A DNA stretch of 64,000 nucleotides from Escherichia coli. Its GTDB lineage: Bacteria > Pseudomonadota > Gammaproteobacteria > Enterobacterales > Enterobacteriaceae. The translations under genes were made by a program, and so were the position numbers. Positions 1 through 64,000 of this stretch are shown in pieces. Where the stretch lies: assembly GCF_003790525.1 (NCBI RefSeq), contig NZ_CP033635.1; one strand, given 5' to 3'. Within the stretch, counting starts at the first letter, position 1. The number at the start of each line of letters is the position of its first letter. The notes under the pieces are model-generated. The model did no database searches. It was not told where the DNA came from and saw only the letters and a list, made by a program, of their open reading frames with translations.

Positions 1-855
1 CAGTACGAGCTGTACCAGGACGCCAAATGCCACTTTTTCACCGTGGTAGCAATGATGGCATTCCTCCAGTTGCGTCATGCCGTTATGAATGGCATGAGCT
101 GCCGCCAGGCCGCTACTTTCAAATCCAATGCCGCTAAGATAGGTATTAGCTTCGATAATATTCTCTACCGCTTTGGTGCTAACACCTTGTTCAACCGCGA
201 CTTTTGCCTTATAGCCATCTTCCAGTAGCGTGGTATAACAGAGTCGGGCAATAGCCAGTGCCGCCAGTGTCGACGCCCCACCTGCCATTGTGGCTTTTCC
301 TGACGCCTGATTGGCTCTCGCCTCAAACCAGGTTGACAATGCATCTCCCATACCGGCCACCAGCAGACGCACTGGCGCGGCTGAAATGACGCCAGTATCC
401 ATAATCACCATATCCGGGTTTTTCGGGAAAAACAGATATTCGCTAAACTGGCCTTCCGGGGTGTAAATTACTGCCAGAGAACTGGTTGGCGCATCTGTGG
501 AAGCAATTGTCGGCACCACCACTACCGGAATTTTTTGGTAATACGCTACGGCTTTTGCCGTATCCAACGTTTTACCGCCGCCAATACCAATAACGACATT
601 ATATTTACGCTGATTAAATTTCTCACGAATTCGAGAAATTTCATTTTGCGAGCATTCACCGCAAAAAACATCAAGATCCGCAATAATGTTTTCTCTTGCA
701 AAGCTCTGGCTTACTCTGTCACCAACCAGACCGGTCACAAATTCATCTGCAATAATTAATGGTTCTGTTCCCAAACTCGCCGCATATGTAGCAATATTAT
801 CCAGAGAACCATTTCCCTGGATATATTTAGCCGGACTTATAATAATCTTATCCAT
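1..855 (-). CDS. Glycerol dehydrogenase (iron-containing alcohol dehydrogenase family), 3' end beyond window
   Basis: Manual minus-strand translation from ATG at 855: MDKIIISPAKYIQGNG...GIGGGKTLDTAKA...; GGGKTLD motif typical of GldA/DhaD. Not in ORF track because no stop inside window. Divergent from the dhaK-like gene. Confidence 0.8.
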   Translation of the reverse strand, partial: MDKIIISPAKYIQGNGSLDNIATYAASLGTEPLIIADEFVTGLVGDRVSQSFARENIIADLDVFCGECSQNEISRIREKFNQRKYNVVIGIGGGKTLDTAKAVAYYQKIPVVVVPTIASTDAPTSSLAVIYTPEGQFSEYLFFPKNPDMVIMDTGVISAAPVRLLVAGMGDALSTWFEARANQASGKATMAGGASTLAALAIARLCYTTLLEDGYKAKVAVEQGVSTKAVENIIEANTYLSGIGFESSGLAAAHAIHNGMTQLEECHHCYHGEKVAFGVLVQLVL

Positions 856-1174
856 ATCATTCCTCGCGTAACTTGTTTTGCTTCACTGTTAACCTACTCG
901 TTGCATCCAGTGGCGGCAAACATTTCATTCGCGAAAAATTATGTTTTATGATCGCGCTGTAAAAAACATCATCTGCAGATGATAATAAAAAACACTTTTC
1001 ATGCCTTAATCACAATATATCAATATCCATACTGGTCCCTTTTCATTTTGAAACAACACCATGAATTAACTGTTTCATTATGAATCTTATTATCGTGCGA
1101 TTTGTTTTATTGCGGTTGGAGAATTAATCTCGCAAACATATTTAGCGCGATTTACGTAATTTATCAGAACAGGA

Positions 1175-2245
1175 ATGACTATGAAGAAATTAATTAACCA
1201 GATTGATTCTGTTGTCACAGAACAAATGGAAGGACTCATCGCCACCTGGCCACACCTGCAGGCAAATTACGCGCCCCGATATGTGTGGTGCAAACAAACC
1301 GATAATGCAGTGGCGCTGATTTCAGGCGGCGGCTCAGGCCATGAACCACTGCATGCAGGTTTTGTCGGTATGGGAATGTTAACCGGTGCATGTCCTGGTG
1401 AAATCTTCACATCGCCCACGCCAGATCAAATGATCGAATGTGCCAAAGCGGTTGATAATGGTTCTGGCGTTCTGTTTTTCATCAAAAATTACACAGGCGA
1501 TATTCTGAATTTCGAAACGGCAGTCGAGATGTTACACGAAGAAGGCATCGCCGTTGGGACCGTCATTATTGATGATGATGTAGCGGTAAAAGATAGCCTG
1601 TATACAGCCGGACGTCGCGGTGTTGCGGGTACAGTTTTTGTTGAAAAGATTGTCGGTGCGGCTGCACTTCAGGGATATAACCTGGGGCAGTGCGAGCAAC
1701 TTGGCAAAGATGTTAACAATGCCACCCGTTCTTTTGGCATCGCACTGTCAGCCTGTACGGTTCCCGCCGCGGGAAAACCCTCATTTGAACTGGCTGATAA
1801 TGAAATCGAATTTGGTGTCGGGATCCACGGTGAACCCGGCATTGAACGCCGCACTTTGCAAGATCTGAACACTTTAATCGACAGCGTGATAGCGCAATTA
1901 CTGGATAATACCCCCTGGCGACGCACATTACGCCATTGGGATCGCCATGCGGGGGGATGGATTGACGCATCATCAATGAATGAGTCATTCGATCAAAATG
2001 CCGAATATATTGTGTTAATTAACGGACTTGGCAGCACGCCTGAATCAGAGTTATATGGTGTGGCCAGGGTATTTATGTGCGCCGCACAGCGCCAGGGAAT
2101 TAAAATTAGCCGCCAGTTGGTCGGTAATTATTGTACATCATTAGATATGGCCGGATTTTCCATCAGCCTGCTGAAATGTACCCCAGAGTTTTTGCAACTT
2201 TGGGATGCCCCGGTCAATACGCCAGCGCTTCGTTGGGGATGTTAA
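1175..2245 (+). CDS. dhaK: Dihydroxyacetone kinase subunit DhaK (paralogue of the K-12 protein)
   Basis: 356-aa ORF with the SGGGSGHEP motif and overall DhaK-like sequence; followed 12 bp later by a dhaL-like gene. Confidence 0.85.
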   Translation: MTMKKLINQIDSVVTEQMEGLIATWPHLQANYAPRYVWCKQTDNAVALISGGGSGHEPLHAGFVGMGMLTGACPGEIFTSPTPDQMIECAKAVDNGSGVLFFIKNYTGDILNFETAVEMLHEEGIAVGTVIIDDDVAVKDSLYTAGRRGVAGTVFVEKIVGAAALQGYNLGQCEQLGKDVNNATRSFGIALSACTVPAAGKPSFELADNEIEFGVGIHGEPGIERRTLQDLNTLIDSVIAQLLDNTPWRRTLRHWDRHAGGWIDASSMNESFDQNAEYIVLINGLGSTPESELYGVARVFMCAAQRQGIKISRQLVGNYCTSLDMAGFSISLLKCTPEFLQLWDAPVNTPALRWGC

Positions 2246-2257
2246 TAAGGACATTAT

Positions 2258-2890
2258 ATGAAAATTCAAAACAAACATGTTATTGCCTGGCTGGAGAGTT
2301 GTGCTGCACATCTCACTGAACAACAAGATTTTCTAACCGCACTTGACAGAGATATTGGTGATGCCGACCACGGCCTCAATATGAATCGTGGTTTCAGTGC
2401 AGTGAAAGCGACGTTGCCCGACATTGAACGTCAGCATATTGGCAATATTCTTAAAAATACTGGCATGAAACTACTTTCCAGCGTTGGCGGTGCCAGTGGT
2501 CCTCTTTACGGCACATTATTTATTCGCGCTTCTGCGGCAGTGGGAGCCAGAACAGAATTAACTCTGGAAGAGTGGCTGGCGTGTCTGGAAGAAGGGATTG
2601 CAGGCGTTATCGCACGAGGAAAAGCAGAACAAGGGGATAAAACACTGTGTGATGTCTGGGTTCCAGTTCTCCACGAAGCCAAAAAGAACCTGCAAGCCGG
2701 AATGTCGCCTTCCCTTCTGCTGAATACGATGGTGCAAGATGCGGCAACAGCAGTCGATAACACCATCAATATGCAGGCGAAAAAAGGACGTGCCAGTTAT
2801 CTCGGCGCTCGCAGTGTGGGCCATCAGGATCCAGGCGCGACCTCCTCCTGGCTGATGATTAAGGCTATGCAGGAAGGATTCGCGGGATAA
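2258..2890 (+). CDS. dhaL: Dihydroxyacetone kinase ADP-binding subunit DhaL
   Basis: 210-aa ORF with DRDIGDADHG motif (DhaL-type metal/ADP site); tight spacing with flanking genes. Confidence 0.85.
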   Translation: MKIQNKHVIAWLESCAAHLTEQQDFLTALDRDIGDADHGLNMNRGFSAVKATLPDIERQHIGNILKNTGMKLLSSVGGASGPLYGTLFIRASAAVGARTELTLEEWLACLEEGIAGVIARGKAEQGDKTLCDVWVPVLHEAKKNLQAGMSPSLLLNTMVQDAATAVDNTINMQAKKGRASYLGARSVGHQDPGATSSWLMIKAMQEGFAG

Positions 2891-2893
2891 ATT

Positions 2894-5275
2894 ATGGTTG
2901 CCATTGTTATTGTTTCTCATAGTCTACGTCTCGCCCAGGGGGTTGAGGAATTAGCACTACAGATGTCTGGAGGGGACGTTCCTCTGGCCATTGCTGCAGG
3001 TATTGATGATCCGCAAAATCCGATTGGCACTGATGCTATTGCCATTATGTCTGCGATTGAATCGGTCTGGTCACCGGATGGCGTTCTGGTACTCATGGAT
3101 ATGGGCAGTGCGCTGCTTAGTACCGAGATGGCGCTGGAGCTGCTTTCTGAAGAGCAAAGAAGTGCAATTTATCTGCTCGCCGCCCCTGTAGTGGAAGGTG
3201 CCATGTCAGCGGTAACGTCTGCCGCAGCGGGGCTTTCGGTGACGGAGATTATCGCTGAAGTGGATCTTGCGCTGTGTGCTAAACAGCAGCAACTCACGCC
3301 ATCCTCAACTGCAGGCGAGGTTATTCCAGCAATATCACCAATCAATCATTCCGGTGAATGGCAAACTTTTTGCTGGACGATACGTAATCCCCACGGCATT
3401 CATGCTCGTCCGGCAGCCAGCATCCTGAAAGTATCCGCACAATATTCGGCAAACATTATCGTCATCAAAGGCGATAAACGCGCCAGCACCCGCAGTCTCA
3501 ACGAACTGGCAATGCTGGGCGTCCGCTGTGGCGATGAAATCATCTTCCAGGCCGAAGGCACCGATGCCAGTGACGCTCTCAAGGCAATTGAAACGTTGGC
3601 GAAAAATCATTTTGGTGAAGCTCACCTGCTCGCTTCTTCAGAGATTCCGCTAACGGAAACGCCGGTGGTCAGCGCCCCTGTCGATGGCGCAATATCAGGC
3701 TTGTCAGTACAAAATGGTATCGCTATTGGTCCTGTTAAATGGTTTACCTGCGAACGACCAGAAATTACGCAGCGCACCGTCGATTCTCCGCAAGAAGAGC
3801 TGTCGCGAATCGAGTCTGCTATCGACATTGTTGTTTGTGAACTTGCCGATAAAGCGGCAGGCCCTGAAGGCGATATTTTTGCCGCCCATAAAATGATGCT
3901 TGAAGATCCAAAGATTAACCGGCAATTACAGCAACGTCTGGCAAAGGGCAAACAGGCGGAATTCGCATGGTTAGAAGTCATGCAGGCATTAGCAGAGCAA
4001 TATTGTCAGGCGGAAACACTGTATTTACGTGAACGCGAGGCAGATATCCGTGACCTTACACGTCAGGTACTGAACCAGCTTTGCGGGGGAAGTGAACAAC
4101 ACTTTATTACTACCGCGCCCTGCATTTTGTTAGCCAACGATCTGTTGCCATCACAGATAACCAGCCTGAATAAAGCACACATTCTTGGCATTTGTCTTCA
4201 TAATGGCGGAACAACTTCACATACAGCGATCCTTGCCAGAGCAATGGGTATTCCTGCCATTGTGAAGGCAGCTATTACCCCGCAAAACGTCCGCGATAAC
4301 GACACGGTCATTCTTGATGGTGAAACAGGCCGTTTGTGGCTACAGCCGGATGAGGTCACCCGCCTGGATTTACTGCAACGCGCCGAAGCATGGCGGCAAC
4401 AAAGGGATCGTCAGTTAGCTGATGCCATGCAGCCCGCTGTCACGCAAGGTGGGCGAAAAATCAGCGTGCTGGCGAATATTGGTGACCTGCAAGATATTGA
4501 GGCTGCGCTATCTCACGGGGCTGAGGGCGTGGGTTTACTGCGCACAGAGTTTTTATTCCATGAGTCTGCAACATTACCCGATGAAGAAGAGCAGTTTCGC
4601 GTGTATTGTTCTGTTGCTCAGGCTTTTGGCGATAAACCAGTCACCATCCGCACTCTGGATATTGGCGGTGACAAGCCATTACCTTCGTACCCTTTACCCG
4701 CAGAGGACAACCCGTTCCTGGGACTTCGCGGTATCCGGTTGTGCCTGGCGCATCCGCAAATATTTATTCCGCAATTACGCGCACTTCTCCGGGCCGGGAA
4801 AGAATACCCAACGCTGCAAATTATGCTGCCGATGGTTTCAACGCTCGAGGAGGTCAACGCCGTCAAAACGCTGATACAAACGCAGGCAAAACTGCTGGGA
4901 CTTACTGCAGAAAATCTTCCGGCGCTGGGAATTATGATTGAGGTTCCTGCTGCAGTCATGATTGCAGAAAAATTAGCCAGTGAAGTCGATTTCTTTTCCA
5001 TCGGCACCAACGATCTGACGCAATATATTATGGCGGCAGACAGAGGAAATAGCACCGTCGCGGAACTGGTCGATTATCGTAATGACGCGGTGATTAACGC
5101 TATTGCTATGGTGTGTCAGGCCGGACGTAATAATGAAATTCCGGTCAGTATGTGCGGCGAAATGGCTGGAGATACCCAGCAAACAGCACGACTGCTCACC
5201 ATGGGGATTGATAAGCTCAGTGCCAGTCCGTCCCGGCTTCCGGCCTTGAAAGCAGCAATCAGAACCTCCCACTAA
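2894..5275 (+). CDS. dhaM: Multidomain PTS phosphotransfer protein: DhaM-like EIIA, HPr-like and full enzyme I-like domains (793 aa)
   Basis: N-terminal DhaM-like region; HPr-like HGIHARPAA; EI-like GGTTSHTAILARAMGIPAIV and C-terminal CGEMAGD. Longer than the 472-aa K-12 DhaM as recalled. Confidence 0.75.
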   Translation: MVAIVIVSHSLRLAQGVEELALQMSGGDVPLAIAAGIDDPQNPIGTDAIAIMSAIESVWSPDGVLVLMDMGSALLSTEMALELLSEEQRSAIYLLAAPVVEGAMSAVTSAAAGLSVTEIIAEVDLALCAKQQQLTPSSTAGEVIPAISPINHSGEWQTFCWTIRNPHGIHARPAASILKVSAQYSANIIVIKGDKRASTRSLNELAMLGVRCGDEIIFQAEGTDASDALKAIETLAKNHFGEAHLLASSEIPLTETPVVSAPVDGAISGLSVQNGIAIGPVKWFTCERPEITQRTVDSPQEELSRIESAIDIVVCELADKAAGPEGDIFAAHKMMLEDPKINRQLQQRLAKGKQAEFAWLEVMQALAEQYCQAETLYLREREADIRDLTRQVLNQLCGGSEQHFITTAPCILLANDLLPSQITSLNKAHILGICLHNGGTTSHTAILARAMGIPAIVKAAITPQNVRDNDTVILDGETGRLWLQPDEVTRLDLLQRAEAWRQQRDRQLADAMQPAVTQGGRKISVLANIGDLQDIEAALSHGAEGVGLLRTEFLFHESATLPDEEEQFRVYCSVAQAFGDKPVTIRTLDIGGDKPLPSYPLPAEDNPFLGLRGIRLCLAHPQIFIPQLRALLRAGKEYPTLQIMLPMVSTLEEVNAVKTLIQTQAKLLGLTAENLPALGIMIEVPAAVMIAEKLASEVDFFSIGTNDLTQYIMAADRGNSTVAELVDYRNDAVINAIAMVCQAGRNNEIPVSMCGEMAGDTQQTARLLTMGIDKLSASPSRLPALKAAIRTSH

Positions 5276-5285
5276 TTGTGACCTA

Positions 5286-5316
5286 ACGCGATACGTCTTG
5301 CGCGTATCGCGTTTCC
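5286..5316 (+). terminator. Stem-loop with T-run downstream of the dhaM-like gene (candidate intrinsic terminator, in convergent gap with iraD)
   Basis: cgcgatacg / cgtatcgcg 9-bp stem with 7-nt loop followed by ttt. Confidence 0.45.
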
Positions 5317-5322
5317 CGTCAT

Positions 5323-5715
5323 TTACTGCGGCATCGTGCGATGCCAACTCCCCTTCTGCCAGACCAGATCAAACGTTAGCGGTTCATCGTCGTGGTACAG
5401 CATTATCTCAAGGCTGATCGCCAGCGTGTGGCAGTACGCTTCTTTCAAATTGACCTGCAACGCCGCAATCCGTGGCTCATGAAATAACAGTGCAGAACGC
5501 AGCTGACGGCAATACCAGCTCTGAAGATGTTTGTCGCTCTGGTTATGCAGTTGCCACTCGGGCATGCCTGAAACAAGTAATGACGGTAATGCCGAATGAG
5601 GAGAATTAAAAAGTGTGAGGAGATCGCTGCATACCGATTTACGCAGCGATGACGTTTTATTGCCTGAAATTTCAGGTAAAACAGCCTGAAGTGATTGGCG
5701 CATCATTTTGCGCAC
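5323..5715 (-). CDS. iraD: Anti-adaptor protein IraD (RpoS stabiliser)
   Basis: 130-aa ORF divergent from yjiC, as in the K-12 arrangement; sequence matches recollection of IraD ([17 protein letters not shown]...). Confidence 0.6.
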
Positions 5716-6377
5716 TCCTGACGTTTAGCAACATATGCGGCTTGCCCTGAACACCGGGCACCACTGTATTGATGCTCATTTTCCATAGCCATTCCCTTTT
5801 GTTCATTACATCCATGTCAGTCTGAGACAGGCCTGAATCCTGTCAGCAAAGTATAAAACCTTACTTGCCTATGAATATCTACTGACTTTTCAGGAAAAAA
5901 GTCATGATTTGATAAAAATCATCAAACTCAAAAAAAAACTGCTAGTATATTCTGAATATTTCGAATAGTTATGTAGATGAAAATACTTGTCACCGCTGCT
6001 ACTTAATTCCGGTGGGAAATTATTTATTTCCGCATAATCAGCCATGTACTATTTGAAACAATTAGTTTGTAAATAATATAAATTGATAACATATCAAATA
6101 CATCAAAAATACCATTCATAGGCATTATTAATATAGACATAAATATAGCAACATCAAATTCCAATTAGTAATAAGATATGCTTTTTAATTGCATGAAAAT
6201 AATTTCAAATGAGCGTTTTTTGATACTTTAGAGTGTTTCCTACCCTTTAATATCACCGTGTAGAGTTGATATCACTACAACAGAAACATGCATGTCATTT
6301 TTTTACTTCTTTTTTACTACAGAAAAATTTATCTATTTTTCTAAACATCAGTGAAATACTCATAAAAGGTAACTATT

Positions 6378-7208
6378 ATGTCTATGCCATTAAGCAATGC
6401 CGCTAATAACCAATTCAATACAAATAATCACTTCCTTCATCACCCAAGAGTCGACAATAAGTTAACACGTGAATATGAATATGCACGCATGGATACGGAA
6501 AATATCTATATTATGCCTCTTGTTCGTGGCAATAACCATAATTACGATGGAAAAAGTGTTGTCGAAATTAGAAAACTTAATATTAGCAAACAGTCCTGGC
6601 CATTTAATTATGTGACAGAAACATGCAGAGAATTCAATGGTATTACAACAACAGGACGTATGCTCTATCGAAACTTGAAAATCACCTCAGCTTTAGACGA
6701 AATATATGGTGGTATATGTAAAAAGGCGCATGCTGCCACAGAGTTAGCGGAAGGATTACAACTAAATTTATTTATGAAGAGCCCCTCCGATCCTGTAGAG
6801 GACTATACTGTGCATGAAATAACATTAGGCCCTGGCTGCAATGTTCCTGGTTATGCCGGAACCACGATAGGATATATTTCAACCCTTCCAGCTTCTCAGG
6901 CAAAAAGATGGACCAATGAACAGCCAAGGATTGATATCTATATTGATCAGATAATGACGGTAACAGGGGTAGCAAATTCTTCCGGATTCGCCGTTGCCGC
7001 ATTACTTAATGCTAATATTGAGATGGGAAATGACCCAATAATTGGTATAGAAGCCTATCCCGGTACCGCGGAGATCCATGCAAAAATGGGATATAAAATT
7101 ATCCCCGGTGATGAAGATGCGCCACTCAAACGCATGACTCTGCAACCGTCATCTCTTCCAGAACTGTTTGAATTAAAAAATGGTGAATGGAATTATATTG
7201 GTAAATGA
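6378..7208 (+). CDS. yjiC: Uncharacterised protein YjiC (AT-rich orphan gene)
   Basis: 276-aa ORF next to uxuR, same size and position as K-12 yjiC; very AT-rich gene and upstream region; no recognisable motifs. Confidence 0.6.
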   Translation: MSMPLSNAANNQFNTNNHFLHHPRVDNKLTREYEYARMDTENIYIMPLVRGNNHNYDGKSVVEIRKLNISKQSWPFNYVTETCREFNGITTTGRMLYRNLKITSALDEIYGGICKKAHAATELAEGLQLNLFMKSPSDPVEDYTVHEITLGPGCNVPGYAGTTIGYISTLPASQAKRWTNEQPRIDIYIDQIMTVTGVANSSGFAVAALLNANIEMGNDPIIGIEAYPGTAEIHAKMGYKIIPGDEDAPLKRMTLQPSSLPELFELKNGEWNYIGK

Positions 7209-7295
7209 CTACTGAGAAGAATGAGTACTAACATTCAGGTTATACAGATATTTAAACAATACCCTGCAATTTACAAAGTAATACTCATTGCGATT

Positions 7296-7337
7296 TCTTA
7301 ATTTAAGAAAGCGCAAGGAACGTTTACCCTTGCGCTT
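7296..7337 (-). terminator. Stem-loop terminator between convergent uxuR and yjiC
   Basis: gcgcaagg / ccttgcgc stem with 9-nt loop; on the minus strand followed by a U-rich tract (UUUCUUAAAUU). Confidence 0.45.
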
Positions 7338-7348
7338 ATCATAATAAG

Positions 7349-8122
7349 TCAGGCGTCGACTTTATCCAGCGGCCATGAATCAAACAGATAGCCGTCAAAA
7401 TAAATATCGTCAACGTTCGAAAATTCCAGCAGACGTTGTTTAACGTTTTCCAGATGCTGCCACATTGCCAGCTTCGCCGCTCGGGCATCTTTTTTGATTA
7501 ACGCGGCGAGGATCTGTTTGTGATCGCCCAACCACTCTTTGCGATACAGGCTGTCATCCAGATGGCTGTGCAACTGGATCCACATCGGATTGTTTTCCCG
7601 CCACTGCCAGGACTGACGGAATAGCTCCACCAGCATGCTGTTATGCGTCGCTTCGGCAATGGCGAGATGGAACTGCATGTCACCACTTTCGCTGCTGCCC
7701 GGCGCGCTGGAAGCAAGCTCACGCTCTTCCAGTTGCAATGCCTGACGCATTTTGACGATATCTTCGCGGGTAGCCTGCAAAGCGGCAAATTCCGCGATGT
7801 TACTTTCCAGTAACTGACGCGCCTGTAACAGCTCAAAAGGACCCGCATCATTGCAAACGTTGGCATCCGGACCGTCTGTGTTCTGGCTGTCTGAGCTATC
7901 AAGAACATAAATACCGGCACCCCGGCGCACTTCCACCAGCCCTTTGATCTCCAGCATGATCAGCGCTTCACGTACCACCGTCCGCGTGACATCAAGCATT
8001 TCTGCAATTTCACGCTCCGGCGGCAGCCGTTCGCCAGGATTGTACGGCGTCTTTATGATCAGATCGCGGATCATCGCCCCGACTTCCTGGTAAGGTCTTT
8101 GCGCAGAGGTGACAGATTTCAT
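7349..8122 (-). CDS. uxuR: GntR-family transcriptional repressor UxuR
   Basis: Protein from internal Met MKSVTSAQRPYQEVGAMIRDL... (257 aa) matches UxuR; the track ORF is 5'-extended into a repeat element. Confidence 0.9.
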   Translation of the reverse strand: MKSVTSAQRPYQEVGAMIRDLIIKTPYNPGERLPPEREIAEMLDVTRTVVREALIMLEIKGLVEVRRGAGIYVLDSSDSQNTDGPDANVCNDAGPFELLQARQLLESNIAEFAALQATREDIVKMRQALQLEERELASSAPGSSESGDMQFHLAIAEATHNSMLVELFRQSWQWRENNPMWIQLHSHLDDSLYRKEWLGDHKQILAALIKKDARAAKLAMWQHLENVKQRLLEFSNVDDIYFDGYLFDSWPLDKVDA

Positions 8123-8174
8123 AAGTAATATCCATTTGATGAGACTGATAACAAATCCTGTAAAGGGCACGTTC

Positions 8175-8215
8175 AGTCCCCTCGCCCCTTTGGGGAGAGG
8201 GTTAGGATGAGGGGA
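8175..8215. repeat. GC-rich palindromic intergenic repeat, copy 1
   Basis: agtcccctcgcccctttggggagagggttaggatgagggga; near-identical copy at 12919-12959. Confidence 0.5.
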
Positions 8216-8444
8216 AATGACTGTAGCCATTACCCTGCCCTATTGCCTTCCTGGACTGGGGAGAAAAACAGTGACTGAATCGCTCATAAACAGGTTTGTC
8301 AGCAATCTGGTTAGATGCGGTTATTTATTTTCAAACTATACCATTAGCACTGGAAGTTGGCACGTACAGGTGGGCAAAAAAACGAAAACTGGTCAACCAA
8401 ATATCAGTTTGATTGACCAGTAAGTCTGTAGGGTAATCAGTTAG

Positions 8445-9905
8445 TTACAGCGCAGCCACACACTCGCGCGCACCGCGTTCGCACAGCTGCTGATATGCCG
8501 CCGTCACCGCGCCAACAAAGTCGGCATTCTGCGGCAGATCATCGGCAAAAATACCGCTCAGGCCCAGCAGCGCTTTCACGCGGTCTGCGCCCTGATACTG
8601 CGCGTTGATCTTCTGGAACTCCACCAGCATCGGGTCGACCACGTCAATGGCATTACCCTGCTCATCCACGCCCTGGGTGTAACGCATCCAGCCAGCCACG
8701 CCCAGCGCCAGGTGACGCCAGCTGCCGCCGTTTTGCAGGTGCAGACGCACCGGATCCAGCAGACGCTGCGGTAACTTCTGGCTGCCGTCCATTGCAATCT
8801 GCCAGGTACGGTGACGCAGAGACGGGTTGCTGAAACGCTCGATCAGCAGCGTCGCATAGGCGTTCAGGTCCGTACCTTCCGGCATCGACAGCGTTGGCGC
8901 TTGTTCCTGCATCATCAGGGCAAAGGCCGCTTTGCGATAATCCGGGTTAGTCATGGTGTCGGCAATGGTTTCATAGCCGCCGAGGTAACCGAGGTACGCC
9001 AGGAAAGAGTGGCTGCCGTTCAGCATACGCAGTTTCATCATTTCGAACGGCACAACGTCTGCAACGAACTGTGCGCCCACTTTATCCCAGTCCGGACGAC
9101 CATTAACGAAGTTATCTTCAATCACCCACTGACGGAACGGTTCGCAGGCAATGGCGCACGGGTCGTAAACACCCAGCTGGTCAGCAATTTCCTGTAAGGT
9201 TTCTGGCGTCGCCGCCGGAACGATGCGGTCAACCATGGTGCACGGGAAGGTGACGTTCTCTTCAATCCATGCCGCCAGCTGTGGATCACGCGCCTGAGCC
9301 AGCCCCAGAACCGCGACCTTCGCCACATGACCGTTTTCACGCACGTTGTCGCAGGACATCACCGTAAACGCTTTCAGCCCTTTTTCACGACGCAGACGCA
9401 GGGCTTCTACGATGTAACCAATCGCGGACTTCGGCGCAGTCGGGTTTTCCAGATCGTGCTTAATCAGCGGATTATTGAGATCCAGCTGACCGCTTGCCGC
9501 ATCGGCGCAATAACCTTTCTCTGTGACCGTCAGGGAGACAATCGCCGTCTGCGGACGCGCCATCGCGTTGAGAATACCTTCACAACCGTCGATTTCCGGG
9601 TGCAGGGCTTCTTTCATCGAACCGATAATTTTCAGCTCGGTGCTTTCTGCGCCTTTTTCCGCCACGGTGTACAGCAGTTGCTGTTTTTTCAGGTTTTCGA
9701 TCAGCACGCGGTCGTTACCTGGCATCAGGTTAACTTCGCAGATACCCCAGTCGCTGTCGGTGCTTTCCAGCAGATGATGGGTGTACAGCGCCTGGTGCGC
9801 GCGGTGAAACGCCCCGCAACCGAGATGCACAATGCGTGATTCCAGACGAGAATGATCCCATGACGGGCGGGCAACCGGCAGATTGCTGTCAACAATAGTA
9901 GTCAT
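8445..9905 (-). CDS. uxuB: D-mannonate oxidoreductase UxuB
   Basis: 486-aa ORF; N-terminal Rossmann motif LGCGAFHRAHQA; position between uxuR and uxuA. Confidence 0.9.
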   Translation of the reverse strand: MTTIVDSNLPVARPSWDHSRLESRIVHLGCGAFHRAHQALYTHHLLESTDSDWGICEVNLMPGNDRVLIENLKKQQLLYTVAEKGAESTELKIIGSMKEALHPEIDGCEGILNAMARPQTAIVSLTVTEKGYCADAASGQLDLNNPLIKHDLENPTAPKSAIGYIVEALRLRREKGLKAFTVMSCDNVRENGHVAKVAVLGLAQARDPQLAAWIEENVTFPCTMVDRIVPAATPETLQEIADQLGVYDPCAIACEPFRQWVIEDNFVNGRPDWDKVGAQFVADVVPFEMMKLRMLNGSHSFLAYLGYLGGYETIADTMTNPDYRKAAFALMMQEQAPTLSMPEGTDLNAYATLLIERFSNPSLRHRTWQIAMDGSQKLPQRLLDPVRLHLQNGGSWRHLALGVAGWMRYTQGVDEQGNAIDVVDPMLVEFQKINAQYQGADRVKALLGLSGIFADDLPQNADFVGAVTAAYQQLCERGARECVAAL

Positions 9906-9985
9906 CGTAAACTCCAGAATCCGTCTTCAGAGAGTGACGGCAAGGAAGAAGGAACCGGCACGGCGCGCAGCCATGCCGGTGGATA

Positions 9986-30442: not shown

Positions 30443-33400
30443 TTGTCACCTCCGGACAGATGTTGCAATGTATTTTCGTCAATTGGCCCGAATGCAACGT
30501 GCCAACCCCTGGTTGTGAATAATGGAATAAATTCTTGATTATCAATAATCAATGCCCATTTTTGTGATGGCCAGGCGAGATCGGCTTCCGCAATAATTTC
30601 ACCTTCATCATTTTGCAATTCGTAGCCGAGAGTCGGCGCAGAGAGAGAATGAGACTGAAGCAACGCGATCTCTTCAGCGCTTAATAAGCCAAACTCAATA
30701 ATCTCAGCCCAACTTTCATCAGTCTCTGGTACTGCCTCTGGCGTTGCCGTAACTTTAACGTCAACGCTTTCCTGCGGTAAATGCACGGCTTTACGGCTGG
30801 TAAAGGTCATATCCGGCAGGAACTGTAACAGGTTTACCAGTCGCCAGAAGCCATTGAGTCCCGCTTCATAACCGTCATCCTGCGTATAGCGATCGTCAAA
30901 ACAGATATGCAAACGCAGCCAGCTGCGCATTTGTGCGACACTGGTCGTCGGTTTAATGGCTTGTTGTGGCAACACCGAAGCCAGCTCAATAAATTGCTGC
31001 GATGAGTTACAGCTATCGAGTAAACCACCAAAGACAAACGGTTCGTCTGGCAAAAGCTCTGCTAGCCGCCAGGCTGGCGCGTTTTCCTGCATTTCATAGG
31101 CATACTTTTGTTTCGTTCCCGCGTCCTGTGACTTCTTCACATCCAACCACACCCAGGCATGTGCAGCAGCCATTTTCTGCCATAACTGCGTTCTTCCTCC
31201 CGGATCGGCGAGATAATCCAGCAGCAGTGCAAAACTGTTGCGTTCCCGGAACGACGCTTCAAGGGCCGCAAAGTTGGTATCGTGAAACAGGTTATAAAAC
31301 TTAGGCTGTTTCATATCCGGGTTATGCCCAAGCCCCAGGACATCCTGAACATGTTTAAGCCCAGGCTCTTTGAGATCGGCCCACGTGACTGTCCACACCC
31401 AGAAATTATCGCTATCCCGAATCGCCTGGCGTTTTTGCACATCCTCTGCGACGCTATTTTTGTGAAACGCAAAGCCATCAAGGAAAATAGCTACCGGTTT
31501 AATGGCATCAGACTGCATAAGCGGATATAGCACGTAATCCGGGCGACAAGGGATCCCCACCGCCTCTTTAGCGCCTAAATCCACCTGAGCTTTAAGATGC
31601 CAGCTCATCATCGGTTCGCTGCGGGTGTTAATAATCCACCCAGCGCCCTGATGCGCGTAACTGCGACTGACAATCAGGTTTTTATTTTCTTGCAGGCAGC
31701 TAATAAACCGTTTTTCCAGCTCACTGCCCATCATGGCTTCGAGGGAAATGTTTTTGATGGAATCAATTACCCGTATCGAATCTCTTGCCTGCAAAATTTT
31801 CGCCAGCAAGAGACGCGCCTGATCGCGGGAGACATACTTCATGCGCCCACGGTCACGGTAAGCGTAAACGCAACGATAACAACCATCTTTATGCGTATCA
31901 TGGTTGCAACTGCATTCCACTATCGCCTGATAGGCCAGTTCAAGTAATTTCAGCAAATTGTCGGGAGTGCGCATCAGCTCTTTAAGAGAACCAGTTCCCC
32001 CCGGGACGGTATCGTAAATCACCAGATACTGCCGCCAGGATTCGCCTTCATTTTCCGGCTCGCGGTACACAACGCCTTTCAGGTGATCGACATTCCCCTT
32101 GAAGTAATGTTTAAGACCTAGCTGGATCGCCGCCCCAAGAGAAGCCTCCACGACACGGTCATTACTGTAACTGCTTACCGGGAGCAGAATACGCAACGCT
32201 TCTGACTCCAGCTGGCGATAGAGATAGAGATAATCTTCGAACTTCGCCTTTTCGGGTTCCGTGCGATATTTGCAGCTCAAATCATGACGTGGTTCATGAT
32301 CGCGAGGACGCTGCACCATGCCGCACCCGAGGCAAACTTTAAACCCGGTTCGCTTCTTCGCTTCTCCGGCAATCATCAACTCATTGGCATCATCCGCCAT
32401 TTTGCCGAAGTTGATATCCCGCAGGGTGACTTTGCTTAAAAATTCAAAACCAAACGGAACTTCGCCTTCCTCAATCGCGTATGCCGCCGATACATCTTCT
32501 TTTTCGAAACTAACCAATAGCTGACGCTGGAAGAAAGCAGGTTCACGGCTGTCGCTCTCGTCGCTGATCTGGCTATCACGTGCGCTGGCGCGGGCATACA
32601 CCTGGCGAAGTTTCAGCAGCGTGGTTTTTTGTCCGGCGTCGGCCCACCCCGGTGTGCCACATTTCGGGCAATATTTATGCTGGTCGCCCGTCTGGTCGAT
32701 ATTTTCGCTGTAGTTACAGTGGCTACAGATACGCCAGTTCTCCGGCTCAGAGACCTTCAGGTCTATCTGCTCAATTTCAACTTTATGCCCACCGGCATAG
32801 AAATTATTCAGCGGAGCCAGCTCAGCCAGCGCCGTTGATGCCGGGCGTTCATATTCGAAAGTGGTGTTTTGATATTCACGCGCTTCCCCGCCTTCTTTAC
32901 GCCGCCAGAGCACAGAACGTAACGTAATACCGGCTTCCGGGAAGGCGTAGTTAGGCAGCAGACCTTCATCCGTGAGGAAATTCAGCGTCTGCTTATTGTT
33001 GATTTGATTTACCAGCGCCATCAGCGCCTGCCGTTCTGAAGTTAACTCGCGCATATCGCTGTCAAAGTTTTGATCGCGCGGCGCGTTCTCCAGCTTATCG
33101 ATACTGCGCTTGAGTTTATCGATGCGTGAACGCAGAGATTTGCGATCTTCCACCAGCAGTTTTAACGCTTCTTCGATACGCTGCACCAGCGAACGCTGTC
33201 CAGGCGCACCCTGAAGATAAGACAACAACTGTTGGCGAGTTTCTGCGGCAAGATCGGGGAAGATCGCCGTAAATTGTGCAGCAATCTCCGCATGATGCTG
33301 TTCGATATATCTCAGTAAGTTATACGGAAAACCCGATTTACGCCCGAACTCCAGCTCATCCAGCATCTGTTTGACGTTTTTACAGATAGCGGATTCTGGT

Positions 33401-36400
33401 ACACCGGTTTTCACCCAGTTATCCATACAAAAAGCTGCCAGCTGGCGTTCGAGAATAGCCGTTGCATTGAGGAAGACGCCAGGAGCCTGCACCTGGCCCT
33501 GCATCATCTCCAGTGGTTCTTCAAAGAAAAACTGATCGTGCGGGTTCCCTTCTGCCACGGTAATGTTTAACGCGTTACCATCTTTACGACCGGCGCGACC
33601 AATACGCTGCAAGTAGTTGGCCTGAGCAGGTGGGACAGAACAGAGTAAAACGGTGGAAAGATCCCCAACGTCGATACCCATCTCCAGCGTCGGTGTTGCC
33701 GACAACAGGTTGATATTCCACGGTTGGTTGCCGCGGTAGAACGATTTTTCGGTGGCTTCGCGATCTTCACGGCTAAGCAGCCCCGTGTGTTCTGCGCCCT
33801 GCACGCGCGCGATGTCCATGTTCTCCCAACGCCAGGTCGCCGTATTGTCGACTTCCTGGTAACGACCTTCACAACGTAAAGAGAGACAAGGCGCATTACG
33901 CCACTGCCAGCCTTGATCGGCCGGAGCCCGGACAACCTCACGGCAACATGAGCAATTAAGCTGAACGACGTCACGGCTCACCACCAGCGCCGAAGGCACC
34001 AGTCCCCAGGCTTCACGCCCTTTGGTGTCAAAATCTTTTACTACTCCGGCTATTTTCAACGCCGTAAACAGGCGTCGTAACACCGTTTCCGCAACGCTAC
34101 TGATAAACAGATTATTGCCGTTACTCAGCGTGCGATTGATCCAATGCTGATACCAACTGGGGTTAGACTTCGCGCCAATCAGGCGATGGAAACCATTAAT
34201 TTTTTCAAACGACGCATAAGCCGGTTTACGCGTTTTCGGACCGATAGAAGGCATATAGCGCGAGGTACGCTCTTTTTGCGTCATCATAAAGGTCGTGCCA
34301 TCACGGCGATAACTTTCGAACGCCGGATGCATAACGGCCCCGGCCTGGCGTTGATACCAAATAACCCCCAGCGCCAGGTGCGCGACCTGCTCGACGCTCA
34401 CACCGGACATCTCATCACCCAGCTCTTCACAAAGCTGTTGATGCAGGGCGGTAATTGCCGGATTAAAGCGTTCTTTATCCACTCCGGCAACGGCATAACC
34501 GGTGGCTTCCAGCGTACGTCCGATACGCGCGCGCAGGGTAAATTCGCTGTACACCTCCCAGTCGAGGCGCAGGGAAACCAGCTCCGGCAGATCGGAGTTC
34601 TCCGCCAGTTTGCCTTCATTTTTCAGCGTCTGATAATCATTCAGCCACTGCATATTTGGTGCGATGAAGTTCGCTGCAAAATGAGCATCGTCCGGTGAAC
34701 GTTCACGCGTTTGTTGGCAAACACGCGCCGCGAACGCATCCAGCGGTAATGTCTCTTTTTCGCCAAGAACACTGGCGATTTGCCCACGAATCATCAGCGG
34801 CCAGGTTCGGGCAGTAAAAAAGCTGGCACGATGCGCGGCGTCTTGTACCGAGTCAGAAAACGTAATCAGCTTTTTATGTTCGTTGAACTGGCTGCCATAA
34901 AGCTGGTGAATCATCACCGCCGACAGACTGGCAGCCCGTGACCCCAAAATCGAAATCCCCTGTTTGCTGTTGCAGTACGGGCATTCATTAGCAAACTCCA
35001 GCTCGTCCTTACGCTCTTTGAGCATATCCGGGATCAGTACCTGCAACAGCTCTGTATGACCACAATGTCCACACTGGACGCTGGACTGTCGGTTCAGTTT
35101 CAGGCAGGTAGGGCACAGTTTCTGGTGTGCGCCACTGACCGCTTTTTCGTTGTTATCCGGGAAAGCGAGGACGATGGAGCGCCCTTTTTCAAAGAACTGG
35201 CGATAAATGCCGTCGAGGTCTGTTTCCAGCTGAACGCTTTGCCCATGACGCAGGCTGGCCCAGCCGGTTGCGTGGCAGTCACGGCAGTGGATAACCGGCA
35301 AATAGTGTTCGCGGTCTTCCACCGCCACATCATCGGCAAACACCAGTCGCGGCGTTTTCGCCACGCTGGCGACCAGACGACGCATCTCACGAAGCCACAA
35401 CTGGGAGCGCAGTTGCACAAATGGCAGCACCGGACGCACTTTCTTCGCCTGGAGACGTTTTTGCCGATCGTGTTCCGTTTCCGGTACTTCGAGACGTGCC
35501 TGCGCGATCAGTGCCAGAATGCTTTGCAGCACGCGTCGGGCATGGTCGGCGCTTTCTGCCAGCATAACCTGGAGATTTTCCAGACACTCTCGTTCAGAGA
35601 GGATCCCGCCTTGCAGATCATGGAGTAAGACATGCATCACGCTGTGGCGGCGTAACAGTGACCCCAGCGCAATACGCTTTTCACGCCCGTCGTCGCTCTC
35701 CAGATCGTCCGGGAGTTGCAAGTCGCTGTCGGGGAACCACAAAGGGATTTGCCCGTTAAGATACGCTACCGGGGTAGCGTAACTCTGCGGGTCCAGGGCC
35801 GAAGCGACCTCCGGCCCCGGATACTGACTGTACGCAATGGCATAATCCTGCAAGTACTCCGCTGCCGTGTAGCGATCTTCGCGAATAACGGCGTCATCGG
35901 TAAACGGCTGGTCAAAGATTGTTTTTGCGTAATCGAGCAGTTGCCCCAGTTCGTCGCCGACGGTAGCTGATGTCCCGACGCAGGCGAATCGTTGGTTATC
36001 CACACCTATGTGATGCTTCAGACGTCGCACCAGACAGGCCAGATCCGACCCTTGCGCGCCATCAAACGTATGCAATTCATCCACGACCAGGTAACGCAAT
36101 GAGCCGGGCTGGTTGTAACGCCAGAGCGGCTGATCGCCAGGGCGCATCAGCAGGTAGTCGAGCATTTTGTAGTTGGTCAACAGGATGTCCGGCGGGCTTT
36201 CGCGCAGCGTGTGCTTACAGGTAATGACCTTTTCTGCCGACATTTTCTTGCTGGGTTCGATTTCGCTGTCGCCGACAAACAAGCCGACGGTCACCTTGCC
36301 ATGCAGTTGTGGATCGCTGGCGATGGTTTTGGCGAAACGGCTGGCCTGATCGGTTGCCAGGGCGTTCATCGGGTAGATGATAATTGCTTTAACCCCGGCT

Positions 36401-36780
36401 TGTGACGCGCCCGCGCAGTGGTTGAGCAGCGGGAACATAAAACATTCTGTTTTACCGGAGCCGGTACCGGTTGCGACCAGCGTCGGCTGTGGCGCGTCGC
36501 TTCCCAGACGCTGAAATGCCCGGGCCTGATGCGCGTGCGGCGGGAACGGCAGCGTCAGATTAGGGAAAAAATTCAGCGGTAAGTCACTTTTACGAAACGG
36601 CAACTGGGCGGAAAGGTATGGTCCTTTCAGCAGCGTTTCGGGCTGGGCCAGAAATTGCTCCAGCATTGAGACATTATCGTTATTCTCACCGTTAAACAGC
36701 GGGCTGTTTAGCGGGAACGCCGCCCGTAAAAAGGCGGCAACGCTGTCGGCGACCTGCCGACTGACAACGGACGGCAACAT
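30439..36780 (-). CDS. Giant DEAD/DEAH-box helicase with C-terminal DUF1998-like zinc ribbon (2113 aa); DrmA+DrmB-fusion-like or DruE-like
   Basis: Motif I ATGTGSGKTECF, motif II VVDELHTF, motif VI LQRIGRAGRKDG; Cys-rich module YDTVPGGTGS...ECSCNHDTHKDGCYRCVYAYRDRG...; 1-nt overlap with the upstream methyltransferase stop. Confidence 0.8.
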   Translation of the reverse strand: MLPSVVSRQVADSVAAFLRAAFPLNSPLFNGENNDNVSMLEQFLAQPETLLKGPYLSAQLPFRKSDLPLNFFPNLTLPFPPHAHQARAFQRLGSDAPQPTLVATGTGSGKTECFMFPLLNHCAGASQAGVKAIIIYPMNALATDQASRFAKTIASDPQLHGKVTVGLFVGDSEIEPSKKMSAEKVITCKHTLRESPPDILLTNYKMLDYLLMRPGDQPLWRYNQPGSLRYLVVDELHTFDGAQGSDLACLVRRLKHHIGVDNQRFACVGTSATVGDELGQLLDYAKTIFDQPFTDDAVIREDRYTAAEYLQDYAIAYSQYPGPEVASALDPQSYATPVAYLNGQIPLWFPDSDLQLPDDLESDDGREKRIALGSLLRRHSVMHVLLHDLQGGILSERECLENLQVMLAESADHARRVLQSILALIAQARLEVPETEHDRQKRLQAKKVRPVLPFVQLRSQLWLREMRRLVASVAKTPRLVFADDVAVEDREHYLPVIHCRDCHATGWASLRHGQSVQLETDLDGIYRQFFEKGRSIVLAFPDNNEKAVSGAHQKLCPTCLKLNRQSSVQCGHCGHTELLQVLIPDMLKERKDELEFANECPYCNSKQGISILGSRAASLSAVMIHQLYGSQFNEHKKLITFSDSVQDAAHRASFFTARTWPLMIRGQIASVLGEKETLPLDAFAARVCQQTRERSPDDAHFAANFIAPNMQWLNDYQTLKNEGKLAENSDLPELVSLRLDWEVYSEFTLRARIGRTLEATGYAVAGVDKERFNPAITALHQQLCEELGDEMSGVSVEQVAHLALGVIWYQRQAGAVMHPAFESYRRDGTTFMMTQKERTSRYMPSIGPKTRKPAYASFEKINGFHRLIGAKSNPSWYQHWINRTLSNGNNLFISSVAETVLRRLFTALKIAGVVKDFDTKGREAWGLVPSALVVSRDVVQLNCSCCREVVRAPADQGWQWRNAPCLSLRCEGRYQEVDNTATWRWENMDIARVQGAEHTGLLSREDREATEKSFYRGNQPWNINLLSATPTLEMGIDVGDLSTVLLCSVPPAQANYLQRIGRAGRKDGNALNITVAEGNPHDQFFFEEPLEMMQGQVQAPGVFLNATAILERQLAAFCMDNWVKTGVPESAICKNVKQMLDELEFGRKSGFPYNLLRYIEQHHAEIAAQFTAIFPDLAAETRQQLLSYLQGAPGQRSLVQRIEEALKLLVEDRKSLRSRIDKLKRSIDKLENAPRDQNFDSDMRELTSERQALMALVNQINNKQTLNFLTDEGLLPNYAFPEAGITLRSVLWRRKEGGEAREYQNTTFEYERPASTALAELAPLNNFYAGGHKVEIEQIDLKVSEPENWRICSHCNYSENIDQTGDQHKYCPKCGTPGWADAGQKTTLLKLRQVYARASARDSQISDESDSREPAFFQRQLLVSFEKEDVSAAYAIEEGEVPFGFEFLSKVTLRDINFGKMADDANELMIAGEAKKRTGFKVCLGCGMVQRPRDHEPRHDLSCKYRTEPEKAKFEDYLYLYRQLESEALRILLPVSSYSNDRVVEASLGAAIQLGLKHYFKGNVDHLKGVVYREPENEGESWRQYLVIYDTVPGGTGSLKELMRTPDNLLKLLELAYQAIVECSCNHDTHKDGCYRCVYAYRDRGRMKYVSRDQARLLLAKILQARDSIRVIDSIKNISLEAMMGSELEKRFISCLQENKNLIVSRSYAHQGAGWIINTRSEPMMSWHLKAQVDLGAKEAVGIPCRPDYVLYPLMQSDAIKPVAIFLDGFAFHKNSVAEDVQKRQAIRDSDNFWVWTVTWADLKEPGLKHVQDVLGLGHNPDMKQPKFYNLFHDTNFAALEASFRERNSFALLLDYLADPGGRTQLWQKMAAAHAWVWLDVKKSQDAGTKQKYAYEMQENAPAWRLAELLPDEPFVFGGLLDSCNSSQQFIELASVLPQQAIKPTTSVAQMRSWLRLHICFDDRYTQDDGYEAGLNGFWRLVNLLQFLPDMTFTSRKAVHLPQESVDVKVTATPEAVPETDESWAEIIEFGLLSAEEIALLQSHSLSAPTLGYELQNDEGEIIAEADLAWPSQKWALIIDNQEFIPLFTTRGWHVAFGPIDENTLQHLSGGDK

Positions 36781-39700
36781 CAGGCGCTCTCCTTATCTTG
36801 TGCAAAGAACGCCCAGGCCACTTTGTAGTCGTCTTCGCGATCCGGCTTGATAAACGGTGCCTGCCAGGTGACGGTACGGCGCTCGCCTTCGTCGCTGCGG
36901 GTATAGTCATCAAAGGTAACGCTGACGGTACCGGTTTGCAGATGTTTGACATCATCCCAGCCGATGGCTTGATCGGTGCAGTCACCGCCGGTCCAGTCCG
37001 GGCTGTCGACGTTAAAGACAAAGCCGTTTTTCAGGTCAGCTTTACGCGCGGTACGAGGCAAGCCAACGCCCACCAGCCCTTTGCTTGGGGTAAAGATAAT
37101 GCGACCGTTTTGATCGTACCAGGTGTCCGCTTCGTACTGGCGCATCACCGGGAACTGAATACGGTAGATGGCGAGTAGTTCTTCGAGGGTTAGCCCCAGC
37201 GCCTGCGCCACCAGCACGTCGATTTCCACCAGCGCCTGACGGCGGCTGTAGTCGGAGCGTAAGGCGCAGTTACGCTGCCATTCTGGGGTCAGATTGGTGA
37301 AGAAATCCTGGGGGAGCTGTGGGAGATCGCGGCTCCAATATTGTATTTTAAATTCTGAGGAATAAATGGAACACCACAATTTTTTATAATGCTCTGTTAT
37401 ACTAACCAAAGCCATCGACCTTGCATGTAAAGAGGCTCTAAACTTCTCATTACTTAATAATGGAAGTTGATTAACTAATGACTGATTCGCATGCCCCATG
37501 CCAGTACACTTGACTCTATAATCTACGACAATGGACAAAGACATCGAAAAGAAATCAAGTAAATCATAGTCATGTTTAAAAATAGTGCTTAGACACGTAT
37601 TAATATGAGAAATACCGGGAGGTATTATAGTTGCGATGAAAGTTCGTTCAGAAGTTGAACCTATCATTTCCCGATTAACAAATCTATAGCCATTAGTCAC
37701 AGGAAAGACATTACCATCCCAAGAAACTGTCGGAATTCGATTTAGAAAATCGGAATACTCGCAATTAGGAATATAATTAACCCTAGGCATATAATTATCA
37801 GGAATAGTCATCAAATCAATGGAGTCATAGTCACTATTTAATTTACATAAAGTCCGTGGCGTTTTGTAATAAGCATTCCCCACAAAGAAATGTGGTCCAG
37901 ATAATATCCATTGTGAAATTCCAGAGGGGAATTCCGTTTTCCTTTTAGTTGTACCATCTCTTTGAGCAAATGTTTCATCAAACATCACTGTAGAATAATA
38001 ATTATTTTTTATTGAAGATAGTTTTTTTGATTTAACATCAAATTTACGTAAAACTTCCAATAATTGTACTGTATGTAAAGCTGGAAGCCTTGCGTGCAGT
38101 GCAGGTGTTGAATTATCATCAAATATCCCCGCAAACAAACGTAACTCATCAATAGTAATTGTTAATACTCTTGATTTATGGGGTGATATATTCCAATTTA
38201 TTTTCAGTTTATCCCCATTGTAAGATTCTTCCTTGATACCAGGAATTTCCCCTTGATTATCATGCAAAATACTTGAATCTATTGTATACACAGAGAACAA
38301 ATTTGACATGTGTGTAAATGAAGGCGATTCTTGCAATGGACCATAAATATTAATACTAAATGTTGTTGCATGATGAACATCGGGAAAAAGCCCTAATTCA
38401 TTTTGAAATTGATAATGGTCACGCAAACGGCAGTAAATTTTGGCACGAAGTTCCCCCGCCTTGCTATCATCATAAACTCCATCAGGGTGCAATAACCCTG
38501 AAACACCATGTTCAGAAATAAGTCGCCATGAGACTGGTAAAAAACATTTATATAGATTTGTTTTTTGCCCTAACAAGCATGAAAAATTTTGCTGACTATT
38601 TAGATAGTTCTGTAATCCAACGGCAGATTCAAACTCACTTCGCCATGCATCTTCTAATCCATAGACTCGTGCAAAAGATTCTTCTCGGAGAGAAGATATA
38701 TTGGCAGCGCTAAGATTGTGCAGTACAAGCTCAGGTTTATAATCTCCCAATATTCCGCGTTCTTCCCATACAACTTTTAGCCACGGCGGGTTTCCGAGCA
38801 TCAGGTCAAAACCGCCGCGCTCGGCAAACAGGTCGCAGAACTCCAGATCCCAGTGGAAGAAACGGTACTGCTTTCTCAGGGCATCGACAATCGCCAGACG
38901 CGGCAAATGACGGAACAACACCTCGGTTTTCAGACGACCTGCGCCGGAAAACAGTGAAGACTCTTCTCGCAGCAGACCTTCTTCGGCAAACAGATCGCCG
39001 GTGGTGTGCTCCGCAACTTCAGTGACTTTTTCCGTGATTACAATCCCGTCGAGCAGGGTTTCAATCTCAAACAACCAGGTGCCGCGATCCGGTAGCTCAT
39101 CGGCTTTGTCGATCGGCCAGAACCACAGCGCGCACCAGTAGTCCATCACCCAACGCAGCTTCTGGTAGGCACTGTTATCTTCAAGACGACCACTGAAGGT
39201 TTCATCTTTACTGCTCAGCGAAGAACGCGTCTGCTCGCTGTTTTCTGCCGGCCACACCGGGTAGCTGTCGGCGGTTTTCAGACGTTCTGCTTTAAGTTGC
39301 TGGCGATAGGTGTTCCACAGAGCTTCCACCTTTTCGCTGATACGCTGCACATCAGCAATCTCATGCCCGGCAAAGCTTTTAATAAACTCTTTGCGCCAGC
39401 TGTCCAGGGCTTTGAAGTCATCCGGATAACGCTGCTTAACGGTTTTATCGCTGTAGTTAGCCATACCGCCGTCGGGCAGCAGGAAGTGAAAAATCTGCGT
39501 CTCTTCACGCGGCGTGTTCATCGCCAGTTCGACCGGCTCGCTGTTAAGCCAGCTCGGATCTTTGGCTTTTTTGTAGGTCAGTTCACTCTTGTTGAACACC
39601 TGACGGCGCGCGCCCACCAGCGAGTTACCGCAGTGCAGCTGGTAACCAAACCACGGTACAAAGGCATCGCCACTGATGGCGTTCAGCCACAGCGACACTT

Positions 39701-41702
39701 CCGCCAGTTCCACCGCCACCGGGTTTAAGTCCACGCCGAAAACGTTGTTGTCGGCAATGTACATTTTCACCCGCTGTAACTCCTGGGTGTAACGATCCTG
39801 CGGAATACGGCGACCTTCCGCCTGCTGCTTGTGGAACAGATACGCTTCCGCCAGCTGGTTGATGGCTTCGTTAAGGAACGCCGCGCTGCCCATCGCCGGT
39901 TCGCACACGGTGAGGTTTAAGATGGCATCAGCTTTAGCGTGCAGATCGGTAATCGGATCAATTTGCTCTTTAAACAGTTCTTTCAGGGCATATTTAACCA
40001 GTGAGCGGGTCAGCACTTCCGGGGTGTAATAAGAGGCAGATTTCTCACGGTCGCGCCCGGCCATACGGTAGATAAAACTGCCTTTGCGGTGAATGCGCAG
40101 ACTGCCGTCTTTCTCGTAGACCTTCTCGTCTTCGTGGTATTTGCCAATCTCATCCTTACTGACGAAGTAACCCGTCTCCAGCTCGTTAAACTCTTCCCCG
40201 GCTTTCTTCACCTCGTAGAGATCTTCGCTGGCGAAGAATCCGCGATAGGAGAGCAGCGCCTCATACACCGCACCCAACTGGTTGATACCCAACTGGCGAT
40301 AAGAAATACGTCCGCGGCGGTTAAAGCGCCCTTTGCCCGGGCGGCTTAACGACATCGCCTGGATAATCTGTTGCAGGGTTTCGTTACGGAATACCACGCG
40401 GTTAAGAATGCGCGTGTTGTTGGCATCAAACAGATGACTTTCCAGACGCGGGACGCTGAACTGATGACTATGGATGGTGATCCGGTCGCCGCTCTCCAGG
40501 TCACTCTGCATTTTCACGCCGCCGTTGTAGCCTTCGCGCACCAGTTTAAACAGCATATTCAGGCTGTCGTGGAAGTAGCGCCCGTTGCGATCTTCTTCGC
40601 TGGTCAGCGGGATCATCTCCAGATCGCGCAACGTTTCCAGGCTGTAACCTTGCAGATAGGTTTTGGCTGTCATTGGCGCATAACCCAGCTCCGGGCGCGC
40701 TTCAATGTAGAACAGGAACAGCAGGCGGTACATGTAACGCAGACATTCGCGGCTCAGTTCATCCGGGTCCACCGCACGGTTACCGGTATAGTTTGCCAGG
40801 CCACGGTCGATCAGATAATGCATCGCTTCGTTGCCCAACAACTCTATGCTTTCGCGCAGGGCATATTTCAGATCTTCCGAAACACCAAACGCATGTTTGT
40901 GCGAATTGTCATCCAGCGAGTCAAGATATGGTGCCCCACTGCCCGGCAGCAGCGAATCTTTATGTAGCAACACTGCCGTCGCTTTCAGCGTATCCGTTTC
41001 ACGACGACTTAAAATCTCTTCAAAATCAAAACGTAGCAGACGGTTTTGCGCCCACTTAGTACGGTCCAACAACAATAGCTGACGGTTACCGAGCAGCAGC
41101 ACAAAACGCGGCGGTTCATTTTGGGTGAAGACCGCCGTAGAGAGCAGATCCTGCCAGCTGCGATATTCACCGTTGGCTTTTTTGCGCAGGCTGTCGCGCT
41201 TATGTTTGTCGGTATCCGCCGGGAATTGCGCGGTCAGTAAGGAGAGCGCCAGCGGATCCAGCGTTCCTTCTTCCTGATCGTGTGCTTCAACAATCCACAG
41301 CCACGGGCTACCGTCAGTGCTGTTGTAACGCGCCAGTACTGGCAGTGGTGTATCGTCATCCAGCATTTGGATCTGCGGCGTAATTTCGTAGCCCAGCGCC
41401 TTTAACAATGGCTGCCAGCGATTACGTTGATCGGCCAGACGCTGCGGGATCTGACGCTGTTTTTCGTGCTCGGCAAGTTTGCGGAAAAACTCAGTCGCCA
41501 GACTGTTAAACTGGTTCCACGGAGCGCGGTATCCCGGCTCTACGTCTTTGCCCTGTTCACGAGCGGCACGCTCCGCTTCACGCGCTGCATTTTCCTGGGC
41601 TATCCAGGGTTCCAGCACATCGCGGATATCACTGGTGAATACCTCACCCAAATAGTGGTTAGAGTAAAATTCGTTTTCGTTATTAATACCGACCAGCGCC
41701 AT
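36780..41702 (-). CDS. Large amino-methyltransferase (N6-adenine or N4-cytosine, 1640 aa); DrmMI/PglX-like
   Basis: SAM-binding motif I VCEPAMGSAAFL and catalytic motif IV GNPPW in gamma-class order; starts 2 nt after the SNF2 gene stop. Confidence 0.8.
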   Translation of the reverse strand: MALVGINNENEFYSNHYLGEVFTSDIRDVLEPWIAQENAAREAERAAREQGKDVEPGYRAPWNQFNSLATEFFRKLAEHEKQRQIPQRLADQRNRWQPLLKALGYEITPQIQMLDDDTPLPVLARYNSTDGSPWLWIVEAHDQEEGTLDPLALSLLTAQFPADTDKHKRDSLRKKANGEYRSWQDLLSTAVFTQNEPPRFVLLLGNRQLLLLDRTKWAQNRLLRFDFEEILSRRETDTLKATAVLLHKDSLLPGSGAPYLDSLDDNSHKHAFGVSEDLKYALRESIELLGNEAMHYLIDRGLANYTGNRAVDPDELSRECLRYMYRLLFLFYIEARPELGYAPMTAKTYLQGYSLETLRDLEMIPLTSEEDRNGRYFHDSLNMLFKLVREGYNGGVKMQSDLESGDRITIHSHQFSVPRLESHLFDANNTRILNRVVFRNETLQQIIQAMSLSRPGKGRFNRRGRISYRQLGINQLGAVYEALLSYRGFFASEDLYEVKKAGEEFNELETGYFVSKDEIGKYHEDEKVYEKDGSLRIHRKGSFIYRMAGRDREKSASYYTPEVLTRSLVKYALKELFKEQIDPITDLHAKADAILNLTVCEPAMGSAAFLNEAINQLAEAYLFHKQQAEGRRIPQDRYTQELQRVKMYIADNNVFGVDLNPVAVELAEVSLWLNAISGDAFVPWFGYQLHCGNSLVGARRQVFNKSELTYKKAKDPSWLNSEPVELAMNTPREETQIFHFLLPDGGMANYSDKTVKQRYPDDFKALDSWRKEFIKSFAGHEIADVQRISEKVEALWNTYRQQLKAERLKTADSYPVWPAENSEQTRSSLSSKDETFSGRLEDNSAYQKLRWVMDYWCALWFWPIDKADELPDRGTWLFEIETLLDGIVITEKVTEVAEHTTGDLFAEEGLLREESSLFSGAGRLKTEVLFRHLPRLAIVDALRKQYRFFHWDLEFCDLFAERGGFDLMLGNPPWLKVVWEERGILGDYKPELVLHNLSAANISSLREESFARVYGLEDAWRSEFESAVGLQNYLNSQQNFSCLLGQKTNLYKCFLPVSWRLISEHGVSGLLHPDGVYDDSKAGELRAKIYCRLRDHYQFQNELGLFPDVHHATTFSINIYGPLQESPSFTHMSNLFSVYTIDSSILHDNQGEIPGIKEESYNGDKLKINWNISPHKSRVLTITIDELRLFAGIFDDNSTPALHARLPALHTVQLLEVLRKFDVKSKKLSSIKNNYYSTVMFDETFAQRDGTTKRKTEFPSGISQWILSGPHFFVGNAYYKTPRTLCKLNSDYDSIDLMTIPDNYMPRVNYIPNCEYSDFLNRIPTVSWDGNVFPVTNGYRFVNREMIGSTSERTFIATIIPPGISHINTCLSTIFKHDYDLLDFFSMSLSIVVDYRVKCTGMGHANQSLVNQLPLLSNEKFRASLHARSMALVSITEHYKKLWCSIYSSEFKIQYWSRDLPQLPQDFFTNLTPEWQRNCALRSDYSRRQALVEIDVLVAQALGLTLEELLAIYRIQFPVMRQYEADTWYDQNGRIIFTPSKGLVGVGLPRTARKADLKNGFVFNVDSPDWTGGDCTDQAIGWDDVKHLQTGTVSVTFDDYTRSDEGERRTVTWQAPFIKPDREDDYKVAWAFFAQDKESA

Positions 41703-41704
41703 GA

Positions 41705-51110: not shown

Positions 51111-54100
51111 ACTCCTGCTTGTTCAAAATAATATTGATAGATTACCCCTAATTGCTGCGGGGCTTGCTGATAGTGGAATTCAAAAAGCGCAGACAGTTGA
51201 TGTATCAAGTTATTATCTTTTTGGGTTAACAGCGCTGCGACTAACATCAAATTAAAACGTTTTTCAAGCCGTGAGTGATATTTATTTTTAATCCAAAGCT
51301 TATTAAAAACAGATTTTAACTCTGGAGTAATCGCACTAGACCAAAGTTCTTTAGGGAAGATACTGATACGCCCAAAGCTGTCGGGGTTCCTTAATAGCAT
51401 CTGTTTAGCTTCATTAAACTGCTCACGACTAACAGTTGGCAAGACATTACAACCGGCTGGTAGGAGTTTGCTATATGTAAGTAACATATTCGCAATGGGA
51501 GCCAGACGACGATCGATATGTGCACGATGGTTCATAAAAGCAATAAAGGGTTGCAATATATGTAATGCTAATGTTTTATCGTTAATCTGTTTTTCCAGAT
51601 AAGCCCAACACTTTTGAAAAACATCTTTCCAGATTGAAACGGGAATCCATCCCCATGAAAAGGGTAATTCTTCCTGTATATCATAAATCGTATCGCTATC
51701 ACCAGAAAGACATGATGATATTAACAACTGAACAACTACGCGGTAATTACTCGAAATACCTCTGAACAAATCCAGATCCAGCAAGGATAAGCCATTATTC
51801 ATTTTGTATTTCTTAATATACTCCGTTAATAAACAGCAATAATTTTGCAAAGGATTGTTATCTATTTCAAAAATTAGCTCATTAAAATATTTTTTTCGCT
51901 GTTCGGAATCCGCTTCGCATAGAGCATTAAGTAATAAATCATTTGTCTGTAATACAGGTAGCCCCCATTTAATTACTGGTGCAATGCGAGCTGTACCATC
52001 AAGTTTCCCCACAATTAACCATGGGCTATCCTGAACATTCAGAGCTGAAAGATCATAAGCAAATTCATCTTTTTTTAGCAACGATATGTGTAAGCCAGGA
52101 TCCTTAAGAGAAATAGCATCAACAACCAGCTCGTCTATTCTATTTGCAGGAAAAACAACAGAATTTTTTATATCAACCAGTAACCCTTGATCGTGTTCAA
52201 TAAAACTACCATCGTAGCGTTTAATACTGAGTGTTGCTTTATCCTTTCCAAATCTGTCAGAGTAAAAATCAACACATAATGTACTATTGCTGCTCCATGC
52301 ACATGCCAGCATAGCATTTAGCAAATTATAGTTCTCATAAAGTGAAATTTGTTTTAATTTGTCATTGCATCCTGATAAAAGAGGAAGGTCGGCATGTAAA
52401 TAACGGAATTTTTCAGCTACTGGATTTTCATCCAACAACTCGATATTAAGATATCCTCTTCCAGCACAAGATATGGTTAACAACTCAGCATCTATTCCAT
52501 GCAAATGCGCTATAGATGCCACACCATCAAAATGAACAGAACCATCATGAGTTACAAATCGGCCACCGCTAACCGGCTTAGGTAATAATAGTTTAAGATT
52601 AGAACCATCTTTCCAGGAGACCCGTAAATCAACGGTATTTTCCAGCATCTCCGATGAATTATAATAAATAGCACACTCGTTTTGTGAATAATCGGACTTA
52701 AGTGTTACTTTTTCATTGTTTGAATATTTGTCAATTCTAGTATCCGTTATACCAGAAAGCATTATGATGCCTTGCTGAGCACTCTCAGGTATAATATTAA
52801 TATCGAAGTCAGCTGGTAAAACTACAACTTTACCGCTAAATAAAACCTCATCATTAACTATTCGTCTGACTTCTATCTGTCCTTTTGGCATTTTTGATGC
52901 GACAGAATACCAGGCATTGTTACCTGAACGAATGGAACGCCAAAAAAGTTCTTTCTCCGGTACAATGCCATATTGCAGATCCTTTTTCCAACCGATCTTC
53001 GGCCAGGCTCGATGGACAGGATAATCCGATTTAACCAGTTCAACTTCTGTCGATTTAATATAATATTCAATCGCAGAATCATAAAGTTGCTGGGTGCGAA
53101 TTGTACAAACTGCACCATCATGTAAAACAACGCTAAATACTCCACTTATTTTAGTTAAGCTGCGTTCACTGTTTTTCAGCAACCTTGGGATATCAAACTC
53201 ACCTTCTCCACTAATATCTAAATGGCTATTTTTCGGTAGCGAAATAAACAGAGCATTTAGCCTGGAACTCACAGACCCCATACCGACAAGTTTTAGCTGC
53301 GATTCACTCTCATTCATCGCTTCAAAAACCCAGGGGAGTTCTTCAGTAAGTTCATAACCGCCTTTTGGAATTGTGTGGCCTAACAGAATTGGACCTTCAT
53401 GAAGCGACAACGAGATTTCGGCCATTGCATCTGCACCAGAGAGCTTTTGCATCGCAATAGGTAATAACTCGACCCGCCAATCTTGCTGCTCATAACGGCT
53501 TAGCATTGCCAACCTTGCCCCGCCATTTCTCCATTTTCCTGAAATGATGAGTCGGGTCTGCTCCGGCTGAATATTGCATTCAAACAAAGAGGTTAACTGT
53601 TCTGTACGCATTGTGGCCGGGAATCGGAACCGGGCATCACAATACCAACTGTCATCAACATCGACCCAGATTCTTTCAACCTGAAGACTACTTGCACTGC
53701 GTATTTCAGAAGATTGAGAAAGTAATCGCCTTACAATCTCTGCAGCATTCGCTTCGGGGAGAACGAGTGGAAGTTGAAGGTGCCAGTCTGGAGAGAGCTT
53801 ACGTAATGCAGAAACGGGATCACTGCTTTGAGGTGGATGCTCACTAAGTAATCGGCAGAGAGTCTCGCAGAATTCACCGGCTATTTCATAGACCAGTTCG
53901 TTTTGCATTGTGACAGGAATCGTATCGCCTAATTCTTGTGCAATTTTAGCGGCAGGATATTGAGATGCTTGCCCACGAAGCGCCTGATATATCCTTCTGA
54001 AATAGGTAATCAAATAACCGCTCTCATTTTCAATCATGCGGATAGGTAAACCACCTTCACAAGCCAGTGTATGCAGATAACCCGAAGCTTGCCCCAGGTT

Positions 54101-54460
54101 TCTTATCTTTCTTTTCCAGTAGCGAATGCCATCATTAACCAGCTTCTGTCGATGAACATACGGAACTTTCCAGTCAATAGAATCTAAAATTGTGTCCCAT
54201 TTAGGGTGTCCGACCGTATGAGTCCGGCGGATAAACTCTGCGGCATATATGCTAAATAGAACATCGCTATAGGAAATGAATATCGTTCTTGGATAACTAC
54301 GGGGGGCATATGTACGCAGTAGTTCTGCCAAACTTTCGTACTCTGTATCAGTACAACGGTAAGCATATAACGCCCGTCCATCAGCTCCGGATAATGAACG
54401 GCGACTAAAAAACATGTTAAGCCATTGCAAAAGTGGGTTAACTGGAGTTTTCACAAGCAA
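51101..54460 (-). CDS. Large protein of unknown function (up to 1119 aa; true start uncertain); DruH-like partner of the helicase
   Basis: Long intact ORF with no recognisable catalytic motif; AT-rich codon usage; translationally coupled to the downstream helicase. Confidence 0.6.
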   Translation of the reverse strand: MLVKTPVNPLLQWLNMFFSRRSLSGADGRALYAYRCTDTEYESLAELLRTYAPRSYPRTIFISYSDVLFSIYAAEFIRRTHTVGHPKWDTILDSIDWKVPYVHRQKLVNDGIRYWKRKIRNLGQASGYLHTLACEGGLPIRMIENESGYLITYFRRIYQALRGQASQYPAAKIAQELGDTIPVTMQNELVYEIAGEFCETLCRLLSEHPPQSSDPVSALRKLSPDWHLQLPLVLPEANAAEIVRRLLSQSSEIRSASSLQVERIWVDVDDSWYCDARFRFPATMRTEQLTSLFECNIQPEQTRLIISGKWRNGGARLAMLSRYEQQDWRVELLPIAMQKLSGADAMAEISLSLHEGPILLGHTIPKGGYELTEELPWVFEAMNESESQLKLVGMGSVSSRLNALFISLPKNSHLDISGEGEFDIPRLLKNSERSLTKISGVFSVVLHDGAVCTIRTQQLYDSAIEYYIKSTEVELVKSDYPVHRAWPKIGWKKDLQYGIVPEKELFWRSIRSGNNAWYSVASKMPKGQIEVRRIVNDEVLFSGKVVVLPADFDINIIPESAQQGIIMLSGITDTRIDKYSNNEKVTLKSDYSQNECAIYYNSSEMLENTVDLRVSWKDGSNLKLLLPKPVSGGRFVTHDGSVHFDGVASIAHLHGIDAELLTISCAGRGYLNIELLDENPVAEKFRYLHADLPLLSGCNDKLKQISLYENYNLLNAMLACAWSSNSTLCVDFYSDRFGKDKATLSIKRYDGSFIEHDQGLLVDIKNSVVFPANRIDELVVDAISLKDPGLHISLLKKDEFAYDLSALNVQDSPWLIVGKLDGTARIAPVIKWGLPVLQTNDLLLNALCEADSEQRKKYFNELIFEIDNNPLQNYCCLLTEYIKKYKMNNGLSLLDLDLFRGISSNYRVVVQLLISSCLSGDSDTIYDIQEELPFSWGWIPVSIWKDVFQKCWAYLEKQINDKTLALHILQPFIAFMNHRAHIDRRLAPIANMLLTYSKLLPAGCNVLPTVSREQFNEAKQMLLRNPDSFGRISIFPKELWSSAITPELKSVFNKLWIKNKYHSRLEKRFNLMLVAALLTQKDNNLIHQLSALFEFHYQQAPQQLGVIYQYYFEQAGVCH

Positions 54461-54671
54461 CCTGCCTTCCTTTGATACAATTCGTAACAGGTTACTATCA
54501 TCATAAAAAAGCTCAACCCGATGAACTCGCTAAAAATGAGACAAATCATTTATATCTCGAAAAAACTTGTTACAATCATGAGCGCTACACCGAACTTAAC
54601 CATATAAATTATGTGTGTTTTGTTTATTTTTTAAACAATTACAACTATCCATTATTTACACAGGTATCAAA

Positions 54672-56324
54672 ATGTTAGCGCAGCTTTTTGAGCAGTTGTT
54701 TCAATCGATAGACTCTACACTGATCACCAATATTTTCATCTGGGCTGTTATATTCGTATTTTTATCAGCGTGGTGGTGTGACAAAAAAAATATACATAGT
54801 AAGTTTAGAGAATATGCTCCAACCTTAATGGGGGCATTAGGTATTCTGGGTACTTTCATTGGTATTATTATTGGGTTACTCAATTTTAATACTGAAAGTA
54901 TTGATACCAGCATCCCCGTATTATTAGGCGGCCTAAAAACAGCATTCATTACAAGCATTGTAGGTATGTTTTTTGCCATTTTATTTAATGGAATGGATGC
55001 TTTCTTTTTTGCCAATAAACGAAGTGCGTTAGCAGAAAATAACCCTGAATCTGTTACACCTGAACATATCTATCATGAATTAAAAGAGCAGAACCAGACT
55101 CTGACTAAATTAGTCTCGGGTATTAACGGTGATAGTGAAGGTTCTCTTATTGCTCAAATAAAATTACTACGTACTGAGATTAGCGATTCCTCGCAGGCAC
55201 AATTAGCTAATCACACTCATTTCAGTAATAAGCTTTGGGAACAACTTGAACAATTTGCAGATCTAATGGCAAAAGGTGCTACAGAACAAATTATTGATGC
55301 TTTACGACAAGTCATTATTGATTTTAATGAAAATTTAACTGAACAGTTTGGTGAAAACTTTAAAGCACTTGATGCCTCTGTAAAAAAACTTGTTGAGTGG
55401 CAGGAAAATTATAAAACGCAAGTTGAGCTGATGTCAGAACAATATCAACAAAGTGTCGAGTCTCTGGTTGAAACAAAAACTGCGGTTGCCGGGATTTGGG
55501 AAGAATGTAAAGAAATTCCTCTGGCTATGTCTGAACTGCGTGAAGTGCTTCAGGTGAACCAACATCAAATCAGCGAACTCTCCCGCCATTTAGAAACCTT
55601 TGTCGCCATCCGCGATAAAGCTACAACCGTATTACCTGAAATACAGAACAAAATGGCTGAAGTGGGTGAACTGCTGAAATCCGGAGCTGCAAATGTTAGT
55701 GCATCTCTTGAGCAAACCAGCCAGCAAATACTTCTTAATGCAGATTCAATGCGCGTGGCCCTGGATGAAGGTACCGAAGGATTCAGACAATCGGTTACCC
55801 AAACACAACAAGCATTTGCCTCGATGGCACATGATGTCAGCAATTCCTCCGAAACTCTAACCAGCACGTTAGGTGAAACAATTACTGAAATGAAACAAAG
55901 TGGTGAAGAATTCCTGAAGTCACTAGAGTCGCACTCGAAAGAATTGCATAGAAATATGGAACAAAATACGACTAATGTAATTGATATGTTCAGTAAGACT
56001 GGTGAAAAGATTAACCATCAACTATCCAGTAATGCCGATAATATGTTTGATTCAATCCAGACATCATTTGATAAGGCAAGTGCAGGGCTGACTTCTCAAG
56101 TCAGAGAATCAATTGAAAAATTTGCTCTATCCATCAACGAGCAGTTACATGCTTTTGAGCAAGCAACTGAACGTGAGATGAACCGTGAAATGCAATCATT
56201 AGGTAATGCTCTGCTTTCAATCAGCAAAGGTTTTGTCGGTAACTATGAAAAACTTATTAAAGATTACCAAATAATTATGGGGCAGTTACAAGCATTAATT
56301 TCTGCTAATAAACATCGAGGGTAA
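54672..56324 (+). CDS. zorA: Zorya ZorA (MotA/ExbB/TolQ-like membrane protein with long coiled-coil tail)
   Basis: N-terminal multi-TM region followed by a long, heptad-rich, low-complexity tail; start taken at ATG 54672 (track ORF begins at an upstream GTG). Confidence 0.7.
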   Translation: MLAQLFEQLFQSIDSTLITNIFIWAVIFVFLSAWWCDKKNIHSKFREYAPTLMGALGILGTFIGIIIGLLNFNTESIDTSIPVLLGGLKTAFITSIVGMFFAILFNGMDAFFFANKRSALAENNPESVTPEHIYHELKEQNQTLTKLVSGINGDSEGSLIAQIKLLRTEISDSSQAQLANHTHFSNKLWEQLEQFADLMAKGATEQIIDALRQVIIDFNENLTEQFGENFKALDASVKKLVEWQENYKTQVELMSEQYQQSVESLVETKTAVAGIWEECKEIPLAMSELREVLQVNQHQISELSRHLETFVAIRDKATTVLPEIQNKMAEVGELLKSGAANVSASLEQTSQQILLNADSMRVALDEGTEGFRQSVTQTQQAFASMAHDVSNSSETLTSTLGETITEMKQSGEEFLKSLESHSKELHRNMEQNTTNVIDMFSKTGEKINHQLSSNADNMFDSIQTSFDKASAGLTSQVRESIEKFALSINEQLHAFEQATEREMNREMQSLGNALLSISKGFVGNYEKLIKDYQIIMGQLQALISANKHRG

Positions 56325-56330
56325 TCGATC

Positions 56331-57038
56331 ATGGATAAGATTATAGGGAAACAATTACCTAAAAAAGATCAAGATAATGAACACTGGGTATCCATGTCAG
56401 ACCTAATGGCAGGGCTGATGATGGTTTTTATGTTCATATCTATTGCTTATATGCACTACGTACGTATTGAAAAAGAAAAAATTAAAGAAGTTGCCGTAGC
56501 CTACGAGAATGCTCAGTTACAGCTTTATAATGCTCTGGATATTGAGTTTGCAAAGGATTTGCAAGACTGGGATGCAGAGATCGATAAGCAGACTCTGGAG
56601 GTTCGATTTAAATCACCGGATGTTTTATTTGGCTTAGGAAGCACAGAGCTTAAACCAAAGTTTAAACTCATTCTTGACGACTTCTTTCCTCGCTACCTAA
56701 AAGTTCTTGATAATTATCAAGAACATATTACTGAAGTCCGCATTGAAGGTCACACAAGTACTGACTGGACTGGAACAACGAATCCTGATATTGCTTATTT
56801 TAATAATATGGCACTATCACAAGGTCGTACACGTGCAGTATTACAATACGTTTATGATATAAAAAATATCGCGACACACCAACAATGGGTTAAAAGTAAA
56901 TTTGCCGCAGTAGGTTATTCATCTGCACATCCCATTCTTGATAAAACCGGCAAGGAGGATCCTAATCGCTCTCGTCGTGTCACCTTCAAAGTTGTAACAA
57001 ATGCCGAGTTGCAGATTAGAAAGATTATTCAGGAGTAA
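56331..57038 (+). CDS. zorB: Zorya ZorB (MotB/OmpA-like peptidoglycan-binding protein)
   Basis: N-terminal TM helix with Asp (SMSDLMAGLMMVFMFI) and C-terminal OmpA-like region; 6 bp after zorA. Confidence 0.7.
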   Translation: MDKIIGKQLPKKDQDNEHWVSMSDLMAGLMMVFMFISIAYMHYVRIEKEKIKEVAVAYENAQLQLYNALDIEFAKDLQDWDAEIDKQTLEVRFKSPDVLFGLGSTELKPKFKLILDDFFPRYLKVLDNYQEHITEVRIEGHTSTDWTGTTNPDIAYFNNMALSQGRTRAVLQYVYDIKNIATHQQWVKSKFAAVGYSSAHPILDKTGKEDPNRSRRVTFKVVTNAELQIRKIIQE

Positions 57039-57041
57039 GAG

Positions 57042-58145
57042 ATGAAATTATCTATCGACATTTCAGAACTTATTCAATTAGGGAAGAAAATGTTACCAGA
57101 AGGAGTCGATTTTTTTCTGGATGAATCCCCTATTGACTTTGATCCTATAGATATTGAGTTATCCACGGGTAAAGAAGTTAGTATCGAAGATCTTGACCCT
57201 GGTAGCGGGCTAATCTCTTATCATGGCCGCCAGGTTCTTTTATATATTAGGGACCATTCAGGGCGTTATGATGCGGCTATCATCGATGGCGAAAAAGGAA
57301 AACGTTTTCATATTGCCTGGTGCAGAACTCTTGATGAAATGCGCCATAAAAATCGATTTGAAAGGTATCATGCAACTAACCGCATAGATGGTTTATTCGA
57401 AATTGATGATGGTTCAGGCCGGAGCCAGGATGTTGATTTACGGGTATGTATGAATTGTCTGGAACGACTTAATTACAAAGGAAGTATTGATAAACAAAGG
57501 AAAAGAGAGATTTTTAAATCATTCTCATTAAATGAGTTTTTTTCAGATTATAGTACCTGTTTTCGTCATATGCCTAAGGGTATCTATGACAAAACAAATA
57601 GTGGGTATGTCGAAAACTGGAAAGATATATCAAAATCAATACGAGAAAAGGCCAAGTATACTTGTAATGATTGTGGTGTGAATTTATCAACCGCCAAAAA
57701 CTTGTGCCATGTCCATCATAAAAATGGCATCAAATATGATAATCACCATGAAAACCTTCTTGTTCTGTGTAAGGATTGCCATCGTAAACAGCCCCTCCAT
57801 GAAGGTATATTCGTTACCCAAGCTGAGATGGCTATCATTCAACGTTTACGTTCCCAACAAGGGTTATTAAAAGCCGAATCCTGGAATGAAATATATGACC
57901 TGACTGATCCATCAGTACATGGTGATATTAATATGATGCAACATAAAGGCTTTCAACCTCCTGTTCCTGGGTTAGATCTTCAAAACTCAGAACATGAAAT
58001 TATTGCAACCGTAGAAGCAGCATGGCCAGGCCTTAAAATTGCAGTTAACCTTACTCCCGCCGAAGTCGAAGGATGGAGAATATATACCGTGGGTGAGCTG
58101 GTTAAAGAAATACAAACAGGAGCCTTTACGTCAGCAACGTTGTAA
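57042..58145 (+). CDS. zorE: Zorya type II ZorE (HNH endonuclease)
   Basis: HNH/zinc-finger motif CNDCGVNL...HVHHKNG...DNHHENLLVLCKDCH; 3 bp after zorB. Confidence 0.7.
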   Translation: MKLSIDISELIQLGKKMLPEGVDFFLDESPIDFDPIDIELSTGKEVSIEDLDPGSGLISYHGRQVLLYIRDHSGRYDAAIIDGEKGKRFHIAWCRTLDEMRHKNRFERYHATNRIDGLFEIDDGSGRSQDVDLRVCMNCLERLNYKGSIDKQRKREIFKSFSLNEFFSDYSTCFRHMPKGIYDKTNSGYVENWKDISKSIREKAKYTCNDCGVNLSTAKNLCHVHHKNGIKYDNHHENLLVLCKDCHRKQPLHEGIFVTQAEMAIIQRLRSQQGLLKAESWNEIYDLTDPSVHGDINMMQHKGFQPPVPGLDLQNSEHEIIATVEAAWPGLKIAVNLTPAEVEGWRIYTVGELVKEIQTGAFTSATL

Positions 58146-58156
58146 ATTCCGAAACT

Positions 58157-58198
58157 CCGTGAAAGTTAAGACTTTCACGGAAGATAAATAAAATTTTC
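58157..58198 (+). terminator. Intrinsic terminator candidate downstream of zorE
   Basis: ccgtgaaagt / actttcacgg 10-bp stem with 4-nt loop followed by an A/T-rich tract. Confidence 0.45.
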
Positions 58199-58254
58199 CT
58201 GATTTGTGACTCAAATTACAAAAGTCGTTTATGGCATAACTTGTCTGTTTTTTT

Positions 58255-58273
58255 GGTGTAATAGGTATAAAGG
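58255..58273. promoter_or_regulatory. Orphan GGTATA-repeat (NanR operator-like) site upstream of the truncated nanM duplicate
   Basis: ggtgtaataggtataaagg, resembling the site at 22864-22884. Confidence 0.4.
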
Positions 58274-58354
58274 CATATGCTATGGTTAGCCTTATATTTA
58301 AAACTTTCCTCATACGGGTGAAGGTTAAAGCTTGGTAGATAGGTTACAGTCACA

Positions 58355-58965
58355 ATGAATAAAGCAATAACGGTGCTTGCTATAATGATGGCTTCATTTT
58401 CCGTAAATGCGTATGTATTACCGGAAACGCCTGTGCCATTTAAAAGTGGTACCGGAGAAATTGATAACAACACTGTCTACATTGGTTTAGGTAGCGCAGG
58501 TACGGCATGGTACAAGCTGGAGAAACAGACCAAAGATAAAAAAATGGACAGCGTTAGCTGCATTTCCTGGTGGACCGAGAGATCAAGCAACCTCTGCATT
58601 TATTGATGGCAATCTGTATGTGTTTGGCGGCATTGGCAAAAACAGCGAGGGCTTGACTCAGGTATTTAATGACGTACACAAATACAACCCCAAAACCAAT
58701 AGCTGGGTTAAATTGATGTCGCACGCGCCGATGGGCATGGCGGGTCATGTGACATTTGTACACAACGGCAAGGCTTATGTTACTGGCGGTGTTAACCAGA
58801 ATATCTTCAACGGCTATTTTGAAGATCTTAACGAAGCTGGAAAAGATTCAACATACCGAACGCCGGAGAACTGGACGACGACACCACGAAGCAGTCATTT
58901 CAGTCGGGGGATGATTGTAGACAAATTTGTTGACGCTATTTTGCGGTTTTGGCGTGAAGGGTGAG
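58355..58965 (+). pseudogene. Truncated, frameshifted duplicate of nanM fused to the 3' end of nanS
   Basis: N-terminal NanM-like sequence with a +1 frameshift in a poly-A run; continues NanM-like to ...EAGKDST, then jumps to NanS C-terminal sequence; 3' flank matches the nanS 3' flank at 26196-26250. Confidence 0.8.
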
Positions 58966-58971
58966 CATTCA

Positions 58972-59613
58972 TTAATTTGCATCCATCAACGCTTTTAACT
59001 GCTCCGGCGAAAACGGTGGTTTGCGTCGGTGCAACATCGCATGGCAATTAGGGCACACAGGAAGCAAATCATTAACTGGATCCAGCTGGTAATCCTCTTT
59101 AATGGCTGAAAGCGGCACCAGGTGATGCATATGGATAAAACCCTCAGCGATATCGCCATAGATCTTCACCAGATCAACGCCGCATACGTTGCACTGGCAT
59201 CCATGATGTTCGACCGCTTTATCTCGGGCCTTTTTATCGCGTTCATAGCGGTTTACTGTCACCTTTATCGCCGCACCTTCAACGTATGTCTCCTGCGACG
59301 GCAACTCATCCGGGAACAGAACGTCGGCTATGGGAGCCGCAGCGGCTTTATCCTGATGAATATGAAATCCCTGCTCTATGAGTAGTTTGACGCATTTAGA
59401 TTTTATTCCGCCGGTGAAATCCGCAGGGGTAAATTGCGTCCCCGTCATCAATGTCGCTGCGATGCCAGCAATCGCCTTCGAGGGGTAACGTCGGCCATGA
59501 TATTCAATCTTATACAACCGCGCAGGCTGGAACTGATGAGTTTCTCCCGCATCCCATAAATGGATAGCTTCGATGATATACCGCCGCGGAAGATGATCGG
59601 GGAGTTTATTCAT
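58972..59613 (-). CDS. HNH endonuclease-domain protein (213 aa), McrA-like architecture
   Basis: C-terminal HNH motif CQCNVCGVDL...HMHHLVPLS...NDLLPVCPNCHAMLH; N-terminal putative DNA-recognition domain. Confidence 0.65.
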   Translation of the reverse strand: MNKLPDHLPRRYIIEAIHLWDAGETHQFQPARLYKIEYHGRRYPSKAIAGIAATLMTGTQFTPADFTGGIKSKCVKLLIEQGFHIHQDKAAAAPIADVLFPDELPSQETYVEGAAIKVTVNRYERDKKARDKAVEHHGCQCNVCGVDLVKIYGDIAEGFIHMHHLVPLSAIKEDYQLDPVNDLLPVCPNCHAMLHRRKPPFSPEQLKALMDAN

Positions 59614-59692
59614 GGAGAATGTCCTTATACGTTCTCAGAACAGGCAGCAAAAAAACAAATGAGATCAAGGTAATATATCTTCACTTGCAGGC

Positions 59693-60622
59693 TTGAACAG
59701 CAGAAAATTTGCGAGCATGATCGCAACTATTTCACTGCCAGGGATATCAATGGCTTCCAGTAAATCGCTACAGCAGGCAATCGCCAATATAAAAATCTGG
59801 CACAAGGGTGAACAGCGCGCGCCGCATAAACCATTGTTACTGCTATACGTATTAGCGGGATACCTGAATGGGCATCCGCGCCTTTTCGATTATGGATTGG
59901 AAATCTACGAACCTCTGCACAATTTACTGGAACGTTTTGGGCCACAGCGTTCACAGTACCGACCTGATATGCCGTTCTGGCGATTACAAGGCGACGGATT
60001 CTGGCAATTACACAATGCCGAGCTTTGCTCAACAGCAGGGAGCAGCCGACAACCGCCAGTGAAGGAACTGAACGAATACCACGTTGCAGGCGGTTTCGAT
60101 GAACAGCACTACGCCCTGGTAACCGGCAATAAAAAACTCATCAATACTCTGGCGCAACAGATACTCGAAGCGCACTTCACCGAGAGTATTCAGGAAGAAA
60201 TTGCTGACGAGCTGGGTTTTGATCTCCAGCAAATCCGTAAACAGCGTGACCCGTTATTTCGCAAAAATGTATTACGCGCTTATAACTACCAGTGCGCGAT
60301 ATGTGGCTTTAATATGCGCCACGACGACACCACCGTCGCGCTGGAAGCGGCGCATATAAAATGGAAACAGCACGGCGGTCCTTGTGAAATTCCTAATGGC
60401 CTGGCGCTTTGCGCAATTCACCATAAAGCCTTTGATAAAGGATCGATTGGCCTGGATGAAAATATGCGGGTACTGGTCTCGGATGCGGTAAACGGCGGAG
60501 GGATCGTTGAGAGATTATTCTGGGATTTTGATGGGAAAACTATTGCGTTGCCACAGGTGCGTAAAAATTACCCTTTTGAGGGGTTTGTGGAGTGGCATCG
60601 AAAAGAGGTTTTTAGGGGGTGA
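59693..60622 (+). CDS. HNH endonuclease-domain protein (309 aa) with N-terminal putative DNA-recognition domain
   Basis: HNH motif CAICGFNM...EAAHIKW...NGLALCAIHHKAFD; start may be at a downstream Met. Confidence 0.65.
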   Translation: MNSRKFASMIATISLPGISMASSKSLQQAIANIKIWHKGEQRAPHKPLLLLYVLAGYLNGHPRLFDYGLEIYEPLHNLLERFGPQRSQYRPDMPFWRLQGDGFWQLHNAELCSTAGSSRQPPVKELNEYHVAGGFDEQHYALVTGNKKLINTLAQQILEAHFTESIQEEIADELGFDLQQIRKQRDPLFRKNVLRAYNYQCAICGFNMRHDDTTVALEAAHIKWKQHGGPCEIPNGLALCAIHHKAFDKGSIGLDENMRVLVSDAVNGGGIVERLFWDFDGKTIALPQVRKNYPFEGFVEWHRKEVFRG

Positions 60623-60733
60623 GGTTGATAACTATCGCGTCCCTATAATCTTGCCATCTCGTGCATTGAGATGTTAAAAGCTACAAATGTTCTCCCTATT
60701 TTTCAATGTAGACATTTATAGCAATATCAAAAT

Positions 60734-64000: not shown

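What the first reader, a model, noticed from the sequence alone, without database searches (positions are those of the whole stretch)
37330..38750. AT-rich mosaic segment inside the methyltransferase gene, downstream of the NPPW motif
Within one intact ORF, about 1.4 kb is visibly AT-rich while the flanking coding sequence is GC-balanced. The segment lies on the C-terminal side of the catalytic NPPW motif, where gamma-class amino-MTases carry their target-recognition domain. This pattern suggests a recombinationally swapped specificity module.
Basis: partly seen in the sequence, partly recalled or inferred. Interest (0 to 1): 0.6.

Follow-up and report, generated by a model that had tools for sequence, protein, structure and literature searches.

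The report
Swapped DNA-recognition cassette in ArmB methyltransferase
The AT-rich stretch is real: it is the interchangeable DNA-recognition part of ArmB, the methyltransferase of the recently described ARMADA II anti-phage system, and E. coli strains carry dozens of versions of it on an otherwise near-identical gene.

Summary
Observation confirmed and interpretation supported. The window is E. coli SMS-3-5. The ORF (36780..41702, minus strand, 1640 aa) is ArmB, the PglX-like N6-adenine methyltransferase of ARMADA type II (armABCD), next to Druantia III and Zorya II. GC falls from 0.54-0.58 to 0.352 (GC3 0.64 to 0.26) over window 37323..38762, starting right after the NPPW codons. The same interval is where homologues diverge: the framework is about 99% identical, while aa 981-1460 are 27-67% identical. 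At least 33 alleles exist among 120 protein clusters. Of 525 E. coli genomes with the gene, 17 carry the SMS-3-5 allele. In the common alleles, two sub-blocks (aa ~1100-1290 and ~1341-1450) reassort independently across a conserved linker. The modelled hypervariable part matches only DNA-recognition modules (PglX, M.BseCI, CamA, MmeI, BpuSI, Type I HsdS). No repeats or silent cassettes are present, so strains differ by allelic replacement and do not switch by phase variation. The SMS-3-5 allele belongs to a rare, deep, especially AT-rich class. Published work names ARMADA II and notes that armB varies, but does not localise the variation. That the alleles change DNA specificity is inferred, since no methylome data were found. 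This is a new example of a known phenomenon.

The parts
36780..41702 (-). armB: the 1640-aa PglX/DrmMI-like gamma-class N6-adenine DNA methyltransferase of ARMADA type II
   Evidence: Intact ORF. Full-length match to PADLOC REase_MTase_IIG PDLC03614 and DrmMI-like matches. Pfam Eco57I. 100% identical to NC_010498.1, annotated as class I SAM-dependent DNA methyltransferase. Residue numbers G605 and N971 match the mutants published in 10.1101/2025.09.15.676423.
39882..39902 (-). MTase motif I (EPAMGSA, aa 601-607; SAM-binding GxG)
   Evidence: G605A gave partial loss of defence in the published ArmB.
38781..38792 (-). MTase motif IV (NPPW, aa 971-974). The 5' recombination breakpoint lies immediately after it.
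   Evidence: N971A abolished defence in the published ArmB.
37323..38762 (-). AT-rich replaced segment (aa 981-1460): C-terminal half of the catalytic domain, TRD and helical spacer. This is the SMS-3-5 allele cassette.
   Evidence: GC 0.352 and GC3 0.256. Protein identity to other alleles 0.27-0.67. DNA identity drops from 93-100% to about 62% at gene nt 2940 and recovers at nt 4380. Nucleotide breakpoints at window 38778 and 37338. 12.3% rare codons, against about 2% in the flanks.
37833..38405 (-). Hypervariable block A (aa ~1100-1290): end of the catalytic domain plus the TRD core
   Evidence: Column entropy 1.2-1.6 bits for aa 1101-1200. 17 types at 90% identity. Pair profiles show it swaps independently of block B.
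37683..37820 (-). Conserved linker (aa ~1295-1340) between blocks A and B; likely crossover site in the common alleles
   Evidence: DNA identity 0.79-0.95 among 10 common alleles, but 0.42-0.63 to SMS-3-5. Low entropy.
37353..37682 (-). Hypervariable block B (aa ~1341-1450): beta strands followed by helices (possible TRD lobe and spacer helices)
   Evidence: Entropy 1.3-2.2 bits. 19 types and 39 A/B combinations; five pairs of A types show all four combinations.
36783..37322 (-). Conserved C-terminal domain of ArmB (aa 1461-1640). Its first ~60 codons (down to window ~37158) may belong to the imported tract.
   Evidence: Identity 0.89-1.0. Mild mismatch cluster at gene nt 4383-4545.
41705..44563 (-). 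armA: SNF2/BrxHII/DrmD-like helicase
   Evidence: The protein WP_001041505.1 is identical in strains with three different armB alleles.
30439..36780 (-). armC: YprA/DruE-like DEAD/DEAH helicase-nuclease (2113 aa); overlaps armB by 1 nt
28328..30442 (-). armD: UvrD/GajB-like helicase
44787..54460 (-). Druantia type III (druH 51101-54460, druE 44787-51110) upstream in the same orientation
   Evidence: PADLOC DruH3/DruE3 full-length matches; NCBIfam YjiT_fam.
54615..58145 (+). Zorya type II (zorA2, zorB2, zorE), divergently transcribed
   Evidence: NCBIfam equivalogs above cutoff; RefSeq annotation.

Best explanation
The AT-rich 1.44 kb encodes the DNA-recognition part of ArmB, the methyltransferase of the ARMADA type II anti-phage system. 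It covers the last part of the catalytic domain, an HsdS-like target-recognition domain (TRD) and a helical spacer.

It behaves as an allelic cassette. The flanking armB sequence and the neighbouring arm genes are near-identical between strains, so homologous recombination in those flanks can replace the middle of the gene with a diverged version. In the common alleles, crossovers in a conserved ~40-codon linker also reshuffle two sub-blocks (A and B). SMS-3-5 carries a rare allele class that is diverged and unusually AT-rich throughout, and it was exchanged as one piece whose 5' junction sits directly after the NPPW codons.

By analogy with BREX PglX, where the TRD alone sets the motif used for both host methylation and phage targeting, each allele most likely sets which short DNA motif ARMADA recognises. 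Strains would then differ in which phages are restricted, and phages modified in one strain would remain sensitive in another.

Shown here: the composition shift, the hypervariability, the recombination and the TRD-type fold. Inferred: that alleles differ in DNA sequence specificity, and that ArmB methylates host DNA.
For: **System identity.** The gene order is SNF2, MTase, YprA-like helicase, UvrD-like helicase. NPPW and GxG sit at the published residue numbers N971 and G605. The preprint names SMS-3-5 as a carrier and says island diversity lies mostly in armB.

**Hypervariability confined to aa 981-1460.**. At least 33 alleles sit on a ~99% identical framework.

**Replacement in other genomes.** 17 of the 525 E. 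coli genomes with the gene match over its full length; the rest match the flanks in two pieces with the same total span. The SMS-3-5 segment is 99.9-100% identical in 17 genomes.

**Sharp breakpoints.**

**Recombination inside the segment.** 17 A types and 19 B types occur in 39 combinations, with four-combination tests positive for five A-type pairs. Block similarity is weakly coupled to framework similarity (Spearman 0.29 and 0.09). Pair profiles are, and DNA-level partial matches (for example 1-1084 of 1460 nt at 98%) are.

**Partner protein does not co-vary.** ArmA is identical in strains with three different alleles.

[quoted passage not shown] The middle part of PglX/DrmMI-like MTases is swapped while the N- and C-termini stay constant.
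Against: - No experimental methylation motif for any ArmB allele was found. The ARMADA preprint does not mention methylation at all.
- The O145:H28 methylomes show only GATC and CTGCAG. This is uninformative, because armB is a frameshifted pseudogene in the O145 genomes examined.
- What blocks A and B each contact is unknown.
- A low-GC donor genome does not explain the trough. The trough also occurs in a distant framework, and the adjacent imported tract is GC-normal.
Confidence: 0.8

Rival explanations
1. The segment diversifies to escape phage-encoded inhibitors (Ocr-like DNA mimics or other anti-ARMADA proteins that bind the DNA-binding surface), not to change DNA sequence specificity.
For: Ocr binds PglX/BrxX, the closest structural relatives (PDB 8q56 and 9ex7 among the hits). 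The partner protein ArmA does not co-vary, so the variable surface faces something external.
Against: Alleles are old, discrete classes at 30-65% identity. Their scaffold residues are conserved across phyla and they exchange as modules. That is the pattern of HsdS, mod and PglX specificity domains. An inhibitor arms race would more likely give scattered surface substitutions. The two explanations are not mutually exclusive.
Confidence: 0.1
2. The AT-richness is a functional or regulatory property of the DNA or mRNA (H-NS binding, an internal promoter, translational slowing by rare codons) and has nothing to do with horizontal exchange.
For: Rare codons make up 12.3% of the segment against about 2% of the flanks. 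Every allele shows a GC3 trough, also in a distant framework, so the low GC is persistent.
Against: Promoter-like sites are not enriched (6 found, 6.4 expected). The trough coincides to within a few nucleotides with the divergence breakpoints. Its depth varies from GC 0.35 to 0.47 between alleles. GC3 changes far more than GC2, so this is not an amino-acid effect alone.
Confidence: 0.05
3. The segment is a relaxed or decaying region of a gene that no longer needs it, so it drifts and becomes AT-rich.
For: armB is frameshifted in the O145 lineage and in one other strain, so loss does happen.
Against: The ORF is intact in SMS-3-5 and in nearly all alleles. The segment is 99.9-100% identical across 17 genomes. 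28 columns are invariant and many more nearly invariant across 91 homologues from distant phyla. The fold is predicted confidently. ArmB is essential for defence in the published system.
Confidence: 0.02
4. Within-strain phase variation: the segment is switched by programmed inversion with silent cassettes, as in some PglX/DrmMI-like genes.
For: There is precedent in the same MTase family.
Against: No inverted or direct repeats longer than about 30 nt occur in window 26000-46000, and none involves the segment. No recombinase gene lies between nanM and Zorya. There is one copy per genome.
Confidence: 0.01

Closest known systems
ArmB of ARMADA type II (E. coli NCTC 12900, EDL933, ATCC 8739; bioRxiv 10.1101/2025.09.15.676423 and 10.1101/2025.09.22.677730)
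   Same: Same gene, same operon and same island. The framework is about 97.6% identical in DNA to the O157:H7 gene. NPPW N971 and G605 sit at identical positions. SMS-3-5 is named as a carrier, and armB is reported as the variable gene of the island.
   Different: The SMS-3-5 TRD cassette is only about 48% identical in protein to the O157:H7 cassette. The preprints do not localise the variation, call it a TRD, report sub-block shuffling or a GC trough, or give any methylation data.
BREX PglX/BrxX (PDB 8C45, 8Q56, 9EWZ)
   Same: Best or near-best structural match for the region. Same layout: N-terminal helical region, gamma-class MTase, HsdS-like TRD, helices, conserved C-terminal domain. The catalytic motif is needed for defence. 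In PglX the TRD sets the motif for both methylation and defence.
   Different: About 10% sequence identity. ArmB is larger (1640 aa against about 1200 aa), with 370 aa between motifs I and IV. Its partners are helicase-nucleases, not PglZ/BrxC/BrxL. ArmB methylation has not been demonstrated.
Class 1 DISARM DrmMI
   Same: PADLOC DrmMI models match ArmB at E 1e-56. Both are paired with a DrmD-like SNF2 helicase and a YprA/DUF1998 helicase.
   Different: DrmMI models match only parts of ArmB (three stretches). Gene order and nuclease type differ, and ARMADA adds ArmD.
Type I HsdS specificity subunits (TRD1/TRD2 reassortment)
   Different: The blocks lie in a single polypeptide fused to the MTase, not in a separate S subunit. 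Whether block B is a second TRD lobe or a spacer is unresolved.
MmeI-family Type IIL/IIG enzymes and BpuSI
   Different: No nuclease domain is detectable in ArmB; Pfam finds nothing in aa 1-620. Cleavage is presumably delegated to ArmC.
Programmed-inversion switching of PglX/DrmMI-like MTases (Nucleic Acids Res 2023, PMC9881135)
   Same: The middle part of the MTase varies while the N- and C-termini are kept constant.
   Different: Here there are no repeats, silent cassettes or recombinase. Variation is between strains, not within a clone.

Membership tests
ARMADA type II (ArmB) | Strict gene order: BrxHII/SNF2-like helicase, PglX-like MTase, YprA-like helicase-nuclease, GajB/UvrD-like helicase | tested here: met
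   Four co-directional, abutting or overlapping ORFs at 41705-44563, 36780-41702, 30439-36780 and 28328-30442, with the expected family matches.
ARMADA type II (ArmB) | Close sequence identity to an experimentally validated system | tested here: met
   Outside the variable segment the gene is about 97.6% identical in DNA to the O157:H7 gene. NCTC 12900 and EDL933 are O157:H7 strains. SMS-3-5 is listed as a carrier.
ARMADA type II (ArmB) | Anti-phage activity that depends on ArmB | not testable with these tools
   Shown for the O157:H7 and ATCC 8739 systems, not for the SMS-3-5 allele.
Gamma-class N6-adenine DNA methyltransferase | Motif I (GxG), then motif IV (NPPY/W), then a C-terminal TRD | tested here: met
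   EPAMGSA at aa 601 and NPPW at aa 971. Pfam Eco57I. Fold matches to M.TaqI, M.BseCI, CamA and PglX.
Gamma-class N6-adenine DNA methyltransferase | Site-specific m6A methylation of DNA | not testable with these tools
   No methylome assigned to any ArmB allele was found. The O145 data are uninformative because armB is a pseudogene there.
HsdS-like target-recognition domain | TRD fold in the hypervariable segment | tested here: met
HsdS-like target-recognition domain | Alleles confer different DNA sequence specificities | not testable with these tools
   Inferred from the hypervariability and modular exchange and from the PglX precedent.
Type IIG restriction-modification enzyme (PADLOC label) | Endonuclease domain fused to the MTase-TRD polypeptide | tested here: inconclusive
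   No Pfam domain at all in aa 1-620 and no PDB sequence match. The N-terminal fold was not modelled.
Phase-variable (inversion-switched) specificity MTase | Inverted repeats, silent cassettes and a nearby recombinase | tested here: not met
   Only short chance repeats, none in the segment. No recombinase in the island. Single copy per genome.

The most novel reading that the evidence does not exclude
ARMADA II is a motif-directed, PglX-style system whose specificity is written combinatorially in one polypeptide. Block A and block B of ArmB would each read part of an asymmetric or bipartite site. The natural pool (at least 17 A types and 19 B types, plus deep AT-rich classes such as the SMS-3-5 allele) would then be a ready-made specificity library that recombination reshuffles between strains, species and plasmids. 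If so, ARMADA's phage range could be predicted from the armB allele and reprogrammed by block swaps.
Probability: 0.35. Interest if true: 0.6.

Novelty: new member of a known kind. Interest (0 to 1): 0.45.

Why it matters
ARMADA II was described only in 2025. It is the main contributor to phage resistance in EHEC O157:H7, yet how it recognises foreign DNA is unknown, and the describing preprint does not address methylation.

A sharply bounded, recombining, TRD-fold hypervariable cassette in ArmB is strong comparative evidence that sequence-specific DNA recognition is central to the system and is under diversifying selection. That makes the mechanism directly testable by allele swaps combined with methylomes and phage panels.

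Practically, the armB allele, not just the presence of the island, may determine which therapeutic phages a strain resists. The phenomenon itself (specificity-domain swapping in restriction-modification-type methyltransferases) is well known, so this extends it to a new system and does not overturn anything.

Tried and rejected
- **Sequence search against PDB.** The full protein and a 91-sequence profile both gave no hits. Only fold comparison worked.
- **Pfam.** On the C-terminal 840 aa it found only a weak Eco57I match. On aa 1-620 it found nothing. The first Pfam call failed on the length limit.
- **Literature searches for a methylation motif.** Locus tags, O157 methylomes and ATCC 8739 / NCTC 12900 found nothing assignable to ArmB.
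- **O145:H28 SMRT methylomes.** They first looked like evidence against ArmB methylation. I rejected them because armB is a frameshifted pseudogene in the O145 genomes examined. RM13514 and RM13516 themselves were not checked.
- **Search with the segment alone.** It returned mostly partial proteins and did not reveal a donor. The nearest non-self relative is 56% identical, apart from P0048 at 72% found earlier.
- **Plasmid search.** It found only distant alleles at 66-74%.
- **Low-GC donor genome.** Considered and rejected as the sole cause.
- **Phase variation by inversion.** Rejected.
- **Intragenic promoter enrichment.** Rejected.
- **Model coordinates.** They were not available to scripts, so blocks A and B could not be placed in 3D.

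Full report

Yes. A 400-nt sliding window shows GC of 0.56-0.58 at 36000-37200, falling to 0.32-0.36 at 37400-38600 and returning to 0.50-0.55 by 38800. The host ORF is intact but lies on the minus strand: 36780..41702, 1640 aa. In gene coordinates, motif I (EPAMGSA) is at aa 601 and NPPW at aa 971-974 (window 38781..38792). Codon windows for aa 1001-1440 have GC3 of 0.15-0.33, against 0.47-0.78 elsewhere.

For window 37323..38762, GC is 0.352 and GC3 is 0.256. The rest of the gene has GC 0.545 and GC3 0.641. Only 0.6% of 1440-nt windows in the 64 kb, and 0.08% of those within the operon, are as AT-rich. GC2 hardly changes, so this is mainly a synonymous and first-position shift, not an amino-acid effect.

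**2. What is the gene?**

The window is E. coli SMS-3-5, NC_010498.1 4903429-4967428 in reverse complement. The MTase sits in a run of co-directional, abutting genes:

| Gene | Window coordinates | Family match |
|---|---|---|
| druH | 51101-54460 | DruH / YjiT family |
| druE | 44787-51110 | DruE |
| armA | 41705-44563 | SNF2 / DrmD-like helicase |
| armB | 36780-41702 | PglX/DrmMI-like MTase |
| armC | 30439-36780 | 2113-aa DruE-like DEAD/DEAH helicase |
| armD | 28328-30442 | UvrD/GajB-like helicase |

Zorya II is divergently transcribed at 54615-58145.

Two 2025 preprints define the last four genes as ARMADA type II (ArmA-D). They show that all four are needed for phage defence, and that ArmB N971A (NPPW) abolishes protection while G605A weakens it. 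Those are the same residue numbers as here. The EHEC preprint names SMS-3-5 as a carrier. [quoted passage not shown] Neither paper localises that variation, calls it a TRD, or reports methylation data.

**3. Is the AT-rich segment the variable part?**

- **DNA search.** Megablast of the gene against 5426 complete E. coli genomes found it in 525. Only 17 match over the full length. Nearly all the rest match 71% of the query in two pieces at about 97.6% identity, with the same total span of 4905-4935 bp. The middle is therefore replaced, not deleted.
- **Protein alignment.** I aligned the 120 best protein clusters. Identity to SMS-3-5 is 0.89-1.0 for aa 1-980 and 1461-1640, and 0.27-0.67 for aa 981-1460.
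- **Allele count.** Clustering that interval at 90% identity gives 33 alleles on a framework that is about 99% identical within E. coli. At 60% identity there are three deep classes.
- **The SMS-3-5 allele.** It is 44-57% identical to all others except P0048 (72%). Its DNA is 99.9-100% identical in 17 chromosomes from humans, poultry, a pangolin and river water.
- **Breakpoints.** Against allele L005 there are no mismatches from gene nt 2600 to 2924. Dense mismatches start at nt 2925, two bases after the NPPW codons (window 38778), and end at nt 4365 (window 37338). A milder mismatch cluster runs to about nt 4545, which suggests the imported tract extends about 180 nt into the conserved C-terminal domain.

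**4. Internal modularity.**

Among the common alleles, pairwise profiles show alleles that are identical up to about aa 1320 and then unrelated. Others are identical everywhere except aa 1100-1290. Column entropy has two peaks, at aa 1101-1200 and aa 1341-1440, separated by a better-conserved stretch.

Typing the two blocks at 90% identity gives 17 A types and 19 B types in 39 observed combinations. Ten A types have two or more B partners, and five A-type pairs show all four combinations. Block similarity is only weakly related to framework similarity (Spearman 0.29 and 0.09).

At the DNA level a linker of about 40 codons (aa ~1295-1340) is 79-95% identical among ten common alleles, so it is a plausible crossover site. 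SMS-3-5 is diverged there too (42-63%), so it behaves as a single cassette. Partial DNA matches between alleles, such as 1-1084 of 1460 nt at 98%, show the same mosaicism directly.

**5. Is it a TRD?**

- **Limits.** There is no sequence-level PDB match.
- **Layout.** The arrangement mirrors PglX: MTase, HsdS-like TRD, spacer helices, then a conserved C-terminal region.

**6. How the alleles change.**

No direct or inverted repeats of note occur within 26000-46000, and none touches the segment. There is no recombinase in the island, and the segment is single-copy. Programmed inversion, which is known in PglX/DrmMI-like genes, is therefore excluded. Alleles are exchanged between strains by homologous recombination in the conserved flanks.

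ArmA is the identical protein (WP_001041505.1) in SMS-3-5, O157:H7 EC4115 and LR-62-2, which carry three different cassettes. The variable surface is therefore not co-evolving with that partner.

**7. Why is it AT-rich?**

| Allele group | Segment GC | Segment GC3 |
|---|---|---|
| Nine common E. coli alleles | 0.43-0.47 | 0.39-0.45 |
| SMS-3-5 | 0.352 | 0.256 |
| P0048 | 0.362 | 0.271 |
| P0066 | 0.381 | 0.326 |
| Framework, E. coli-type alleles | about 0.54 | about 0.64 |

The three deep classes are the lowest. P0048 sits in a complete ARMADA II locus whose framework is only 86% identical in protein (GC 0.52, GC3 0.58) and shows the same trough. The probably imported tract just downstream is GC-normal.

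The trough therefore travels with the TRD cassette and does not simply reflect a low-GC donor genome. I cannot explain it with the data at hand. One consequence is 12.3% rare codons in the segment, against about 2% in the flanks. Promoter-like sites are not enriched.

**8. Mechanism.**

Shown here:
- a sharply bounded, recombining, hypervariable cassette;
- a TRD fold in that cassette;
- its location in a methyltransferase whose catalytic motif is required for defence (shown by others).

Inferred: each allele specifies a different DNA motif, which ARMADA uses to mark self and/or target phage DNA, as in BREX, where the PglX TRD is the sole specificity factor.

I found no methylome for any ArmB allele. 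The O145:H28 methylomes show only GATC and CTGCAG, but armB is a frameshifted pseudogene in all 17 O145 genomes listed, so they do not bear on the question.

The main rival is diversification to escape DNA-mimic inhibitors. It is not excluded, but it fits the deep, modular allele classes less well.

**9. Verdict.**

The system is already known (ARMADA II), and the phenomenon (specificity-domain swapping) is a known kind. New here are:
- localisation of the reported armB variation to the TRD cassette;
- the allele census and the two-block reassortment;
- the recognition that SMS-3-5 carries a rare, deep, AT-rich class.

Interest is moderate, because this gives a direct experimental handle on how a newly described and medically relevant defence system recognises DNA.

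Noticed in passing
L011 (NZ_CP035767.1) 301-5209; hits H66-H82; L008 301-5233: armB is annotated as a frameshifted or split pseudogene in all 17 listed O145/O145:H28 complete genomes and in strain PNUSAE014970. The EHEC preprint nevertheless counts O145:H28 among carriers of all three systems. ARMADA II may be inactive in that lineage.
   Followed up: partly
window 24039-25776 and 58355-58853: The Zorya-Druantia-ARMADA block lies between intact nanM plus a truncated nanS (sialate O-acetylesterase, missing its C-terminus) and a frameshifted Kelch-repeat (nanM-like) fragment on the far side. This looks like an insertion or duplication scar. No tRNA gene is present anywhere in the window.
   Followed up: no
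window 58972-64000: More defence genes lie beyond Zorya II: an HNH endonuclease (58972-59613), a phosphorothioated-DNA-binding restriction endonuclease (59750-60622), a Wadjet JetD-domain protein (61859-62902) and a large hypothetical protein that runs off the window.
   Followed up: no
window ~30550-30720 (ArmC aa ~2022-2077) and ~57876-58046 (ZorE aa 279-335): The C-terminus of ArmC shares a 57-aa module with ZorE of the same island (40% identity, E 2e-8). PADLOC ZorE2 and NCBIfam ZorE models pick it up too. This may be relevant to the reported cooperation between the island's systems.
   Followed up: partly
window ~51460-52900 (5' half of druH) and 54100-57700 (Zorya II): There are other GC troughs in the island: GC is about 0.36 in the N-terminal half of druH and about 0.37 across zorA/zorB/zorE, against about 0.50 for druE and armA/armC. 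Whether the druH trough is also an allelic mosaic was not tested.
   Followed up: no
window 38793-39881 (ArmB aa 608-970): 370 residues separate MTase motif I from motif IV, so the catalytic domain carries a large insertion. PADLOC DrmMI models match ArmB in separate stretches. The first 620 residues have no Pfam match at all.
   Followed up: partly
plasmid hits (e.g. NZ_LT985234.1, CP057056.1, NZ_CP026578.2): armB homologues with yet other TRD alleles occur at 16 places on E. coli plasmids, several predicted to be conjugative. This is a possible route for spreading cassettes between strains and species.
   Followed up: no
window 41702-41705, 36780, 30439-30442: Gene junctions in armABCD are tight: a 2-nt gap between armA and armB, a 1-nt overlap between armB and armC, and a 4-nt overlap between armC and armD. 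This is consistent with translational coupling.
   Followed up: no
window 5871-7310 and 20791-23340: Two further AT-rich stretches lie outside the island: GC 0.34 over yjiC (DUF2686), and GC 0.35 over the fimB-fimE / fim switch region.
   Followed up: no

Follow-up and report, generated by a model that had tools for sequence, protein, structure and literature searches.

The stretch of DNA analysed here, a window of 64,000 nucleotides from the Escherichia coli contig NZ_CP033635.1, almost certainly carries an intact copy of zorABE, the type II Zorya system of E. coli, a phage defence that is already known and has been studied by experiment. The ORF list and direct reading of the DNA place three open reading frames on the + strand, each with an ATG start, divergent from the Druantia III genes druH and druE (Table 1).

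Table 1. The zorABE operon and its neighbours, in positions of the window
Feature	Position	Strand	Details
zorA2	54672-56324	+	550 aa; RefSeq WP_000880882.1, named zorA2
zorB2	56331-57038	+	235 aa
zorE	57042-58145	+	367 aa; soluble effector
AT-rich spacer, druH start to zorA2 start	54461-54671		211 bp; both promoters presumed inside
druH (Druantia III)	51101-54460	-	PADLOC DruH3 2541 bits; NCBIfam STY4851/ECs_5259 family, 980 bits
druE (Druantia III YprA-like helicase-nuclease)	44787-51110	-	PADLOC DruE3 2180 bits, residues 9-2105

Operon layout and type II assignment

The original prediction was of three genes packed with gaps of 6 bp and 3 bp, which is exactly what direct reading gives: TCGATC separates zorA2 from zorB2, and GAG separates zorB2 from zorE. 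Shine-Dalgarno-like sequences stand upstream of zorB (GAGGG) and zorE (AGGAG), and none of the three genes is truncated or frameshifted. Mechanically, ZorA could also be read from the GTG at 54615; we place the start at ATG 54672, where the family profiles align residues 1-550 to 1-550 and with which the RefSeq start agrees. Judged from their sequences, the three are real genes rather than chance ORFs, because they score 1001, 346 and 585 bits with PADLOC and have the same RefSeq coordinates in an identical genome. That genome is E. coli SMS-3-5, whose DNA is 100% identical here and in which RefSeq names the genes zorA2, zorB2 and zorE.

The assignment to type II, also proposed originally, is borne out by both sets of family models suggested for checking it. 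The NCBIfam equivalog cut-offs are exceeded by ZorA2 (NF041792, 1139.3 bits against a cut-off of 700, aligned from end to end), ZorB2 (NF041787, 443.8 against 400) and ZorE (NF041791, 691.3 against 600), and the PADLOC Zorya II models are matched end to end by all three proteins, with 1001.5 bits over residues 1-550 for ZorA2 (PDLC00638), 346 bits for ZorB2 and 584.7 bits for ZorE2. ZorE defines type II Zorya, while ZorCD belong to type I and ZorFG to type III; no match to ZorC, ZorD, ZorF or ZorG was found among the neighbours. We noted no sequence evidence against the type II assignment.

Among complete E. coli genomes, about 10% have the operon, and in 507 of the 529 with a full copy (about 96%) druH adjoins zorABE. 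The divergent pair, described at the outset as Druantia-like, is identified by PADLOC as DruH and DruE of Druantia III, and druH is a published functional partner of Zorya II. The array of Zorya II, divergent Druantia III and then ARMADA II constitutes O-island 172 of EHEC, in a preprint that names SMS-3-5 (10.1101/2025.09.22.677730). The probable inserted block is 32 kb long and flanked by nanM/nanS. There is no tRNA gene in the window, so the integration site cannot be read from it.

The ZorE effector and its Druantia neighbour

ZorE has an N-terminal Zn-site domain (H90/C94/C136/C139), an HNH nickase domain at about residues 185-262 and a C-terminal region of ~100 aa at about 258-367. A search against Pfam-A returned no significant domain for ZorE (HNH_3 at E 0.08), and the HNH domain was established instead from PHROGs, PADLOC, motif and fold; the central domain shows significant profile or fold similarity to the HNH (beta-beta-alpha-Me) superfamily. 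Its motif, CxxC...HH...N...CxxCH, is made up of C208, C211, H225, H226, N238, C243, C246 and H247, so that two zinc-ligand CxxC pairs bracket the catalytic His, the structural Asn and the metal-ligand His expected of HNH nucleases. Across 69 homologues, with identity down to 37%, the residues H90, C94, C136, C139, Y189, C208, C211, H225, H226, N238, L239, C243 and C246 are invariant, and H247 is conserved in at least 90%. The HNH nuclease proposed from the DNA alone thus has its catalytic residues, the absence of which would have counted against it. Also present are H90, E99, Y109, Y189, H226, K231, N234, H235, N238, L239, H247 and H253, the same 12 residues that were required or tested in published work, in which mutagenesis found H90, Y189, H226, K231, N238, H247 and H253 to be necessary (PMC13192584).

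The C-terminal region, about residues 258-367, may tentatively be modelled as a Vsr/PD-(D/E)xK-like endonuclease fold. R270, W281, D289, P307, W328 and W345 are invariant in this domain, and E325, in an 'EAAWP' motif, is mostly conserved. Vsr/DUF559-type enzymes have an acidic residue at the position after the 'IAV' strand; among the ZorE homologues this position varies between N, T, H, A, S, C and Y.

This region also bears on the role of ZorE. ZorE proteins linked to Druantia reportedly tend to have a C-terminal extension, which is present here, and against phage Bas37 the combined phenotype is obtained in full with DruE, DruH and ZorE, in the absence of ZorAB (PMC13192584). Together with the frequency at which druH adjoins zorABE, these observations allow a reading in which ZorE serves Druantia III for the most part, as an accessory nuclease whose recruitment bypasses ZorAB, and not as an autonomous Zorya effector. 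We regard this as unlikely. Defence against T3 requires ZorAB, and Zorya II by itself gives protection from T3 and T7-type phages (PMC13192584); deletion of any single Zorya gene abolishes protection (PMC11890865); and a 90%-identical Zorya II variant (STEC313 type), with a ZorE of much the same length (365 aa), sits in another island that is free of Druantia. Our conclusion is that use of ZorE by Druantia III complements its assignment as the Zorya effector and does not replace it.

Integrity of the operon and the ZorAB proteins

A second alternative is that zorABE has decayed or fallen silent, so that an operon of intact appearance goes unexpressed or has lost its function in this strain. 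The spacer between zorA2 and the DruH gene was correctly anticipated in its position, while its length had been given as 210 bp, one less than the count in Table 1. Sigma-70-like matches lie at 54472-54501 and 54549-54576 in the + direction, with others at 54678-54651 and 54635-54608 in the - direction. Such consensus matches are not above chance, the regional count being 13 against 15.0 +/- 3.8 in shuffled sequence. Since promoter and terminator scans of 54300-58500 do not exceed shuffled expectation, we claim no promoter or terminator, and regard the spacer, originally described as a divergent promoter region, as a putative promoter region for druH and zorA2.

This result gives the idea of a silent operon some room, as do the truncated zorE remnants in other E. 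coli genomes, the disruption of the locus by IS elements in some strains, and the presence of an IS in a nearby JetC-like gene of the window. We nevertheless consider a remnant very improbable. All three frames are uninterrupted, every experimentally required residue is kept, and the spacer is identical to that of O157:H7 strain 2159 at 210 of 211 positions. Furthermore, the chromosomal operon of EDL933 contributes to resistance under its own promoter (10.1101/2025.09.22.677730), and the Zorya II of ATCC 8739 protects from its native promoter (PMC11890865).

The first two genes were originally described as encoding a MotA-like protein with a long coiled-coil tail and a MotB/OmpA-like protein, and both descriptions hold. 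ZorA has hydrophobic segments at about residues 12-36, 48-74 and 81-114, a MotA/ExbB-like membrane stator core at about 1-105 (Pfam MotA_ExbB on residues 51-110, E 1.6e-6) and a cytoplasmic helical tail at 106-550 (445 aa). Only 4 Pro occur in this tail, its hydrophobic periodicity of 3.65 residues was reached by none of 200 shuffles, and Pfam apolipoprotein-type helical repeats match residues 312-503, which supports a long amphipathic helical tail. Residues 106-550 are those that were deleted in PMC11890865, where the tail was needed for defence. ZorB has one TM segment (20-44), with D24 inside it, and an OmpA-type peptidoglycan-binding domain (Pfam OmpA, residues 99-213, E 3.8e-8). Direct reading finds D24, H141, S143, R215 and R230 of ZorB all present, each of them required by mutagenesis (PMC11890865).

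That Pfam offers only these generic MotA_ExbB and OmpA matches, and NCBIfam weak ones to MotS, MotB, MotD and TssL, might suggest a housekeeping stator or energiser pair (MotAB, ExbBD/TolQR) with an unrelated HNH gene downstream by chance, a reading to which we attach next to no probability: the Mot and TssL matches, at 27-40 bits, fall far under curated cut-offs of 140-300 bits (259-300 for MotS, MotB, MotD and MotB-family models), no MotA or ExbB equivalog is listed for ZorA by NCBIfam, MotA and ExbB have no counterpart of the 445-aa tail, the closely packed trio stays together in 529 E. coli genomes, and the setting is a defence island without flagellar or Ton genes nearby. We therefore rejected a flagellar stator or ExbBD pair, the outcome named beforehand as fatal to the Zorya assignment, on family-model scores; by sequence comparison, the equivalog scores for ZorA2 and ZorB2 already refute it.

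Proposed function and comparison with known systems

The mechanism that we propose for zorABE as a type II Zorya system is transferred by identity from experimental work on O157:H7 copies (98-100% identical) or on close relatives. A rotary complex in the inner membrane, ion-driven and MotAB-like, would be built from five subunits of ZorA and two of ZorB. Perturbation of the envelope by phage entry would cause the OmpA-like domain of ZorB to engage peptidoglycan, opening an ion path through Asp24 of ZorB, and with ZorB anchored, ZorA would then turn round it. Through its long tail, helical and pentameric, ZorA would pass the signal into the cytoplasm, such that ZorE is recruited to the site of infection. 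There ZorE, predicted to be a Mg/Mn-dependent HNH enzyme, would mainly nick DNA, that of phage and host alike, blocking phage propagation at a cost to the infected cell when phage load is high. Against some phages, the neighbouring Druantia III may also use ZorE without ZorAB. The nickase activity, membrane recruitment on infection and need for the ZorA tail are experimental results (PMC11890865), while the trigger, and the step from ZorA rotation to ZorE recruitment, are models in the literature. Published work disagrees on whether Zorya provides direct defence or population-level immunity (PMC11890865).

Protection against phage has been demonstrated for the ATCC 8739, ECOR19 and EDL933 copies (PMC11890865; PMC13192584; 10.1101/2025.09.22.677730), and deletion of the chromosomal zorABE of EDL933 (O157:H7) results in loss of protection against Autographiviridae (10.1101/2025.09.22.677730). 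Because its proteins are 98-100% identical to those of an O157:H7 copy (strain 2159), we expect that the copy described here would likewise protect against phage.

Publications already cover the system, its subtype, structure and effector chemistry, its divergent pairing with Druantia III and this very island (SMS-3-5, OI-172 type). Given also that RefSeq already names the genes, our contribution is one of confirmation and its discovery value is small; the tentative Vsr/PD-(D/E)xK-like model for the C-terminal ~100 residues of ZorE is what it may add. The window does, however, hold an intact copy of the array to which EHEC-lineage E. coli owe much of their phage resistance, a point of relevance when phages are chosen for therapy or biocontrol of strains with the array.

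Among known systems, MotAB and ExbBD/TolQR have in common with ZorAB the 5:2 ion-driven rotary architecture and a conserved Asp in the TM helix of the B subunit, and MotB resembles ZorB in its OmpA-like peptidoglycan anchor; all differ in having neither a long cytoplasmic tail nor an associated nuclease, and in a gene context that is not a defence island. Type I Zorya (ZorABCD; E. coli NCTC 9026, PDB 8QYH/8QYK/8QYY; Shewanella, 8VVN) works on the same principle, with a long-tailed ZorAB motor that recruits a nuclease. Its effectors, however, are ZorC and ZorD (an SNF2 helicase with an Mrr-like nuclease) rather than ZorE, its ZorA and ZorB are larger, the similarity of the channel region to the copy here is weak (ZorA E 4e-5, ZorB E 4e-6), and the copy here scores much lower with the ZorA1 and ZorB1 models than with those of type II. 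The type II ZorA5B2 of Sulfuricurvum kujiense (PDB 8VVI) has a homologous membrane core, matching ZorA in chain F (E 7e-38, residues 42-383) and ZorB in chain A (E 1.5e-52, residues 13-234), where the peptidoglycan-binding domain is also homologous. Both complexes have the 5:2 architecture and an ion-coupling Asp (D21 in S. kujiense ZorB, D24 here). At 378 aa, the S. kujiense ZorA is shorter than the one here (550 aa), the E. coli tail being about 170 residues longer.

The Zorya II systems of O157:H7 EDL933 (O-island 172, z5894-z5896), ECOR19 and ATCC 8739 show the same zorA-zorB-zorE order, the same lengths (550/235/367 aa) and the same divergent druHE neighbour, followed by armABCD. The ATCC 8739 system lies at a different chromosomal site, in a tRNA-Phe element (PMC12458937), and two 50-kb stretches of NC_010468.1 contained no Zorya near thrA-fim. 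At that locus, the fim-nan region of ATCC 8739 is deleted beside IS3. The Druantia-free STEC313-type variant was considered as the ATCC 8739 allele and rejected, ATCC 8739 being absent from the 10 genomes that carry this variant at 99% identity or above. The O157:H7 copy used for direct comparison, which is that of strain 2159 and not of EDL933, has protein identities of 99.1% for ZorA, 100% for ZorB and 97.8% for ZorE. The 5 differences in ZorA (E220Q, E245G, V251I, L253Q and I535V) all lie in the tail, the 8 in ZorE avoid every tested or invariant residue, and all functionally tested residues are identical between the O157:H7 allele and the copy described here.

Gene layout and family assignment

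The original prediction is right in both its observation and its interpretation: the three genes form a type II Zorya operon, a feature already known in detail. The predicted close packing is borne out, with gaps of 6 bp (TCGATC) between zorA2 and zorB2 and of 3 bp (GAG) between zorB2 and zorE, and with Shine-Dalgarno-like GAGGG and AGGAG 5' of zorB2 and zorE, respectively. A second possible start for zorA2 is the GTG at 54615; the ATG at 54672 is the RefSeq start, and residue 1 of the 550-residue form aligns with position 1 of the family profile. The divergent arrangement with druH, whose reading frame is bounded at 54460, also stands, but the spacer measures 211 bp rather than the proposed 210 bp.

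Features of the zorABE region; the zorABE frames were identified from a six-frame ORF list and direct reading of the sequence
Feature	Position	Strand	Details
armABCD-like block	28328-44563	-	four co-directional genes upstream of druE
druE	44787-51110	-	
druH	51101-54460	-	1119 aa
AT-rich spacer	54461-54671		211 bp, zorA2 to druH
zorA2	54672-56324	+	ATG start, 550 aa
zorB2	56331-57038	+	ATG start, 235 aa
zorE	57042-58145	+	ATG start, 367 aa
HNH endonuclease	58972-59613	-	downstream of Zorya
Phosphorothioated-DNA-binding HNH restriction endonuclease	59693-60622	+	NCBIfam 436.7 bits
PDC-S11 candidate defence protein	60734-61732	-	NucS-like N-terminus
JetD3-like protein	61859-62914	-	

PADLOC scores ZorA2 at 1001.5 bits over its full length, ZorB2 at 346.3 bits and the zorE product (as ZorE2) at 584.7 bits, and the two upstream minus-strand genes at 2541 bits (DruH3) and 2180 bits (DruE3). 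All three Zorya proteins exceed the curated cut-offs of the NCBIfam type II equivalogs (ZorA2, 1139 bits for a cut-off of 700; ZorB2, 444 for 400; ZorE, 691 for 600). The long-tailed MotA-like protein of the prediction is recognisable from a Pfam MotA_ExbB match at ZorA 51-110, three hydrophobic segments inside residues 12-114, and a 445-residue tail with four prolines and a hydrophobic periodicity of 3.65 residues that none of 200 shuffles matched; at the level of sequence, these tail features fit published descriptions of ZorA as carrying a long helical rod. Its partner is indeed MotB/OmpA-like, with Pfam OmpA at ZorB 99-213. The alternative that the pair is a flagellar stator or ExbBD falls, since the MotB, MotS, MotD and TssL models give no more than 27-40 bits, where their cut-offs lie at 140-300.

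ZorE domains, tested residues and inferred mechanism

Pfam-A alone called no HNH domain in ZorE (HNH_3, E 0.081), and we therefore examined the proposed HNH nuclease through its motif, conservation and profiles. Direct reading gives C208-x2-C211 ... H225-H226 ... N238 ... C243-x2-C246-H247. In an alignment of 69 homologues, with identity down to 37%, C208, C211, H225, H226, N238, L239, C243 and C246 are invariant, as is a putative N-terminal zinc site (H90, C94, C136, C139), while H247 and H253 are kept in at least 90%. Residues 185-262 match PHROG HNH endonuclease families (best E 2.7e-9), in keeping with an HNH nuclease as the third gene product.

Wu et al. described a C-terminal "nuclease-like" region in Druantia-linked ZorE that they were unable to place in any family (PMC13192584). 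Nearly all of its best matches here are nucleases with a restriction-endonuclease-like fold, and the scores are weak (PvuRts1I 5.8, AbaSI 5.7, I-Bth0305I 4.3, Cdn1 4.3, VRR-NUC 4.1, Vsr 4.0, DUF559-like NGO0050 3.6, TnsA 3.4 and Hjc 3.3). The catalytic motif is kept in part: D289 is invariant, E325 mostly conserved, and the position after the "IAV" strand variable. Because the scores are weak and the motif is only partly conserved, we regard this as a fold-level hint, and not as a demonstrated second active site.

In the ATCC 8739 system of Mariano et al., the necessary elements include ZorB D24, H141, S143, R215 and R230 together with the tail of ZorA (106-550), and ZorE is mainly a Mg/Mn-dependent nickase that is recruited to the membrane fraction upon infection (PMC11890865). 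In the ECOR19 system of Wu et al., every activity depends on ZorE H90, Y189, H226 and K231; stand-alone defence needs N238/L239 and H247/H253, and the synergy led by Druantia needs E99 and N234/H235 (PMC13192584). All the residues named for these two systems are found in the window's proteins under the same numbering. This allele has both family membership and conserved functional residues.

From these experiments on close relatives we infer how the allele may work. ZorA5B2 would idle in the inner membrane until phage entry perturbs the envelope, whereupon the OmpA-like domain of ZorB would engage peptidoglycan and the ion path via D24 open. Rotation of ZorA could then signal through the tail to the cytoplasm, where ZorE would be concentrated at the site and nick DNA; for some phages, Druantia III may employ ZorE without ZorAB. 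How the system is triggered and how the tail couples to ZorE are still models in the literature.

The surrounding defence island

The armABCD-like block encodes a GajB-like UvrD helicase (704 aa), a YprA/DruE-like helicase (2113 aa), a DrmMI/type IIG-like methyltransferase (1640 aa) and a DrmD-like SNF2 helicase (952 aa); judged by its predicted products, this composition is that of the published armABCD (ARMADA II), for which PADLOC v2.0.0 has no model as such. The left part of the window holds dha, ptsP, uxu, gntP, fim and nan genes. Directly after zorE, comparison of 58335-58971 with 24019-24535 and 26061-26197 shows that 518 bp from the 5' portion of nanM recur there in direct orientation at 95% identity, and that a stretch matching the 3' end of the truncated nanS ORF at 76% comes next; in RefSeq, 58355-58853 is a Kelch-repeat pseudogene with a frameshift.

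Between 42000 and 63299 the window and E. coli SMS-3-5 are identical and run in the same order, and collinearity is lost thereafter. In SMS-3-5, the JetD3-like gene closes a Wadjet-like operon of four genes. An ORF at 63334-63996 (minus strand), by eye presumably an IS256-family transposase, apparently breaks up the large JetC-like gene; a C-terminal piece of 105 residues (62927-63244) is all that stays in frame. If the gene is indeed interrupted, this strain has probably lost a working Wadjet-like system.

Distribution and related systems

The nine-gene array of zorABE divergent from druHE-armABCD is O-island 172 of EDL933, with SMS-3-5 and ATCC 8739 among its named carriers (10.1101/2025.09.22.677730), and the conserved Zorya-Druantia-ARMADA array lies on prophage-like elements at tRNA-Leu or tRNA-Phe (PMC12458937). 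No Zorya/Druantia array was found in the fim-nan-leuX region of ATCC 8739 (NC_010468.1, 4096000-4099300), which is truncated beside an IS3 copy; the array of that strain sits elsewhere, reportedly at a tRNA-Phe element (PMC12458937).

Across 54400-58200 the DNA shows 100% identity to SMS-3-5 and at least 13 other complete genomes, whose annotation already names the genes zorA2, zorB2 and zorE. Matches occur in 593 of 5426 complete E. coli genomes, and 529 carry the operon to 80% or more. A query extended by druH is still matched to 80% or more at a single place in 507 genomes, and the divergent Druantia neighbour is therefore retained in ∼96% of full copies. Some E. coli genomes retain just the last 872 bp of zorE (window 57274-58145), annotated "HNH endonuclease"; a cluster of 266-residue proteins (271 members, 93% identical) is probably this remnant.

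Relative to the O157:H7 allele (strain 2159), ZorA is 99.1%, ZorB 100% and ZorE 97.8% identical, and the two spacers are the same at all but 1 of 211 positions. A second E. coli Zorya II lineage, in STEC313 (NZ_CP041433.1, 6022-9489), is ∼90% identical in DNA (ZorA 91.6%, ZorB 96.2%, ZorE 87.2%) and occurs at ≥99% identity in ten genomes; unlike the window's operon, it lies in a different island without Druantia, adjoining T6SS gene remnants and a PAPS-reductase/IbrB pair. Both ZorA and ZorB are clearly homologous to the solved type II ZorA5B2 core of S. kujiense (8VVI).

Follow-up and report, generated by a model that had tools for sequence, protein, structure and literature searches.

A probable fossil of a fourth NanR-type promoter between zorE and a nanM remnant in an Escherichia coli defence island

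The Escherichia coli sialoregulon is described with three NanR operators, at nanA, nanC and nanX. What, then, is the origin of a NanR operator-like site that lies between the type II Zorya gene zorE and a remnant of nanM, and does it still control anything? We addressed these questions for a 64-kb segment of an E. coli chromosome (henceforth the window, to which all coordinates refer) that is almost colinear with strain C4. The literature that we searched speaks of three NanR-controlled operons (four targets if fimB is counted) and mentions neither a zorE-nanM junction nor the promoter holding the site, which we name P*. We are fairly confident that the whole is best explained by a fossil, a fourth NanR-type promoter that is a relic of a zorE-P*-nanM arrangement. 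The site in the window most likely has no present function and controls nothing useful, since downstream of it lie only a dead nanM and then a convergent HNH endonuclease gene.

A tripartite operator within a promoter module

The operator-like site occupies positions 58255-58277 on the plus strand and reads GGTGTA-ata-GGTATA-aa-GGCATA, that is, three hexamers separated by spacers of 3 nt and then 2 nt. This register is that of the nanA, nanC and nanX operators, whose fixed spacing is therefore kept. A preliminary description of the locus had reported a tandem GGTATA-type motif ending at 58273; the letters at 58255-58273 (GGTGTAATAGGTATAAAGG) take in repeats 1 and 2 whole but only the initial two bases of the third repeat, which runs past that end so that the full site closes at 58277. 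The layout of a NanR operator is thus real, but only the central hexamer (58264-58269) is an exact GGTATA, and the hexamers on either side of it, GGTGTA and GGCATA, match at 5/6 positions each. Compared with the consensus GGTATA-aca-GGTATA-aa-GGTATA, the site departs at two hexamer positions and one spacer position. The window shows no excess of single GGTATA hexamers (27 versus 20.2 +/- 4.5 expected). The pattern GGTATAN3GGTATAN2GGTATA with up to three mismatches matches twice in the 64 kb, at the P* site and at the nanC operator (22864-22886), against an expectation of 0.04, and none of 100 shuffles reached two tripartite matches.

Inspection of the surroundings confirmed that the site sits between a hairpin behind zorE and a pseudogene: its first base lies 110 bp past the zorE stop (58145) and its last 78 bp 5' of the pseudogene ATG (58355). 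The hairpin (58155-58183, plus strand) has a CTCCGTGAAAGT-taag-ACTTTCACGGAG-type stem with an MFE of -16.0 kcal/mol and is terminator-like, without a T-run, for which reason the terminator scan did not call it. That scan found no intrinsic terminator, a sigma-70 scan found no promoter over the P* operator, and a search for structured RNA gave no Rfam match at E <= 1 in 56000-64000.

The operator had been called an orphan, yet a full promoter module is present, made up of a CRP-like site, the operator and a leader. The CRP-like site, TGTGA-ctcaaa-TTACA (58205-58220, plus strand), aligns with the TGTGA/AGTGA-N6-TnnCA elements of PnanC in the window and of PnanX and PnanA in K-12, and is predicted on this basis to bind CRP. 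The short leader (58278-58334, plus strand) is homologous to the start of the PnanC and PnanX leaders and contains the motif CTTTCCTCAT..GGGTGA; its homology to the long nanC leader ends at about 58325. From the CRP-like site through the leader, P* is homologous to PnanA, PnanC and PnanX, and a sialic-acid gene (nanM) follows it. The resemblance to the motif upstream of nanC, which the preliminary description had noted, reflects homology, as operator and flanks align with PnanC (58203-58273 versus 22806-22882, 71% identity, TGTGA-N6-TnnCA element included). P* would accordingly be the fourth sialic-acid promoter of the NanR and CRP type, paralogous to PnanA, PnanC and PnanX.

PnanC, which lies in the fimB-nanC region, is the relative closest at hand. 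The native nanC operator of the nanCMS locus (22864-22886, plus strand; GGTATA-aca-GGTATA-aa-GGTGCA) is located about 430 bp upstream of nanC, and the two promoters have in common three hexamers spaced by 3 and 2 nt, a TGTGA-N6 CRP-like site, the leader motif CTTTC(C)TCAT..GGGTGA and a downstream nanM, with a core promoter identity of about 71%. They differ in that P* has neither nanC nor the long leader of about 400 nt, which places nanM only 78 bp past the operator, and in that the gene downstream of P* is a pseudogene in the window. Mismatches affect repeats 1 and 3 of P* (GGTGTA and GGCATA) and only repeat 3 of PnanC (GGTGCA). P* also lacks the operator GATC of PnanC, and its CRP core lies 50 nt from the operator rather than 55 nt. 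Over the whole family this distance is 50-51 nt in P* versus 54-55 nt in PnanA, PnanC and PnanX, about half a helical turn closer, and given the spacing shorter by 4-5 bp the regulation of P* may differ from that of the known promoters. All three known NanR operators hold a Dam GATC within 5 bp (PMC5155068), which in PnanA, PnanC and PnanX forms part of GATCTGGTATA; the corresponding letters of P* contain no GATC in the window (TTTTTTTGGTGTA) or in strain S43 (TTTTTATGGTATA). We regard the adjacent GATC as a trait common to the known operators and not as a proven requirement for binding.

The nanXY (yjhBC) promoter of K-12 belongs to the same family, carries the same leader motif and resides at the same leuX hotspot as P*. 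By contrast, the K-12 nanX operator is perfect, has an adjacent GATC and drives intact genes, none of which holds for P* in the window; moreover, nanXY is transcribed away from leuX and P* towards it, and overall identity is only about 52-55%. The nanA operator between nanR and nanA, (GGTATA)3, has the same architecture as P*: the P* alleles of S43, TW14425 and GF4-3 are identical to it over 23/23 bp, whereas the window allele differs at 3/23 positions.

Island structure and the second nanM

On the left of the window the genes run iatD ... uxuBA, gntP, fimH-A, fimE (20172-20768, minus strand) and fimB (21246-21848, minus strand), followed by the long fimB-nanC intergenic region, nanC (23300-24019), nanM (24036-25145, plus strand) and a truncated nanS. 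Next comes a defence island of about 32 kb that encodes a UvrD-type helicase, very large DEAD/DEAH helicases, a methyltransferase, a protein of the STY4851/ECs_5259 family and the type II Zorya system zorA2-zorB2-zorE, in which zorE (annotation from the colinear strain C4) occupies 57042-58145. Beyond P* and the nanM remnant, the HNH endonuclease is encoded on the minus strand (58972-59613) and a phosphorothioate-dependent restriction endonuclease on the plus strand (59693-60622), and tRNA-Leu (leuX) stands at the window's end. The usual borders of the leuX hotspot are nanCMS and ahr (bioRxiv 10.1101/2020.03.26.007484). As a side observation, the native nanS (25183-26245 region) appears truncated; it is annotated in C4 as a sialate O-acetylesterase lacking its C-terminus, and S43 has this same truncation.

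Direct repeats of a stretch running from nanM to a small ORF bracket the island (26246-58334): 24019-24535 corresponds to 58335-58852 at 95% identity, and 26061-26244 to 58847-59009 at 77%. The left partner (24019-26245, plus strand) comprises the native nanM, the truncated nanS and the small ORF and is 98% identical to the nanM-nanS'-hyp segment of S43. Its first part, 24019-24535, begins right past the nanC stop and consists of the 16-bp nanC-nanM spacer and the first 166 or so codons of nanM. The right partner (58335-58852, plus strand) is a second copy of this spacer and nanM 5' part, 95.0% identical over 518 bp. What had been described as a nanM-like gene is thus E. coli's own nanM and not a foreign gene. 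The left repeat is preceded by the chromosomal PnanC-nanC, the right one by the island-borne zorE-P*.

The right-hand nanM is a pseudogene. Reading from the ATG at 58355 on the plus strand, an extra A in the A-run 58538-58544 causes a +1 frameshift, the resulting ORF (58355-58606) terminates early, and homology to the native nanM ends at 58852, which cuts the gene after about codon 166 of 368. The C4 annotation likewise lists the relic as frameshifted and C-terminally truncated. No intact gene is found under the P* operator in the window, where the next gene, encoding the HNH endonuclease, is on the opposite strand.

How might this duplication have arisen? Positions 57000-58847 on the right side match the zorE-P*-nanM 5' part of S43, after which the window skips about 1.5 kb of S43 and continues with the HNH gene. 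On the model that we favour, the island would have entered by homologous recombination through nanM, in a single (Campbell-type) crossover between a nanCMS chromosome and a circularised or transferred S43-like segment. Such an event would leave the native nanC-nanM-nanS' on the left of the island and a second, partial copy carrying the zorE-P*-nanM junction on its right, and the redundant right-hand nanM would later have been killed by the frameshift and the 1.5-kb deletion. Judging from the repeat structure, P*-nanM' is probably the scar of an island integrated by homologous recombination, and P* would then mark how a Druantia/Zorya-type island came to be joined to the leuX hotspot by way of nanM homology.

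Two other sources were considered and rejected. The nan-9 cluster is not a suitable donor, since nan-9 proteins are only 45-64% similar to the sialoregulon proteins (PMC10088187) compared with the 95% DNA identity between the relic and the native nanM. A plasmid origin fails because the plasmids carry nothing but the internally deleted relic, beside Zorya genes and IS elements, and their copies are thus derived and not the source.

P* in other genomes and the drift of its operator

The zorE-P*-nanM junction was detected in 567 of the 5426 complete E. coli genomes searched, and five plasmids carry it too; at each of the 12 E. coli loci that we looked at, P* comes directly after zorE. A search of E. 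coli genomes for more distant paralogues of P* (E <= 1e-3) yielded nothing besides these 567 orthologous copies. The preliminary description had supposed a donor locus with the operator directly before nanM, and loci of this type do exist. In S43, TW14425 and GF4-3, P* precedes a nanM that is, by annotation, intact (368 aa) and that is the sole nanM copy, and the operator read directly in these three genomes is the perfect GGTATA-aca-GGTATA-aa-GGTATA. MB06022 holds nanM at one place and does not differ from S43 over a 291-bp query (the promoter and the first 84 bp of nanM; 100% identity), from which we infer that its operator is the perfect consensus as well. A further such locus is found in Escherichia sp. 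E1V33, where the degenerate operator of the window type, directly after zorE, stands before a nanM open over at least 314 codons (1310-bp locus). When 100,044 species were scanned with a degenerate pattern, P* before nanM was encountered only in E1V33; wherever another hit had an identifiable gene downstream, the site was a nanA or nanC operator. In this minority of Escherichia genomes, P* right after zorE would drive nanM without nanC. In S43, the only genome in which the left boundary was read, the defence island comes directly after uxuA, and none of gntP, the fim operon, fimB/E and nanC is present.

The nine relic loci that we read all carry one to three mismatches in the operator hexamers. 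One mismatch is present in EC974 (GGTGTA-ata-GGTATA-aa-GGTATA), two in the allele common to the window, C4, HCM-24C-3, 19SZHZ713Rt and O145 RM8843 (GGTGTA-ata-GGTATA-aa-GGCATA), and three in O157:H7 SS17, NT1N28 and plasmid pEC00-3_94k (GGTGTA-aca-GGTATA-aa-AGCATA); in O157 SS17 the CRP half-site is mutated too (TGTGG). All P* alleles agree in the central hexamer, the aa spacer and the register. Conservation in related islands, on which the preliminary description had let the motif stand or fall, is therefore seen for the central repeat and the spacing, while the outer repeats drift.

Is the operator under constraint? Among 13 P* loci (12 distinct alleles), 4/23 columns vary in the operator versus 36/203 in the flanks (Fisher p = 1.0), so the operator varies as fast as its flanks and is not protected relative to its surroundings; we find no mark of purifying selection. 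By contrast, 21-23 of the 23 operator bases are common to PnanA, PnanC and PnanX, whose overall identity is about 55-65%. The right-hand nanM is dead, and the operator before it gives no sign of constraint. Perfect operators in the genomes with an intact nanM and mismatched ones in the relics are evidence that points to decay, although this association draws on few independent lineages, with the same A-to-G change common to all relics. The degenerate operator in front of an open nanM in E1V33 argues that the variant is not simply the product of decay after the death of the gene, and it may be a working allele.

Two arrangements of the junction deserve mention in their own right. The O157/O145 type (about 470 genomes) lacks the HNH gene, and its nanM' is missing an internal stretch between roughly codons 7 and 125. 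A small number of E. coli plasmids (for example pEC00-3_94k) carry zorA2-zorB2-zorE, P* and a nanM fragment between IS elements (ISKpn26, IS1), so the chromosomal junction was mobilised as a unit.

Residual NanR binding and possible re-use

A major question is whether NanR still binds the drifted site. The (GGTATA)3 operator is bound cooperatively by three NanR dimers with a KD of about 20-40 nM; two repeats are bound about as tightly (KD 25 nM, two complexes), while binding to one repeat is as poor as to poly-AT (Horne et al. 2021, PMC8012715). Spacing is critical, as longer spacers attenuate or abolish binding, and base-specific NanR-DNA contacts were not resolved (Horne et al. 2021, PMC8012715). 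At P*, NanR dimers would bind adjacent hexamers overlapping the promoter in a cooperative manner and would be released by Neu5Ac. Repeats 1 and 2 (GGTGTA-ata-GGTATA) are in the canonical register, and NanR is probably bound there, more weakly than at the consensus. Even so, NanR binding at the window site would have no working gene left to control.

Natural operators give a measure of the variation that NanR accepts. Our operator survey comprised 68 degenerate-pattern sites, 65 of them with an identifiable nanA or nanC downstream (nanC in one case); it also returned one site that is P* before nanM and five hits without an identifiable downstream gene. In the surveyed operators repeat 3 is often GGTACA (16 sites), or GGTGCA in the case of nanC, and the ata variant of spacer 1 also occurs in operators of Citrobacter freundii and Phytobacter. 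GGCATA as repeat 3 was absent from the 65 operators with an identifiable nanA or nanC downstream. The nanR-nanA operator of Hafnia paralvei (GGTGTA-ata-GGTATA-aa-GGTATA) has the variant repeat 1 and spacer 1 in common with the window site, which equals this operator with one T-to-C change in repeat 3. Unlike the window site, the Hafnia operator has an intact third repeat and stands before a working nanA-nanT operon, a context that suggests NanR binding, and H. paralvei NanR is identical to E. coli NanR at 9/9 putative DNA-contact residues. We consider residual binding by at least two dimers at the window site somewhat more probable than its loss, since the register, the exact repeat and its 5/6 neighbours are kept and the variant forms of repeat 1 and spacer 1 recur in natural operators. 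As a minor observation from the same searches, exact enterobacterial nan operators appeared on short contigs of a Bacteroides MAG, Methylobacterium (a 265-bp contig) and Chryseobacterium, where they most likely reflect assembly contamination.

The alternative that survives best holds that the site is dead, having drifted beyond NanR binding at physiological concentration, with the promoter dead too, so that the whole is neutral junk. We rate this a possibility of lesser weight. It draws on the single exact GGTATA that is left, one repeat being poorly bound (PMC8012715), on an operator that evolves at the rate of its flanks, and on O157-type alleles that have drifted further to AGCATA, with the CRP half-site of O157 SS17 mutated as well. 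The sigma-70 scan, empty over the operator, is also in line with it. A possible reason for promoter death would be the A-to-G change in repeat 1: if TGGTATAAC serves as the extended -10 (TGnTATAAC), with CRP at about -61.5, as we propose from the letters of the site, the change would strike the -11 A. This -10 assignment, however, is deduced and does not come from a mapped start site. Also opposed to the death of the site are the outer repeats, both still 5/6 in perfect register, the use of a GGTGTA-ata first repeat by the nanA operator of H. paralvei, a species whose NanR has the same DNA-reading head, and the native nanC operator, which works with a 4/6 third repeat.

Compared with a fossil promoter that has kept some NanR affinity, re-use of the site is improbable, be it as Neu5Ac/NanR-controlled transcription from P* into defence genes or as a decoy for NanR. 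In its favour, about 10% of E. coli genomes have retained the junction, which also moves onto plasmids together with Zorya, and in the O157-type loci the phosphorothioate-dependent restriction endonuclease gene has the same orientation as P* and nanM', at a distance of only about 70 bp. However, the operator is not conserved above background, degeneracy is greatest in the very alleles that could best drive the endonuclease gene, and linkage to zorE, at 110 bp, is a simpler reason for the junction's retention. For a decoy one may cite the loss of NanR regulation with plasmid-borne reporters, which suggests that NanR is titratable (bioRxiv 10.1101/2024.10.23.619804), but one chromosomal copy makes a weak decoy. 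Slimmer still is the prospect that P* remains responsive to NanR and Neu5Ac and couples sialic-acid sensing to the adjacent phage-defence genes. Were this so, host mucus sugars would modulate expression of the defence island, through a P* transcript that runs antisense to the HNH gene in the window and, in the O157 type, enters the restriction endonuclease gene in sense orientation. Finally, a chance AT-rich GGTATA-like run in intergenic DNA, unrelated to NanR, has next to no probability and was rejected, for lone GGTATA hexamers are common in the window (27 versus about 20 expected), but the tripartite pattern is expected only 0.04 times per window, about 140 bp of flank are homologous to three known NanR-regulated promoters, and sister genomes hold a perfect consensus operator at the same position before an intact nanM.

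Read as a fossil promoter, P* would add a fourth homologous NanR-type operator-promoter to the E. coli pangenome, one that looks functional, with a perfect operator before nanM, in four of the 5426 complete E. coli genomes searched, apparently without fim and nanC, and that persists as a decaying relic in about 10% of the species' genomes, O157:H7 included. Its alleles with 0, 1, 2 and 3 mismatches form a natural series, material for testing what NanR needs in the outer repeats. A minor observation concerns the K-12 nanXY leader, which holds CACAATGAATAAG, a stretch in which 12/13 bases are those of the nanM start region (CACAATGAATAAA) and which hints that the nanXY promoter may have descended from a P*-like promoter-nanM arrangement.
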